NCBI GenBank assembly: GCA_965277405.1 | Contig: OZ255726.1 | Coordinates: 160,001 to 224,000, forward strand | DNA: 64,000 bases | Direction: 5' to 3' | From: Gammaproteobacteria bacterium | GTDB lineage: Bacteria > Pseudomonadota > Gammaproteobacteria > G965277405 | Part shown: piece by piece, positions 1 to 64,000 of the stretch | Numbering within the stretch: the first letter of the stretch is position 1 | Layout: each line of letters starts with the position of its first letter | Notes under the pieces: model-generated | Told to the model about the DNA's origin: nothing | Seen by the model: the letters and a program-made list of their open reading frames with translations, nothing else | Databases searched by the model: none | Position numbers and translations under genes: made by a program

Positions 1-357
1 TATGTATTGCTGTACGGCAATGCCCCCGATGACAACTTAAAACGCAAAGCTGGTAATTTTACCCAACGCATTGCTGGTGTCCGCAAATTATTTAATCAAA
101 TTACTATTGGCAATCGCCGTTTTCCTGACTCACCACTCGATGATTTTATTACTGCTGGTCAAATCGAAAAGCGCCTATTATTTAGCAAAATTGCTACGAC
201 TAATGTGCGCTATGTAGTCTATGACGACAGCATTTATTTACTCGGCCTAGTCAGACGGAGCAACGCCATATCATTGCTACAAAAACTTCAAGAACTCAAA
301 CAAATTCGTTACATTTATACCATGTTTGAATACATCATAGAAACCGAAGAACAATGA
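1..357 (+). CDS. BON-domain lipoprotein (DolP/YraP-like), 5'-truncated by window edge
   Basis: Two BON-like segments (GVRKLFNQITIG; DDFITAGQIEKRLL...VYDDSIYLLGLV); frame open to window start. Confidence 0.6.
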   Translation, partial: YVLLYGNAPDDNLKRKAGNFTQRIAGVRKLFNQITIGNRRFPDSPLDDFITAGQIEKRLLFSKIATTNVRYVVYDDSIYLLGLVRRSNAISLLQKLQELKQIRYIYTMFEYIIETEEQ

Positions 358-1442
358 GAAAATACATTATATCATTCTGTATTTTAGTGTCTGTATCCCA
401 ACCGCTTGTTGCAAATACCAAACAACAATTGATGCGAACACTTGATGAAATACATAAAAAACAACAACAGTTTGACAATACCCAACAGTCTAAAAATACA
501 GCACTGCAAGCCATCCAGAGCATAGAAAAAAAAATTGCAACCGCGCAAAAACAAGTAAAGCAACTGCGTATGCAAGGAAAAAAACAAATATTCCGCGCCA
601 CAGAAATACAAGATTTATTGTTTCAATCAAAACAAAAAATAGCGTTACACATTGATCAAATTCTTGATATCACGCTGCTTATGTACATACAACAACAAAA
701 ATCACCACTGCGACTACTCTTCAATAGCGACGACACCCAAGATTGGCAGCGCAACCTAGAATATCTCAAATACTTTCAAAAATATCAGCTGCAACAACTT
801 ACAAAATTTAATAACCTCAGTGCGCAAAACAGAGCACTTAGCAATGAACAAGTAAAAGCCAAAAAGTTATCAACCTTGCAACAAACCAACCTAAAAAGAT
901 CACTGCTAACCCTGAACCAACAGCTGAAAGAACGCAAATCATTGCTGGCAACATTGAGCAATCGTCAATTAGAAACAAGCAAGCAACTCAAACAGCTGCA
1001 CGCATTTGTCAACAAATTTGATAGCGCATCTGTCCAAAAATTAACCAGAAAAGCCAACCCTTCTTTGCATAAATTTCGCGGAAAAATACCATGGCCTATG
1101 AACAACAAAGCAATTATCAGCACCGACATGCATGGTAAAGGAATCTATATTTATAGCAAACTGCAGCAACCTGTTGTCGCCGTTGCTGATGCGACAGTTC
1201 TGTATGCCGACTGGGTTAAAAATCTTGGCTTAATGGTGGTACTCGATCATGGCAGTGGGTTTTTAAGCGTGTATGCACACAATGGCACCGTCAATGTGGC
1301 AGCAGGCGACACTGTGAAAGTTGGAAAAAAAATAGCAACAGTTGGCGATACAGGAGGTAAAGCAAAACCCGTGTTATATTTTGAACTTTACAAAAAAAAT
1401 CAAAACATTACCTTACGCAAATGGATGAAACCAATCACATAA
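354..1442 (+). CDS. envC: Murein hydrolase activator EnvC-like (coiled coil + M23/LytM domain)
   Basis: Signal peptide, long Q/K-rich coiled coil, C-terminal M23 domain (VVLDHGSGFLSVYAHN...GDTGG...LYFEL) with degenerate metal site as in EnvC. Confidence 0.75.
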   Translation: MRKYIISFCILVSVSQPLVANTKQQLMRTLDEIHKKQQQFDNTQQSKNTALQAIQSIEKKIATAQKQVKQLRMQGKKQIFRATEIQDLLFQSKQKIALHIDQILDITLLMYIQQQKSPLRLLFNSDDTQDWQRNLEYLKYFQKYQLQQLTKFNNLSAQNRALSNEQVKAKKLSTLQQTNLKRSLLTLNQQLKERKSLLATLSNRQLETSKQLKQLHAFVNKFDSASVQKLTRKANPSLHKFRGKIPWPMNNKAIISTDMHGKGIYIYSKLQQPVVAVADATVLYADWVKNLGLMVVLDHGSGFLSVYAHNGTVNVAAGDTVKVGKKIATVGDTGGKAKPVLYFELYKKNQNITLRKWMKPIT

Positions 1443-1468
1443 TATCAATTTTGATTCAGCGCGTTTTT

Positions 1469-1876
1469 CTAGCCAAAGTTGCGCTCGCTATCCTCACGCA
1501 ATAGCTTTGCTTCTGCTGATAATGTCGCCGTAGGTCTCACTAACAAACGAGGAATACCAATTGGCTCGCCAGTTTCTTCACAATAGCCATATCCTTTACG
1601 GTTAATCCGCGTCAAAGATTTGTCAATTTTTCGCAATAACTGTGTTTCACGCTCAATAATACGAAACTGCAGCCGGCTATCTTCTTCCATTTGTGCCTTA
1701 TCCAATTCGTCATTCTCACGCGTAAACGTGCCCAACGCTAGCCGCGCACTTCCCAAGTTTTCAGTCACCTGCTGTTTTTGTTCTAATAGCATGTTTTTGA
1801 AGAAATCCAGCTGTTCATCATTCATATAATCTCGTTTTGGCGCTTTTTTAATTTGATCAACAGAAAGCATATTCAT
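1469..1876 (-). CDS. dksA: RNA polymerase-binding transcription factor DksA (single-Cys, zinc-independent type)
   Basis: YMNDEQLDFFK N-terminus, DxxDxA tip (DELDKA), YGYCEETGEPIG...RPTATLSAEA; start placed at ATG 1876. Confidence 0.9.
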   Translation of the reverse strand: MNMLSVDQIKKAPKRDYMNDEQLDFFKNMLLEQKQQVTENLGSARLALGTFTRENDELDKAQMEEDSRLQFRIIERETQLLRKIDKSLTRINRKGYGYCEETGEPIGIPRLLVRPTATLSAEAKLLREDSERNFG

Positions 1877-1995
1877 CCTAAAATGTATAGTGTGAAACGC
1901 AGCTAACACTACGCAAGTAAAAAAAATCAGCATACTAATACCCAAACAATGGTTGAGTTAAGTTAATTTGACTATTAGTTAATGTGACTATTAAT

Positions 1996-2053
1996 TGTAA
2001 CAATATAACTTATTACATGGGGCGTGGTGGCGCGTTATTGTAACAATGTAACT
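1996..2053. promoter_or_regulatory. Two Zur-box-like sites upstream of dksA within a ~43-bp tandem duplication
   Basis: TGTAACAATATAACT (1996-2010) and TGTAACAATGTAACT (2039-2053) resemble the GTTATAnTATAAC-type Zur operator. Confidence 0.45.
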
Positions 2054-2111
2054 TATATAGAGCGTGGTATCGCGTTGCTGACTAAAATCTTCTGTTTATA
2101 CAATGCCCTAA

Positions 2112-2242
2112 GTGTAAATTGCTACGGAGGTTGTGTTGCATCCCTTGGCGTATAGCTAGGTCATGCGCTTAGCGGTTTGTGCCTTGCAATCATCAGCAAT
2201 TGCCATCAAACTCGCGCCATCAGCGAGTTAATCAGAGCTTTC
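2112..2242 (+). mobile_element. Chimeric remnant: left IR of MITE-B fused to right half of MITE-A
   Basis: GTGTAAATTGCTACGGAGGTTG matches IR at 40106; 2132-2242 matches right half of 2247-2532. Confidence 0.75.
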
Positions 2243-2246
2243 CTAA

Positions 2247-2532
2247 GGAAGCTCTGATTAAGTCCATGATGGGCGAGACGGAGAAAAAACGCTGATGATA
2301 ACTAGACGCAGTGCGCAGATAATTCTGGTGGTATTATCAAGTGCTGCAACGACGTTAGCGCAGCGTTTTTTCCCGGCCTTCTATTGAATATATGATGGTT
2401 TGCCTACAAGCGGTACTTGCTGTGTTACATCCCTTGGCGTATATGCTACGGCATGCGCTTAGCGGTTTGCGCCTTGCAATCATCAGCAATTGCAGGCAAA
2501 CTCGCTCCATCAGCGACTTAATCAGAGCTTCC
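2247..2532 (+). mobile_element. MITE-A full copy (IS5-type TIRs, CTAA target duplication)
   Basis: GGAAGCTCTGATTAAGTC...GACTTAATCAGAGCTTCC; CTAA at 2243-2246 and 2533-2536. Confidence 0.92.
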
Positions 2533-3676
2533 CTAACCGCTTGAGCAGCGCAAGATGAATGTTTGGCAAATTACTCAATTCTTCCATATGGATGCGTTCA
2601 TCAACCTGGTGGTTATAGGCAACAACAGGTCCAAGCTCGAGTAATTGGTCACAAATATCAATCAAAAATCGCCCGTCACTGGTGCCACCGCATGTAGTAA
2701 ATTCTGGCTCAAAACCCATAACACTTTGAATTGACTCGCGTAATGATTGACGCAGTAGCCCATCTGGACTGACAAATGGCCGCCCTGAGGACTGGTAAGC
2801 AAGGTCATACTCACAGTCACAGCTATCGAGTATTTTTCGGACATATTGCCAGATTGTTTCATCAGTAAAATCTGTTGAATAGCGGACATTACACGCAGCC
2901 TCCATCGTGGCGGGAATCACATTCACAGCCCCTGCATCGCTATGGCAATTTACCCATTGAAAAGTAGAAACAGGAAATGATTTGTTAGCACTGCCCCAGT
3001 CTGCTTGTTGCAGCGCAGTCATTGCAACCATTGCTGTATGAATAGGGTTTTTTACATATTCAGGGTAGGCAGCGTGACCCTGCCTGCCTTTAAATGTAAC
3101 CCAGCCAGTCGTTGAACCACGCCGACCAATACGCACACGATCACCACTGTTGGCACGTGAAGATGGTTCAGCAATCACGCAATAGTCAATACGAACACCC
3201 TTCTTTGCAAGTTGCTGCACTGGATATTGGCTACCATGAGCGCTGCCAACTTCTTCGTCACTGGTTAGCAGCAGTGCAATGTTTAATGCTGTGTCAGGGT
3301 GTTGTTCAAGATACGCCTCAATCCCCACGACCGCGCAGGCGATGCTCGCTTTCATATCGCCTGCACCACGTCCGTATAAACAACCTGCGTGGACTGTTGG
3401 CTCAAATGGTGGATATTTCCATTTACTCACATCACCAGGCGGCACGACATCGGTATGCCCAGCATAGCATAGCAGTGGTGCGCCTTGCCTACCATGGCGA
3501 TACAGCCAAACATTCGTGACATCTCCATCGTTATACCACGTCGCAGCGAAACCATATTTACGCAATCGATCTGCAAGCATTTGCTGACTGCCACAGTCTA
3601 ATGGCGTAACCGAAGGTCGCGCCATTAAGTCACACGCCAACTCAAATGTCGGCTGTGCTAATGTTGTATCTACCAC
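2522..3676 (-). CDS. dapE: Succinyl-diaminopimelate desuccinylase
   Basis: M20 motifs AGHTDVVP, LYGRGAGDMK, TSDEE, GRRGS, GRQGHAAYP, GGTSDGRF; stop codon lies inside MITE TIR. Confidence 0.92.
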   Translation of the reverse strand: MVDTTLAQPTFELACDLMARPSVTPLDCGSQQMLADRLRKYGFAATWYNDGDVTNVWLYRHGRQGAPLLCYAGHTDVVPPGDVSKWKYPPFEPTVHAGCLYGRGAGDMKASIACAVVGIEAYLEQHPDTALNIALLLTSDEEVGSAHGSQYPVQQLAKKGVRIDYCVIAEPSSRANSGDRVRIGRRGSTTGWVTFKGRQGHAAYPEYVKNPIHTAMVAMTALQQADWGSANKSFPVSTFQWVNCHSDAGAVNVIPATMEAACNVRYSTDFTDETIWQYVRKILDSCDCEYDLAYQSSGRPFVSPDGLLRQSLRESIQSVMGFEPEFTTCGGTSDGRFLIDICDQLLELGPVVAYNHQVDERIHMEELSNLPNIHLALLKRLGKL

Positions 3677-3786
3677 GAGTCAATGTCCTATTGAAATAAT
3701 AAAACTATTGCATAACTATTACTGCAATTGTCAACAACATGCATAAAATATTACACTTCATTCACATAATACCACATACGCAGCCT

Positions 3787-4572
3787 ATGTTAACTTTGCC
3801 AAAACTGATTGAAAAAAAGCTTAACCATGAACGCATTGCCGCCATAGCGTTATACGATGCAACGTTGGCACGTATCGCTGAACAAGCAAATACAGATGTC
3901 TTGTTAGTCGGTGACTCACTCGGCATGGTTATCAAAGGTCACACCAGTACCCATGATGTCAGCATTAATGACATGCTCTACCACACCAATGCCGTTGCTC
4001 GTGGCGCACCGCACACGTTTATTATTGCCGACATGCCTTTTGGTTCATTAACAAGTGTCGAACGTTGTGTTGCAGAAGCTGTTGACGTTATCAAAGCAGG
4101 CGCCCACATGGTCAAGCTCGAAGGCGGTGCGTGGCTCAAACCATACGTAGTCCAACTTACCCAATTAGGCATTCCTGTCTGTGGTCATGTCGGCTTAACC
4201 CCGCAATCAATCCATATGCTCGATGGCTATCAGCTGCAAGGCAAGAGTGAAGCATCACAGGAAATACTGCTCCATGACGCTTTTACGCTCGATAGAGCTG
4301 GAATATCGATGATAGTCTTTGAATGTATTCCAAGTGAAATAGCGTGGAATCTCAGCAGAGACCTTGAATGCGCTACCATCGGTATTGGTGCAGGCGCACA
4401 AACAGATGGACAAGTATTAGTCGGCTACGATTTACTCGGCACTCATCCGCAACCACCACGTTTTGTCAAAGATTTTCTTGCGGAAACAAATAGTATTCAA
4501 GCGGCAATGTCGGCATATGTTGCCGCTGTCCATGCAGGAGAATTCCCTACGGATGCGCACAGCTACACATAA
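3787..4572 (+). CDS. panB: 3-methyl-2-oxobutanoate hydroxymethyltransferase
   Basis: LLVGDSLGMV, ADMPFGS, VKLEGG, GHVGLTPQS, IGIGAG, DGQVLV motifs. Confidence 0.95.
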   Translation: MLTLPKLIEKKLNHERIAAIALYDATLARIAEQANTDVLLVGDSLGMVIKGHTSTHDVSINDMLYHTNAVARGAPHTFIIADMPFGSLTSVERCVAEAVDVIKAGAHMVKLEGGAWLKPYVVQLTQLGIPVCGHVGLTPQSIHMLDGYQLQGKSEASQEILLHDAFTLDRAGISMIVFECIPSEIAWNLSRDLECATIGIGAGAQTDGQVLVGYDLLGTHPQPPRFVKDFLAETNSIQAAMSAYVAAVHAGEFPTDAHSYT

Positions 4573-4861
4573 GGAAGCTCTGATTAAGTCCATAATGGGC
4601 GAGACGGAGCAAAAACGCTGATGAAACTTAAGCGCAGCACTTGATAATACTGGTGGTCTTGTGGGTGTTGCCAAGTGCTGCAACGACGGCGCGCAGCGTT
4701 TTCTCCCGTCGTTGTGTTGCATATACTTTGGGTTTGCGGCAATTGCTTACGCTTGCTGTGTTGCATCCATTGGCGTATATGCTACGGCATGCGGTTTGCG
4801 CCTTGCAATCATCAACAATTGCAGGCAAACTCGCCCCAGCAGCGAGTTAATCAAAGATTCC
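4573..4861 (+). mobile_element. MITE-A full copy, begins immediately after panB stop
   Basis: TIRs at both ends; flanks differ (ATAA / TTAG). Confidence 0.9.
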
Positions 4862-5146
4862 TTAGACAAACAACAGCGCACAGTGTCACCACAACTGTAT
4901 CCAACATTACAACAATGCCAACAACAACTCGCAGTTGACGAGCAGCCAGAAATTGTAGAAAATTGAGCACTGCTACAATTACGCAGGCAAGGATTCACTC
5001 CAAAGCAAGTTGCCATGCGCGATTTACAGCTGGCTGCGCCACATCCATCTTGTCAACAACTGATTATTTTAGCCGCTGCGATCATTGGCAAGACCCTCCA
5101 TATTGATAACATTATTGATAACATTGAATGCACGAGGACACTATGA
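4862..5146 (+). pseudogene. panC: Pantothenate synthetase C-terminal remnant
   Basis: Translates LDKQQRTVSPQLYPTL...EN*ALLQLRRQGFTPKQVAMRD...LIILAAAIIGKTLHIDN, matching the PanC C-terminal domain; follows panB; N-terminal two-thirds missing; internal TGA at 4964-4966. Confidence 0.8.
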
Positions 5147-5991
5147 ACACATCTTTTGCGACATCGCTGTATATCTGTCTCCAACACATTGTCCCGCAAC
5201 ACACAATATCACGGGTATTTGGATTACTTGCCAACGCCAGACTGGGAGCAATTTCCCACTGGGTTATTCGTCGCTTCATCAGCGCATATTCGATTGATAT
5301 GTCACAGGCGCAGCAAACTGACCCAACAGCCTTTCATTCGTTTAATGAATTTTTTACCCGTGCGCCAAAACCCCGCACTTTTACAGGCGCAACATGCTAC
5401 GCCCCGACTGATGCCACCATCAGCCAACTCGGACGGATTGATGCCTCACAAACACTCATCCAAGCCAAATGCCACAGCTATCATCTAGAGGCGCTGCTTG
5501 CCAATAGCCATACCCAACCACGGATTGACACCAGGCAATTCAACGGCGGCAACTATGCCACACTGTATTTATCCCCTGCAGATATACATAGAATCTATAT
5601 GCCCATTGCCGGAACACTCCAGACCATGCGCTTTGTCCCAGGAAAACTGTTTGCGGTAAACACCACAACTAGCAATCACGTCGATAATTTATTCGCACGC
5701 AATGAGCGCCTGATATGCATGTTCGACACTGCCATCGGTCCTCTAGCCGTGATTTTTGTTGGCGCGATGATTGTCGGCAGCATGGCAACAAGTTGGGCTG
5801 GTGTCATCCAACCCACACCAAGAGTAATCACTACTACCAAGTATAATATAGACATTGCATGCGGTGCAGATATTGGTCATTTTCAGCTAGGTTCAACGAT
5901 CATATTGTTGACAGGTAGCAAATTCGCCGCTTGGAATACAACATTAACTGCTGGCATGACAATCCGCATTGGCGATGGTATAATTCACTAA
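5143..5991 (+). CDS. psd: Phosphatidylserine decarboxylase proenzyme
   Basis: SFNEFFTR, YLSPADIHRIYMP, LFARNERL, VGAMIVGSM, LGST cleavage motif; ATG overlaps panC stop (ATGA). Confidence 0.93.
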   Translation: MNTSFATSLYICLQHIVPQHTISRVFGLLANARLGAISHWVIRRFISAYSIDMSQAQQTDPTAFHSFNEFFTRAPKPRTFTGATCYAPTDATISQLGRIDASQTLIQAKCHSYHLEALLANSHTQPRIDTRQFNGGNYATLYLSPADIHRIYMPIAGTLQTMRFVPGKLFAVNTTTSNHVDNLFARNERLICMFDTAIGPLAVIFVGAMIVGSMATSWAGVIQPTPRVITTTKYNIDIACGADIGHFQLGSTIILLTGSKFAAWNTTLTAGMTIRIGDGIIH

Positions 5992-6276
5992 GGAACCTCT
6001 GATTAAGTCGCTGATGGAACGAGTTTGATGGCAATTGCTGATGATTGCAAGGCGCATTCCGCAGGCGCATGCCGTAGCATATACGCCAAGGGATGCAACA
6101 CAGCAAGTACCGCTACCATCAAACCCAAAGTATATTCAACAGAAGGACGGGAAAAAACGCTGCGCTAACGTCGTTGCAGCACTTAATAATACCACCAGTA
6201 TTATCTGCGCACTGCGTCTAGTTATCATCAGCGTTTTTTCTCCGTCTCGCCCATCATGGACTTAATCAGAGGTTCA
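5992..6276 (-). mobile_element. MITE-A full copy at psd stop codon
   Basis: TIRs; CTAA duplication at 5988-5991 (contains psd TAA) and 6277-6280. Confidence 0.92.
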
Positions 6277-6311
6277 CTAAACTATGCTGCGCCAAATTAC
6301 GGAATGAATGA

Positions 6312-7079
6312 TTGATGCAATATCTATCTGCAACACTGCTGCGCACACCGATCAGCAAACTTGGGTTAGGCACTGTGAAGTTTGGTCGCAACCAAGATGT
6401 GAAATATCCCAACGCATTTACCATACCAACAGACGCAGACCTGCTCCAATTACTCCAGATTGCCGCAGATAGCGGCATCACCCTCATCGACACAGCAGCA
6501 GCATATGGCAACAGTGAACAGCGCTTGGGTAGCTTACTTCCCCAAGTAGCCAACGATTGGCTGGTGTGCACTAAAGCAGGTGAACGCTACACAAATGGAG
6601 TATCGCATTTTGATTTTAGCCAGCGCGCAATTACCAGCAGTATTGAGCGCAGCTTGGGGCAACTAAAGCGCGACTGCATCGATATTGCCTTGATCCACTC
6701 AAACGGTGATGACGCCCGCATCATCGACGACTATGGGGTGTTTGCGACAATGCAATCGCTGCAACGCAAAGGGCATATTCAAATATTTGGCATGTCAGTT
6801 AAAACACTTGCTGGCGCATTGAAAACTTGCGATGCCGCAGGTGTCGTTATGCTGGAAACCAACCAACTTACACCGCAAGACACCGCGCGACTCAACGCGC
6901 ACCCACAATGGAAAACCACAATTGTCCTCGCTAAAAAAGTGCTCAACAGCGGCCACAATCTCAATATTCACCAAGCATTTTTTCAAGCTAATACTGTTGC
7001 AAACAACGTTTGTATAGTCAACGGTACAATTTCGCCAGCACACTTACGCGCCAACGTCAACGCTATTGCGCAGCTGTGA
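6312..7079 (+). CDS. Aldo/keto reductase family protein
   Basis: LGLGTVKFGRN, IDTAAAYGNSE, TKAGE, SIERSLGQLKRDCIDIALIHS. Confidence 0.85.
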   Translation: MMQYLSATLLRTPISKLGLGTVKFGRNQDVKYPNAFTIPTDADLLQLLQIAADSGITLIDTAAAYGNSEQRLGSLLPQVANDWLVCTKAGERYTNGVSHFDFSQRAITSSIERSLGQLKRDCIDIALIHSNGDDARIIDDYGVFATMQSLQRKGHIQIFGMSVKTLAGALKTCDAAGVVMLETNQLTPQDTARLNAHPQWKTTIVLAKKVLNSGHNLNIHQAFFQANTVANNVCIVNGTISPAHLRANVNAIAQL

Positions 7080-7081
7080 TT

Positions 7082-7544
7082 TTACTCTTGCCTAAATCGT
7101 GACAACGCCAAGTACAGCAACCGCTTCGTTTCGGTTTGGTATTTTACCGTGCTGTGCAAAATAACCCCAGCAAAACCAATCGTTGCGGCAACAATGCCAA
7201 GCCCTGCAGCAAGCACAGCAGTTGGCAGCCGCGGCACTAACCCTGTCTGCAAAAAATGCAGCAACAACTCAGTACCCAACAGCAACGATGCAACAGCAAA
7301 TGCCGCAGCCAGCGCGCCATAAAATATCAGCGGCTTATTACTGCGAATCAGCTCCACAAGCATAAACAATGCGTGGCTGCCGCGGTCCTAGCTGCAACAG
7401 CGTATCGCCTACATAAATCAATGTATATTCAACAACAAAACCAGCAATTCCAGCAATGATGAACACCATGATAATCCTGCGCTTTGCCATCCAGACTCGC
7501 CCATACGCAGATACCTTTTTGCTGACTTGTAATTTACTATACAT
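7082..7544 (-). pseudogene. Deletion remnant: GtrA-like 5' fragment joined out of frame to GT2 glycosyltransferase C-terminus
   Basis: 7082-7369 encodes GLVPRLPTAVLA...G.IL.S...ETKRLLYL typical of membrane GT2 C-termini; 7338-7544 encodes FIIAGIAGFVVEY typical of GtrA N-termini; catalytic GT2 domain absent. Confidence 0.5.
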
Positions 7545-7589
7545 TCGTGTTTATATCGCTATGATTTTTCGGCATTCTTCACAAAACTA

Positions 7590-7880
7590 TTGGCAATGAG
7601 TCTACCCCCAAACGCATATTATCAATACACCATTGCTCGCAGATCGCTACTGCTATGGTTGTTAATCCTGCTGTTTCCGCTTGGTATTGCCATCATGATT
7701 GTGCCAATCATCGCGCCAACTCAATGGTTTGGCATTTCATCGTTGTATTTTTGGTTGCCGTCCATCATGGTCATTATCAGTGGTCTGGCAATATGGTTTT
7801 GCCAACAACAACAGGCAATAGATGCCCGACTTGCGCTGGCGTTATCCAAGCCGTATTTTTCTAAACCATACATGCAATAA
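7590..7880 (+). CDS. Small two-TM membrane protein (DUF485/DUF4212-like symporter partner)
   Basis: Two hydrophobic helices, FGISSLYFW motif, directly upstream of symporter-like gene. Confidence 0.4.
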   Translation: MAMSLPPNAYYQYTIARRSLLLWLLILLFPLGIAIMIVPIIAPTQWFGISSLYFWLPSIMVIISGLAIWFCQQQQAIDARLALALSKPYFSKPYMQ

Positions 7881-7882
7881 CT

Positions 7883-9379
7883 GTGAGTTCCCAGGCACTG
7901 TGTATTATTGCTAGTATTGCACTCATAGCCATTGCTAGGCTCACAGCTGCCAGGTTGGGTATTGCCAACGAATTTATCAATGCCATTGCCATTGGTGCAG
8001 CGTTGCTTTGCATTGCGGTTGCAAACAATGCGGCAGGTCGGCACCGCAACCTCATTGACAATAGTATTGGTTGGGGGTTTTTGTTGTTTGCTCTCTATCA
8101 ACAGGCATTTAATACAGCGGGATATTTGCTATTCGCGATTATCCTTGGCTGCATGCTGGGTTTTCTGCTGCACGTACTGTTGTTTCAGCCGTTGCGCCAT
8201 CAACACGCAACGTCCATACAACTGGTTGGCTATTGGCGCTATCGCTTTGCTTGCGAACGCAGCCCAATCACACTGCAACTAGTGATTGGGGCGATTGCAA
8301 CCGCATTGGCGATTATTGTGATGCAGCAATTGCTGCTGTTGCTGCGCGTTTCGTTTACTGATGTAGCAACCCAATGCACCCTTCTGTTTTTCGCCACGAT
8401 GTTGCTGTGGCAAGTCTGCGGACGTTCCATACCAATAATTGGTTATAGTTTGCTTGGTGTTATCGCAATCATGGGTATTAGCTATGCTGGCTTGCAACTC
8501 CAGTATGCTGCAGTCTTCAGTTTCCCCGCCTCTATAGCTAGTTTTCCCGCCACCACAGCCAGTACTGCAATGTATTTTCAAGCGTTGGTATTGGCGTGTT
8601 GCACAACTATCGTATTGCCGCTGCCATTCATGTTCCAACACCACGCCAATGATGCTGCCTACCCCACAGTCGAAAATACAGACTATCGCAGCGATAAAGA
8701 TGATACAACTGCACTGCCGTGCACGTGGCATGTCATCTTTGCCACCATTGCGATATTGCTGTTGCTAAGCCAGTTACTCCCAATATTGCGTGACACACCA
8801 ACTGCTCAAGCATGGCAAGTCATCCGCACGATTATTGTCTCATTATGTGCATTTATACTGCTGCAGCGATTATTAACCATCATCCATTGGGCAGCATTTG
8901 CGCATATTCATCTCAACACCAAGGCAGTTAGCGATATTCCGCGCATGATTGGCAAGATCCTCTGGGCTGCAATTGTGCTGTTTATTTGCATCGCAGCAAT
9001 CAGCAATACCACCAGCCTTGTGTGGTTTGAATACGCCATGTTCCTTGCAAGCTTTGGGATTTTCCCGGTGATACTGCTCAGCATTACCATCCAGCGTATC
9101 TCACCACACATCTGCGCAGCGGCAGTTATGCTGGCAGTAATTGGCGTTACCATCTGCATGGTGTTAAGCCAAATCGTCCCACCATTCAACTCAAATGCAA
9201 TAGTTACCAGTTTACGGGAATATTATCCGTATTTCTGGCTAGCATTACCAGCATATGTCTTGCTGCTGTATGGCTGCCACATGCCGCTGTATTTAGGCAT
9301 GCGCAAGCAACAACAACCACCACTTACCGAGTTGCATCTCCCGCCACAGGCATGGCAGGCATATGCCGACTATGAGTAA
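7883..9379 (+). CDS. Highly diverged polytopic membrane protein, probable sodium:solute symporter family
   Basis: Many TM segments; C-terminal FPVILLSI..R....A.AA.M..G pattern of SSS family; gene context. Confidence 0.45.
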   Translation: MSSQALCIIASIALIAIARLTAARLGIANEFINAIAIGAALLCIAVANNAAGRHRNLIDNSIGWGFLLFALYQQAFNTAGYLLFAIILGCMLGFLLHVLLFQPLRHQHATSIQLVGYWRYRFACERSPITLQLVIGAIATALAIIVMQQLLLLLRVSFTDVATQCTLLFFATMLLWQVCGRSIPIIGYSLLGVIAIMGISYAGLQLQYAAVFSFPASIASFPATTASTAMYFQALVLACCTTIVLPLPFMFQHHANDAAYPTVENTDYRSDKDDTTALPCTWHVIFATIAILLLLSQLLPILRDTPTAQAWQVIRTIIVSLCAFILLQRLLTIIHWAAFAHIHLNTKAVSDIPRMIGKILWAAIVLFICIAAISNTTSLVWFEYAMFLASFGIFPVILLSITIQRISPHICAAAVMLAVIGVTICMVLSQIVPPFNSNAIVTSLREYYPYFWLALPAYVLLLYGCHMPLYLGMRKQQQPPLTELHLPPQAWQAYADYE

Positions 9380-10868
9380 TTGTGTTATCGGCATCGACCT
9401 TGGTGCAAGTGCCATGAAAGCCTGCGTGCTTAACGCCAATTCCTTACAAATTATTGCCACAGCATCCCACCAAATCACCACCACTTTTCCCCAGCAATGG
9501 TACGCAGAACAAGACGCCCATCAATGGATCACCGCATTTGTGAGTGTCTGCCAGCAACTACAACCATTATGGCAACACCATACTCCACACATGCTGTCAA
9601 TCAGCGCAGGTACCCACAGCGTTGTACCTGTCAATGCGGCATTCGAGCCAATTGCAGCTGCAATTATGTGGAATGACCAACGCAGCATAGCGCAAACCAA
9701 CAACCTCACCAACCTGCAACAACAAGCTATTATTGCGGCAACATTCAACCGCTGCGCGCCAACATGGACAGTCTCGATGTTGCGCTGGTATGGCGAGCAT
9801 CAACCCGATATTATTGCCGATGCTGTGTATTTTTTAGCCCCGAAAGATTTTCTTAAACTCTGGTGCACTGGCGAACTCAGCACCGATCCTTCCGATGCAA
9901 CTGGCACTTTATTACGCAATTTTTCTGACCTCACATGGAATGATGACTGCATCGCGCTGGCAGGCATTCAACGCAGCCAACTCCCAACAATTCAACACGC
10001 AACAACTGTCAATGCAACAATTCACAACAACGCAGCGCACGCGACTGGGCTGCCGCAGCAATTAGCCGTATGCGTTGGTGCGATAGACACCAATGTCGAG
10101 CTGATATCGGCAGGCTGCATCACAGCGGGCGATACAGTATTCAAACTTGCCTCTGCTGGTGTCGTCTCGCAACTAAATAACGCAGCAAAGCCGTTGCCAC
10201 CGCTGTCATGCTATCCATTTTATTTTAGCGCAGGCGACACAAACATGGGGTATTACGCAGGCGGAACTAATACCTGTATGGGTTCCTTGGCATGGATGCG
10301 TAACTTGTTTGGTGTTGGGATTGACCAAGCAAACACCATCGCCGCAGCAGCACCAGTCGGCAGCAATGATCTATTATTTTATCCCTATTTACTCGGCGAA
10401 CGCGCCCCACTTTGGGATAGCAACGCCACCGGTGGCTGGGTTGGTTTGCGCATTACCCACACCCAAGCTGACATGGTGCGTGCAGTATATGAAGGCGTAG
10501 CATGCTCGCTATATCACATTACTAACAGCTATCAACTACCGATTCAGTCAATGCGCATTGTCGGTGGCGGCAGCGCCAGCGCGCTACTCTGCCAGATATT
10601 GGTTGATATATGTGGGGTTGATGCAACCGTGCCAATCCATAACGACGCCTCGGTAGGCTCTGCTCTGCTGGCATTGGCTGCGGCAAAGCTAGCAACACCT
10701 GCCCACACAACTCAGTCTCAAGCGACCCCATGGCAGGCAATAGCTGCGCGCTTTCAAACAGTCCACCCTGCGCTTGCTTACACCAGCAACAGCGCACACC
10801 ATCGGCAATACCAAGCAATTTATGCCCGCTACCAACAGCATGCGGCGGCTGTTGCTGCCGCGCATTGA
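9372..10868 (+). CDS. FGGY-family carbohydrate kinase (xylulokinase-like)
   Basis: IGIDLGAS, AIMWNDQRS, STDPSDATGT, YPYLLGERAPLWD, RAVYEGVA, IVGGGSAS. Confidence 0.85.
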   Translation: MSNCVIGIDLGASAMKACVLNANSLQIIATASHQITTTFPQQWYAEQDAHQWITAFVSVCQQLQPLWQHHTPHMLSISAGTHSVVPVNAAFEPIAAAIMWNDQRSIAQTNNLTNLQQQAIIAATFNRCAPTWTVSMLRWYGEHQPDIIADAVYFLAPKDFLKLWCTGELSTDPSDATGTLLRNFSDLTWNDDCIALAGIQRSQLPTIQHATTVNATIHNNAAHATGLPQQLAVCVGAIDTNVELISAGCITAGDTVFKLASAGVVSQLNNAAKPLPPLSCYPFYFSAGDTNMGYYAGGTNTCMGSLAWMRNLFGVGIDQANTIAAAAPVGSNDLLFYPYLLGERAPLWDSNATGGWVGLRITHTQADMVRAVYEGVACSLYHITNSYQLPIQSMRIVGGGSASALLCQILVDICGVDATVPIHNDASVGSALLALAAAKLATPAHTTQSQATPWQAIAARFQTVHPALAYTSNSAHHRQYQAIYARYQQHAAAVAAAH

Positions 10869-10873
10869 CTTAA

Positions 10874-10917
10874 GGAGTCGATGATGGGCGAGACGGAGCA
10901 AAATAATGATGATAACT
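10874..10917 (+). mobile_element. MITE-A left-end remnant
   Basis: GATGATGGGCGAGACGGAGCAAAA matches MITE-A subterminal sequence. Confidence 0.7.
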
Positions 10918-11044
10918 TTAACTCAAACTCATTAAATGGGAAAATAGCTTTGTCTTCCTCAATTGTTGTTAAAACTCGGTCGAATTCCTCTTGTGTTCCA
11001 GAAAAAGCATCACAAATTTTATTTTTTAATTCTAAAAGATCCAT
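10918..11044 (-). pseudogene. N-terminal stub of the gene coupled to the methyltransferase (probable restriction endonuclease), truncated at MITE
   Basis: MDLLELKNKI...DKAIFPFNEFE starts overlapping MTase stop, same low GC, then runs into MITE remnant. Confidence 0.5.
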
Positions 11045-12671
11045 TAGAACTCTCAATTATATTTAAATATGAATAAAGCTTATTTTCAGTGGGGTGTTGT
11101 GTTGCACTAAAAAATTCATGAAAGATAGGAAGATTTTCAAGGTCTGAGCGCAGCACCTTATGGGTATCGAAGATTTTTCTAAAAACCCAATTCATCAGTC
11201 TTGTATTTAGTAACCATGCAAGATTTGTATGTGATACACCAAAATCACTATTTAATACCAGCGCGTTAGCACTATTTAGAAATAGTGTCGATTTTGTGTC
11301 GTGATGGAAAATTAGCTTAGCCGAAATGAATCTATATATGAGCTTTTCTGGTGCTTGATATATATCATATGGAGCAACTTGTTGATACAAACACAGGTTG
11401 CTTGGAATGAAATATTTTGGTGCTGGTAGTGTTCCATACACAATTTGCGAACCTTTATAAACAGGAATGTGATTTTTTTCGTGATAAGTCTTGACATACT
11501 TTTTGTTGTTTCCTGTTACTATGCCTAGCCCCCATTTTGCATTTCCGTCAAGGGTTAAGTGGGGGATGCCATATAGGTGGCTGACAGTGTCAGCATCCAC
11601 GTGAGTACATTCAAAATTAAAGATATGCTTAGGATTTTTTAGAAAAGAATGCTGACTACGAAAATGCGTGCCATTAGCCGTGGCGCATACAATATTGTTG
11701 TCAATAGGTGGGATGTCATGTTTGCGAAAAACGACACCTTTAGCCTTTGTTAATAGCCCTTGAAAGGGTTTACCAAAATCGATAAATCCAAGTATATGTT
11801 GATTTGACACTAATTCTCGTGTCGTTCTAAAAGTTGATATATTGAAGAAAGCGTCTGGAAGCAACATGCCGATTATTCCATTGGTTGATACTTTTAACAG
11901 TGCTGCGCGCAGGAATAGTGCGGATGTGTCAGTGCTTTTTGAACAGTTAAATGCCTTAGAAAATAATTGTTTTTGCACAATAGTGAGTTTCTTACCCCAA
12001 GGTGGATTGGTTAGGATAACGTCAAAAACAGCAAATTCAGAGTTTTGTTGCATAATCACATCGGCGAGGAAATCGACGGTATAGACATTGTTAGAGTCAA
12101 GATTAGTCCAGTGTTTGAAACGAGCTCTTGTTATTGCGACGGCGACGGGGTCAATGTCAAACCCATAAATATTTTTAGGCAAAAAACCACGAGCTAACGC
12201 AGCAATAATGAAGTTACCAGAACCACAACACGGGTCACAGAATATTAAATGTGATACATCGCCTTTAATATATGCAAAGAAACGTGCAACAATGTCAGCA
12301 GGGGTATAGTAAATAGCCTCTTTGTTCCGATAGGAATTAGCAAGAGACGTTTCATAAGCAGTGCCGATATTGTCAAAATCTAGCGATTCATAATGTTTTA
12401 CACGGTTTAGAAAACTGGCTTGAACAGTACTGTGATCATGGCTATCAAAATTAGATTTATTAGCGCGGGCGATGAGCTTTTCAGTCCCAACGATTGATGC
12501 CTTAAATATATCAAAAGAAGAACGTGAAATATATGACCCGTTAATGGCTTCAAGATAACCAGCTTTTACCCAGTTGCGCACAGACGCCGTAGCAACCTGG
12601 AGCGCGTCTGCTACAGCAGCGATAGTCATTGTGTTAGCAGGCGGTAATTCGAAAGATAGTTGGGACGACAT
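11019..12671 (-). CDS. N6-adenine DNA methyltransferase (gamma class, TaqI/Eco57I-like) with N-terminal HTH
   Basis: YYTP, motif I DPCCGSGNF, GFDID, motif IV NPPW, TaqI-C-like TRD (KLIYRFIS); N-terminal VADALQVATASVRNWVKAG HTH. Confidence 0.88.
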   Translation of the reverse strand: MSSQLSFELPPANTMTIAAVADALQVATASVRNWVKAGYLEAINGSYISRSSFDIFKASIVGTEKLIARANKSNFDSHDHSTVQASFLNRVKHYESLDFDNIGTAYETSLANSYRNKEAIYYTPADIVARFFAYIKGDVSHLIFCDPCCGSGNFIIAALARGFLPKNIYGFDIDPVAVAITRARFKHWTNLDSNNVYTVDFLADVIMQQNSEFAVFDVILTNPPWGKKLTIVQKQLFSKAFNCSKSTDTSALFLRAALLKVSTNGIIGMLLPDAFFNISTFRTTRELVSNQHILGFIDFGKPFQGLLTKAKGVVFRKHDIPPIDNNIVCATANGTHFRSQHSFLKNPKHIFNFECTHVDADTVSHLYGIPHLTLDGNAKWGLGIVTGNNKKYVKTYHEKNHIPVYKGSQIVYGTLPAPKYFIPSNLCLYQQVAPYDIYQAPEKLIYRFISAKLIFHHDTKSTLFLNSANALVLNSDFGVSHTNLAWLLNTRLMNWVFRKIFDTHKVLRSDLENLPIFHEFFSATQHPTENKLYSYLNIIESSNGSFRIKK

Positions 12672-12732
12672 CTGCAATATTCCGTATTAACGCGTCGGCT
12701 TTAGATGGTGATGATTAAAACGCATATTTGAT

Positions 12733-12977
12733 GAAGCGCTGATAAAGTTGTTGATGAAGCGAGTTTGCCTGAAATTGCCGCAAACCAAAAGTATAATGAA
12801 CAGGATATTGAACACAGCGACGGGGGAAAACGCTGCGCTGCGTCGTCGCAGCACTTGATAATACCCACAAGACCCACAAAACCCACAAGACCCACCAGTG
12901 TTATCTGCGCACTGCGCTTAAGTTTCATCGAGGGTTGTTTCTCCGTCTCGCCCGTCATGGACTTAGTCAGAGCTTCC
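12733..12977 (-). mobile_element. MITE-A copy, internally deleted, three 9-bp loop repeats
   Basis: Ends GACTTAGTCAGAGCTTCC; contains ACCCACAAG-ACCCACAAA-ACCCACAAG. Confidence 0.85.
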
Positions 12978-13002
12978 TTATGGATAGTTGCAAATCAAAC
13001 AA

Positions 13003-14052
13003 CTACTCTGGGCTGCTATACCAAGTTGCACGAGCCCTACCATGTCGAGCTAATAAACCCTGCTCTACCAACTGGGACAGTCTGTTTTTAAGCGTTGCTC
13101 TGGATACGCTATCGATGATATTTTCGGCATTTTTTATCGTAATACGGTGGTGTTCGTCTACATATTGCATGATGACCATACTCTCATAAGGAAGCGTAAA
13201 GTATTTATCTGCAGCATGTGTTTTTGCTAACAAGTGGTCTTTTTGCCGTTTTAAAGAATTGAGAAAAAAACGCATCCATGGTAGCCAGTCAGTTTTTTTA
13301 TTTTTTAAGGTTCTTTGAGTTCTTTGCAAAGAGAGATAATATGCATCTTTGTTCTTCTCCACAATGCTCTCAAGTGAGCTATACGGAATATAGCTGTAGC
13401 CAGCTTTCATCAATAAGAGGCTAATTAAAACACGAGATAATCGACCATTTCCATCCTGAAAAGGGTGGATTGCCAAAAAAATAACATTAAATACAGCAAC
13501 GACTATCAGAGGGTGATAACTTTTATCTGCGAGTGTTTCTCTCGTCCAACTAAGCAAATCCTGCATTTCCTTTGGAGTATCAAAAGGAAAGCTGGTTTTA
13601 AACACAATACCAAGGCTTTTTCCATCAGGATCAAAGGCTTCAACGTTATTAGAGTGTTTTTTGTACTCGCCACGATGCCAAACATCTTGTTGCGAATGTC
13701 TGAGAAGCGTGGAGTGGAGTTGTTTGATGTAGTTTTCAGTGAGTGGGATGTCTGCATAATTTTCAAATACCATTGCCAGCGTTTCTGCATAACCTGCTAC
13801 TTCCTGTTCATCACGAGTGAGGAACGATGCCTTGCCAACATTGCCAAGAAGTTCTTCAATTTGACGGTTTTCTAACTGAGAACCTTCAATCCGAGTAGAA
13901 GAACCAATACTTTCAATAGTAGCAACATGGTTAATAACCTTTAAACGTTCAGGGGTTAGGTTGTTGCATGCTTGCCAACTGCCCTTAAATTCATCAATTT
14001 CGGTAATGAGACGGAGCAGTTCAGGAGTAATGGTTAATGATGTGATATTCAT
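13003..14052 (-). CDS. Fic family protein (class II, N-terminal inhibitory motif) with C-terminal HTH
   Basis: HPFQDGNGRLSR Fic motif; SSTRIEG inhibitory helix; C-terminal winged HTH. Confidence 0.92.
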   Translation of the reverse strand: MNITSLTITPELLRLITEIDEFKGSWQACNNLTPERLKVINHVATIESIGSSTRIEGSQLENRQIEELLGNVGKASFLTRDEQEVAGYAETLAMVFENYADIPLTENYIKQLHSTLLRHSQQDVWHRGEYKKHSNNVEAFDPDGKSLGIVFKTSFPFDTPKEMQDLLSWTRETLADKSYHPLIVVAVFNVIFLAIHPFQDGNGRLSRVLISLLLMKAGYSYIPYSSLESIVEKNKDAYYLSLQRTQRTLKNKKTDWLPWMRFFLNSLKRQKDHLLAKTHAADKYFTLPYESMVIMQYVDEHHRITIKNAENIIDSVSRATLKNRLSQLVEQGLLARHGRARATWYSSPE

Positions 14053-14080
14053 GATAGCTTAGCTTATTCAACACACTTAT

Positions 14081-14403
14081 GGAACCGCTGATTAACTCGC
14101 TGATGCGGCGAGTTTGCCTGCAATTGCTGATGATTGCTAGGCGCAAACCGCTGAGCACATGACCTAACTACACGCCAAGCGATGCAACACTGCAGGCGTA
14201 AGCAATTACCGCTAACCATAAGTATATTGAAAGGGGACGGGGGAAAACGCTGCGCTGCGTCGTCGCAGCACTTGATAATACCCACAAGACCCACAAGACC
14301 CACAATACCACCCACAATACCCACCAGTAATATCTGCGTACTGCGCTTGTTATCATCATATTGTTGCTACGTCTTGCCCATCATGGAATTAATCAGCGGC
14401 TAC
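14081..14403 (-). mobile_element. MITE-A copy with expanded loop repeat, TTAT duplication
   Basis: Degenerate TIRs; TTAT at 14077-14080 and 14404-14407; 4-5 CCCACAA units. Confidence 0.88.
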
Positions 14404-14613
14404 TTATCCAATTATATCCAATACACGGTTTTTTTGTCCAATACATGTTGGTTTTCGTATCCGGCCTTATTGACTTGAGGGCAGGTATATTTTTGCGTGT
14501 TTTCAGTTCTGTTTGTTGGTGCAGGCTGTTTACAGTTGCCAACGACCGCAGCTTTGACAGATGTTGTGTTCACAGCGGGGCATTTTGCACGCCAGCAATG
14601 CTGTTGCATTGAC

Positions 14614-15609
14614 TTATCTACCTCTCAGTTTCTTGTTACGACGCGCGATGAGTGCTGCGGTTGCCTCTGCTGATCCATCATGAAATGAGCCAAACCATTT
14701 ATCGAGTGGGATAACGCCATCAGCAAAATTTACGTCAAAATATCGATGATGCAAATAATGCGCGTAATACGGTAAGAAAAAACTTTTCTTCCCAGCAACT
14801 ACGACCCGCTCAAACCCTGTATGACCTATTGCGGGTGATAGCCCTGCCAGTACACCAAGACTTAAAAAGTGGATTGGATGCGCAGGGATGAGCCAAAGCA
14901 AGGCAAAACCAGAAAAATACAACAGATGCTCAAGAGGATGCATCGATAACCCCGACCATGGCGCTGGGTTTATATTGTTATGGTGGAGCTTATGCGCAAG
15001 TTTATACAGCGGTGCCCAGTGCAGTAAGCGATGGACGCAAAAAAAATGACACTCGTGCAGCATTGGCACCAGCAACAACAGTAATACGCAGTAGATTGGG
15101 TGTTCTGCAAAACTGAGGCTGGCGACATTGCCATTGGCATACAGCCATAATGAAGTTATTTCCCACGCGCTCCAAATAGGTACGCCGCTGGCAAATGTCC
15201 AAAATATATTCTCTTTATTTTGGCTTTTGAACATAAACACCGCGCTGTTGGTTTTTGGCCATTGGCGGTTGTATTTAAAAGCAGTCGCTTGGCTACGGCG
15301 AGTATACAGCCAAAAATTCCACGAACCGACGACTAACAGCGTCAGAGCCATATTGCGGAATACAATCAACACCATCCAACTGACAGAGTCTGCAAGAATT
15401 GTGGCAACACTCGGCGTTAAGTAATGCCAAATCAATAATGCCAAACCAGCATACAGCAGCGTCCAAGGAAAAAAATACGTCGGCAGCCATTGCAGCAAAG
15501 CCATCAACTTTGGCGGCCATATAAAAACAGGTGGGTATGCAATCCGTTGGTGCGGTGTCCAATAGCCGCGGCGGGTTTCTTTGCCGTAATCGTTGTCATT
15601 TAAGGGCAT
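14614..15609 (-). CDS. Sterol desaturase / fatty-acid hydroxylase family protein
   Basis: His boxes HECHFFCVHRLLH, HKLHH, HPLE, GHTG, HYLHH. Confidence 0.85.
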   Translation of the reverse strand: MPLNDNDYGKETRRGYWTPHQRIAYPPVFIWPPKLMALLQWLPTYFFPWTLLYAGLALLIWHYLTPSVATILADSVSWMVLIVFRNMALTLLVVGSWNFWLYTRRSQATAFKYNRQWPKTNSAVFMFKSQNKENIFWTFASGVPIWSAWEITSLWLYANGNVASLSFAEHPIYCVLLLLLVPMLHECHFFCVHRLLHWAPLYKLAHKLHHNNINPAPWSGLSMHPLEHLLYFSGFALLWLIPAHPIHFLSLGVLAGLSPAIGHTGFERVVVAGKKSFFLPYYAHYLHHRYFDVNFADGVIPLDKWFGSFHDGSAEATAALIARRNKKLRGR

Positions 15610-15640
15610 TGGCTTCTCTGTATATCATTCGTTGGGATGT

Positions 15641-15664
15641 GGTTTCATAAAATATTCATAATTT
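15641..15664 (+). promoter_or_regulatory. Pho-box-like direct repeat
   Basis: GGTTTCATAAAATATTCATAA: two TCAT cores 11 bp apart, conserved in the copy upstream of phoX. Confidence 0.55.
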
Positions 15665-15767
15665 ATAGGGTTTTATATCCAAACTACAGTTGCTAGAAAG
15701 TAGTTGTGCAAACACTGGCGGCGGTAAATAGTTATTAGGGGTTTACCTCCAAGCAGGCGTTTGATTT

Positions 15768-15815
15768 TTCACCCACATATTCACCCACATATTCACCCAC
15801 ATATTCACCCACATA
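15768..15815 (+). repeat. 12-bp tandem repeat x4 (TTCACCCACATA)
   Basis: Four perfect units just upstream of mini-phoX ATG. Confidence 0.95.
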
Positions 15816-15827
15816 AAAGTGCAAAAC

Positions 15828-16133
15828 ATGACAGCAGACAATCCAGTGGTAGCAGTTAATAATGAATACATCAACCTTGAGTCTGTATCTCCAACCACCA
15901 AAGTGGCAAGCGAGGATGATATACAAAAACGCAAAACTGGAAATAGCCAAACGCCATGGGGTATTTACCTTACATGTGCAGAGAATTGCAACGGTTATTT
16001 TGCCTGCGGTGATAGCTACTATACACCAACAGCGATGCATTACCGTGATGAAGTTCGCGCAACAAGCTTAGATCATCGAGCGTGGCTAGCTGCATTGCCG
16101 CAATTGAATCCACCTATCTCAATTTGCACATAG
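15828..16133 (+). pseudogene. Internally deleted phoX relic kept as one open frame (101 aa)
   Basis: Three blocks match the PhoX at 21811: VVAVNNEYIN...KVASEDD; GNSQTPWGIYLTCAEN...YTPTAMH; VRATSLDHRAWLAALP...CT. Confidence 0.88.
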
Positions 16134-16135
16134 CC

Positions 16136-17275
16136 ATGGCTAAGATAACGCTTGCAAACATCAGCAAAAGCTATCGCGATGCACGAGTATTAAAAGGAAT
16201 AAATCTAGATATTGCTGATGGAGAATTTCTAACGCTGGTTGGGCCGTCTGGCTGTGGTAAATCAACCTTGTTGCGTATCATCGCCGGGCTAGATAGTCAG
16301 GATGGCGGGGATGTGCTCATCGACGGAAGTATTGCGAATAACACCAAAGCTTGCGAACGTGACTTGTCAATGGTTTTTCAATCGTATGCGCTTTACCCTC
16401 ATTTATCCGTGCGTAAAAATATGGAAACTCCTCTAAAGCTGCGTGATTTGAGCATAGGGGAGCGCTTGCCGTGTATCAGATCATTGATTCCTAAAAGGCG
16501 GGCAAAGATTGGCAAAATACAGCAGATTGTAGCTGAAGTCTCTGCCACATTAAAAATTGATCACTTGTTGGAGCGTAAGCCAGGGCAATTATCTGGTGGG
16601 CAGCGTCAGCGGGTTGCCTTGGGTCGTGCGATGGTGCGTAAACCTGTTGCTTTCTTAATGGATGAGCCTTTATCCAATCTGGATGCGACTCTGCGGATAC
16701 ATATGCGCGCAGAATTGGCGGAACTCCATCAGAAGCTTGGCGTTACATTTATATATGTTACCCATGATCAGGCAGAAGCATTAACGATGTCTGATCGGAT
16801 GGCGGTAATGATGGACGGGCAAATTCTGCAATTGGGTACGCCAGATGAAATTTATAAAACCCCAATAGACAGAACGGTCGCCGAATTTGTTGGCAGCCCT
16901 AAAATAAATCTCTTCCCTGCCGATGTTGATAATTATGGTGTTGTAACTGCGTATGGTGTCTCCTTACAGCGGCAAGTCGCTGCAACATCATGCAAAGCTG
17001 TTGTTGGGGTCAGGCCCGAACATTTGCAATTGGTTGCAGCTACAACGGATAATGAACATTGGTCTTTTCATATCATCCATAAAGAAAACTTAGGGTCTGA
17101 TTTTTTTCTTCATGGTCATATAAATGGGTCAAAAGTTCGTACGGTCGCACGAGTTACACCACACAACGCTGCGAAATTAACAATAGGTTCTGAAGTTTTC
17201 CTACAAGCAGTGCCGAACAGTGCGCTTGTTTTTGGTGAAGATGACCGACGTCTACAATTTCGCGATTTACACTAA
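16136..17275 (+). CDS. CUT1 ABC transporter ATP-binding protein (UgpC/MalK-like)
   Basis: GPSGCGKS, VFQSYALYPH, LSGGQRQRVALGR, MDEPLSNLD, TOBE tail. Confidence 0.92.
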   Translation: MAKITLANISKSYRDARVLKGINLDIADGEFLTLVGPSGCGKSTLLRIIAGLDSQDGGDVLIDGSIANNTKACERDLSMVFQSYALYPHLSVRKNMETPLKLRDLSIGERLPCIRSLIPKRRAKIGKIQQIVAEVSATLKIDHLLERKPGQLSGGQRQRVALGRAMVRKPVAFLMDEPLSNLDATLRIHMRAELAELHQKLGVTFIYVTHDQAEALTMSDRMAVMMDGQILQLGTPDEIYKTPIDRTVAEFVGSPKINLFPADVDNYGVVTAYGVSLQRQVAATSCKAVVGVRPEHLQLVAATTDNEHWSFHIIHKENLGSDFFLHGHINGSKVRTVARVTPHNAAKLTIGSEVFLQAVPNSALVFGEDDRRLQFRDLH

Positions 17276-18234
17276 TGGCTCAACACCGTAGTAGTGCCGG
17301 ATACTGGTTTATTGCCCCCGCCTGTTTACTGATGATTATCATATTGTTCATTCCGGTTGTATGTGCAGCAACCCTTTCCTTTAGCAACTATTCCCTTGGT
17401 AATACCTCGTTTAACTGGGTTGGTTTGAAAAATTATGCGCAATTATTGAACCACTCTAGCTATAGCAAAATGATGATCGCCAGCTTTACTTACGTCATAA
17501 TTGTTGTTCCGTTGTCTATTGGTCTGGGGCTTGGGGCAGCATTGCTTATCAATTCACTCAAGCGGTTTGGTGATTTGTATAAAACGATCTATTTCCTGCC
17601 TGTAATGGCAACTTTAATGGTCATGGCAATTGTTTGGGAATTTTCCCTTCATCCAACAATCGGCATCGTTAATAAAACATTAGCCCTTGGTTGCGACACC
17701 AACTTTGAAACGTTTGTCAGCTTGGCGTGGCTACCTTGGTCTGATGGCGCAAAAAACTGGTATGCCAGTAGCTGTGAAAATGGGTTTCCACTGTGGTTTG
17801 GCGATAAATATTATACGATGAGTGCGGTTGCATTCATCGGTATTTGGCAAGGATTCGGTTTTAACATGGTGCTGTATCTGGCGGGGTTAACTTCTGTACC
17901 GCGCGAACTATATCATGCAGCCGCAATGGATGGCGCGATTAGTGGCTGGCATCGTTTTCATTTGGTCACTTGGCCGCTATTAGGGCCAACAACCGTTTTT
18001 GTTGTCACAATTACAACTATACGTTCTTTTCAAGTTTTTGATACGGTTGAAGCTATTACTCGCGGCGGACCTGCCAAAAGCACATATGTCATGATGTATG
18101 CTATTTATGAAAAAGGGGTGCAACAAAACCTTATCGGCTTGGGGTCGGCAATTACGATTGTGTTTCTGGGATTTGTGTTGTTCCTCACCCTACTGCAACG
18201 CCATTTGATTGAAAAAAAGGTGCATTACGCATGA
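17275..18234 (+). CDS. CUT1 ABC transporter permease (UgpA-like)
   Basis: EAA-like loop ELYHAAAMDGA, multiple TM helices. Confidence 0.9.
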   Translation: MAQHRSSAGYWFIAPACLLMIIILFIPVVCAATLSFSNYSLGNTSFNWVGLKNYAQLLNHSSYSKMMIASFTYVIIVVPLSIGLGLGAALLINSLKRFGDLYKTIYFLPVMATLMVMAIVWEFSLHPTIGIVNKTLALGCDTNFETFVSLAWLPWSDGAKNWYASSCENGFPLWFGDKYYTMSAVAFIGIWQGFGFNMVLYLAGLTSVPRELYHAAAMDGAISGWHRFHLVTWPLLGPTTVFVVTITTIRSFQVFDTVEAITRGGPAKSTYVMMYAIYEKGVQQNLIGLGSAITIVFLGFVLFLTLLQRHLIEKKVHYA

Positions 18235-19127
18235 ATATGAGCGCATCGCCCTTCAAAGAAACGATTAAACATATCATCTTAATCCTTGGTGCAATCATCG
18301 TCATCGTACCGTTTTATTTGATGACTAGCTATTCGTTCAAATCACAACGAGAAATTATGACTAACACTGGCGGCTATTTTGGATCGCAACAGCAGGTTGT
18401 CGATGAATATTGTGTGAAATTAGGCAATGAAAGAAAGAATTGTGAGGTCAAGCCTGCTATTTATAATTATAGCGAAGCTTTTAAAAAATCACCTTTGCTA
18501 CGTTATCTGCTGAATGGCTTGCTGGTAACGGCATCGATTTTTTTAATTCAAGTCATCATTGCCATGCCCTGCGCGTATGCCTTATCGAAACTTCGATTTA
18601 AGGGGCGTGATTTTGTGTTTTCAATGGTTGTATTCAGCTTGTTGATTCCGGTACACGCCATTGCCTTACCTCTGTATATCATGCTGTCCAAAATAGGACT
18701 TATTAACAGCTATGCAGCCATGATTATTCCGTGGACGATTTCAGTCTTTGGGATTTTTCTAATGCGCCAATTTTTTATGACTGTACCTGATGATCTAATC
18801 GACGCTGCCAGAATGGATGGTATGAGCGAATATTCAATCATCTGGAAAGTTATGTTACCTACAGCGATACCAGCCCTACTTGCTTTTGCAATTTTTTCAA
18901 TCGTGGCGCATTGGAACGACTATTTCTGGCCAAGAATTGCTATCACTGGCGATAAAAACCTGTATACGCCTCCGTTAGGTATGCGCAATTTTAAGGGGGG
19001 CTCGGACGGGTCTAATTGGGGGCCGATGATGGCAACAGCCACCATCATCGTTACTCCGCTAATCGTTGCTTTTCTGCTGGCACAAAAACGCTTCATCGAA
19101 GGAATTACCCTAACCGGAATGAAATAA
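18231..19127 (+). CDS. CUT1 ABC transporter permease (UgpE-like)
   Basis: FLMRQFF..PDDLIDAARMDG, WNDYFWP, QKRFIEGI. Confidence 0.9.
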   Translation: MNMSASPFKETIKHIILILGAIIVIVPFYLMTSYSFKSQREIMTNTGGYFGSQQQVVDEYCVKLGNERKNCEVKPAIYNYSEAFKKSPLLRYLLNGLLVTASIFLIQVIIAMPCAYALSKLRFKGRDFVFSMVVFSLLIPVHAIALPLYIMLSKIGLINSYAAMIIPWTISVFGIFLMRQFFMTVPDDLIDAARMDGMSEYSIIWKVMLPTAIPALLAFAIFSIVAHWNDYFWPRIAITGDKNLYTPPLGMRNFKGGSDGSNWGPMMATATIIVTPLIVAFLLAQKRFIEGITLTGMK

Positions 19128-19179
19128 CAAAATCTTTTTTTTTTAAATAATTTACACCTAAACCAACAGAGAGAAACTT

Positions 19180-20418
19180 ATGAAACATATTAGATCTTTA
19201 GCCGCAGGTGCTGTTTTGCTGGCTGCACCAGCGCTTGCAGTAGAAATTGAAGTTGCCTATCCATATGGTTATTTACTTGGAGTTACGTATGAAAAAATCA
19301 TGGTCGAGTTTAACAAACAGCATCCTGATATCGACGTTAAATTCCGCGCACATTACGAAAATTACGAAGATGCAACGAATACTATTTTACGCGAAGCTGT
19401 ATCAGGAAACCTGCCAGATGTCACATTGCAAGGCTTAAATCGCCAAGCAATTTTAGTAGAAAAAGGCATCGCTAAATCACTCGACCCGTTCATCGCACAA
19501 GAAGCTGATTTTAAACAAGATGGTTATCACGATGCGATGTTGCGGCTGTCTAGATTCAACAATCAAATTTATGGTATCCCGTTTGCCATCTCAATGCCTA
19601 TTGGTTACTACAACATGGATATCATGAACAAAGCAGGTGTAGCTACCATGCCAACCACATGGGATGATGTAATCTCTGCTTGCCATAAAATGCAAAAAAT
19701 TGGCATTAGAAACCCTGTTTTCTGGGGGTGGAATATTACAGGGAACTGGTTTCTGCAAGCGTTGCTGTGGTCACAAGGCGTCCCGATTATTAAAGATAAT
19801 AAAATTAATTTTGATGGCAAAGCAGGCCTGACTGCATTTGAGACAATGAAGAAAATCTTCCGTGACTGTAAAATGCAAAATCTTTCAAATATAGATTCTT
19901 TGTCTGCGTTCACCTCTGGTGAAATTGGGATGATGTTCACGTCAACTTCGGAAGTTGGCACTGTTGAACGTACTAAAAGTGATTTTGAACTAAAAACTGA
20001 TGTATTCCCAGGAGTTGGCAAAAGTCCAATAGCTTTACCTGCTGGTGGCAATGCGGCATTGCTGGTTTCAACGTCTACAGACCCGCAACGTGTGGCTGCT
20101 GCATGGCAATTTATAAAATTCATTACCTCTGGTATTGGCGCAGCTGCTGTTGCTGAAACAACTGGCTATATACCGCCAAACAAAGCTGCCAACGAACTTA
20201 TTCTAGCCGACTTTTACAAACGCAATCCAAATAAAGAAACAGCTTTTCGTCAATTGCCGTTATTGCGCAATTGGCTGGCATATCCAGGGGCTAATGGCCT
20301 GGCTATTACCCAAGTTATTTATGATGGGATTGAGGGAATTGTTGTTGGCGAAACCAATGACATGAAGGAATTACAACAACAACTTACCGCAGAAGTCTCA
20401 GATTTATTGCCGCAATAA
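19180..20418 (+). CDS. CUT1 ABC substrate-binding protein (UgpB-like)
   Basis: Signal peptide, EFNKQHPDIDV, YGIPFAISMP, AAWQFIKF, TGYIPPN. Confidence 0.88.
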   Translation: MKHIRSLAAGAVLLAAPALAVEIEVAYPYGYLLGVTYEKIMVEFNKQHPDIDVKFRAHYENYEDATNTILREAVSGNLPDVTLQGLNRQAILVEKGIAKSLDPFIAQEADFKQDGYHDAMLRLSRFNNQIYGIPFAISMPIGYYNMDIMNKAGVATMPTTWDDVISACHKMQKIGIRNPVFWGWNITGNWFLQALLWSQGVPIIKDNKINFDGKAGLTAFETMKKIFRDCKMQNLSNIDSLSAFTSGEIGMMFTSTSEVGTVERTKSDFELKTDVFPGVGKSPIALPAGGNAALLVSTSTDPQRVAAAWQFIKFITSGIGAAAVAETTGYIPPNKAANELILADFYKRNPNKETAFRQLPLLRNWLAYPGANGLAITQVIYDGIEGIVVGETNDMKELQQQLTAEVSDLLPQ

Positions 20419-20541
20419 TCGGCTAATTAAACTTATACTTGAATGGAGGAGCAGCGACAATGCTCTCCTCTATTCCATAATCACCTCGCGCATACCAAAT
20501 TATATAATGGTTACACCCAACAACTTTCCAGGGAGAATTGT

Positions 20542-21309
20542 ATGAGCTTTATACAAATTACCGACACTCATTTTATTCCTAAAGGTCAACTTCTGTATGG
20601 TCTAGACCCTTACAAACGTCTCCAGGCAGGTATTGATTTGATTAATAAAGAGCACAATGACGCTGACTTTGTTTTAGTCACAGGCGATCTAGCCGATTTG
20701 GGGGACAAAGAAGCCTACATCCAGTTGCAAGAGGTCGTCGCGCCTTTAACAATACCCATTCATTTTATGATGGGTAACCACGACAGCAGAGCTCCTTTTC
20801 GTGAAATATTTACCAATGTAGCGGAAATTGAGGGGGGCTTTTTTCAATATGCTGTAGAAACAGATACAATGCGTATTGTATGCCTTGATTCACTAATTGA
20901 CATCCCAGGAGTTCATCAAGGGCAATTATGTGAAACGCGCCTTCGCTGGCTTGATGCGGAGATAGCAGCAACGCCATCTGATAAAAAATTAGTTATAGCA
21001 AACCATCACCCACCATTCGATTTGGGTATAGCTGAGATGGACAAAATAAAACTTACAGACAGCGATGCCTTTCAAGAAGTTTTAGAAAAGCGCAAACCTG
21101 ATCTGTTGATATTCGGGCATATTCATCTCCCTATATCTGGAAATTGGCGCGGCATCCCTTTTCACATTCAACGCGGCTTCAATCATCAAGGTGCCCTTAA
21201 TTTCGTCGATGATACTCCATGTATATTCATCGATGAAAACCCCGACATTGCTATCATTCGCCATACGCAAGATAGCATTCATGTCTTTACCAAATCTGTA
21301 AGCGTGTAA
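20542..21309 (+). CDS. Metallophosphoesterase, GpdQ/CpdA-like phosphodiesterase
   Basis: QITDTH, VTGDLAD, GNHD, HHPP, FGHIH motifs; GGGAG RBS before ATG 20542. Confidence 0.88.
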   Translation: MSFIQITDTHFIPKGQLLYGLDPYKRLQAGIDLINKEHNDADFVLVTGDLADLGDKEAYIQLQEVVAPLTIPIHFMMGNHDSRAPFREIFTNVAEIEGGFFQYAVETDTMRIVCLDSLIDIPGVHQGQLCETRLRWLDAEIAATPSDKKLVIANHHPPFDLGIAEMDKIKLTDSDAFQEVLEKRKPDLLIFGHIHLPISGNWRGIPFHIQRGFNHQGALNFVDDTPCIFIDENPDIAIIRHTQDSIHVFTKSVSV

Positions 21310-21483
21310 TCCCAATCATATCAACAATCAGCAAGACGATTGCATCAGCCAAAAATTTATCGGACTTGCTCTCAAATGTGAACGCAGCTATACAATTACC
21401 CATGCTCGACCACCAGTGCGCGTCAGTGCGCATATGGGGTTGCGGACTTAACTAAATACGCGACTCCAGCAAAGCATCAACCA

Positions 21484-21520
21484 ACAAACTCGTTCCATCA
21501 GCGAGTTAATCAGAGGTTCC
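21484..21520 (+). mobile_element. MITE-A right-end remnant abutting duplicated desaturase fragment
   Basis: AAACTCGTTCCATCAGCGAGTTAATCAGAGGTTCC. Confidence 0.8.
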
Positions 21521-21629
21521 ATAAACTATGGTGGTCATATACATACAGGCGGGTATGCAAGCCGTTGCTGCGGCTTCTAATAACCGCGGCAGCTTTTCAT
21601 TGGCGTAATCGTTGTCATTTAAAGGCATT
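21521..21629 (-). pseudogene. 5' remnant of a second desaturase copy
   Basis: Encodes MPLNDNDYANEK... homologous to 15501-15609; truncated at MITE end. Confidence 0.8.
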
Positions 21630-21659
21630 GCATTCTTTGGATAGCATTCGTTGGGATGT

Positions 21660-21683
21660 GGTTTCATAAAAAATTCATAATTG
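21660..21683 (+). promoter_or_regulatory. Pho-box-like direct repeat upstream of phoX
   Basis: GGTTTCATAAAAAATTCATAA, TCAT cores 11 bp apart; phoX is a canonical PhoB target. Confidence 0.6.
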
Positions 21684-21810
21684 ATGGGATTTTATATCCA
21701 AACTACAGACAACAGTAAAGTAGTTATACAAACACTGTCGGCATTACAGAGATATTGGGGTTTCGACGTGAGGCAGACGTTTGATTTTTTACATACACCA
21801 GGTGAAAAAT

Positions 21811-23706
21811 ATGAAAGAACAATATACAGAGACGAGTACAGTAGACTTTAATCGTTGCATTGCAAAAATGATATCACGACGTGATTTTTTACAGCGCAGC
21901 GCGCTTGGTTTGAGTGGTTTTGCAGCAGCGGCTACCTTGCCAAACATCTCATTCGCGAATACACCATCTGCAGTGCTTGGTTTTAACCACATAGCTGCAA
22001 ATAGTCATGATACTGTTACGCTAGCGACTGGCTATAACTGGAACGTACTTGTGTCGTGGGGTGATCCATTGTTTCCTCAAGCCCCAGTTTTTGATAACGA
22101 TACTCGTGGCAATAGCACCAGCCAAATGCTGGCGTTTGGTGATAACAACGATGGTATGGCTTTATTTCCAATCAGCGATGACCATGCAGTTGTGGCAATC
22201 AATAATGAATACATCAACATGGATTCTTTTTATCCAAACGGCAAAGTGGCAAGTGCGGATGATGTAAAAAAATGCAAAGCTGCACATGGTGTGAGTGTAT
22301 TTGAAATTAAAAAAACAGCCACTGGCGGTTGGCAAATACACCTTGACGGTCAACGTAACCGCCGTATTACCGCAGACACGCCGATGATGATTACAGGACC
22401 AGCACGTGGCAATGAACATCTGCATACTGCAGCTGATCCAAACGGCATTCTAGCATTAGGCACATGGAATAATTGCGGAAATGGGCAAACTCCTTGGGGA
22501 ACTTATCTTACATGTGAAGAGAATTTCAATAGTTATTTTGCTAGTGATGATAGTAATTATACCCCAACCACGATGCATACCCGCTATGGAGTTGGTGTGA
22601 AGGATAGAGGATATAGCTGGTATAAATACGACCGTCGCTTTGATATTAGCAAAGCGCCAAATGAGCCAAATCGTTGTGGCTATATCGTTGAAATTGACCC
22701 ACATAACCCTGACAGCATGCCGAAAAAACTTACAGCGCTTGGTCGATTTAAGCACGAAAACGCTGAAGTTGTTGTTGCCAGCAATGGTCAAGTCGTTGTG
22801 TATATGGGTGATGATGAACGCGGTGAATATTTGTATAAGTTTGTCAGCAACAACAAATACCAACCTGGCGATACTACCCACAACTCCAACTTGTTAGACG
22901 AAGGAAAACTATATGTAGCGCGCTTTGACCCAACCGACAAGTTAGCAGGAGACGGCCATTGGATTGAGTTGCGCTATGGCATCAATGGCTTGGACAAAGC
23001 TAACGGGTTTAACAACCAAGCCGAGGTCTGTATATTTGCAAGACACGCAGCAACAGTTGTGCGGGCAACAACGATGGACCGTCCAGAATGGGTCGCGGCA
23101 CATCCGCATAAAGCCGAGGTGTATTGCACTTTAACGAATAATAAAAATCGTGGCATTAAGAAAAATGCAGGTGGGGTTGAGCAAGTTATTGGCGGACCCA
23201 ATCCACGTAAAAAAAACATTTATGGTCAAATTGTGCGCTGGCGGCCTGCCAATGGTGACCACCTAGCAAGTGACTTTATTTGGGATTTATTTGTGATTGC
23301 TGGCAATCCATCCGTCCATGCAACTGGCTTAAAAGCAGGTTCAAATAATATTACCGCTGAAAATATGTTTAATTCTCCAGATGGTATTAAGTTTGATAAT
23401 GGCGGACGGCTTTGGATTCAAACCGATGGCAAGTATTCAAACAAAGGTGAGTTTGCTGGAATGGGGAATAACCAAATGCTCTGCGCCGATACACAAACGG
23501 GAGAAATCCGTCGCTTTATGGTTGGTCCTATTGCCTGTGAGATTACTGGTGCAATGTTCACAGCAGACCATACAACAATGTTTGTTGGTATCCAGCATCC
23601 AGGTGAAAAAAACGCTGGGTCTAGTTTTCCTGGGGGCGGTGCAACTGTACCACGTTCATCAGTTATTGCTATTCGCAAAAATGATGGCGGTGTTATTGGC
23701 AGCTAG
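21811..23706 (+). CDS. phoX: Tat-exported alkaline phosphatase PhoX
   Basis: SRRDFLQ twin-arginine signal; FGDNNDGM, NNEY, TPWGTYLTCEEN, GRFKHEN, MDRPEW, SPDG, CEITG, IQHPGE. Confidence 0.95.
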   Translation: MKEQYTETSTVDFNRCIAKMISRRDFLQRSALGLSGFAAAATLPNISFANTPSAVLGFNHIAANSHDTVTLATGYNWNVLVSWGDPLFPQAPVFDNDTRGNSTSQMLAFGDNNDGMALFPISDDHAVVAINNEYINMDSFYPNGKVASADDVKKCKAAHGVSVFEIKKTATGGWQIHLDGQRNRRITADTPMMITGPARGNEHLHTAADPNGILALGTWNNCGNGQTPWGTYLTCEENFNSYFASDDSNYTPTTMHTRYGVGVKDRGYSWYKYDRRFDISKAPNEPNRCGYIVEIDPHNPDSMPKKLTALGRFKHENAEVVVASNGQVVVYMGDDERGEYLYKFVSNNKYQPGDTTHNSNLLDEGKLYVARFDPTDKLAGDGHWIELRYGINGLDKANGFNNQAEVCIFARHAATVVRATTMDRPEWVAAHPHKAEVYCTLTNNKNRGIKKNAGGVEQVIGGPNPRKKNIYGQIVRWRPANGDHLASDFIWDLFVIAGNPSVHATGLKAGSNNITAENMFNSPDGIKFDNGGRLWIQTDGKYSNKGEFAGMGNNQMLCADTQTGEIRRFMVGPIACEITGAMFTADHTTMFVGIQHPGEKNAGSSFPGGGATVPRSSVIAIRKNDGGVIGS

Positions 23707-23871
23707 TCCGATACATTGTAATATGTATGCTGTAACACAGCAAACTGGCGGTAGGTGCCAGTTGTTGTCGATGTCTGTAGCTGCTACATCAGTTCCTTGA
23801 TAAGCTACTTCTTTTAAACAGCAAATAATGTAAGGAGCACAATAACGAGTAATACTGCTGTGCTGCAATTT

Positions 23872-24837
23872 TCACATTATTTTCTCAAGCATATTTGGGT
23901 GGCTGATGGACAACATCATCCGTTTATATTTTGTTCTACTCCCCCTGTCAATCAGCCAGCCACGCACATATATCCGCGTACCTTGCCATTGTTTTACGTT
24001 TGCTGCCCCACCAAACCTCACCAAGTTTTTTGTGGCTATGCGCACAGCTAATGGCCCTTGCAAATCAATCCAGAGCGATTTTTTTGTCAATGTTACCCGT
24101 TCCACAACTCCATTTACCCGCCAGAATCCTGTTTGCTCGACACGCAGCGATTCTGCTGCAATCGAATTGTAGGTTGGCAACCCCCAAACACCGCGATTAT
24201 GCTGCAAAGCACGTTGTTCATACACAGAATAACAGCGCTGATGAGCATCATTTGGCACAATGGCAACAACCCAGCCATAGCCGCCATCGAGCAAGACAGC
24301 GGTTAAATTGACCGGTTGCTGCTGGTTAACATGGTGTTGTGCCCAAGGTTGGGTGAACAGCCGTTTAGCGAGCGTTGGCGTGATAAAAATATGCCCAAGA
24401 TTCCGTTTGTATCGGTCATGGGTATCGACTCCGTTATACCACTTAACGCTGGCATTGCGTAGCGGCTGTAATACCTGCTGCGCTTGACGAGCATACGCTT
24501 GCCCTATGTGGGTGTTTGTTGCAATTTCTGGGGTATTGATACCAATAAAGCGGATAATATCAGTATCAATTCGTACTGTATCACCATCATACACAACGGT
24601 GACAATTCCTTGTTTGAGTGGTCGCTGCGGCAAACACTCTGCAAGTTGTTGTGCAGATAACGGCATTGCCCATATCAGCAATGCAAGTATCAACAGCCGT
24701 GTGCGCAAGCTGTGTTTAAATCGATGATGCGCGGCAAAATCAGTGCCACGCCAGGCTATACAGCGCCCTGCCATATCCTTTTCAACACAGCCACATAGTA
24801 TTGCTGCGTATTGCTTGCGCATACTCTTGACCTGCAA
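23872..24837 (-). CDS. Thermonuclease (SNase) family protein with C-terminal OB-like domain
   Basis: VYDGDTV, IRFIGINTPE, DRYKRNLGH, RGVW; start uncertain. Confidence 0.82.
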   Translation of the reverse strand: MQVKSMRKQYAAILCGCVEKDMAGRCIAWRGTDFAAHHRFKHSLRTRLLILALLIWAMPLSAQQLAECLPQRPLKQGIVTVVYDGDTVRIDTDIIRFIGINTPEIATNTHIGQAYARQAQQVLQPLRNASVKWYNGVDTHDRYKRNLGHIFITPTLAKRLFTQPWAQHHVNQQQPVNLTAVLLDGGYGWVVAIVPNDAHQRCYSVYEQRALQHNRGVWGLPTYNSIAAESLRVEQTGFWRVNGVVERVTLTKKSLWIDLQGPLAVRIATKNLVRFGGAANVKQWQGTRIYVRGWLIDRGSRTKYKRMMLSISHPNMLEKIM

Positions 24838-24879
24838 TTATATTAAAAACCGTTGGCAACAAATGCTACGCTAATGTAG

Positions 24880-24923
24880 TTTTTTCTCCGTCTCGCCCCA
24901 TCATGGACTTAATCAGAGCTTCC
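24880..24923 (-). mobile_element. MITE-A left-end remnant abutting IS5
   Basis: CTCCGTCTCGCCCCATCATGGACTTAATCAGAGCTTCC then CTAA. Confidence 0.85.
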
Positions 24924-24927
24924 CTAA

Positions 24928-26148
24928 GGAAGCTCTGGTTAAGTCCCAAACAACAGCAATATCAGCTACAAAGATATACAATGGTGAATCTATTTGAATA
25001 TTTGAATAAGCGGATAATCTTATGAAACAAACAACTTTTGCCAGTGCTGCATACGACCACAAGAAAGTAACAACAAAACGTGAAAAATTCTTGCAGTTAA
25101 TGTACAAATTAGCTCCATGGCAACAGTTGTTAGAGTTAATAGAACCGCATTATCTCAAGAAAGGGAATGGCCGCCCACCGATTAATATGCAGACCATGTT
25201 ACGCATTTATTTTTTACAGCAATGGTACAACTTATCAGACCCAGGGGTAGAAGAAGCACTATATGACATGGAAAGCATGCGGCGTTTTGCCCATATAGAG
25301 CTGATAGACGATGCCATCCCTGATGAAACTACCATCTTGAACTTGCCCGCAGGATCATAGAAAAACATCAACTCAGCGTCAAGATACTTGCTGTCGTGAA
25401 TGAGTATTGTATGGAAAATAATATAATAATCTCACAAGGGACAATGGTTGATGCCACGACCATCAATGCGCCATCATCTACGAAGAATAAAGAGAAAAAA
25501 CGGGATCCTGAAATGCATCAAACCCGCAAAGGCAATCAGTGGTATTTTGGCATGAAGATTCATATAGGAACTGACGCTAATAGCAATATGATTCATAGCG
25601 CGACAGTTACAGCCGCGAATGAAGCTGACATCAATGAACTCCCAAAATTGCTGCGTAAAACAGACAAGGTTATCTTTGCCGATGCAGGATATACGAGCGA
25701 CAGTTATAAACGCGGCTCGCGTCACCTTGGGATAGATTGGCGCGTGAATGATAAACGTAAACCAAAGCAGCAAATGAGCGGCTCGCAGCGCCAACGCAAT
25801 AGACAGAACTCTAAGGTGCGCGCCCGGATTGAGCACTGTTTTCGGGTAATCAAATGTCAGTTTGGTTATAAGAAAGCTCGCTACAAAGGACTAGAAAAGA
25901 ATCGAGTACAAGTATTTTCTTTGCTTGCATTGACGAACTTATACATGCTGCGAGGACGACTAACAGGATAGAACCGCCCAAAATTCAAGAAAAACAATAA
26001 AAAACAGTAAAAAACAGTAAAAAACAGTAAAACAGCAACACGAAGATCAGCGAAATGATCAAATATTGACCATTGAAAATTATTGCTATTATTTTTTTGG
26101 AGTATATACGAGTTATTGGAGTATATGAGCGTCTTAATCAGAGCTTCC
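24928..26148 (+). mobile_element. IS5-family (IS5 subgroup) insertion sequence, 1221 bp
   Basis: TIRs GGAAGCTCTGGTTAAG / CTTAATCAGAGCTTCC, YTAR-type flanks (CTAA, TTAG), transposase inside. Confidence 0.93.
25022..25971 (+). pseudogene. IS5-family DDE transposase, frameshifted near 25343
   Basis: GRPP...MLRIYFLQQWYNLSD...PDETTILN in frame 1; VDATTI, KGNQWYFGMKIHIG, FADAGY, RARIEHCF in frame 2. Confidence 0.9.
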
Positions 26149-26152
26149 TTAG

Positions 26153-26445
26153 GGAAGCTCTGATTAAGTCGCTGATGGAGCGAGGTTGCCTGCAATTGCT
26201 GATGATTGCAAGGCGCAAACCGCTAAGCGCATGCCGAGCTATACGCCAAGGGATGCAACACAGCAAGTACCGCTTGTAGGCAAACCATCATCTATTCAAT
26301 AGAAGGCCGGGAAAAAACGCTGCGCTAACGTCGTTGCAGCACTTGGCAGCACCCACAAGACCACCAGTATTATCTGCGCACTGCGTCTAGTTATCATCAG
26401 CGTTTTTTCTCCGTCTCGCCCATCATGGACTTAATCAGAGCTTCC
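26153..26445 (-). mobile_element. MITE-A full copy directly abutting IS5 right end
   Basis: Perfect TIRs; near-identical to 2247-2532 with one loop repeat. Confidence 0.93.
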
Positions 26446-26475
26446 CTAAGCAAAAGTTCATTGACCAATAGCTGC

Positions 26476-27570
26476 TTACGCGCGACGTTCAAACTCCTGC
26501 ATAAAACCAATCAACGCATCAACTGATGCCTCGCTAACAGGATTATATAAACTTGCTCGCAACCCGCCAACAGACAAATGGCCTTTTAACCCGAGCATAT
26601 CGTGCCCAGTTGCTTGTTGCAGAAACTGCTGATGTAACAATTCATCTGTGCAGGTGAAGGGGATGTTCATCAATGAGCGAAATTGCGTTGGTATAATATT
26701 TTCGTACAATGTAGAGTTATCAATCATTGCATACAGTTTCCCCGCCTTTTTTTGGTTTACAGCATGGATACCTGCTATACCACCTTGGCTCTTAAGCCAA
26801 TCAAGCACCAATCCTGTTACATACATCGCAAAGGTATTAGGGGTGTTGAGCATCGATTTTTGTTGAACTTGCGCCTGATATTGTAAAGCGATCGGGCAAT
26901 GTGGCGCAGGCGTGCGCGCGAGTAAATTTCTATCTATCATTGCCACGCTCAACCCTGCTGGCCCAAGATTTTTTTGCATGCAAGCGTAGACCATGCCATG
27001 GGCACCGTAGTTAAACGGCTCACTCAGAATTGCTGATGAATAATCAGCAATCAATGGCGATGCTGTCTGCGGTTTACCGACGCGAATACCATTGATAGTT
27101 TCATTCGGACAATAATGTACATACGAATATTTGCCGCTAGTAAGCTCGTTGGACATCCCATAGTTGTCCCAATCAATATTCCGCGCTGTCTCATTGGTAT
27201 ACTGTTGTTGTATTATTGGTGGTAGCGCAGCAGCCATGGCTTTTCCGTGCGCAGCAGCACGATTTGACCAATACCCGCTGACCCAATATGCACTTGGGGT
27301 ATCCACAAGACCTAGGTTTAATGGAATGATCCCAAAATGGACTTGCGCACCTCCTGACATGAAGACTATCTCATGGCTATCTGGTAACTGAGTCAGTTGG
27401 CGAAATGCATCATACATGTGTTGATAACAATCCATAAATTGCTTGGAGCGATGGCTGATTTCAAATGCTGAAACACCCTGGCCGTGCCAATTTCCTAATT
27501 CCTCCTTAATCCGTGCAACAACAATAGCTGGCAGCCCCGTTGGCCCAGCTGAAAAATTGTGAACTGTCAC
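26476..27570 (-). CDS. serC: Phosphoserine aminotransferase
   Basis: HNFSAGP, EISHRS, NETING, QKNLGPAGL, NTP, RSLMNIPF, KGHLSVGGLRASLYN. Confidence 0.95.
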   Translation of the reverse strand: MTVHNFSAGPTGLPAIVVARIKEELGNWHGQGVSAFEISHRSKQFMDCYQHMYDAFRQLTQLPDSHEIVFMSGGAQVHFGIIPLNLGLVDTPSAYWVSGYWSNRAAAHGKAMAAALPPIIQQQYTNETARNIDWDNYGMSNELTSGKYSYVHYCPNETINGIRVGKPQTASPLIADYSSAILSEPFNYGAHGMVYACMQKNLGPAGLSVAMIDRNLLARTPAPHCPIALQYQAQVQQKSMLNTPNTFAMYVTGLVLDWLKSQGGIAGIHAVNQKKAGKLYAMIDNSTLYENIIPTQFRSLMNIPFTCTDELLHQQFLQQATGHDMLGLKGHLSVGGLRASLYNPVSEASVDALIGFMQEFERRA

Positions 27571-28133
27571 TCGATTTTACTCCATTGCTCGAGTACAGCA
27601 TCTTGCCATACGCGGTGATTGAGCTCACCAACATGTCGGTAGGCAATATCACCGTTAGCAGTGACCAACAGCGTGACAGGGAGCGCATCAATACCTAATC
27701 TAGCCGCAATCTGCCCCTGCGGGTCAAATATTGTCTGCGCGTACGGGTTTCCAAGCGTCGCTAACCAGAGCTTGGCTGCGGCAACATCATTTTTATAGTT
27801 TAGACCAACAATTGGAATTTTTTGTCTGTTGAGCGATAACATGAATGGGTGCTCAACTCTACAAATGGGACACCAACTGGCAAAACTGTTGATGATATAA
27901 GCGGTTTTTGGTAAGTCTTGATTGCTGATTGTCGTACCATCTAGCGTCGCTGCTGTGAAAATTGGAACACTGGTGACAGACGGTGCAACAAGGTTCAATA
28001 ACTCTTGGCTATATTGACTGCTAAGCCATAGTCCACCAATGATGAACAAGGCTACAAGCGCAATTTTTTTTTGACGAGTAGATGGCGCATCTCTATTTGC
28101 TGGTAGGGTGTGCTGACGGACTATTCCAAACAT
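27567..28133 (-). CDS. Thiol:disulfide interchange protein DsbE/CcmG-like
   Basis: N-terminal TM anchor, FASWCPICRVEHP, GLNYK, LGNPY, P.T...G.IAYRHVG. Confidence 0.82.
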   Translation of the reverse strand: MFGIVRQHTLPANRDAPSTRQKKIALVALFIIGGLWLSSQYSQELLNLVAPSVTSVPIFTAATLDGTTISNQDLPKTAYIINSFASWCPICRVEHPFMLSLNRQKIPIVGLNYKNDVAAAKLWLATLGNPYAQTIFDPQGQIAARLGIDALPVTLLVTANGDIAYRHVGELNHRVWQDAVLEQWSKIE

Positions 28134-28139
28134 CTATAG

Positions 28140-28295
28140 TGAACCTCTGCTTAAGTCCATGATGGGCGAGACGGAGAAAAAACGCTGAATGATAACAAGA
28201 CGCAACAATCGAATACACCCAAACTGTTGCTTACTTTTATTATCAGGAACTTAGACTTAAGCCGCTGATGCAGCACATTAATAATCAGAAATTCC
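28140..28295 (+). mobile_element. Degenerate MITE-A copy just upstream of dsbE-like start
   Basis: GAACCTCTGCTTAAGTCCATGATGGGCGAGACGGAGAAAAAACGCTG; TIR-like TAATCAGAAATTCC at ~28282-28295. Confidence 0.75.
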
Positions 28296-28354
28296 ATACA
28301 TACGCTATGAGAAGAATGCAAAATTGTACCGCGTAGTTATTCACGTACGCGTAG

Positions 28355-29002
28355 TTATTCACGTACAGATACGGCGAACAACCGGCTGCGAGTTGATATA
28401 ATACGCATGATTGTTGTTAACCAACATAAACTCCCGTATCCCAATGTCAACCATACAATATATTTGGGGAAAAGGCACATTGCACCGAGCACGAGAATAG
28501 TTTCAAACCCTTCAGTTGGACCGTTGGTTATATATGCGATACTTTTGTCCTCGCTACCAACAACATCTATCTTGTTCTGCGCAGCAATAATGGAAAAAGC
28601 CAAAAATGTTGTCCCCGTACCAACAAATGAAACGACCATGTATACGATGGCAATCACTGTGACGCTATCAACAAGCGTGTTGCTCAACTCCCCGACCGCA
28701 AAGCTGGCTGCAAAAGCCGCATACCAAATAAAATCGAGGACAATATCAAGAAATCCACCCCAATCGCTTTGTTGTTGATGTGTCCTTGCATAGCTGCCAT
28801 CAAGCCCATCGAATATTCTATTGAGTAACAAACATCCTAAACCGACAAGATACCAATGTAGAATAATTGCCGTACACCCAACCGTCCCAATGCTAAAGCC
28901 GACAACAGTTATATGATTTGCATGCAGCCACGGTCGATATGCTCGTTTACTCACGGCATCAAGCCATGGGTCAATTGTGTTGCGAATAGCGGTATCTATC
29001 AT
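28355..29002 (-). CDS. CDP-alcohol phosphatidyltransferase family protein (YnjF-like)
   Basis: ANHIT, NRIFDGLDGSYAR...GGFLDIVLD signature, TEGFET. Confidence 0.88.
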   Translation of the reverse strand: MIDTAIRNTIDPWLDAVSKRAYRPWLHANHITVVGFSIGTVGCTAIILHWYLVGLGCLLLNRIFDGLDGSYARTHQQQSDWGGFLDIVLDFIWYAAFAASFAVGELSNTLVDSVTVIAIVYMVVSFVGTGTTFLAFSIIAAQNKIDVVGSEDKSIAYITNGPTEGFETILVLGAMCLFPKYIVWLTLGYGSLCWLTTIMRIISTRSRLFAVSVRE

Positions 29003-29246
29003 TTGTTTCACCTGCTGACTATTACGTTTTCGCCTGATGCTGGTTGTCTGGTGGTATTGCATTGGTTTTCTCAAAGCAACCCTTAACAGTTATGGCGATC
29101 AGTGTCTTGATGGCTATTTTGGACTAACCGCGCCGCAAATTACCATAGCGAAATACCATAGCGAAAAAACTCATTCAAGAATACATCGATACCAGCAATC
29201 GTCCACAAACATTTAGCAACCTTGCATCTTGGTTGCAGCAAATTAT

Positions 29247-29272
29247 GGAAGTTCTGATGTAAGTCCATGATG
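29247..29272 (+). mobile_element. MITE-A left-end remnant
   Basis: TTAT|GGAAGTTCTGATGTAAGTCCATGATG. Confidence 0.6.
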
Positions 29273-29508
29273 AATCGGTTGTAATAGCAGTGATTTTGTA
29301 ATACATTCAGGTATTAATGAGTGGTCAACGTCGACATGCTGACGTCGGCCATAAATGCCGCAACAGGAAAACGCCGCAACAGGCATGGGACGATACAACT
29401 CGTAAAGATGGTGTCAACAACCCTGCATATCACGCATAATGACGGAATTGATCGAACGTCTGGCGAGATGAATTAAGCATTATAAAACATTAAACTCAGG
29501 AGGAAGTA

Positions 29509-30681
29509 ATGCCGATTATTAACCGTTTTGCCGAATTACATGACGAAATAACAGGCTGGAGACGCAAGATCCACTCGAACCCTGAACTCCTGTTTGATGT
29601 TGAACAAACCGCAGAATTTGTTACCAGCAAACTACATGAATTCGGTGTTGATGAGGTGGTGACGGGTATTGGGCGTACTGGGGTTGTTGGCATTATCAAA
29701 GGCAATGATACAGCCTCAGGTAAAGTGATCGGTTTACGTGCTGACATGGATGCGCTGCCAATCCACGAAGAGACTGGCTTGGATTATGCCTCTAAAGTTG
29801 ATGGCAAGATGCATGCCTGTGGGCACGACGGTCACACAGCCATGCTGTTAGGGGCAGCAAAATATCTGTCTGAAACCAGAAATTTCGATGGTTCTGTTGC
29901 AGTCATCTTCCAACCTGCTGAAGAAGGCGGTGGCGGTGGTCAAGAGATGGTCGAGGATGGCATGATGGATCGTTTTGATATTTTGGAAGTTTATGGCCTA
30001 CACAATTGGCCGGGTGTTGCTGTTGGAAACTTTGGCACACGTCCAGGTGCTTTAATGGCTGCAACGGATATCTTTACTATTGATATTCAAGGTTCAGGCG
30101 GTCATGCGGCAAAACCACATGAAACCGTTGATCCAATTGTTATCGCCAGCCATATTATTCTGGCTCTGCAATCAGTAGCTGCGCGTAATGTTGACCCCAT
30201 TCAATCCGTAGTTGTATCCGTAACGACTTGTAATGCTGGCACGGCTTTTAACATAATCCCTGATACAGTTTCTTTGAACGGTACCGTGCGGACGTTGGAC
30301 GCAGGGGTGCGTAATCTTACGCAAAAACGTATCGAGGAAGTTGTTGAGTATACGGCTAAAGCACACGGCGCGAGCGCGGTTCTGGACTATAAACGGCATT
30401 ATCCCGTAGTGATCAACCATGAGAAAGAAACATTCTTTGCTGCAGATATTGCGGCTAGGATTTCAGGTGAAGATCGTGTTGATACCAACGCTAATCCAAC
30501 AATGGGTGGTGAGGATTTTGCTTTTATGTTGAACGCGCGTCCGGGGTCGTTCGTCTTCTTGGGGAATGGTAGCACTGCACCGTTACACCATCCAAAATAC
30601 AACTTTAACGACGAAATAATTCCCGTTGGTTGTTCGTATTGGGCTAAGCTGGTTGAAACGGCGATGCCTGCTAATCGCTAA
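29509..30681 (+). CDS. M20D amidohydrolase (hippurate hydrolase-like)
   Basis: RADMDALPI, MHACGHDGHT, FQPAEEG, GGHAAKPH, MGGEDF, LHHPKYNFND. Confidence 0.92.
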   Translation: MPIINRFAELHDEITGWRRKIHSNPELLFDVEQTAEFVTSKLHEFGVDEVVTGIGRTGVVGIIKGNDTASGKVIGLRADMDALPIHEETGLDYASKVDGKMHACGHDGHTAMLLGAAKYLSETRNFDGSVAVIFQPAEEGGGGGQEMVEDGMMDRFDILEVYGLHNWPGVAVGNFGTRPGALMAATDIFTIDIQGSGGHAAKPHETVDPIVIASHIILALQSVAARNVDPIQSVVVSVTTCNAGTAFNIIPDTVSLNGTVRTLDAGVRNLTQKRIEEVVEYTAKAHGASAVLDYKRHYPVVINHEKETFFAADIAARISGEDRVDTNANPTMGGEDFAFMLNARPGSFVFLGNGSTAPLHHPKYNFNDEIIPVGCSYWAKLVETAMPANR

Positions 30682-30736
30682 TAATGCAACAGAAAAGAGA
30701 TAAAATAACCGGCGTCATTATGTTTATGGCGGCAAA

Positions 30737-30808
30737 CACACGGAGTATAACAATGAAAATCACACGGAGTATAACAATGAAAATCACACGGAGTATAACA
30801 ATGAAAAT
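30737..30808 (+). repeat. 24-bp tandem repeat x3 containing RBS and start codon
   Basis: (CACACGGAGTATAACAATGAAAAT)x3. Confidence 0.95.
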
Positions 30809-32396
30809 GAGAAATATTGTTGCAGCAAGTGCATGCGTGCTCGCACTTGGAGCTGGAGTCACGAACGCTGTAACATTCAAATGGTCATTTCAAGGGGACG
30901 TTCAGTCTCTTGATCCGCATGGTTTGAACGAAACCTTTACCCTTGGTTTCCTAGGGAATGTGTATGAAGGTCTAACGTCATATAACAGCGAATTACAAAT
31001 CCAGCCTGGGCTTGCTGTTAGCTGGGAAAACACAGCACCAACAACTTGGATCTTCAAACTTCGTGAAGGTGTGAAGTTCCATGACGGTGGTGATTTCAAC
31101 GCCGATGATGTGATTTTCTCATGGAAACGCACTCTCACCGCTGGTTCTGATATGAAGGGCTACGGTAGCCGCATGAAGAACATCACCAAAATTGATGATT
31201 TCACCATCGAAGTCGAAACCCCGGCGCCAAACCCGATCCTGCCACGCGAACTTGCCTTCTATTATATGATGGACAAAGAATGGTCAGAAAAACATAACTC
31301 AGTTGCAGCAACCAGCCCTAAAGCGGCGGATGCTACCGCTACTTATGCTGCTCAAAATGCCAATGGTACTGGTCCCTTTATACTTGCAGAACGCCAGCCG
31401 GATGTTCGCTCAAAGTTCACTCGTTTTGCTGGATACTGGAAAGACATTCCAACCAACGTAACAGAAGTTTACTTCACCCCGATTTCTCAAGGTGCGACGC
31501 GTGTCGCAGCTTTGATTTCGGGCGAACTGGATATGGTTTATCCTGTTCCTGTACAGGATTGGCAGCGTCTGGAAAGCGCCGCAGGTGTTAAACCTCTAAC
31601 TGGTCCCGAAGCGCGTACTATTTTTCTTGGTATGGATCAGTGGCGTGATGAACTTCTGTATTCCAACATCAAAGGTAAGAACCCGTTTAAAGATCAACGC
31701 GTGCGTGCCGCGATGGCTCATGCTATTGACTTAAACGCTATTAATAAAAAAATCATGCGCGGTGCAGCTGTACCTGCAGGACTGCTTATTGCTCCGCAAA
31801 TCAACGGTTTTGATGCTGACCTAAATAATCCTTATAGCTATGAACCTGAGAAATCAAAGCAACTTCTAAGCGCAGCTGGTTATCCAGCAGGTTTTGAACT
31901 TGGCATGGATTGCCCGAACAATCGTTACGTAAATGACGAAAAAATCTGTCAAGCTATTGTTGGCTTCCTGGCACGTGTTGGCATTAAGGTTGATCTGAAC
32001 GCTCAACCAAAATCCAAATATTTCGCCAAAGTTAGCTCTCAAAGCGGCAATGATACTTCTTTCTACCTCTTGGGATGGACACCAAGCTCAATGGACGTTC
32101 ATAACGCTCTTTATAATTTGATGTCTTCATTTGATACCGAAAAGAATACCGGCCAGTTCAACTATGGGCACTACTCTAATCCACGTATTGATGAGATTAC
32201 TGGAAACGTCGAAAAAGAAACTGATCAGACCAAACGTCAAACCATGGTCGCCGAAGCTTTCTCAATCTTGCAGCAAGATGTCGGCTATCTTCCTCTACAT
32301 CAACAGCCTCTGTCTTGGGGTGTTCGTGACGGTGTAACCCTAGGTCAACGTGCAGATAACGTTCTTGACTTACGTTATGTTGTAATTGGCAAATAA
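30801..32396 (+). CDS. Peptide/nickel ABC substrate-binding protein (family 5)
   Basis: Signal peptide, SLDPH, LREGVKFHDG, GTGPF, NPFKDQRVR; alternative in-frame starts at 30753 and 30777. Confidence 0.92.
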   Translation: MKMRNIVAASACVLALGAGVTNAVTFKWSFQGDVQSLDPHGLNETFTLGFLGNVYEGLTSYNSELQIQPGLAVSWENTAPTTWIFKLREGVKFHDGGDFNADDVIFSWKRTLTAGSDMKGYGSRMKNITKIDDFTIEVETPAPNPILPRELAFYYMMDKEWSEKHNSVAATSPKAADATATYAAQNANGTGPFILAERQPDVRSKFTRFAGYWKDIPTNVTEVYFTPISQGATRVAALISGELDMVYPVPVQDWQRLESAAGVKPLTGPEARTIFLGMDQWRDELLYSNIKGKNPFKDQRVRAAMAHAIDLNAINKKIMRGAAVPAGLLIAPQINGFDADLNNPYSYEPEKSKQLLSAAGYPAGFELGMDCPNNRYVNDEKICQAIVGFLARVGIKVDLNAQPKSKYFAKVSSQSGNDTSFYLLGWTPSSMDVHNALYNLMSSFDTEKNTGQFNYGHYSNPRIDEITGNVEKETDQTKRQTMVAEAFSILQQDVGYLPLHQQPLSWGVRDGVTLGQRADNVLDLRYVVIGK

Positions 32397-32415
32397 GTTT
32401 GCTGTAATTGCTACA

Positions 32416-32448
32416 GGGGGCTCTTGCTGTTGAGGTCCCCGTTTTTTT
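32416..32448 (+). terminator. Hairpin + U-tract after SBP gene
   Basis: GGGGGCTC-N8-GAGGTCCCC-GTTTTTTT. Confidence 0.6.
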
Positions 32449-32458
32449 AGGGGTCGAG

Positions 32459-33427
32459 ATGCTCAAGTTTGTGTCGATGCGGCTATTGCAGTCGCTAGTC
32501 GTGATGCTGGTTGTTGGTATGATTGCCTTCGGACTGTTCCGCTTTGTCGGCGATCCAATCAACAATATGGTTGGGCAAGATACGACGCTGGCTGAACGTG
32601 AAGCCCTGACAGAATCACTTGGTTTAAATGATCCTTTCCTTGTGCAATATGGACGCTTTATTGCCAAGGCGGTTCAAGGCGATTTCGGAATGTCTTATCG
32701 ATTGCGTCAACCCGTCAGTGGTCTGATTGCTGAACGGTTTCCTGCAACGCTGGAACTGTCGCTTATCTCTGCTTTTCTGGCTTTGGCGCTGGGTGTTCCC
32801 ATGGGCATCTACACCGCGCTGAAACCAAAATCACTCTTCACCCGAGGGTTTATGATGCTGTCGTTGCTTGGTGTATCCTTGCCAACGTTCCTTATCGGTA
32901 TTCTTCTTATTCTTTTCTTCGGTGTCACCCTCCGCTGGTTGCCCACGTTCGGACGTGGCGAAGTTGTAGATCTAGGCTGGTGGACAACGGGTTTCCTGAC
33001 GGTGAGCGGTCTAAAGTCATTGATCCTTCCCGCAATTACGCTCGCAATCTTTCAAATGACATTGATTGTTCGTCTTGTCCGCGCTGAAATGCTGGAAGTG
33101 CTGCGCACAGACTATATCAAGTTTGCTCATGCACGTGGTTTGAGCCCACGTTTGATTAATTTTTCTATCGCACTGCGTAATACACTGGTTCCTGTAATCA
33201 CCATTATTGGGTTGCAAATTGGTTCGATTATCGCTTTTGCGATTATTACCGAGAGTGTTTTTCAGTGGCCTGGTATGGGTCTGTTGTTCATTCAGGCGGT
33301 ATTTGAAGTCGATATTCCAGTAATGGCTGCATATTTATTGTTGATTGCTTTTGTTTTTGTAGTGATCAATTTGATCGTCGACATCCTCTATTTTGTTATT
33401 GATCCACGTTTGCGGGTACAGAGCTAA
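32459..33427 (+). CDS. Peptide ABC permease (DppB-like)
   Basis: GDFGMS, RFPATLEL, DYIKFAHARGL, ITESVFQWPGMG, IDPRLR. Confidence 0.92.
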   Translation: MLKFVSMRLLQSLVVMLVVGMIAFGLFRFVGDPINNMVGQDTTLAEREALTESLGLNDPFLVQYGRFIAKAVQGDFGMSYRLRQPVSGLIAERFPATLELSLISAFLALALGVPMGIYTALKPKSLFTRGFMMLSLLGVSLPTFLIGILLILFFGVTLRWLPTFGRGEVVDLGWWTTGFLTVSGLKSLILPAITLAIFQMTLIVRLVRAEMLEVLRTDYIKFAHARGLSPRLINFSIALRNTLVPVITIIGLQIGSIIAFAIITESVFQWPGMGLLFIQAVFEVDIPVMAAYLLLIAFVFVVINLIVDILYFVIDPRLRVQS

Positions 33428-33435
33428 TAAGTGGT

Positions 33436-34362
33436 ATGACTAACGAAAGACCATCCTTGCTGACGCGTTTGCGCGCAAGCGATCTATGGTGGAGCTTTAA
33501 AGGGTCTCCAGGGGCAATTACCGCAGCTATTCTGACTTTCCTGATGATTTTCGGGGCCGTATTCGCGAACTTCGTCGCCCCACATAATCCCTTTGATCTC
33601 GCCACGGTAGATCTTTTCGATGCGCTGTTACCACCAGCTTGGGAAGAAGAAGGCAAGGCCTCTTTTCTACTGGGGACAGATGATCAGGGCAGGGATGTTT
33701 TCTCTACCATCCTGTATGGTTCGCGTATTTCATTGATCGTTGGCTTTGCCTCCGTTGGGTTTGCGGCGATGCTTGGGATCGCAGTTGGCCTTGTATCTGG
33801 CTATGCAGGTGGGGTCGTTGATGCTTTGCTGATGCGTATTGCAGATGTACAACTTTCGTTTCCTGCAATCCTTATCGCCTTGCTTATTGATGGTGTCGCC
33901 CGGGGAATTATGCCGCGTGAAACCCATAATCAACTTGCGGTGTATGTTTTGGTCGTTGCGATTGGCCTTAGTTTCTGGGTGCAGTACGCGCGGACGGTTC
34001 GTAGTTCAGTTATGGTTGAGCGTAATAAAGAGTACGTTCAGGCTGGACAGGTCATCGGACTTCCTGATTGGATCATTCTTGTGCGTCACATTTTGCCAAA
34101 CGTTATGGGGCCAGTACTGGTTATTGCGACGATCCAATTGGCGCTGGCTGTGATAACAGAGGCAACTCTCTCCTTTCTCGGGGTTGGCGTGCCGTCGACA
34201 TCACCATCGCTTGGCACCTTGATCCGTATCGGTAATGATTACCTGTTCTCTGGTGAATGGTGGATAACCATCTTCCCAGGTGCTGCGTTAGTTATCCTGG
34301 TACTTTCCGTTAACATTCTGGGTGACTGGCTCCGTGATGCCTTGAACCCAAAATTACGCTAA
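33436..34362 (+). CDS. Peptide ABC permease (DppC-like)
   Basis: LGTDDQGRD, HILPN, EATLSFLGVG, GDWLRDALNPK. Confidence 0.92.
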   Translation: MTNERPSLLTRLRASDLWWSFKGSPGAITAAILTFLMIFGAVFANFVAPHNPFDLATVDLFDALLPPAWEEEGKASFLLGTDDQGRDVFSTILYGSRISLIVGFASVGFAAMLGIAVGLVSGYAGGVVDALLMRIADVQLSFPAILIALLIDGVARGIMPRETHNQLAVYVLVVAIGLSFWVQYARTVRSSVMVERNKEYVQAGQVIGLPDWIILVRHILPNVMGPVLVIATIQLALAVITEATLSFLGVGVPSTSPSLGTLIRIGNDYLFSGEWWITIFPGAALVILVLSVNILGDWLRDALNPKLR

Positions 34363-34376
34363 AAGAGGATGATGTC

Positions 34377-36107
34377 ATGAGTAAAACATTGCTCGATATC
34401 AAGAATCTTGTTGTTGAGTTTCCCTCGCGACATGGCAACATCATCGCGGTTAAAGATGTTAGCCTGTCTGTCGCCAGTGGTGAAATTCTTGGCGTCGTTG
34501 GTGAGTCCAGCGCGGGCAAATCGACCATTGGCAACGCGGTTATGGGGATTTTAGAACACCCAGGTCGTGTTACGGGCGGAGAAGTTTTTCTCGAAGAAGA
34601 AAAAATCAGTGGTAAATCGCAGGTCGAAATGCGTAAAATACGCGGTAAACGTATTGGGATGATCTTTCAAGATCCACTGACCTCACTTAATCCTTTGCAG
34701 ACCATCGGCAAGCAATTGATGGCGACCATCCAGACTCATCTTGGGTTATCGAATGCTGATGCACGGCAGCGGACAATTTCCCTGCTTGATCAAGTGGGGA
34801 TACCTAATCCGTTGGCACGTGTGGATCACTATCCACATCAATTCTCGGGCGGGATGCGCCAACGCGTGGTTATTGCTTTGGCGTTGTGTGCCGGACCGCA
34901 TGTCATTCTTGCTGATGAGCCAACAACTGCGCTTGATGTTTCTATTCAGGCGCAGATTCTGGAACTTCTTAAAAAGTTGGTCGAGGAAAAGGGTGTTGGT
35001 ATGATCATCATTACCCATGATATGGGGGTGATTGCCGCAGTTGCTGATCGGATTGCCGTTATGTATCGAGGTGCTGTGGTCGAGACTGGCCCGACCGCTA
35101 AAATTCTGGGCGACCCTGACCATCCATACTCCCGAATCCTGATATCTGCAGTGCCGCGTCCTGATATGCGTCTGCACCGTTTTCCAATGGTCGAAAGTAT
35201 TGAGGCCGCAGGTGAGCGCAACAATTTGGATCTATCGACCCATTGGCTGGGTAAAGCGCGTGACTTTGGTAGCACCGACGGACCTTTGCTCAAAGTCGCT
35301 AACCTAGAGATGGTTTTTAAGTCAGGTGGCATATTTGGTAGTGGCAACAGCATCGTGCGTGCAGTCGATGATGTCAGCTTTGATATACGCGAAGGCGAAT
35401 GTTTTGGTATCGTTGGCGAGTCAGGTTCTGGTAAGTCGACCATCGCTCGTTTGCTAACCTCAATCTATAAAGCAGCTGGAGGCTCGATTAACTTTGCGGG
35501 GACTGACCTTACTAAGGTCAAAAAACGTAAAGAGCTGAATGTCCATCGTCGCCAGATGCAGATGATTTTTCAAGATCCTTTCTCGTCAGTCAACCCACGT
35601 ATGAAGGTCCGCGATATCATCGCAGAGCCAATCCGTTTTCATAAGTTGGCGAGTTCTGCAGCTGAAACGCTGGAAATCGTGGCTGACCTACTCGACCACG
35701 TAGGACTTGGTGCAACAGCTGCGGTAAAATATCCGCACGAATTCTCTGGTGGTCAGCGTCAGCGTATTTCAATTGCCCGAGCCCTTGCTACACGACCGCG
35801 CTTTCTAATTTGTGATGAACCGACGTCAGCGCTTGATGTATCTATTCAGGCGCAGATCCTGAACCTACTCAAAGATCTGCAGGATGAGCTTGGTCTGACT
35901 ATGATGTTTATCAGTCACGATCTACCAGTTATCCGCCAGATGTGTGATCGTGTCGGGGTGATGTCCAAGGGGAAAATGGTCGAAATAGCCAAGGCCGAAG
36001 AGCTTTTTGTGGCGCCTAAGCACGGCTATAGCAAACATCTTATTAGTTTGATGCCAAGCTACACTGGTCTGATGCATCAACAGCCAGAACCAGCTGCAGC
36101 AAGCTGA
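34377..36107 (+). CDS. Peptide ABC ATP-binding protein with two fused NBDs
   Basis: GESSAGKS / GESGSGKS, two YPH.FSGG signatures, two DEPT.ALDVSIQAQIL. Confidence 0.92.
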   Translation: MSKTLLDIKNLVVEFPSRHGNIIAVKDVSLSVASGEILGVVGESSAGKSTIGNAVMGILEHPGRVTGGEVFLEEEKISGKSQVEMRKIRGKRIGMIFQDPLTSLNPLQTIGKQLMATIQTHLGLSNADARQRTISLLDQVGIPNPLARVDHYPHQFSGGMRQRVVIALALCAGPHVILADEPTTALDVSIQAQILELLKKLVEEKGVGMIIITHDMGVIAAVADRIAVMYRGAVVETGPTAKILGDPDHPYSRILISAVPRPDMRLHRFPMVESIEAAGERNNLDLSTHWLGKARDFGSTDGPLLKVANLEMVFKSGGIFGSGNSIVRAVDDVSFDIREGECFGIVGESGSGKSTIARLLTSIYKAAGGSINFAGTDLTKVKKRKELNVHRRQMQMIFQDPFSSVNPRMKVRDIIAEPIRFHKLASSAAETLEIVADLLDHVGLGATAAVKYPHEFSGGQRQRISIARALATRPRFLICDEPTSALDVSIQAQILNLLKDLQDELGLTMMFISHDLPVIRQMCDRVGVMSKGKMVEIAKAEELFVAPKHGYSKHLISLMPSYTGLMHQQPEPAAAS

Positions 36108-36146
36108 GGTTTTGTGGTAATAACCAAATAACAAATGGTCCTGCAT

Positions 36147-36199
36147 TCTGTTGAATATAATTTTACTTTGCGGCAATTGCCGGCAAACTCGCACGTTAA
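36147..36199 (+). mobile_element. Internal MITE-A fragment
   Basis: TTCTGTTGAATATA...TTTGCGGCAATTGCCGGCAAACTCGC. Confidence 0.5.
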
Positions 36200-36307
36200 C
36201 TTCGCAACAGCGCAAGTGTTATTTTGTCCCAATGAATTGGCTAACTACCTTGTAATTATTGCAGATTTACCTGAGCGTATGCAGTTTTAGTTCAAATGCT
36301 AAACGGA

Positions 36308-37189
36308 ATGACAGCAACCATAATTGACGGTAAAAAATTAGCGCAACACAAACTGCATAAAATCAGTATGCAAGTACAAGCTTTCAAAAAAAAATACCAC
36401 ACGTCTCCAGGTTTAGCTGTGGTATTGGTGGGTAAAAACCCTGCCAGCAATGTGTACGTACGCAATAAAGAGCGCACTGCAAACGCTTGTGGTATGCGTT
36501 CATTCAGCCATAAGTTTGATGCCAATATTAGTGAAGCAGCTATTGTGGATCTTATCGTAGAACTCAACGCAGACGACAGCGTTGATGGCATATTGGTGCA
36601 GCTACCATTGCCAGCACACATTGCTCCTGCTCGAATTATCAATACCATTAACCCTGCAAAAGATGTTGACGGTTTTCACGTCAACAATACAGGCAAACTC
36701 AGCGCCCAAATTGCAGGCCTTGTCCCTTGCACCCCGTTGGGCTGCCTTGAGCTTATCCAAAGCGTAGCTTGCGATATTGCCGGGCTACACGCTGTGGTGA
36801 TAGGTCGATCAAATATTGTGGGTAGGCCAATGGCGCAATTATTACTCAATGCTTCTGCCACAGTGACCATTGTGCATTCACGAACCATCGATATCCAAAA
36901 GCATTGTCAGCAAGGCGATATTATTGTCGCCGCAGTCGGGATTGCGCACTTTGTTAAAGAAGATTGGCTAAAACCTGGAGTAATAGTCATCGATGTCGGC
37001 ATCAACACAGTTGAAGACGAGCATGGTAGCCACTTGGTTGGCGATGTCGATTACCCAGCAGCAAAACAAGTTGCAGGCGCAATCACCCCAGTTCCAGGGG
37101 GAGTTGGACCAATGACAATTGCGACCTTACTCGCTAATACATTAGCAGCGGCGAATGCCCATAAGGATGCTCAACAAGCTGCGCTGTGA
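36308..37189 (+). CDS. folD: Methylenetetrahydrofolate dehydrogenase/cyclohydrolase
   Basis: IIDGK, YVRNK, GILVQLPLP, KDVDGFH, PCTPLG, GRSNIVGRP, ITPVPGGVGPMT. Confidence 0.96.
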   Translation: MTATIIDGKKLAQHKLHKISMQVQAFKKKYHTSPGLAVVLVGKNPASNVYVRNKERTANACGMRSFSHKFDANISEAAIVDLIVELNADDSVDGILVQLPLPAHIAPARIINTINPAKDVDGFHVNNTGKLSAQIAGLVPCTPLGCLELIQSVACDIAGLHAVVIGRSNIVGRPMAQLLLNASATVTIVHSRTIDIQKHCQQGDIIVAAVGIAHFVKEDWLKPGVIVIDVGINTVEDEHGSHLVGDVDYPAAKQVAGAITPVPGGVGPMTIATLLANTLAAANAHKDAQQAAL

Positions 37190-38088
37190 ATACATTTGCT
37201 GCGACTCACACCCAACGGAATATTGTTAAAGGCGAGTTAGTACTACTTCTTTGCGCAATGATTTGGGGGTTTTCTTTTGTCGTACAACGCGATGCTGCAC
37301 AAGATTTTCCTCCATTTTTATTAACGAGTATTCGTTTTTTCATTGGCACACTCGCCCTGCTCCCTTTTGCTTGGAGGCATTTTCGCGCAACTACACAACA
37401 TACTAGTCAACGCTGTATTGTTACCTGCGGTATCGTGCTCGGCGGCGCTTTAATGCTAGGAAATGGCTTGCAACAATGGGGACTTGCGTATACAACTGTA
37501 GGCAAGTCTGGATTTCTCACCAGCACATATGTAGTCATAACCCCTTTTTTTGGTTATTTTATTGGCTATACCATCAAATCTTCGCATTATACCAGCTGTA
37601 TGGTGGCGTTAGTAGGGATGTATTTGTTGACGATGACCGATACATTTGCTCTCGAATTCGGTGATGCGCTAACATTGCTGTGTGCGGTATTTTGGGCTAT
37701 TCACATTTTAGCTGTTGCATTTTATCTTAAAACCATCCACCCATTCGTATGTGCAGTGCTGCAATGTTGTTGTTGCGCCATACTGTCGCTGATTATTAGC
37801 GTATTAACCGAATTACCCGACTGGAATACTTCATTATTTACGTTTTGGCCCAACATCCTATTTCTTGGTGTTGTCGGCACTGCAATTGCGTATAGCTTGC
37901 AGTTATTTGGTCAGCGCTACGCACTCCCCGTTGCTGCGGTATTAGTGATGAGCCTTGAATCGGTTTTTGCGGCAATCAGTGGTGTATATATTCTAGATGA
38001 AGTATTAACGTCGAATATGTTAATCGGCGCAGGGCTGATGTTCGCAGCCAACATCATCGCCCAAGTTGCCTCAACCCGTTCAAAATAG
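37186..38088 (+). CDS. DMT/EamA family transporter
   Basis: IWGFSFV, QQWGL.YTT.GKSGFLTS, MSLESVFAA; ten TM. Confidence 0.88.
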   Translation: MNTFAATHTQRNIVKGELVLLLCAMIWGFSFVVQRDAAQDFPPFLLTSIRFFIGTLALLPFAWRHFRATTQHTSQRCIVTCGIVLGGALMLGNGLQQWGLAYTTVGKSGFLTSTYVVITPFFGYFIGYTIKSSHYTSCMVALVGMYLLTMTDTFALEFGDALTLLCAVFWAIHILAVAFYLKTIHPFVCAVLQCCCCAILSLIISVLTELPDWNTSLFTFWPNILFLGVVGTAIAYSLQLFGQRYALPVAAVLVMSLESVFAAISGVYILDEVLTSNMLIGAGLMFAANIIAQVASTRSK

Positions 38089-38189
38089 CAATAGCAGATT
38101 ATTGCAATCCACCGCTAGTTAAAATTATTACGCATAATGCCAACACAACTATTTGAATTACGCAATACGTCGCGCTAACGATTGACATC

Positions 38190-38354
38190 CACCCATCATA
38201 TATTCAGTAGATGGACGGGAAAAAAGCGGTACTGCGTCATTGCAGCACTTGGTAATACCGACAAGTCCCCACCAGTGTTAGCTGCGCACTGCGTTTAAGT
38301 TTAATCGAGCGATTTAGCTCCGTCTCGCCCATCATGGACTTAATCAGAGCTTCC
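38190..38354 (-). mobile_element. MITE-A left half overlapping coaE stop
   Basis: Ends CCCATCATGGACTTAATCAGAGCTTCC|TTAG. Confidence 0.85.
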
Positions 38355-38961
38355 TTAGATATACGGTGTGCAAGTTTTCCATCTGCGCAGTAAACTGTTG
38401 CATCGACTTCGTATTGACAATCACATCATCAGCGCGTTGTATCCGTTGCTGTCGTGGCAACTGCGCTTGAATGACCGTTTCCACAAATGAGCGTTCATTG
38501 TCTCGGGCAATGGCTCGTTGTCGTTGGATTGCTACTTGCGTATCTATAACCAGGGTACGGTCACATAATTGATGCAGCCCAGCTTCAAATAACAAAGGCG
38601 CAACAACTGCAATATACAGTTGGCATGGTTTGACTATTTCTTGCTGTATATATGCCCGTACAGCTGCATGCTGGATATGTGCTAGCATCTTTAACGCGGC
38701 TGGATTTATTGCTGCACATTTGCGCAAATATGCTCTATTTAACGACCCATCTGGGTGTTGGGCTACTGCGCCAAAATAGGCAATGATTTTTTTCCATACT
38801 GGGGTATTGACTGCGGTTATTATGCGGGAAACATCATCAGCATCGATGATGACCACACCATGAGCATCAAGAATTTTTGCAGCTGTTGATTTGCCGCTAG
38901 CAATACCACCCGTGATCCCAACAATCCAATTTTTGCCAGTATTAGGTGTTGGTTGCCGCAT
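38344..38961 (-). CDS. coaE: Dephospho-CoA kinase
   Basis: VGITGGIASGKST, IIDAD, PLLFEAG, ADDVIVN; stop inside MITE TIR. Confidence 0.92.
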   Translation of the reverse strand: MRQPTPNTGKNWIVGITGGIASGKSTAAKILDAHGVVIIDADDVSRIITAVNTPVWKKIIAYFGAVAQHPDGSLNRAYLRKCAAINPAALKMLAHIQHAAVRAYIQQEIVKPCQLYIAVVAPLLFEAGLHQLCDRTLVIDTQVAIQRQRAIARDNERSFVETVIQAQLPRQQRIQRADDVIVNTKSMQQFTAQMENLHTVYLRKL

Positions 38962-39005
38962 CTTCAGACTTACTTGCGGAGCAACTGCAACGTAGCAGCC
39001 ATGGA

Positions 39006-39506
39006 TTAGTGAATTTTTGTTATAAACAACGACAACAACATAACAATAAGATACCCTGCAATTCCACAAAGTATTCCACCTGCAAACCCGCCTACGAATA
39101 AAGGTATGATAACGTGGTTCGATGCTTGAAATAAATCACTAATGCTGTGGATATCTACAAAGTCAACCATGCTTAATTGTTGTCCTAAAATCAGCCCGCC
39201 AAATAAGTACCACAGGTAGAAAATGGGAAGCCAAGTCAACGGATTAGATACCCAAACTCCAATAATTGCTACTGGAATATTCCCTCTAAACCAGACGCAA
39301 CAACACGTGGTGGGGATCATTTGGAAAGGAACTGGAATCATTGCCCAAAACAAACCAATTGCTGCACCAAGCGCAACAGTTCTCCAATGAAACTTCCAAT
39401 AAATTTGATTATGGATAATATGAGAAATAAAACGCAGCGCAGGATGCTGAGCTAATACCTTGGGCGTTGGTATGAGTGAAAGGATGAATTGCTTAATTGA
39501 AGACAT
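39006..39506 (-). CDS. DUF2062 family membrane protein
   Basis: VALGAAIGLFWAMIPVPFQM, WVSNPLT. Confidence 0.8.
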   Translation of the reverse strand: MSSIKQFILSLIPTPKVLAQHPALRFISHIIHNQIYWKFHWRTVALGAAIGLFWAMIPVPFQMIPTTCCCVWFRGNIPVAIIGVWVSNPLTWLPIFYLWYLFGGLILGQQLSMVDFVDIHSISDLFQASNHVIIPLFVGGFAGGILCGIAGYLIVMLLSLFITKIH

Positions 39507-39519
39507 ATAAACTATAAAT

Positions 39520-39596
39520 TGGTGCGCCAGGTAGGACTCGAACCTACAACCCTCGGCTTAGAAGGCCGATGCTCTGTCCAGTTGAGCTACTGACGC
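39520..39596 (-). tRNA. tRNA-Arg (anticodon TCT)
   Basis: GCGTCAGTAGCTCAACTGGACAGAGCATCGGCCTTCTAAGCCGAGGGTTGTAGGTTCGAGTCCTACCTGGCGCACCA cloverleaf with CCA. Confidence 0.96.
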
Positions 39597-39725
39597 TAAA
39601 TAAGAATGTCAAAGATAGTAAGACAACAATGGCTAGACCGTTACTTTTTCTTATGTTTTTGCATGGTAGCAATTTAAAACCAAAGCATCTAATGGTATAG
39701 CCAAATGCTTGATGCAACAGCTGTA

Positions 39726-40105
39726 TCAAGCATCAAGCGGCGGTATATAGTAAGGATTACCAACGGTGATAGGAGTTACGCTTGCGGTGGATGGCTTTTC
39801 AAATGCCCTTGCTAATGCCACTTTCATGAGCGGATCTATTGTTGTGATACACTAGATCAATGTCGTGACACAATGGGTTCACCCAGATTGCAGCAATAAT
39901 ACACCAATCATCTTGCATATCTGTTGATATCAGCTGCCTTGCAATAGCATCTTGGACACCTCGTGCCACCAGCTTGTGCCGCGCCCCACGTTGCCATACC
40001 GTGTATTTCACCAGCAATTGCTGCTTTGTACAGCAATTAATGTTGCTGGTTTTACCGCAAAATTTGGTGCATGAACGACCATAAAAGGGATACAGCCCTA
40101 CCTAG
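39726..40105 (-). pseudogene. Formaldehyde-activating enzyme (Fae)-like remnant
   Basis: Across frameshifts: PR*GCIPFMVVHAPNFAVKPATL / KAAIAGEIHGMATWGAAQAG / VARGVQDA...IIAAIWVNP...VYHNNR / GNPYY. Confidence 0.7.
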
Positions 40106-40213
40106 GTGTAAATGCTACGGAGGTTGTTCAGACATCAGCTAACTAAGAAGCTGGTACTCTATTAGTTACTAAACAAAGGAGTACAGCATGAACAACCTCC
40201 GTAGCATTTACAC
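40106..40213. mobile_element. MITE-B: ~108-bp element with perfect 25-bp terminal inverted repeats
   Basis: GTGTAAATGCTACGGAGGTTGTTCA ... TGAACAACCTCCGTAGCATTTACAC; IR recurs at 2112. Confidence 0.75.
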
Positions 40214-40865
40214 GTAGCAACAATATTTGCAAAAAGGTAAAAAAAAACACTCTAGCTTATAATCTGGTGGGCTTGGAAGCGCTACATCCACCGCGGCTAG
40301 AGTGTTTAGCTTTTTGTTATTATTGTAGTCACGTTGTTATTTTGGAAAGGTGACTTACTTGTTGGGAAATATTCTAGCAAAAATCATGCCAATGAATAGC
40401 CTTTTTTGTATATATTTTTAAATAATTCGCATTATTTTGTAACTCTGCTGCGGATTACACATTATTTATACAGTGGTAACAATACTATCAGCCCCACAGG
40501 CGCAGCTAAAACCGCTGTTACAACTCGACACCTATCAGCTCATGAACACTGGGATATTTGCAACTACAAGCGCAAGTATGCGCTTTGTAGTAAGCGGTAT
40601 CTGCCGTTATACAATAGCATCAGCTGTCACAACATATGCTGCTCAAAGTGAATGGATTATCAGTTATAGCGCTGCGTGGTAGCCAACATTGCCGCTGGAT
40701 ACTTACTCAGCACGTCGACACGCGATAATCAAGCAATGGATCCGTGGACTGTGATACGTGACTGTATTGTGCAGCACAACACTGCAACACCAATTACTAG
40801 CTATGATATGGATTTGCTAAATACAACATTGCATAGCAAACAGCAACATGTTGTAGCTGGATAGA

Positions 40866-41726
40866 TTACGGCAGTAAAGTAATGAGGCTTGAGGTATCAC
40901 TGCGGCTATGACCGTTTGCAGCTAACTCGTCGTAATATGTTTTGACAATATCTGTAATTGGCAGCGCGCTATTGCTCTTTTTAGCTTGCTCAATGCAAAT
41001 ATTCAGATCTTTAATCATCCACTCAACTGCAAAGCCATAATCAAATTTACGCTGCAACATTGTCGGTCCTCTATTGATCATTTGCCATGACTGTGCTGCA
41101 CCTTGACTCACCGTATCTAATACGCTAGACCCATCAAGTTCATTATTTTCAGCAAAACGCAATGCTTCAGAAAGTGCCTGAACCAGCCCTGCAATGCAGA
41201 TCTGGTTACACATTTTTGCTAATTGACCGTTCCCACTTTTCCCCATATAAGTAACAGTCGCCCCATACTGCTGCATCACTTGCTGGGCCGATGCAAACGT
41301 GGTGGCAGCACCGCCGACCATGATCGTCAAACTGCCCTGCTCTGCACCTGACTGCCCACCTGAAACTGGTGCGTCTAAAAAAGCAACGTCTTGTGCTGCA
41401 CAGACCTTAGATAGCTCTGTAGCGAGCACTGCAGATGTTGTGGTATGATCAACCAGAATACTGCCAGCTTGCAAGCCTGCAAGCACCCCATCTGCACCGT
41501 ACACAACACTGCGAACGTCGTCATCATTTCCCAAACATAGCGCCACATAGTCGGCGTCTTTAACCGCGGCTTTGGGGGTAGGAGCAAAATCTCCAGCATG
41601 TTGCTCAATCCAATGCTGTGATTTAGTTTGCGTGCGGTTATATACGGTGGTCGTTTTTGCCCATGCGTGCAAATGGCCGGCCATTGGGTATCCCATCACA
41701 CCAAGCCCTAAAAATGCTGTTTTCAT
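40866..41726 (-). CDS. NAD(P)-dependent beta-hydroxyacid dehydrogenase (3-hydroxyisobutyrate dehydrogenase family)
   Basis: FLGLGVMGYPMA, DAPVSGG, GQLAKMCNQ, MIKDL. Confidence 0.9.
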   Translation of the reverse strand: MKTAFLGLGVMGYPMAGHLHAWAKTTTVYNRTQTKSQHWIEQHAGDFAPTPKAAVKDADYVALCLGNDDDVRSVVYGADGVLAGLQAGSILVDHTTTSAVLATELSKVCAAQDVAFLDAPVSGGQSGAEQGSLTIMVGGAATTFASAQQVMQQYGATVTYMGKSGNGQLAKMCNQICIAGLVQALSEALRFAENNELDGSSVLDTVSQGAAQSWQMINRGPTMLQRKFDYGFAVEWMIKDLNICIEQAKKSNSALPITDIVKTYYDELAANGHSRSDTSSLITLLP

Positions 41727-42373
41727 TGTGCCTCCAACATAGTGTCCAACGGAGTTTGTAACCACAGCGTCAGCGGTTTATCTGCTGCAATCTCTAACTG
41801 GTTATTAACAATATTACTGATACTTACCGCGCCGCTGACAGTCACGCCAATTGGTAGCTGCCACCGCAGTCCAGCTGCGTTGCTAATCACGGTTTCACCG
41901 TGCAACGCAAAAAATGATACTTTGCACTCAACTGCAAATGGTTGTTTAATGCTGCTGTGGATGCACCACGTCTGCGTATCGTCACCACATACAACCTGGG
42001 TAAAATACTGCTGGTATGCTTGCAATACAACAATTGAATTGAGCATATGATGGGTTTCGCTACCAGCTAGCCCCACAATAGCTATGTGAGAACAACCGCG
42101 GTGTAAACTGTATGTTAGCGCCTTCTCAACATCTGTGACGTTCTGATCACACAGCGCCACTAGATTTTTGACATGGTTTGCGGCCTGCGCATCGTCAAGG
42201 TTAGCAGAATCAAAATCCCCAATCGCAACATCTACGGCTAATCCAGCCGGTATTTGATTGATGCCACCATTGCAGGCAATATGGAGGTCAAACCGCTGCC
42301 AAATTTTTTGCAGAAAGCTAGGTGGAATTGTGGCGTTGACAACCAATAATGCCGCGCGCTTTGCCTGAGTCAT
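41723..42373 (-). CDS. Thiamine diphosphokinase (ThiN-like)
   Basis: IGDFDS, DQNVTDVEKAL, GLRWQL, SISN. Confidence 0.78.
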   Translation of the reverse strand: MTQAKRAALLVVNATIPPSFLQKIWQRFDLHIACNGGINQIPAGLAVDVAIGDFDSANLDDAQAANHVKNLVALCDQNVTDVEKALTYSLHRGCSHIAIVGLAGSETHHMLNSIVVLQAYQQYFTQVVCGDDTQTWCIHSSIKQPFAVECKVSFFALHGETVISNAAGLRWQLPIGVTVSGAVSISNIVNNQLEIAADKPLTLWLQTPLDTMLEAQ

Positions 42374-42850
42374 TTATATATTCACTGTATACGTTGCTTT
42401 GCCAAGTTCAGTGTTACTTTCACTATGCATTATGCGTATCAACCATTTTCCAGCAAACCGTGTCGGAACGCGCTTCCAAACCCGGTAGCGATATGAAGTG
42501 CTGACTTGCACGACATCTCTTTTCAGTACTTTGCCAGTGTGAATATATTGAATTTCTATCGTGTCTTGCTGCTCAAGCGGCACCAAAATACTCATCCAAA
42601 TATATAAGCGTTGCGAAAGTTGGATGGAATTACTCGCAACAGGTTTCTCGCAATCAAATTTACGCGGTCCTGTTGTTTGCACTTGCTCACAAAATATTAT
42701 TTTTACCAAAACTGGGGATGCGCCGTTCATATAATAGTTGAAAACCTTGGCTATTTCCGCGCCGCTCGGTGCTTCTAGTGCCTGTACATTTTGTGCTATT
42801 GCCACACTAAACATCAACACCACAGCCCAGGCATATTGTATCTTAGTCAT
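42374..42850 (-). CDS. Exported protein, DUF2914-like Ig-fold
   Basis: Signal peptide; YRYRVWK...GKWLIRI C-terminal pattern. Confidence 0.5.
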   Translation of the reverse strand: MTKIQYAWAVVLMFSVAIAQNVQALEAPSGAEIAKVFNYYMNGASPVLVKIIFCEQVQTTGPRKFDCEKPVASNSIQLSQRLYIWMSILVPLEQQDTIEIQYIHTGKVLKRDVVQVSTSYRYRVWKRVPTRFAGKWLIRIMHSESNTELGKATYTVNI

Positions 42851-44015
42851 TTATCTTACCCTCGCTTACAGCACATTCAAGGATAGTATTATGCTGCCAA
42901 AAACCAACATCGGTTAACATAATTGATTCGTTGTCGCTTTCATACATTGTGCGATCAACATTTTCTTTAAAAAAAGCAAGCAAACATTCACCACGCAGTT
43001 TGGTCGCCATTGCAAACCCGACTAGCGTAAACCTGTCCCGCAGCCGCAATACATTCAATAAATACTCATACAGTAAATCAGTCACTGCTATGGGTTGATG
43101 CACTGCCACCCGTTCAACAGCCTGCACATATGACGATGGTCGTTTTAACAGCTGATAGCGTGCAACACCTTTTTCATTGGTGTATTTACCGTGCGCACCT
43201 GCGCCAATCGCCATATAATCTCCGTATCGCCAATAATTGAGATTATGCTGGCATATTTGCTCTTCACGGCAATATGCGGAAACTTCATATTGGCGATAAC
43301 CATGGATTGCTAACAGCGCAATCCCTGCCTGTTGTATTTGCCAAATAGCCTCATCGCTTGGTAGCTGGGGCGGATGGTTGGCAAATTGTGTATTTGCCTC
43401 AATAGTAAGTTGATACCAAGATATATGGGTAGGACGCAAGGCAATAGCTTGGTGTAAGTCTTGCAGTGCTGCATCAGTAGACTGCCCAGCTAGCCCGAAA
43501 ATAATATCAATGTTAAAGTTACTGATGCCCGCTGCACGCCCATATTTAACCGCTTTAACAATGTCCCCGCCAGCGTGGAGCCGCTGTAAATGGAGTAATT
43601 GCGCTGTGTCAAACGATTGACCACCAATCGATAACCGATTAACACCTAGCTGTTGATAGCCTGCAAAAAAATCTGCATTGCTGGAGTTTGGGTTGGCTTC
43701 AATGGTAACTTCACAATGTTGCTGTAAATATGGAGTAATGGCTGCAAATAGCGGCACAAGTTGTGCTGGCGCTATCAAACTCGGCGTACCACCGCCAATA
43801 AACACACTAGTTATTTTTCTGTGGTGTTTGTTGCCGTTGCATACGCCGTGCCACTGGCGTATGCGGTGAAAATCTGCAACCAGCGTTGTGACATATAGCT
43901 GCACATCAGTTGCTTTTGGCTGCCCTGCATACGAGTTAAAATCGCAGTAGCCACACTTATGTTCACACCATGGAAAGTGAATATACAGTCCTAGCGGCTG
44001 CTGTTGTTGCGCCAT
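42843..44015 (-). CDS. hemW: Radical SAM heme chaperone HemW
   Basis: LYIHFPWCEHKCGYCDFNS, GGGTPS, EANP, YEVSAY, HNLNYW.YGDY. Confidence 0.9.
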   Translation of the reverse strand: MAQQQQPLGLYIHFPWCEHKCGYCDFNSYAGQPKATDVQLYVTTLVADFHRIRQWHGVCNGNKHHRKITSVFIGGGTPSLIAPAQLVPLFAAITPYLQQHCEVTIEANPNSSNADFFAGYQQLGVNRLSIGGQSFDTAQLLHLQRLHAGGDIVKAVKYGRAAGISNFNIDIIFGLAGQSTDAALQDLHQAIALRPTHISWYQLTIEANTQFANHPPQLPSDEAIWQIQQAGIALLAIHGYRQYEVSAYCREEQICQHNLNYWRYGDYMAIGAGAHGKYTNEKGVARYQLLKRPSSYVQAVERVAVHQPIAVTDLLYEYLLNVLRLRDRFTLVGFAMATKLRGECLLAFFKENVDRTMYESDNESIMLTDVGFWQHNTILECAVSEGKIND

Positions 44016-44094
44016 CGTGCGGTGCGTATGGTTTAGTTAATCAGTCGCTAGTGTCGGTTACCAATCAACAGCAATATGCTCACTACCCCTGCGT

Positions 44095-45417
44095 TTAAGG
44101 AAGTGTCAGCGGTATAAATGCTGGAAAGCCTCTGCGCACCACCCGAATGGCAACAGTCTGTCCGCTTTTCAGCAGATTGAGCAATTCAGTAAATTCTTTA
44201 ACAGAGCGAATTGGCGCTTGATACACATGGGTGAAAATATCTCCTTTTTTAAAACCAGATAACTCAGCAGGGGAATCTCTGCGTACGGCAACGAGGCGCA
44301 CGCCAAATTCAACTTCTGCTTGGTTGCGTTGATCATCGGGTAGGTTCTCTAAGCTAAAACCCAATAAACTCAGCATTCTGACAGATGGTATGCCACCTGC
44401 TATCGGATTTCCTTGCGCATCAGCTTCTCGTGATCCAATTATCACGTCTAAACTAGTTTTTTTGCCGTGACGAATAATATCGACAGCAACTTTACTACCT
44501 ATCTGCGCACGCCCAACCACCACTGGTAAATCGCTCGATTCAATAATTTCATCCGCACCGAAGCGCAACACGATATCACCATTGCGTAAGCCACTTTTTT
44601 GCGCAGGCGAATCTGGATAAACTTCTAAAATCAACGCGCCTACAGGCTTGTCAATATCAAATGCTTCAAGCAATGAATGATCAACATTTGATATGGTGAC
44701 GCCCAGCCAGCCCCTGACAATTTTTCCTGTTTCTTTTAATTGTTTGGCAACATCCATGGCAATTTTTATGGGGATGGCAAAAGCTAGGCCAGCAAAGGTG
44801 CCGGTGCGAGAAAAAATCTGTGAATTGATACCAATAACCTCACCAGCAACATTGAACAAGGGACCACCAGAATTTCCAGGGTTCACCGCTGCATCTGTTT
44901 GGATAAACGGTACATATGTCTCGTTTGGCAATCGACGACCTTTCGCGCTAACAATGCCAATAGTAATTGAATAATCTAACCCAAACGGCGAGCCAATAGC
45001 CGCAACCCAGTCGCCTTCTTGACTCGCATCGCTATTACCGATCCTGACAACTGGTAGCGGTTTATCATATGTAATTTTGATAAGTGCCACATCAGTTTGT
45101 GGATCAGCACCAATCAAACGAGCTTTTAACTCGGTGCGATCTTGCAAGCGCACAATAATATTCTGACTCTGCCGAACAACATGGTTATTGGTTAAAATAT
45201 ATCCATCTTGTGAAATAATAAACCCAGAACCAAAACCTTGCTGCTTGCCTTGACGAGAATTGCTGCCCTCACTAGTGTTGGTAACATTAACAATCGCAGC
45301 AACATTATCTTTGAAAAGCTGTCGAAAATTTGGTAGTGACTCAGCTACTGTAAGCGAAGAAAAAACTAGCAGCAATAACACACTGCATCCACGGAATATT
45401 CTGTATTTCATTATCAT
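44095..45417 (-). CDS. Do/DegQ-family periplasmic serine protease with two PDZ domains
   Basis: GSGFIIS, TNNHVV, DVALIK, IQTDAAVNPGNSGGPL. Confidence 0.93.
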   Translation of the reverse strand: MIMKYRIFRGCSVLLLLVFSSLTVAESLPNFRQLFKDNVAAIVNVTNTSEGSNSRQGKQQGFGSGFIISQDGYILTNNHVVRQSQNIIVRLQDRTELKARLIGADPQTDVALIKITYDKPLPVVRIGNSDASQEGDWVAAIGSPFGLDYSITIGIVSAKGRRLPNETYVPFIQTDAAVNPGNSGGPLFNVAGEVIGINSQIFSRTGTFAGLAFAIPIKIAMDVAKQLKETGKIVRGWLGVTISNVDHSLLEAFDIDKPVGALILEVYPDSPAQKSGLRNGDIVLRFGADEIIESSDLPVVVGRAQIGSKVAVDIIRHGKKTSLDVIIGSREADAQGNPIAGGIPSVRMLSLLGFSLENLPDDQRNQAEVEFGVRLVAVRRDSPAELSGFKKGDIFTHVYQAPIRSVKEFTELLNLLKSGQTVAIRVVRRGFPAFIPLTLP

Positions 45418-45440
45418 TTTGTTAACTCATAATGTTGAAG

Positions 45441-45469
45441 GGAACTTTGATTAAATCGCTGATGAAGAG
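45441..45469 (-). mobile_element. MITE-A right-end remnant upstream of degP-like gene
   Basis: GGAACTTTGATTAAATCGCTGATGAAGAG resembles GGAACCTCTGATTAAGTCGCTGATGGAGCG. Confidence 0.5.
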
Positions 45470-45672
45470 TGTATTGCCAATAGCAATTGGGTAAGCAAAT
45501 AATGTCGCAATATGTACATACAATATGTACATAGTTGTATGCCAATTGGATGCTACTTGAGCTATCCACTCATTACAATTGCCAAGATGTAACCAACCAA
45601 GCCCATAATGGCAAGCACAATGAACGTTGTGCCAAATCATATCACATGCAACAATGTATGTGACAATGTGTG

Positions 45673-46833
45673 TTATTCATATAAAGAATAGGCAACCCCT
45701 TGTAACATATCAAAAGACTGTTGCAATTGGCTAGCAGTAACAAACTCATTTGCCTGATGCGCTTGCTCAATTGAACCTGGACCGCATACCACAACTGATG
45801 TGTCAAGCGACTGAAACAACCCTGCTTCTGTTGCAAAAGAAACCACGTCTTCGGTACGTTTTCCAAGCAATTGACCCACGAGTAAAGCTGCTAAATTTTC
45901 ACCCATTGGTTGAAAAATTTCCACCTCGCTGACAGTTTTTGTTGTAATCATTGCATCTGGATACACCTTGCGCATTTCAGGCAGTAACGACTGCTTGCAT
46001 AATGCTGTTATTGCGTTGTGGACATACGCACTATCTGCTTGATTGAGGGGGCGCATTTCCCAATCGATCTGCGCAGCATCAGCAATCACATTGTGCGCAT
46101 GACCACCACAGATTTTACCGATATTAATCGTCGTCCATGCAGGGGTGTATTTACTATTCTCAGCTGCACGACCTTGACAATCTTCATGAATTTCAAGCAG
46201 TTTTTTTCCAAACCTAATCGCGTATTCCGTAGCACTAACACCTTTATTGGGCAATGACGCATGCCCTGCCAGTCCAGTGAAATACGTGGTGTAGGCGTTA
46301 CAACCCTTATGGCCGATTACCGACTGCATTAGTGTTGGCTCACCAACGATGACACGGTTTGGCACAACCGCCATAGTTTGTATTTCCTTCACCAGTGCAG
46401 CTACCCCCAAACACCCGACTTCTTCATCATAAGTGAAGGCAAAATGGATAGGACGCTGCAATTTTCCTGCGTCTACCACATCCAAAACGCCGAGACTTGT
46501 CGCAATAAACCCTTTCATGTCACAACTGCCGCGCCCATATAGCCTTTCATCAACAGTACATAGCATAAATGGGTCGCTATGCCATGGCTGGCCAACAACA
46601 GGAACAACATCGGTATGACCAGAAAATATAACTCCGCCGTCACATTCAGGGCCTAGCGTAGCAAATACGTTGGCTTTGCGACCGCTTATATCCGCAAAGC
46701 AGGCCACCTTAGCCCCACGTTGTTCTAAATAGTTTGCTAGATATTCAACCAGTGCGAGATTAGACTCTGATGAAATAGTTGGATAGGCAATAATATCGCT
46801 TAAAATAGCTATGGTCTGGCTGGGTTCTTTCAT
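45673..46833 (-). CDS. argE: Acetylornithine deacetylase
   Basis: PTISSESNL, SGHTDVVPV, YGRGSCDMKGF, YDEEVGCLG, GEPT, TEAGLF, GPGSIEQAH. Confidence 0.88.
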   Translation of the reverse strand: MKEPSQTIAILSDIIAYPTISSESNLALVEYLANYLEQRGAKVACFADISGRKANVFATLGPECDGGVIFSGHTDVVPVVGQPWHSDPFMLCTVDERLYGRGSCDMKGFIATSLGVLDVVDAGKLQRPIHFAFTYDEEVGCLGVAALVKEIQTMAVVPNRVIVGEPTLMQSVIGHKGCNAYTTYFTGLAGHASLPNKGVSATEYAIRFGKKLLEIHEDCQGRAAENSKYTPAWTTINIGKICGGHAHNVIADAAQIDWEMRPLNQADSAYVHNAITALCKQSLLPEMRKVYPDAMITTKTVSEVEIFQPMGENLAALLVGQLLGKRTEDVVSFATEAGLFQSLDTSVVVCGPGSIEQAHQANEFVTASQLQQSFDMLQGVAYSLYE

Positions 46834-48230
46834 TTCCTGTGTTTGGCTATTGAGCGGCGCAATGCATTACGTTGAGCAATCCGTGCGTGCGCAAAATTAT
46901 TTTTGGGTACGTCATCTGTCACAGTGGTTGCTGCGGCAATGAAGGCGTTATCATCCAACTTGACAGGCGCAACCAATGTTGTGTTTGAACCGACAAAAAC
47001 ACCATTGCCAAGCTGCGTTATATGCTTGTTGTTGCCGTCATAATTACACGTGATTGTCCCTGCGCCAATATTACAACCGTCGCCAATATTGCAATCCCCA
47101 ATATATGAGAGATGGTTGACTTTACTCTTAGCACCAATGACGGCATTTTTTGTTTCGACAAAGTTGCCGATTTTAGCGTGCTCAGCAATCTTACTGCTAG
47201 GGCGGATGCGTGCAAAAGGACCAATACTCGCAGCCATGCCAATCTGCGCTCCATCGATAAGTGAATACGGCTTGATGGTTGCGCCATCGGCAATGTGACA
47301 GTTACGCAACATACAGCCACTGCCTATTAAAACGTTGTTTCCTAGCGTTACTCGACCTTCAATGATGACATTAACATCAATCCGCGTATCGCTACCGTGG
47401 GTCAATTGTCCGCGCAAATCAAAACGCTGCGGGTCAACAAGGTGCAGACCTTTACGCATCATTTCGTTGGCTTGATGTAGTTGATAATGCCGCTCTAAAT
47501 TCGCTTGATCGGCACGGTCATTGATTCCCAAAACTTCCCAATCATTCGCTGAATGAATACCGCAGACAATACAGTTTTCTTGCAAAGCAAGCCGGATGCA
47601 CTGGGTGATGTAAAATTCTTGTTGGCTATTGGTATTTGTCAGTTGGTGGACCAATTTCTTAAACAACGCCTTCGATGCTGCATACGCACCGCAGTTGATT
47701 TCTCTAATATTTCGTTGCAGCATATTTGCATCTTTTTCCTCGACAACTTCGGCGATGAGATGAGCATCATCACGAATTACCCTCCCATAGCCGGTGGCAT
47801 CGTCAACATGCGATGTCAAGATAGCCAGCGCATCGTCACTCCCTTGAATCATTTGCTGCATCGTCGCTGCGCTTAATAACGGCATGTCACCGTTGAGCAC
47901 CAGCACTGTATTACCATCGGTTACATGCTCTAAAGCAACTTGTAATGCATGCCCTGTCCCCAACAGTTCTGCTTGTACACAGAGTTTAATATTAGGGTGG
48001 TGTGCGCATAAATATAAAAACTGCTGGTGTTCAGTACCGACCACCACCAATATTTGTGCGGTATCGAGGGTTTGCACCGCCGCAATAATATGTTCGATGA
48101 GAGGAATCCCAGCAATATGCTGCAGCGGTTTTGCTACATTTGAATGCATTCGCGTCCCTTTGCCTGCGGCTAAAATTACAACAGTTGTTGTCATAGTTGT
48201 TGCCATATTCGTTGACATATTTATTGCCAT
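46830..48230 (-). CDS. glmU: Bifunctional UDP-GlcNAc pyrophosphorylase / glucosamine-1-P acetyltransferase
   Basis: VILAAGKGTRM, LGTGHA, GYGR, GPFARIRP, HLSYIGD, GAGTITCNYDG; several possible starts 48194-48230. Confidence 0.96.
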   Translation of the reverse strand: MAINMSTNMATTMTTTVVILAAGKGTRMHSNVAKPLQHIAGIPLIEHIIAAVQTLDTAQILVVVGTEHQQFLYLCAHHPNIKLCVQAELLGTGHALQVALEHVTDGNTVLVLNGDMPLLSAATMQQMIQGSDDALAILTSHVDDATGYGRVIRDDAHLIAEVVEEKDANMLQRNIREINCGAYAASKALFKKLVHQLTNTNSQQEFYITQCIRLALQENCIVCGIHSANDWEVLGINDRADQANLERHYQLHQANEMMRKGLHLVDPQRFDLRGQLTHGSDTRIDVNVIIEGRVTLGNNVLIGSGCMLRNCHIADGATIKPYSLIDGAQIGMAASIGPFARIRPSSKIAEHAKIGNFVETKNAVIGAKSKVNHLSYIGDCNIGDGCNIGAGTITCNYDGNNKHITQLGNGVFVGSNTTLVAPVKLDDNAFIAAATTVTDDVPKNNFAHARIAQRNALRRSIAKHRK

Positions 48231-48287
48231 ATTTGTATGTTTAGAAATAATTCATCCATTGTGCAGCAAACCCACAATAATATATGA

Positions 48288-48956
48288 TTGAAATTTGTTT
48301 TTTACCAGCTTTGGAGCACAACCACGATTCCCCAACTCAATCACCACCTTAGCCGATTTCCAGCGACGCACACCGCATTAGCTGAACCAAACGGGCTGCT
48401 CGCCTATGGTGGTGATTTGCAACCGCAACGCCTGTTGCACGCCTACGCGCAAGGGATATTTCCATGGTATAACGAACCACCAATCCTCTGGTGGAGCCCA
48501 TCCCCAAGATTAGTGCTGTTCCCGCAAAACCTGCATATCTCCCGCCGTGATGCCAAGTTATTCAAAGCCAAGCCTTGGTATTGTAAACTCAACTATTGTT
48601 TTGTCGATGTGATTACACAATGCGCAAACCGCCCCAAAACTGGCACGTGGATTCACCCTGAAATGATACAAGCATATCTAGCATTACATACCACAGGTCA
48701 TGCCCATAGCGTTGCGGTATTGAACGGGCAACAAATCATTGCGGGATTATACGGCATTCGCATCCATAACGTATTTTTTGGCGAGTCGATTTTTTCTAAT
48801 GTGGCAAGTGCCAGCAAGTTTGCCGTTCAAGCACTTTGCAGGTGGTGTATTGATCAAGGCATCCAACTGATTGACTGCCAACAACAAACGCCGTTTCTCA
48901 CCAGTCTTGGTGCAGATGAAATCAGTCGAGCAACCTTTGAAACATATTTATTATAG
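48288..48956 (+). CDS. aat: Leucyl/phenylalanyl-tRNA--protein transferase
   Basis: EPNGLLAYGGDL, AYAQGIFPW, LWWSPSPR, GHAHSV, FFGESIFS, LIDCQ; start uncertain. Confidence 0.92.
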   Translation: MKFVFYQLWSTTTIPQLNHHLSRFPATHTALAEPNGLLAYGGDLQPQRLLHAYAQGIFPWYNEPPILWWSPSPRLVLFPQNLHISRRDAKLFKAKPWYCKLNYCFVDVITQCANRPKTGTWIHPEMIQAYLALHTTGHAHSVAVLNGQQIIAGLYGIRIHNVFFGESIFSNVASASKFAVQALCRWCIDQGIQLIDCQQQTPFLTSLGADEISRATFETYLL

Positions 48957-48967
48957 GCTCATGCTAG

Positions 48968-49243
48968 GGAAACTCTGATTAAGTCCATGACGGGCGAGAC
49001 GGAAAAAAAACGCTGATGATAACTAGACGCAGTGCGCTGATAATACTGGTGGTATTATTAAGTGCTGCAACGACGTTAGCGCAGCGTTTTTTCCCGTCCT
49101 TCTGTTGAATATACAACGGTTTGATGGTAATTGCTGTGTTGCATCCCTTGGCGTATAACTCGGCATGCGCTTAGCGGTTTGCGCCTTGCAATCATCAGCA
49201 ATTGCCATCAAACTCGCTCCATCAGCACTTAATCAGAGGTTCC
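48968..49243 (+). mobile_element. MITE-A full copy
   Basis: TIRs; flanks CTAG / TTAG. Confidence 0.9.
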
Positions 49244-49425
49244 TTAGCAGATCTGGGTTGCTAGGTGGTACAACAACAAACATTATTCACGGCAGGCGGC
49301 AACATATGCCCGCGACATATGACCACGACAATTGCTGCGCTGGGATATGTATTTGCGCTATCATGCAATGTAAGCTGCGTTGCAATCAACGCTATTTACT
49401 AGCAAAATCACCGTATTAGCGTGCT

Positions 49426-51312
49426 ATGACATCCACTCCAATGTCCCAAACTAACATTTTTCGTCTATTTGCTATCTTGGTTGACTGCTGCGTTATTGTG
49501 GCAACAGTATGGATTGCCTTTGCGCTGCGTCTAGATATTTGGTCAATCGAAATGCAGCAACAACACCCAGAGTATGCGGCGGTGATTGCAATGTTACTGG
49601 CATTGCCAATATTTATGTATTTCGATTTATACCGTGTGGTATTGCGGTATGCAGGTTTTGAAACATTCCGTAGACTGATTAACGCATCCATTGTATACAC
49701 GCTGCTATTTGCAACTGTTGTTGTGGTTGTTGGGATTGGTGGCGTGCCGCGGACAATCGGTTTCATCCAGCCAATATTATTGTTCATCGGCATTGCCGTG
49801 ACCCGCTTTGGTGTTCGCTATATAGCAACGCTGCATCATGCGCAAGTCGTGCATCGGACGCTTATATATGGTGCAGGAGAAGCTGGAAGGAGTGTTGCAG
49901 CAGCATTAAAAGATGAAGCTGATCGGCATATTGTCGGTTTTATTGATGACAATACAAGTTTATTACATAGCGCGATTAATGGCATTCGGGTTTTTTCGTC
50001 AGCAGAAACGCCGCAGCTTATCAGCAAGCATGATGTCAATGAAGTGCTGCTGGCAATCCCGAGCGTCTCATATTCCAGAAGGCAGGAAATAACCAATTCG
50101 CTGGTTGGACATGCCATCCGCATTCAGACAATACCAACATTGAATGATATTGCCTCAGGGAAGGTTGCGGTTAATTCGATTCGTGAGTTGGATATACACG
50201 ATGTATTGGGTAGGGATACAATTGTGGCTGATGCTGCGCTGTTGCGTAAAAATATTTGTAATAAAACAGTGCTCGTTACTGGTGCTGGCGGGTCTATCGG
50301 CAGTGAGTTATGTCGACAAATAGCGCAAACAAACCCCAGCATGCTGGTATTGCTCGATCACTGTGAGTTTGCTTTATATACCATTCACCGTGAATTGCTC
50401 AAAACATTGCCTGCGCAAAATATGATCACAATATTAGCATCTGTTACCGATGAACAGCATATACAGCGCATTTTTTCGACATGGAAAATTGATACTGTAT
50501 ACCATACTGCCGCCTACAAACATGTGCCGTTGGTGGAGATGAATATTGCGCAAGGTCTCTACAATAACAGCATTGGAACTTGGGTGATTGCCACTGCTGC
50601 TGTGCAAACAAATGTACCGTTGCTGGTGCTGATAAGCACTGATAAAGCCGTACGACCAACCAATGCCATGGGCGCAACGAAACGCATAGCTGAAATGATA
50701 TTGCAGAGTTTGCATACGCAACATAATACCACTGTGTTGGCGATGGTCAGGTTTGGTAATGTGCTGAATTCATCTGGCTCAGTAATACCGCTGTTTCGTG
50801 AACAGATTCGTTCAGGTAGGGCTGTTACCGTGACACATAAAAATATGACACGCTATTTCATGACGATTACAGAGGCAGCACAGCTGGTCATTCAAGCAGG
50901 CGCAATGGCAAATGGCGGCGAAGTGTTTGTCCTTGACATGGGTGAACCTGTCAACATTTATCAGTTAGCGCGACGACTCATTATGCTTTCAGGGCTGACT
51001 ATTTGCGAAGAAGAGACCCCAGACGGTGACATTACCATCAAAGTAATCGGCGCTCGACCAGGAGAAAAAATACACGAGGAACTCCTCATTGGCGATGCAG
51101 CAGTTGCCACATCCCACCCTAGAATATTAAAAGCACAAGATCCAATAGCGGATTGGAATGAGCTGGTTGCTTTGCTTGAACATGCCAAAATAATATGCCG
51201 CGATAATGATGTAGTGGCGATCAGAGCACTACTACAACGCGCAGTTGGTGCATATGTCCCAGATGCAGAAATTGTCGACGTGTTGCATAGCCATCAGCAG
51301 CAGAGCTTATAG
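49426..51312 (+). CDS. Membrane-bound UDP-GlcNAc 4,6-dehydratase (CapD/WbpM/PglF family)
   Basis: N-terminal TMs, IYGAGEAG, VTGAGGSIGSELCRQ, AAYKHVP, STDKAVRPTNAMGATKR, RFGNVL. Confidence 0.92.
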   Translation: MTSTPMSQTNIFRLFAILVDCCVIVATVWIAFALRLDIWSIEMQQQHPEYAAVIAMLLALPIFMYFDLYRVVLRYAGFETFRRLINASIVYTLLFATVVVVVGIGGVPRTIGFIQPILLFIGIAVTRFGVRYIATLHHAQVVHRTLIYGAGEAGRSVAAALKDEADRHIVGFIDDNTSLLHSAINGIRVFSSAETPQLISKHDVNEVLLAIPSVSYSRRQEITNSLVGHAIRIQTIPTLNDIASGKVAVNSIRELDIHDVLGRDTIVADAALLRKNICNKTVLVTGAGGSIGSELCRQIAQTNPSMLVLLDHCEFALYTIHRELLKTLPAQNMITILASVTDEQHIQRIFSTWKIDTVYHTAAYKHVPLVEMNIAQGLYNNSIGTWVIATAAVQTNVPLLVLISTDKAVRPTNAMGATKRIAEMILQSLHTQHNTTVLAMVRFGNVLNSSGSVIPLFREQIRSGRAVTVTHKNMTRYFMTITEAAQLVIQAGAMANGGEVFVLDMGEPVNIYQLARRLIMLSGLTICEEETPDGDITIKVIGARPGEKIHEELLIGDAAVATSHPRILKAQDPIADWNELVALLEHAKIICRDNDVVAIRALLQRAVGAYVPDAEIVDVLHSHQQQSL

Positions 51313-51316
51313 CAGT

Positions 51317-52690
51317 TTAGGAGATAGTATCAAGAATAGAATGTGCTGCTTGGCGCCCTTGATCGACGGCACGCACAACAAGGTTAGAGCCAAGCACCAC
51401 ATCGCCACCTGCAAAAATTTTAGGGTTGGTTGTCTGCATCGGAATGGATGATGAAGTTTGTAGCAACTGATTTTCTGTTTGTTGCACCCCGTATTGTTGC
51501 AACCATTCAGGCGGACTTGGTCGAAAACCAAATGCAACCACAACGCTGTCACATGCAAGCCGCGTTTGCTTGCTTGTTTGCACCAGTCTGCCATCGTCCA
51601 TTGTTGTTTCTTCACAAATAACAGCGGTCACCGCATCGCCTGACGTTTCAATAGCTATCGGCTGCTGATTAAACACAAACTCAACACCTTCTTCTTTGGC
51701 ATTGTTGATTTCTTTAACCGATCCTGGCATAGCACTTTGACCGCGACGATACACACATTGCACCTGTGCAGCTCCCTGGCGAATAGCAGTGCGGTTGCAG
51801 TCCATCGCAGTATCCCCACCGCCTAACACGACAACGCGGCGATTTGCAACGCTAATATATGGTCGATCTTGTCCGTATGCGTGTAACTGGTTGATGTTGC
51901 CAATCAAATAATCAAGTGCTGTATGAACGTGTGGGCTGTCTTCACCCACAATATTGCCGCGTTGGTTGGTGTACGTGCCTGTACCGATAAACACTGCATC
52001 ATATGATGCGTGCAGTTCGTCAAACGACACGTCTTTGCCCACCTCGCAATTCAGTTCAAAACGGATGCCCATTTCTTCAAATACAGCACGTCTACGCTTA
52101 ATGACACTTTTCTCAAGTTTAAATTCAGGTATTCCAAAGGTGAGTAAGCCGCCAATTTCGTTGTAAGCATCATACACAACAGGTTGTACACCATTGCGGA
52201 TCAACACGTCTGCACACGATAGCCCTGCAGGACCAGCACCAATGATTGCAATTTTTTTATCTGTGCGCAACGCTGGCACGGCTGGGCGCCAGCCCAACGA
52301 GAATGCCGTATCGGTGATATATTTTTCAATCGAACCAATAGTAACCGCTCCAAAATCATCGTTTAACGTACACGCGCCTTCGCATAAACGGTCTTGTGGA
52401 CAAATGCGACCACACATTTCAGGCAGGCTGTTGGTGCTATGACAAAGTTGTGCTGCACCGATTACGTCACCGTCGCCAATAAGTTTTAACCAACTTGGAA
52501 TATAATTATGCACTGGGCATGACCATTCACAATATGGATTGCCACAATGCAGGCAGCGCTCTGATTGTTGTTGTGCTTGGGTCTGCTCATAACTGCGGTA
52601 GATTTCATCAAACTGTTGCTGCCGCTGCGCAATCGACAGGCGTGGAGGGTCAACACGCTCTACTTCTAAAAATTGCAAGCTATTGCTCAT
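51317..52690 (-). CDS. gltD: Glutamate synthase small subunit
   Basis: RCLHCGNPYCEWSCPVHN, GRICPQDRLCEGAC, GAGPAGL, GGGDTAMDC. Confidence 0.9.
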   Translation of the reverse strand: MSNSLQFLEVERVDPPRLSIAQRQQQFDEIYRSYEQTQAQQQSERCLHCGNPYCEWSCPVHNYIPSWLKLIGDGDVIGAAQLCHSTNSLPEMCGRICPQDRLCEGACTLNDDFGAVTIGSIEKYITDTAFSLGWRPAVPALRTDKKIAIIGAGPAGLSCADVLIRNGVQPVVYDAYNEIGGLLTFGIPEFKLEKSVIKRRRAVFEEMGIRFELNCEVGKDVSFDELHASYDAVFIGTGTYTNQRGNIVGEDSPHVHTALDYLIGNINQLHAYGQDRPYISVANRRVVVLGGGDTAMDCNRTAIRQGAAQVQCVYRRGQSAMPGSVKEINNAKEEGVEFVFNQQPIAIETSGDAVTAVICEETTMDDGRLVQTSKQTRLACDSVVVAFGFRPSPPEWLQQYGVQQTENQLLQTSSSIPMQTTNPKIFAGGDVVLGSNLVVRAVDQGRQAAHSILDTIS

Positions 52691-53699
52691 CCACTGGGCT
52701 CTGGTGTGCTCGATACAACTGTTCAATGTACTGTATTTCTTCGTGGGAACCCATCAATGCAGGACAGCGGCTGTGAATATCATTTGGTATGACATCAAGT
52801 GTTGGTTGATGTCCAGTTGAGGCTTTGCCTCCAGCTTGCTCCACGATCATTGAAATCGGCGCGACTTCGTATAAATAGCGAATGCGCCCATTTTCATAGC
52901 CAACTCGTGCATCAGCAGGGTACATATACGAACCGCCGCGAATTAAGAAACGATTCACATCTGCGACCATCGACGCCACCCAGCGGGTATTAAAGTGTCT
53001 GCCACGCGGTCCGAGATCACCTTGCAAACATTCGTCAATGTATTGGTAGATGGCAGCATCCCAAAAGCGTCTATTGGCAATATTGATTGCAAACTCATTG
53101 GTGATTGCCGGAACTGTAATGTTGGTATGACCAAGTATGAAGGCATTGTGATCATGTGAAAAATAAAAAATATGAGCCCCATTGCCAAGCGTTAGCACAA
53201 ATTCTGTCGCTGGACCGTATACCGCAAAAGCAGCAGCGATTTGATTGCGACCTGGTTGGAGGAATGCAGCAACAGGAATAGTATTATGCCCCGCGTATGC
53301 GCCAGGCACTGGTAACCAAGAAAACACGCTACCAATGCTAATGTTGACGTCTATATTGCTAGAGCCGTCAAGTGGATCATAGCACAATAGCAGGTTTGAC
53401 TGGTGCGGATTGCATGTGCGTAATGTCCGCGATTCTTCAGAAACACAGGCGGCAATTACACCACTGCAATGGTCAAAAACCACTGTATCGCAACACAAAT
53501 CAAGTTTTTGTTGGGTATCGCCATCACTATTGACGGCGATGTCATCGCCATGCAATCCATATAGTGGCGCAGTGCGCACCTGTTGCGCAATATCAACAAC
53601 AGCTTCAGCACACTGTATTAATGAACGCTGCAGCAACGGGTAGGTGATGGCCTGTTGCTCGCTGATGTTTTTTTTAAAAAATTCGTTGAGTGTTATCAT
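52680..53699 (-). CDS. fbp: Fructose-1,6-bisphosphatase class 1
   Basis: QQKLD, SEE, YDPLDGSSNIDVN, RWVASMVAD, RYLYE; AAGGA RBS before ATG 53699. Confidence 0.93.
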   Translation of the reverse strand: MITLNEFFKKNISEQQAITYPLLQRSLIQCAEAVVDIAQQVRTAPLYGLHGDDIAVNSDGDTQQKLDLCCDTVVFDHCSGVIAACVSEESRTLRTCNPHQSNLLLCYDPLDGSSNIDVNISIGSVFSWLPVPGAYAGHNTIPVAAFLQPGRNQIAAAFAVYGPATEFVLTLGNGAHIFYFSHDHNAFILGHTNITVPAITNEFAINIANRRFWDAAIYQYIDECLQGDLGPRGRHFNTRWVASMVADVNRFLIRGGSYMYPADARVGYENGRIRYLYEVAPISMIVEQAGGKASTGHQPTLDVIPNDIHSRCPALMGSHEEIQYIEQLYRAHQSPVDEQ

Positions 53700-53710
53700 C
53701 GTTTCCTTTG

Positions 53711-53787
53711 TGGTGGGCCCGGCAGGACTCGAACCTGCGACCAATGGATTATGAGTCCACTGCTCTAACCAGCTGAGCTACAGGCCC
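53711..53787 (-). tRNA. tRNA with CAT anticodon, most likely tRNA-Ile2 (lysidine-modified)
   Basis: GGGCCTGTAGCTCAGCTGGTTAGAGCAGTGGACTCATAATCCATTGGTCGCAGGTTCGAGTCCTGCCGGGCCCACCA; position downstream of rpoD typical of ileX. Confidence 0.9.
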
Positions 53788-53802
53788 TTACAAAAAGAAA
53801 AT

Positions 53803-55698
53803 CTATTCTTCAAGAAAGCTACGCAAATACTCTGAGCGTGAAGGATGGCGTAGTTTACGTAAAGCTTTTGCTTCTATTTGACGAATCCGTTCGCGGGTTA
53901 CATCAAATTGACGACCAACTTCTTCAAGGGTATGGTCGGTATGCATGTCAATGCCAAAACGCATCCTCAGTACTTTTGATTCACGTTCAGATAATGCAGA
54001 TAACACGCTGGTCATTGCTTCTTTGAGTGATTCACTCGAAGCAAAATCGAGCGGAAGCTCTGAATTTACATCTTCAATGAAATCGCCTAAGTGAGAATCC
54101 TCATCGTCGCCAACTGGGGTGTCTGTAGAAATTGGGTCTTTAGATACTTTGAGAACTTTTCTAATTTTGTCCTCTGGAATGTCCATTAATACCCCAAGTT
54201 CTTCAGGTGTTGGCTCACGGCCAAGTTCTTGGAGCTTTTGCCGTGTCAGTCGATTCAACTTGTTAATTGTTTCAATCATATGCACGGGAATCCTGATAGT
54301 CCGTGCTTGATCGGCAATTGAACGCGTGATTGCTTGGCGAATCCACCATGTTGCATATGTAGAAAACTTAAAGCCGCGACGATATTCAAATTTATCAACT
54401 GCTTTCATCAAGCCGATATTACCTTCTTGAATAAGATCAAGAAACTGCAAGCCGCGGTTGGTATATTTTTTAGCAATTGATATTACCAAGCGTAGGTTGG
54501 CTTCAGTCATATCAGATTTTGCTGCCGTAATTGTTCGCAGTCCTGTGTTGATGGCAATCTGCAAGGTACGTATTTCATGGCAAGGAAGCCCTAATTCAGC
54601 TTCGCGGTCACTCATTTCCAGTTGTAACGAACGGATAGCATCGCGATGCTCTTTGACTTTTTTAGCATACGGCTTACGGCGCCGGATAAGTGCTTGCACC
54701 CACTTATCATTGGATACATTGCCACGCATGGTGGTGATACATTCACTGCGCTCAACACCGCATTTTTTGGTAATGATGGTATATATTTTTAGTTCAATAT
54801 CACGCAGATCCTTGCTGGTTTTTTTTGAAATATTAGAGATTTCATCTAAAAATTTTTGGTGAAGGCGAAAAAACGCAAAATGCGCTGCAAGAGCGTTTTT
54901 GGCAGCATTTGAGGCGCGATGCACCAATCCATTTCTGCCTACAGCTGCAAGGTACTTTTTATGGAGTAGTGCAAGTGTGTCAACGTATGCCGCGACTTCT
55001 TCTGGGTCTATTGATTTTGGATCAGTGGTTGCTGTTTCACTACTGTCTTCTTCATCTGTTTCTGCGGCTGTTGCTTTCTTGCCACCATCTTTCACAATTG
55101 CTGTTGTTGGAACTTCTTTTTTTGCAACAATGACAGCGTCATCTTCGGCTTCTTCTTTTTTTTCGTGCACCGTAATTGTGGTGTCCTTGGGATCTTGAAA
55201 TGTGCTCAATACATCATCCAGACGCGACTGACCTGCTAAGGCGTTGCGAAAACGTACGGTAACAATTTCAATAATTGAAGGGTAACTTGCCAATGCATGC
55301 ATTGTAGCAACAATGCCGTCTTCAATGCGTCTGGCGATTTCAATTTCGCCTTCGCGCGTTAATAAATCGACCGTTCCCATCTCGCGCATATACATACGGA
55401 CAGGATCAGTGGTGCGGTTTTGGGTGGTTACAGAGTTATGGTATTTGTTTTGATCATCTTCTTGTTCCACCTCGACTTCTTGTTGCTTCCCCTCTGCTGG
55501 AGTTGATACGACGCTGTCAGAATCTGGCACTTGATCATGCACACTAATGCCCATCTCATTGATGGTTTCAATAATGCTTTCAATTTCATTTGGGTCAGTT
55601 AAATTTTCAGAAATGTTGTCGTTGACTTCAGTGTATGAGACAAAACTCTTGTCCTTGTTTTGTTCAATGTACGATTTAATTTGCTCTTTATCGCTCAT
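53803..55698 (-). CDS. rpoD: RNA polymerase sigma-70 factor
   Basis: [60 protein letters not shown]. Confidence 0.98.
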
Positions 55699-55881
55699 AT
55701 ATGCTTGGGTCCGTTTGCAGCCGCAAGAAATGCCTATTAAAAGTGCTCTGCGGATATTGTTTAAATATGGCAGTGACTATATACAAAAACAGTAAACTTT
55801 ACATATTAGTATATGTAGTTTCCAACATTCAATGGAATAAATTTACTGAATAGTTTGAAGTGGTGTCTTTTTTTTTAATTG

Positions 55882-57516
55882 CTAGGGTGTTGGCTGCTGA
55901 ATCATCGCAGTAAATTGCTCAATTTCAACACGCCGGCCAAGTGGGACAAATGTGGCAACCTTCCCCGTGAACGGTTGTGCTAACCACGCAAATGTTGGCT
56001 GCGCTGGTATGGGTAGAATACTGGCTGATTGCGCGTAGAGTTCGGGCATGACTGGCGATAACAGCGTTATCAACAACGCATAGCAGTGCAACGCTGTTGT
56101 GCAAATATGCTGCGCATGTGCACGGGTATTTTCGTGCTTTACTGCAGCCCATGGTTGCTCAGTATTGATAATTCTATTGATATCATCTGCAATGATTGTC
56201 AGATGATTGATAACTTGAAAATATTGCCGAGTATCATAGCAGGCAAGTATTGCTAATTTCTTTTGGCGAATGTGGTGAATGATTGGATGTTCTGCAGCAT
56301 CGCTGAGTTGGTTGTCATACTGCTTTTCTAAAATCCGCATAGTTCTGCTAGGAATATTAATGAGCTTACCAATCACATCTGAATTTATCTTGGTGACAAA
56401 GTTCTCCAAGCTAAAATCAATGTCGTCAATAGAATTATTGAGTCTTGATGCGTAGTAGTAGCGCAAGTATTCAGGATTAGCATGTTGTGAAAATGTGCTG
56501 GCAAGGATGAATGTGCCTTTTGATTTGGACATTTTCTCACCATTAACCGTGATAAAACCATGGCAATACACCCCAGTTGGGGTGCGGATATCAGCACCAT
56601 GGAGCAGCGCAGGCCAGAACAAACAGTGGAAATATGCAATATCTTTGCCGATAAAATGGTGCATTTCAATATCGCTGTCCGCACGAATAAACGCATCAAA
56701 ATCAAGGTTGTTTTTCTCACAATAATGCGCCAAGCCTGCCAGATAGCCGATAGGCGCATCCAGCCAAACATAAAAGTATTTGCCCGTTTCTCCTGGTATC
56801 TCAAAGCCAAAGTATGGAGCATCACGGCTAATATCCCACATCTTTAAACCATTGGCAAACCAGATATTCAGCTTATTGCGAATCTGTTGTTGGACATGAT
56901 TGCTATCAATCCATGTGCGTAAAAATGCTTGCAATTTTGGTAGGTTAAAAAACAGATGTTCAGATTGGCGCAACTCTGGGGTGGCGTTGCTTAGTACTGA
57001 ATATGGCTGAATGAGCTGGGTCGGCTCATACGTGCTGCCGCATTCCTCACAATTATCACCATACTGATCTGCCGCATGACAGTGTGGGCATTCCCCTTTG
57101 ATATAGCGATCTGGCAAGAACATTTTTTCTTGCGCGTCATACATTTGAGAAATTGTTTTTCTCTCAATCAAACCTTTAGCAACGAGTGCGCGATAAATGC
57201 GTTCAGATAGCGCACGATTTTCTGGGCTGTGGGTTGTGTAATACATGTCATAATTCACCCCAAAACTACGCATATCTTGCTCGTGCTGCTGGCGCATATG
57301 GTCAATCCACTTATCAATTGAAACACCTTCTTTGGCAGCACGAATCATTACCGCAGTCCCGTGTGCGTCGTCAGCGCAAATATAATGGCACACATTGCCG
57401 AGTGTCCGTTGGTAGCGTACCCAAATATCGGTTTGAATGTGTTCAAATAAATGACCAAGATGAATGTCACCATTGGCATATGGCAGAGCACTAGTAATAA
57501 ATAACGTTTTGGACAT
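55882..57516 (-). CDS. metG: Methionine--tRNA ligase lacking C-terminal tRNA-binding domain
   Basis: ALPYANGDIHLGH, zinc knuckle, WDISRDAPYFG, KMSKS; ends at 544 aa. Confidence 0.96.
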   Translation of the reverse strand: MSKTLFITSALPYANGDIHLGHLFEHIQTDIWVRYQRTLGNVCHYICADDAHGTAVMIRAAKEGVSIDKWIDHMRQQHEQDMRSFGVNYDMYYTTHSPENRALSERIYRALVAKGLIERKTISQMYDAQEKMFLPDRYIKGECPHCHAADQYGDNCEECGSTYEPTQLIQPYSVLSNATPELRQSEHLFFNLPKLQAFLRTWIDSNHVQQQIRNKLNIWFANGLKMWDISRDAPYFGFEIPGETGKYFYVWLDAPIGYLAGLAHYCEKNNLDFDAFIRADSDIEMHHFIGKDIAYFHCLFWPALLHGADIRTPTGVYCHGFITVNGEKMSKSKGTFILASTFSQHANPEYLRYYYASRLNNSIDDIDFSLENFVTKINSDVIGKLINIPSRTMRILEKQYDNQLSDAAEHPIIHHIRQKKLAILACYDTRQYFQVINHLTIIADDINRIINTEQPWAAVKHENTRAHAQHICTTALHCYALLITLLSPVMPELYAQSASILPIPAQPTFAWLAQPFTGKVATFVPLGRRVEIEQFTAMIQQPTP

Positions 57517-57806
57517 TAATGGGCAGCAGTTGCAGTGTAAAACTGCATAGTAGGAATATAGCTTGATGATTCAAGGCTTCGCAGCAGTTAAGGGAGAAAG
57601 CTGCGCAACATATCAATATTGCAAGGCGCCATTACCCATTCTATACCAACTGCAATATACCAACTGCAATTCACCTCCCAATATCGTTGCGCTTGCTGTC
57701 TCCAATTAAATTAAGCGCTGATTTCGCACAGAAAGGGAATAAAAGTAAGCGCTGACTTGTGGTTCACCTATAGATGTAACCAGCTTAAATGCTGTTGATT
57801 CAAATG

Positions 57807-57848
57807 CCACATACTCATGCAACGCTGTGATATTTTGCAGCGATAAGT
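57807..57848 (+). repeat. 42-bp direct repeat, copy 1 (copy 2 at 59482-59523)
   Basis: CCACATACTCATGCAACGCTGTGATATTTTGCAGCGATAAGT identical at both sites. Confidence 0.92.
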
Positions 57849-57853
57849 CTTGT

Positions 57854-58137
57854 GGAACCTCTGATTAACTCACTGATGGAGCGAGTTTGCCTGCAATTGC
57901 TGCTGATTGTCAGGCACAAACGAAGAGCGCATGACATGACCTTGCTATACGCCAAGGGATGCAACACAGCAAGCGTAAGCAATTGCCGCAAACCCAAAGT
58001 ATATGCAACACAACGACGGTAATACCCACAAGACCCACAAGACCCACAAGACCCACCAGTGTTATCTACGCACTGCGCTTAAGTTTCATCAGCGTTTTTG
58101 CTCCGTCTCGCCTGTCATGGACTTAAGCAGAGATTCA
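57854..58137 (-). mobile_element. MITE-A copy, internal deletion, three loop repeats
   Basis: GGAACCTCTGATTAACTC ... GACTTAAGCAGAGATTCA; (ACCCACAAG)x3. Confidence 0.88.
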
Positions 58138-58264
58138 CTATGATACCCAACATAAGTCAACGGTAACTCAAAATTTTCGAATTATCCATAAATATCCAAT
58201 AACGCCTTTTTTTATCCAATTCAACAATCCAATTTGACTTATTACCATTTGCGATTATCTTAAA

Positions 58265-58292
58265 TGTACAAAAGACGCTGTAATATGTACAT
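58265..58292. promoter_or_regulatory. Putative antitoxin operator (two TGTACA palindromes)
   Basis: TGTACA at 58265-58270 and 58286-58291; same core as the yefM-yoeB and axe-txe operators. Confidence 0.55.
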
Positions 58293-58312
58293 TATCAACT
58301 AATTTTATACCC

Positions 58313-58567
58313 ATGAGAGTCGCAATGAAGACAATGACATCCAGCGAGGCAAGGCAAAGTTTCAGCAATGTAATCAGTATTGCAGAGAAAGAAGCTGTGA
58401 CAATTTCCAAGAACAGCAAAGAGATAGCGGTTGTTATCTCATCAAAAAGATACCATGAGCTAAAGAGGCTTGAGGATATCCTGTATGGAAAAGCAGCGAA
58501 ACTGGCTATTGAAGAAGGATTAGCCCCTACAGGTGAAGTTAAGGATTTGCTTGATAGCATTGATTAG
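58313..58567 (+). CDS. Phd/YefM family antitoxin
   Basis: MKTMTSSEARQSFSNVI...VTISKN...AVVISSKRYHEL. Confidence 0.88.
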   Translation: MRVAMKTMTSSEARQSFSNVISIAEKEAVTISKNSKEIAVVISSKRYHELKRLEDILYGKAAKLAIEEGLAPTGEVKDLLDSID

Positions 58568-58861
58568 ATGGTAAATTACAGATTAACCATGCAAGCAACA
58601 AAGCAGCTTAAAAAACTCAAGAAGTCTGACATCAACACTGCAAGGCGCATTAAATCAACCATTATTTTGCTGAGTGAAGGCGGCATTATCGGAGAAGCCT
58701 TGCAAGGTTATGCAGGCTTTTTCAAGCTGCGTGTCGGTAAATATCGCCTTATCCAGACCACGCTAGACGATGATCTTATCATCGCCATTATTGAAAAAAG
58801 AAAAACAGTTTATAAAACCTTCCAACATCTGCTAGAAAATTCCAGATTTCTGGATATTTAG
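58568..58861 (+). CDS. RelE/ParE family toxin
   Basis: ATKQLKKL, L.GY.GFFKLRVGKYRLI, R..VYK; abuts antitoxin stop. Confidence 0.88.
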   Translation: MVNYRLTMQATKQLKKLKKSDINTARRIKSTIILLSEGGIIGEALQGYAGFFKLRVGKYRLIQTTLDDDLIIAIIEKRKTVYKTFQHLLENSRFLDI

Positions 58862-59133
58862 CGATTTCATAACACAAGCTTATTCTCCTTGCAGGTACTC
58901 ATTGGCTCAACCATAACTAATGCGGTGTAATTATTGTATATTTTTTAAAATTAAACTAAAACCAAAAATATGGATGCAAGTCAAAACCACTGCAATACCC
59001 ATCATTTTTTTCTTGCATGAGTAGAAAATTGCAAATTGGGGATTTCTACTGAAAAAAACACAGAATGTGCCGAAAATGGCATATATACGCCAATTTATCA
59101 GGGCTTTTTTGGTCCTATTTCCCAACATTTAAG

Positions 59134-59460
59134 ATTAATACTCCCTGCTGTTGTTACTATAATTGCTAGCCCTTTTCAAGTTATACGCCATCACTTCAAC
59201 CTCAGCATGGTTTGGTTATGCCAAGATATCGCCCGCGGTGAAGACCATACACCCTTGTCATCGTGCCGAAAGTTCTCTCGACTACAAATTTGATGATATC
59301 AACTTGTTACCAGCCTTTTGCCAGTGTGGCATTTCTTTACCGCGTAGCTTGTCCGCATAATTCCATCATCAATTTGCTTATCACCTAGATTTGCTTGCTT
59401 GGCTTTGCTGGCAGCTCCCTTGTCATACAGAAGCGTTTGTCCGGCTTTAGATAGGGGCAT
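59134..59460 (-). pseudogene. IS5-family (IS1106-like) transposase C-terminal remnant
   Basis: Across frameshifts: LLYDKG...DGIMR / NKLIS / FVVERTFGTM.RVYGLHRGRYLG / MAYNLKRA. Confidence 0.75.
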
Positions 59461-59481
59461 TCGATGCTATCGCTGCAGATA

Positions 59482-59523
59482 CCACATACTCATGCAACGC
59501 TGTGATATTTTGCAGCGATAAGT
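59482..59523 (+). repeat. 42-bp direct repeat, copy 2
   Basis: Identical to 57807-57848. Confidence 0.92.
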
Positions 59524-59665
59524 ATTACCGATAGTTTATATAATAACGCCTAAAATAGGCTATCTGGGTCAGCCCTCTTGACAATTTCACCTCAATATGT
59601 AAGTTTCTTACATTAAGAGTGCGCAGGAATGCGCTTCCATGCATTTATAAAGGGGGTATAATATC

Positions 59666-61207
59666 ATGAAAGTCAATATTCGGTTAGGAACTAACATTGC
59701 AGTTGCTGCCTTGGCGGTTTTGACTGGCAATGTTTTTGCAGCAGGGATTTTGCGTTACGCGACGGTTGGTGAACCGCCCAGCCTTGATCAACAGGTGACC
59801 ACATCTGATCTGTCTACCACAATTGCGCAGCATATTTTTGAAGGTCTGTATACTTTTAATGCGTCTAATTCTCCAATCCCTTTGCTCGCTGCGGGCGAAA
59901 CGATATCTAATGATGGCAAAACGATTGTTATCGCGTTGCGTGAAGGTGTAAAATTTCATAACGGCGTAGAAATGACCGCTGCTGATGTTGTCGCTTCGCT
60001 GGTGCGCTGGGGCGAGTATGGTGCGCGCGGTAGCCTGTTGTTTGGGAATGTTGAGGGCGTGGAAGCAACTGGAAAGTATCAAGTTACCATTAATCTTCCT
60101 AAGGCATTTGGTCCTTGGAAGAACCTGATGGCCTTTATCAACGGCGGTCCAGCAATCTATCCTGCTTCCGTGGTAACAGGTGCTAGCAAAAAACCTATTG
60201 CACCTGAAAATTATATCGGAACAGGTCCCTACAAGTTTAGTGTTTGGGAGCCAAACCGTAAGATAGAGTTGGTTAAATTTGATGAATATAGCTCCCCAGA
60301 TGGTAAAGCTGATGGGTACGGCGGTGTGCGCACCGCTGAGTTTGACGTCCTAGACTTTATACCAGTGCCAAATGTCGGTACCCGCGTTGCAGGAGTTCGC
60401 GCAGGTGATTATGACTATGCTGAAAGCATTCCTGGCGATCTTTTTGAGGAACTTAACAATGATGAGAACGTTACCACCATTCTCAACGGTGGTCCGATCT
60501 TTGGTCTAGTGTTTATGAATTCCAAGCATGGGCCGCTTAAAGATAACTATGCCCTGCGCCTCGCTATTCAGACGGCGATTGACAAAACACCAGCACTTCA
60601 GGTTGCCATTGGTCCTGCAGGACTGTGGCGTGCAAATGGATCGTTCATGCCTGCAGGTAATGTCTGGTATACAGACTCTGGTGTGGATAATTATAGTAAA
60701 GGCGATGCAGAAGCCGCCGAAACTATGGCAGAAAAAGCTGGCTATAAAGGAGAACCCATCAAGTTCATGGTCTCTACCAACTATCAATTCCACTATGACA
60801 CGGCCGTCGTTTATACCAAACAGCTGCAGCAGGCAGGCTTTAACATTGATCTGCAAGTCTATGACTGGGCGACTTTGATTGAAAAACGCGCACAGCCTGA
60901 CCAGTGGGATATGTTCTTTACCCATCATGGTTTCGTTCCTGATCCAATCTTGATTTCAGTGATGAACAATACTTATCCAGGCTGGTGGGCCACCCCAGAA
61001 AAGGCAGCGTTGAAAGCAAAGTTCACTGCAAGTTCCGACCCTGCGCAACGCCTGCAGATATGGTCTGAAATTCAGGCGCTGATCTATGCACAGGTTCCAG
61101 CGATGAAAACTGGTGATGTCTATACTTATAATATAGCATCCCCAGCACTCAAAGGCTTGGGTGACGCGACGCTCATCTGGCCAGCGTTTTGGAACGTGAG
61201 CAAATAA
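59666..61207 (+). CDS. Peptide/nickel ABC substrate-binding protein (family 5)
   Basis: Signal peptide, GEPPSLD, LREGVKFHNG, IGTGPYKF. Confidence 0.92.
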   Translation: MKVNIRLGTNIAVAALAVLTGNVFAAGILRYATVGEPPSLDQQVTTSDLSTTIAQHIFEGLYTFNASNSPIPLLAAGETISNDGKTIVIALREGVKFHNGVEMTAADVVASLVRWGEYGARGSLLFGNVEGVEATGKYQVTINLPKAFGPWKNLMAFINGGPAIYPASVVTGASKKPIAPENYIGTGPYKFSVWEPNRKIELVKFDEYSSPDGKADGYGGVRTAEFDVLDFIPVPNVGTRVAGVRAGDYDYAESIPGDLFEELNNDENVTTILNGGPIFGLVFMNSKHGPLKDNYALRLAIQTAIDKTPALQVAIGPAGLWRANGSFMPAGNVWYTDSGVDNYSKGDAEAAETMAEKAGYKGEPIKFMVSTNYQFHYDTAVVYTKQLQQAGFNIDLQVYDWATLIEKRAQPDQWDMFFTHHGFVPDPILISVMNNTYPGWWATPEKAALKAKFTASSDPAQRLQIWSEIQALIYAQVPAMKTGDVYTYNIASPALKGLGDATLIWPAFWNVSK

Positions 61208-61215
61208 GTTTCTCC

Positions 61216-61244
61216 CAAATTCCCGCCGCTGTGGTGGGAATTTG
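61216..61244 (+). terminator. Intercistronic hairpin after SBP (stabiliser/attenuator)
   Basis: CAAATTCCCGCC-loop-GGTGGGAATTTG; no long U tract. Confidence 0.5.
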
Positions 61245-61268
61245 CTGGCAGCAACATTATGGACGTAT

Positions 61269-62216
61269 ATGTTTGGCTACACCCTCAAACGTCTCTTAGC
61301 GTTGATCCCTACATTGCTCGCGGCGTCAGTTCTGGTATTTCTTTTTATCCACCTTATTCCTGGAGATCCAGCAGCTATTCTGCTTGGTGACAGCGCTACT
61401 CCTGAACAGGTGGCGCAGCTCACCACCGAATTGGGGCTTGATCAGCCGCTGATTGCGCAGTATTTCTATTGGATGAGTAACGTGCTGCAGGGAGATTTGG
61501 GTAACTCTCTTTTCTTTGGTGAGCCAGTTGTTCGCGTTATTGGTCAGGGTGCTGAAACCTCGCTGTTGCTGGCTTCGATGTCCATGTTTTGGATCATCGT
61601 CATCGGCATTCCTGTTGGCGTGCTATCTGCTAGCTACAAAGGGAAATGGATAGATAATCTGACATCAGGCGCTGCCATGCTGTTTGCCTCCATTCCAACC
61701 TTTTGGCTTGGGCTGTATCTTATTTTAATTTTTGCTGTCTGGCTTGGTTGGCTGCCAAGTTCTGGTTTCCCAGCCATTGATAGTCTCGCGGATATTGGTA
61801 ATCTCCGCTATCTGCTGTTGCCAAGTTTGACCCTTGCCGCACCAAATGCGGCGCTGATTGTGCGCCTCGTTCGTGCTTCCATGCTTGATGTGTCCCGTGA
61901 GGACTATGTTCGCACTGCCCGCGCCAAGGGATTGCATCCTGTTAACGTTGCCATAAAACACGTGTTTCGCAATGCCTTGATTGCGGTTACCGCGGCATTC
62001 GGGTTTACCTTTGCAGCGCTTGTGTCTGAAGCGGTGGTGACGGAAACCGTTTTTGCGTTGCCAGGCGTTGGTCGACTGGTCATCCAGTCCATTTTGCGAC
62101 GCGACTATCCGGTTATTCAAGGTGTCATTCTAGTGATCGTCATACTCTACTCTTGTATCAACTTATTGGTGGACCTTACATATGCCCGCCTTGATCCTCG
62201 GGTGTCGTTGCAATGA
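61269..62216 (+). CDS. Peptide ABC permease (DppB-like)
   Basis: IPGDPA, GDLGNS, DYVRTARAKGL, TETVFALPGVG, RRDYPVIQG. Confidence 0.92.
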   Translation: MFGYTLKRLLALIPTLLAASVLVFLFIHLIPGDPAAILLGDSATPEQVAQLTTELGLDQPLIAQYFYWMSNVLQGDLGNSLFFGEPVVRVIGQGAETSLLLASMSMFWIIVIGIPVGVLSASYKGKWIDNLTSGAAMLFASIPTFWLGLYLILIFAVWLGWLPSSGFPAIDSLADIGNLRYLLLPSLTLAAPNAALIVRLVRASMLDVSREDYVRTARAKGLHPVNVAIKHVFRNALIAVTAAFGFTFAALVSEAVVTETVFALPGVGRLVIQSILRRDYPVIQGVILVIVILYSCINLLVDLTYARLDPRVSLQ

Positions 62217-63064
62217 ATATTGTGCAACAATTTCAGGTCATTTTCGCTGGAAGACGGCTGGCAGCAGTTGGTTTTTTTTGGCTGTGTCTTGTCCTTGCTG
62301 TTGCAATCTTTGCACCGCTGGTTGCGCCGTTCTATCCGTATAACATCAATCCGATTGTGCGCCTGACCGAACCTGGTTGGCTACATTTATTCGGTACCGA
62401 CCATTTTGGGCGCGATACGTTTTCACGCGCTGTGTATGGCGCACGTATGACGGTAATTATTGGGGTGGGCAGCGTTGTCGTTGCCCTGCTGACCGGTGGG
62501 TTGATTGGCATGCTGTCAGCCTATTTTACCCGACTTGGTCATGTCCTTATGCGTGGTATTGATGTGCTGATGGCTTTTCCTGCTTTGCTGATGGCACTGG
62601 TGCTGATCACGCTGCTTGAGCGTAGCGTTGTCAATGCTATCATCGTCATCGGCATTGTTTACGCTACTACGACGGCGCGTATTCTTTTTGGAATGACGTT
62701 AAAACTTAAGGGCGAAGTGTTTGTTAATGCTGCGGTGGTTGCTGGTGCTGGGCACCCGTCCATTTTGTTTCGACACATTCTTCCCAATTTATTGTCGCCT
62801 CTATTGGTGCAGGCGAGTTTCATTTTTGCTTTTTCCCAGTTACAGGCAGCAGCGCTAGATTTTCTCGGGCTTGGCCTGCCTGCCGAAGTTGCGAGTTGGG
62901 GGAATATGCTTGCTGAAGAACGGATTTATATAACCCGTGCGCCCTGGCTGTTACTGTTTCCTGGTGCGCTGATTATTCTGACAGTCTTTGCTATGAATCT
63001 TGTCGGCGACGCTCTGCGCGACAGCATGGATCCTCGCTTCAAAGACGACATTGCAGGGGTTTAA
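62213..63064 (+). CDS. Peptide ABC permease (DppC-like)
   Basis: FGTDHFGRD, RHILPN, FLGLG...SWGNML, GDALRDSMDPR. Confidence 0.92.
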   Translation: MNIVQQFQVIFAGRRLAAVGFFWLCLVLAVAIFAPLVAPFYPYNINPIVRLTEPGWLHLFGTDHFGRDTFSRAVYGARMTVIIGVGSVVVALLTGGLIGMLSAYFTRLGHVLMRGIDVLMAFPALLMALVLITLLERSVVNAIIVIGIVYATTTARILFGMTLKLKGEVFVNAAVVAGAGHPSILFRHILPNLLSPLLVQASFIFAFSQLQAAALDFLGLGLPAEVASWGNMLAEERIYITRAPWLLLFPGALIILTVFAMNLVGDALRDSMDPRFKDDIAGV

Positions 63065-63068
63065 ACAC

Positions 63069-64000
63069 ATGGCCCTTCTTGAAGTTGAAGAACTTGAAAT
63101 TGCCGTTGCTAAATACGGTACTCTGATACTGGTCGTCCGCGGTATTTCGTTCAGCGTCGATGAACACGAGACCCAAGGTATTGTGGGCGAAAGTGGCTGT
63201 GGCAAAAGCCTTACCTCATTAGCGATAATGGGGCTGTTGGATGGCAGTGCAGTTCGTATTACTGGCGGGTCTATTCGCTTTGATGGGATAGATTTGCAAA
63301 GTCTGCTACCCAAGGCGCGCCGCGCCATCATGGGAAATCGGATGGCTATGATCTTTCAAGAACCAATGACTAGCCTCAATCCCGTCTATCGGATTGGCGA
63401 TCAGATCATGGAGAACTTGCGGCAATATCGCCAGATGTCCCGTAGGCAGACCCGTGATCGGGCAGTGGAATTGTTGGATCTGGTGCGCATTCCAGACCCT
63501 GACCTGCGTGTGGATAGCTTTCCACATCAGATGTCAGGCGGGCAGCTGCAGCGAGTAATGATTGCCATGGCATTATCCTGTGATCCACAACTAATTATCG
63601 CAGACGAACCGACGACAGCGCTTGATGTTACAGTTCAAAAAGAAGTTCTGCAGCTAATGGCGGACCTGCAAAAGGCGATGGGGACTGCCATCGTGCTGAT
63701 TTCGCACGACCTTGGGGTTATCGCTGCGACCTGCGACAAAGTAGCAGTTATGTATCTCGGCAAGGTCGTTGAAGCAGCACCGACTCGACAGTTGTTCACC
63801 AATCTGGCCCACCCTTATACCCGCGGGTTGCTCAATTCTATTCCAGTTGTTGATCGAGACATTGAATGGCTTGAGGCGATACCTGGTAGGGTGCCAACCA
63901 TTGATGAAGAAATATCTGGTTGCGCCTTCCATCCACGTTGCCCGCGTGTAAAAAAATGTTGTCGCCAAACTGAACCAGCGCAACAGGTTGTAGGTGTGGA
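63069..64000 (+). CDS. Peptide ABC ATP-binding protein (DppD/OppD-like), runs off window end
   Basis: Translated from ATG 63069: MALLEVEEL, GESGCGKS, MIFQEPMTSLNP, FPHQMSGGQ, ADEPTTALDV, HPYTRGLL, GCAFHPRC. Confidence 0.9.
   Translation, partial: MALLEVEELEIAVAKYGTLILVVRGISFSVDEHETQGIVGESGCGKSLTSLAIMGLLDGSAVRITGGSIRFDGIDLQSLLPKARRAIMGNRMAMIFQEPMTSLNPVYRIGDQIMENLRQYRQMSRRQTRDRAVELLDLVRIPDPDLRVDSFPHQMSGGQLQRVMIAMALSCDPQLIIADEPTTALDVTVQKEVLQLMADLQKAMGTAIVLISHDLGVIAATCDKVAVMYLGKVVEAAPTRQLFTNLAHPYTRGLLNSIPVVDRDIEWLEAIPGRVPTIDEEISGCAFHPRCPRVKKCCRQTEPAQQVVGV

Follow-up and report, generated by a model that had tools for sequence, protein, structure and literature searches.

The closest described parallel to the locus analysed here is the attI1 site of integrons, where the short open reading frames ORF-11 and ORF-18 boost cassette genes that lack a Shine-Dalgarno (SD) site by termination-reinitiation (PMC8876359). 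In that account, the leaders take their in-frame stop from the incoming DNA, and the sequence of the peptide is of little importance. Upstream ORFs (uORFs) under Rho control form a second group, described from 3′-end mapping of E. coli 5′ UTRs, for the toiL uORF and for uORFs of M. tuberculosis (PMC7815308, PMC12121999, PMC11260477, 10.1101/2022.06.01.494293). According to these sources, translation of the leader decides on Rho termination before the first structural gene, some of the uORFs are coupled to that gene, and the uORFs, which are short, often use stalling to sense a signal.

The phoX relic described below resembles the attI1 leaders in that an upstream ORF without known protein function ends near the SD-less start of a newly inserted gene. 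In contrast to ORF-11, which has a canonical SD (GGAG, 8 bp upstream), a length in the range of 11-18 codons and a dedicated capture platform in the cited description (PMC8876359), it is a 101-codon remnant of an enzyme gene and has lost its SD. Unlike the Rho-control uORFs, it shows no sensing feature. With ordinary post-duplication pseudogenes it shares collinearity with its paralogue (78-82% at the nucleotide level), large deletions and the loss of invariant residues; such relics, however, gather frameshifts and stops, whereas the 101 codons of this one are free of both, and it lies exactly between a promoter region and the start of an operon. A search of literature listings turned up no coupling leader described as a retained remnant of an enzyme gene, and one may exist elsewhere.

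A decayed phoX copy ahead of an ABC transporter operon

The window (the whole 64-kb stretch of DNA analysed) contains a direct duplication, 15501-16100 versus 21519-23106, of approximately 80% identity (78-82% over collinear parts; 89% in the core 15576-15689 of the left copy). In the duplicated unit, phoX is preceded by the intergenic region and, divergent from it, the 5′ end of a fatty-acid-hydroxylase gene. The two copies of the unit flank a phosphate-scavenging, ugp-like ABC operon of five genes (Table 1). Copy A, on the left, has the whole hydroxylase gene, of which the duplication (boundary at 15501) takes in the first ~108 nt, and a phoX truncated to the relic; copy B, on the right, has the whole phoX and a hydroxylase reduced to a frameshifted stub. 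The stub translation matches the intact hydroxylase for 8 residues and then diverges, with the DNA still ~81% identical. Given nucleotide homology that is collinear with the paralogue and extends into the flanking non-coding DNA, comparison of the two copies shows the segment to be a decayed copy of the hydroxylase 5′ end/intergenic/phoX unit, that is, a duplication-derived pseudogene. A fragment of a dispersed repeat abuts the left edge of copy B, and a megablast search of a plasmid collection with 15400-17300 gave no match.

Table 1 Features of the locus (window coordinates; PhoX residues are numbered from the ATG at 21811)
Feature	Position	Strand	Remarks
Fatty-acid-hydroxylase-family gene, intact	14614..15609	-	divergent from relic; Pfam FA_hydroxylase E=1.2e-17
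Copy A segment: hydroxylase 5′ end, intergenic region, phoX-type 5′ UTR	15501..15772		81.5% identical to 21519-21792, 276 columns
Candidate PhoB-type site	15644..15661	+	TTCATAA twice (15644, 15655), 11-nt period; putative
Tandem repeat, perfect 12-nt x 4	15768..15815	+	unit TTCACCCACATA; G-free; TRF 4.0 copies, 100% matches
phoX relic ORF (P0001)	15828..16133	+	101 codons + TAG
Relic block 1	15834..15938	+	= phoX 22177-22281, PhoX aa 123-157; 78% nt, 20/35 aa, gapless
Relic block 2	15939..16055	+	= phoX 22477-22593, PhoX aa 223-261; 78% nt, 27/39 aa, gapless
Relic block 3	16056..16100	+	= phoX 23062-23106, PhoX aa 418-432; 64% nt, 8/15 aa
Last 11 relic codons + stop + CC	16101..16135	+	holds junction of phoX-derived and operon DNA
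ABC ATPase, UgpC/MalK-like	16136..17275	+	first real operon gene; Pfam ABC_tran, TOBE_2
Two permeases	17275-18234, 18231-19127	+	both Pfam BPD_transp_1
Solute-binding protein	19180..20418	+	Pfam SBP_bac_8 E=2.2e-41
Metallophosphoesterase, SpdA-like (below cut-off)	20443..21309	+	last gene of conserved 5-gene unit
End fragment (40 nt) of dispersed ~320-nt repeat	21485..21524		90% identical, inverted, to 14077-14116
Hydroxylase 5′ stub, frameshifted	21521..21628	-	copy B; sister pseudogene, internal control
phoX, intact	21811..23706	+	631 aa from ATG 21811; SD AGGTGA; Pfam PhoX 575 bits

The relic ORF, open from the ATG at 15828 to the TAG at 16131-16133, consists of the phoX start codon and three phoX blocks in a single frame. 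The first-pass annotation had described three non-adjacent PhoX segments joined by several large deletions, and this was borne out: the implied deletions measure 360 nt (after codon 2-3, ahead of block 1), 195 nt (ahead of block 2) and 468 nt (ahead of block 3). Each is a multiple of 3, and in the codon alignment proposed as a check all three blocks are in phase 0/0 with phoX. A MAFFT alignment in which the 5′ regions are collinear up to and across the ATG makes 15828 the positional homologue of the phoX ATG at 21811, as had also been claimed. The open frame of spliced blocks had further been said to end 2 nt before the ATPase gene; this is so, with the correction that the last 35 nt (16101-16135) have no significant match in the 3′ part of phoX and only chance-level scores against the upstream regions of relatives.

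Some 89 of the 631 PhoX codons are left, and the best block has 72% protein identity with the neighbouring PhoX. The deletion after codon 2-3 removed the N-terminal signal region of the paralogue; from our own reading of the sequence, we take the export signal of the intact PhoX to be of the twin-arginine type. Despite its shared descent with the PhoX alkaline phosphatases (PF05787, a domain of ~515 positions), the relic scores 18.7 bits against the Pfam profile, below the cut-off of 24, and matches profile positions 167-187 only. Among 16 columns invariant in the family (PhoX plus 15 outgroups), the relic keeps 10. Amino-acid changes are 22 relic-derived versus 2 phoX-derived (about 22-32 are relic-specific), which, together with the loss of six invariant columns, argues that the relic has long been free of PhoX constraint. 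With most of the domain missing along with the signal-peptide region, and 6 of the 16 invariant columns changed, the relic is, judged by its sequence, not an enzyme, in line with the earlier suggestion. We regard it firmly as a pseudogene of phoX, and the operon as having captured its promoter.

The reading frame and its junction with the ATPase gene

Frame 0 alone is free of internal stops in the relic, the other five frames containing 3-10, and an open frame arose in 0.19% of 20,000 mononucleotide shuffles. The absence of any stop or frameshift over the 101 codons, despite many substitutions (see the block identities in Table 1), had been noticed at the outset and holds. Under neutrality, the probability that three deletions are all multiples of 3 is 1/27, and simulated neutral substitution left the frame without a stop with P = 0.10, 0.18 and 0.30 for 65, 48 and 32 substitutions, respectively. 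Frame preservation thus beats a simple neutral model (1/27 x 0.10-0.30). The joint neutral probability of three in-frame deletions, no stop and no small indel is of the order of 1e-3 to 1e-2 on the assumption that the events are independent. A single event behind all three deletions, or divergence that mostly predates inactivation, would raise the neutral-model probability to ~0.03-0.1. This argument draws on a single genome and on a locus that was noticed because its frame is open.

The duplication provides an internal control. Small indels number 0 in 267 aligned nt of the relic, and the non-coding and stub part of the duplication has 5 gap openings over 276 columns, one of which frameshifts the hydroxylase stub, the usual decay of an ordinary pseudogene. 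Two further frames with almost no stops in the phoX blocks (+1, one stop; -0, none) gained about two stops each in the relic.

At the junction, the TAG is followed by CC and then by the ATPase ATG at 16136, confirming the arrangement first reported. This ATG is the conserved start of the ATPase, residues 1-375 of which match from residue 1 in relatives; against the NCBIfam UgpC subfamily the protein scores 380.7 bits, under the cut-off of 432. That the ATPase has no obvious SD was likewise correct (anti-SD duplex energy +1.4 kcal/mol, with -5 kcal/mol or better taken as presence), but the feature is not distinctive: in 22 of the window's 31 ORFs that start with ATG the duplex is likewise weaker than -5 kcal/mol, and these include the remaining genes of the operon, one permease excepted. 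Since SD-less starts are the majority in the window, the ATPase may start on its own, and its lack of an SD is a criterion of low specificity for coupling. The ATPase gene shares 1 nt with the first permease gene, and the two permease genes overlap by 4 nt.

At the loci of 12 distant relatives, the ATPase leads the operon and phoX is absent from the flanks examined; the closest related locus in the genome-contig scan has 66% protein identity. An SD of -5 kcal/mol or better precedes the ATPase in 8 of the 12, and a divergent regulator-like gene lies upstream of the operon in those whose upstream region was read. The metallophosphoesterase was found with the operon in L001, L002, L004, L005 and L007-L010. 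In a near-identical strain (~99%), 630 of 631 PhoX residues are identical, and the 631-aa PhoX form is present in the protein collection. In this collection the relic forms a cluster of 1 on 1 contig, and the ATPase and one permease are found in identical form on 2 contigs.

A possible translated leader or a neutral remnant

We propose that the relic is a selected coupling or anti-polarity leader, a reading to which we assign a probability of about 0.45. Its specific form is put forward more tentatively: the remnant may be kept purely for translatability, as a pseudogene exapted into a cis-acting coupling and anti-polarity leader and caught partway through shrinking. A single-crossover (Campbell-type) insertion would produce this layout, as would an equivalent duplicative rearrangement. 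Such an event would have severed the operon from the regulator, promoter and SD site present in relatives and placed it directly behind the promoter region, 5′ UTR and start codon of phoX, a promoter region that is probably regulated by phosphate starvation. Once the promoterless, SD-less uptake operon had been fused into the phoX copy, selection would have kept the frame unbroken and retained the promoter and the start codon, while the peptide drifted and, through in-frame deletions only, was reduced from 631 codons to 101.

In the proposed leader, ribosomes would start at the old phoX ATG, traverse the remnant, stop at the UAG two bases before the ATPase AUG and be passed to the SD-less ATPase start by termination-reinitiation. 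Their passage would also shield the ~0.3 kb leader RNA from the Rho-dependent polarity to be expected after a C-rich, G-free repeat; base composition is what suggests this Rho dependence. The target of selection would be the frame rather than the peptide, and this may explain why the deletions are all in frame and why stops and small indels are missing. As a coupling leader should, the locus has a stop only two bases before the downstream start and a downstream gene without an SD. For the leader's own initiation region the picture is mixed: the ATG is kept and the region is unstructured (MFE -8.1 kcal/mol, z = +1.23), but the SD is degraded to -1.6 kcal/mol.

The idea that the frame is kept open for coupling or against polarity goes back to the first-pass annotation, and the evidence divides over it. 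On its side are the survival of the frame, the retention of the phoX 5′ region and ATG, and a stop that abuts an SD-less start. The same locus could also be a neutral pseudogene remnant, in which a phoX-type promoter was captured, the relic is nothing but a long 5′ UTR, the ATPase starts independently, and chance accounts for both the open frame and where its stop falls; we consider this quite possible, if short of probable. Several results fit it better than they fit a selected leader: the relic's own SD has been degraded (-1.6 versus -6.8 kcal/mol for phoX), SD-less starts are common in the window, and a stem able to mask the ATPase AUG is no better than in shuffles (z = -0.74; 40 of 200 fold as well). 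The TAG two bases ahead of the ATPase ATG occurs likewise in the relative L010 and may be native operon sequence that came to be in frame by chance. The relic peptide, moreover, has no conserved homologue in the protein collection, and the protein set of the near-identical strain does not contain its ORF, which there is either broken or merely not called. Neutral decay has to contend, in turn, with the joint probability given above for independent events, and with the sister stub, which arose from the same duplication and did frameshift within 108 nt.

If the frame is selected, the locus would illustrate from nature how an operon can come to be expressed after transfer or rearrangement: by borrowing the promoter and translation start of a resident gene and being constrained from then on only to keep ribosomes moving. 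Some open pseudogene fragments would then be functional cis elements that annotation misses as 'hypothetical protein' or 'pseudogene', and the relic would allow selection that acts on a reading frame to be told cleanly from selection that acts on the protein sequence. Should the frame turn out to be unselected, the locus is a tidy but ordinary duplication relic.

The region upstream of the relic and the relic product

PHO boxes are described as 7-nt direct repeats in 11-nt units (PMC4415409). The TTCATAA pair of the candidate PhoB-type site is conserved in both copies of the duplication, and a -10-like TTATAT follows 3′ of it at 15673-15678. A scan of both copies with the E. coli PHO-box consensus found no site of at least 10/14. 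Between this candidate promoter and the relic lies the 12-nt x 4 repeat, which is present in copy A only, as a 37-nt insertion relative to copy B in the MAFFT alignment, and ends 13 nt ahead of the relic ATG. In 78-nt windows over 15750-15847, C outnumbers G 3.6- to 4.5-fold, with the maximum (4.5) in 15770-15847; over the relic body the C/G ratio falls to ~1.

The repeat also bears on a further reading, in which the operon would be driven by a promoter in or next to it, or inside the relic; the relic ATG would then lie off the main transcript, and translation would be confined, at most, to a shorter stretch of the frame. A perfect, copy-A-specific repeat so close to the ATG speaks for this, as does its TTCACC core, which resembles the Streptomyces PHO-box repeat unit (GTTCACC is quoted as the S. 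coelicolor core in PMC4415409), but the period of the repeat is 12 nt and not 11. A promoter-like match at 15835-15863, 3′ of the ATG, points the same way; however, the sigma-70 promoter and terminator scan of 15400-16400 returned 2 promoter-like matches versus 2.6 expected in shuffles, with no enrichment. As frame preservation over block 1 would also be left unexplained, we consider an off-transcript ATG unlikely.

That the 101-residue product is a new functional microprotein, as had also been floated, is highly improbable: it is annotated as a protein in the genome's source record (NCBI, ENA) and its frame is open, but searches found no homologue of 30-54 aa, only the relic itself at 55-177 aa and none at 178-2000 aa (E <= 1e-3, 41 candidates), most changes are relic-derived and strike invariant PhoX columns, the product is built of three non-adjacent pieces of a large domain, and the AlphaFold2 single-sequence model has no confident fold (mean pLDDT 38.9, pTM 0.22), which is weak evidence because the model was made without an alignment.

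At the RNA level, no Rfam family matched 15550-16250 at E <= 5. Across the whole window, the only RNA matches were two tRNAs.

A decayed phoX copy directly ahead of the ATPase gene

The relic, a decayed phoX copy preceding the ATPase gene, matches, in three in-frame blocks (BLASTP and tblastn), the product of the intact phoX gene 5.7 kb downstream. Splice-tolerant nucleotide alignment placed all three in codon phase 0/0, and the phoX stretches absent from the relic measure 360, 195 and 468 nt. The first-pass annotation had described three distant PhoX segments joined by frame-keeping deletions into one open frame of 101 codons, and the alignment confirms this. The TAG-CC-ATG junction that it noted is likewise present, leaving 2 nt between the relic stop and the ATPase start, whose N-terminus aligns with its relatives from residue 1. 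Only the relic frame lacks internal stops, each of the other five frames containing 3-10. Against Pfam PhoX the relic peptide scores 18.7 bits, under the cut-off of 24.

Coordinates of the relic, its source gene and neighbouring features (window positions; PhoX residues counted from ATG 21811)
Feature	Position	Strand	Remarks
Dispersed repeat copies	2133-2536, 4655-4864, 5989-6272, 12733-12981, 14076-14399, 26148-26438, 48975-49246, 57849-58130		
Dispersed repeat fragments	10878-10916, 21485-21524, 24880-24916, 28144-28204, 38213-38347		
Eco57I/TaqI-like N6-adenine methyltransferase	11019-12677	-	bracketed by dispersed-repeat copies; left of hydroxylase gene
Fic-domain gene	13003-14052	-	bracketed by dispersed-repeat copies; just left of hydroxylase gene
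Fatty-acid-hydroxylase-family gene	14614-15609	-	divergent
Relic ORF	15828-16133		ATG 15828, TAG 16131-16133
Block 1	15834-15938		phoX 22177-22281; aa 123-157; nt identity 78%; aa identity 20/35
Block 2	15939-16055		phoX 22477-22593; aa 223-261; nt identity 78%; aa identity 27/39
Block 3	16056-16100		phoX 23062-23106; aa 418-432; nt identity 64%; aa identity 8/15
ABC ATPase start	16136		ATG
Hydroxylase stub	21521-21628	-	36 codons; left by the same duplication; matches intact gene for 8 residues, then 1-nt indel frameshift
Intact phoX ORF	21781-23706		likely start ATG 21811
Partial IS5-family transposase ORF	25396-25971	+	191 aa; covers 104-285 of the 285 profile positions; ~1.7 kb past phoX, with other repeat copies nearby

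With 15 PhoX proteins (43-56% identical to the local PhoX) as outgroup, 22 of the 34 residues at which relic and PhoX differ were polarized as relic-derived, 2 as PhoX-derived and 10 as ambiguous. Given these 22 changes and the alteration of 6 of 16 invariant columns, the relic has long been evolving without PhoX constraint. Pairwise dN/dS between relic and phoX is 0.34 overall, and 0.80, 0.17 and 0.31 for blocks 1-3.

A direct duplication around the uptake operon

The ugp-like five-gene operon is flanked by a direct duplication that the first-pass annotation had missed, in which the sequence upstream of phoX repeats that upstream of the relic. Copy A (15501-15772) and copy B (21519-21792) are 81.5% identical over 276 columns and 89% identical in the core (15576-15689); the duplicated segment comprises the first ~36 codons of the hydroxylase gene, the intergenic region and the phoX 5' UTR. 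Since the MAFFT alignment is collinear through both start codons, the relic ATG is the old phoX ATG. The copies differ substantially at one place only, where copy A has 37 nt inserted; the insertion corresponds to a perfect 12-nt × 4 tandem repeat (15768-15815) found in the leader of that copy only. Its unit, TTCACCCACATA, is G-free, for which reason the repeat is probably recent, and its copy number possibly differs among strains. The TTCACC core of the unit resembles the PHO-box repeat core quoted for Streptomyces (PMC4415409), but the tandem repeat has a period of 12 and not 11.

The hydroxylase gene is complete in copy A, where phoX is decayed; in copy B, phoX is complete and the hydroxylase is reduced to a stub. 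Between the two copies lie the ATPase, two permeases, a binding protein and a metallophosphoesterase, followed by a stretch of ~210 nt whose last 40 nt are a fragment of a dispersed repeat; all NCBIfam Ugp and SpdA matches of the operon proteins fall under the curated cut-offs, so "ugp-like" denotes resemblance only. A full left and a truncated right gene precede the insert, and a truncated left and a full right gene follow it. From this order we infer that a circle bearing an internal homologous fragment may have inserted by a single crossover; a different duplicative route could also have produced it. We assign a probability of roughly 0.9 to the following origin of the relic: phoX was duplicated, and a relocated uptake operon captured the promoter region and start codon of one copy.

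A genome scan with the ATPase as query returned 18 loci, the best relatives (64-66% protein identity) belonging to Thalassospiraceae, Sneathiella and Rhodospirillales MAGs. Twelve of these loci share the gene order, with the ATPase first, as far as each contig extends, and their available flanks contain no PhoX match at E <= 1e-4 and > 40 bits. Comparison with these relatives indicates that the operon in the window has lost its usual upstream region and now lies directly behind phoX-derived DNA, the junction falling within 35 unmatched bases (16101-16135). Ahead of the ATPase, the anti-SD duplex reaches at least -5 kcal/mol in 8 of the 12 relatives, versus +1.4 kcal/mol in the window, in line with the earlier remark that this start lacks an obvious SD. 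One relative, L010, has a TAG likewise two bases ahead of its ATG, so the relic stop may be native operon sequence. In the alphaproteobacterial loci, a reverse-strand start and N-terminal coding sequence upstream of the operon are read as a putative divergent regulator gene. Gammaproteobacterial relatives have an E. coli-like PHO-box match (11-12/14) ahead of the operon. Upstream control, viewed at L005, L006 and L011 and at L004, L008 and L009, seems to differ between the two lineages.

Within copy A, two TTCATAA repeats spaced at 11 nt (15644-15661) precede a -10-like hexamer, an arrangement that is conserved in copy B. The pair fits the general PHO-box layout (PMC4415409) and scored below threshold in a scan with the E. 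coli consensus. This candidate site, together with gene content, suggests phosphate regulation of the captured promoter; speculatively, the hydroxylase gene, divergent from the repeats, may also be regulated by phosphate starvation, for example in lipid remodelling.

An open frame, possibly kept for coupling or open by chance

The first-pass annotation had proposed translational coupling or anti-polarity as the reason why the frame has stayed open. We regard this reading as plausible and statistically favoured, but unproven and a little short of an even chance. It draws on the 2-nt junction and the frame statistics, on the next two operon junctions, which overlap by 1 and 4 nt, and on an unusually unstructured relic initiation region (MFE -8.1 kcal/mol, z = +1.23). 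The leader directly upstream is C-rich and almost G-free (C/G ratio up to 4.5 in 15770-15847), a composition that favours Rho loading. Against the proposal, the SD of phoX (AGGTGA) pairs at -6.8 kcal/mol and its decayed counterpart in the relic at only -1.6 kcal/mol, and the stem at 16079-16090, paired with the TAG-CC-ATG region in the MFE fold, does not outperform shuffled sequences (z = -0.74). An Rfam search of the leader returned no family match. Moreover, with uncurated starts taken from longest ORFs, just 9 of the window's 31 ATG-start ORFs, against 2 of 31 control positions, have an SD that reaches at least -5 kcal/mol; initiation without an SD is thus normal here, and the SD-less ATPase start proves little. 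In the window, rpoD, metG and glmU are without an SD.

The main rival, neutral decay in which the frame stayed open by chance, is a serious contender that we consider somewhat improbable. When random substitutions were placed on the phoX blocks (20,000 runs per setting), 10%, 18% and 30% of runs remained without an in-frame stop at 65, 48 and 32 substitutions, respectively. Besides the coding frame, two frames of the phoX blocks are almost stop-free, +1 (one stop) and -0 (none); each gained ~2 stops in the relic, and the coding frame gained none. All three gaps are multiples of three (probability 1/27, if independent events), and the blocks are gapless, versus 5 gap openings in 276 columns of the adjoining non-coding and stub part. 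The combined nominal probability, of order 1e-3 to 1e-2, increases to roughly 0.03-0.1 should the deletions stem from a single event or should most divergence have preceded inactivation, and the locus drew attention because its frame is open. The statistics are suggestive and not conclusive for more than chance.

That the relic encodes a new microprotein, as had also been suggested, is very improbable: the peptide stitches together three pieces that lie apart in a large domain, is without homologues in any length class, and its single-sequence AlphaFold2 model has a mean pLDDT of 38.9 and a pTM of 0.22.

A near-identical strain represented only in ENA carries the ATPase and one permease in identical form, each found on 2 contigs by exact look-ups, together with PhoX (630/631 identical) and the hydroxylase (327/331). 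The relic peptide clusters with no other protein and occurs on a single contig, and no protein of 30-177 aa in the collection is similar to it. Either the relic is broken or altered in the second strain, or its ORF was merely not called by annotators.

The closest functional analogue of a coupling leader is ORF-11/ORF-18 of integron attI1, which drives SD-less first cassettes by termination-reinitiation, with the stop supplied by the cassette (PMC8876359). A second is found in 5' leaders where the translation of a uORF gates termination by Rho. Unlike both, the relic, known from sequence alone, derives from an enzyme gene, spans 101 codons and has lost its own SD; the portions of the literature available contain no description of a pseudogene-derived leader of this sort.

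Dispersed repeats and neighbouring genes

The window also contains a dispersed family of ~320-nt intergenic repeats with inverted ends, MITE- or REP-like in look, with roughly one copy in every 6 kb. The 16-mer core is present 17 times in the window (0.58 expected), and the family's sequence encloses a run of ~10-nt ACCCACAAG-like repeats. One end fragment adjoins the left edge of copy B.
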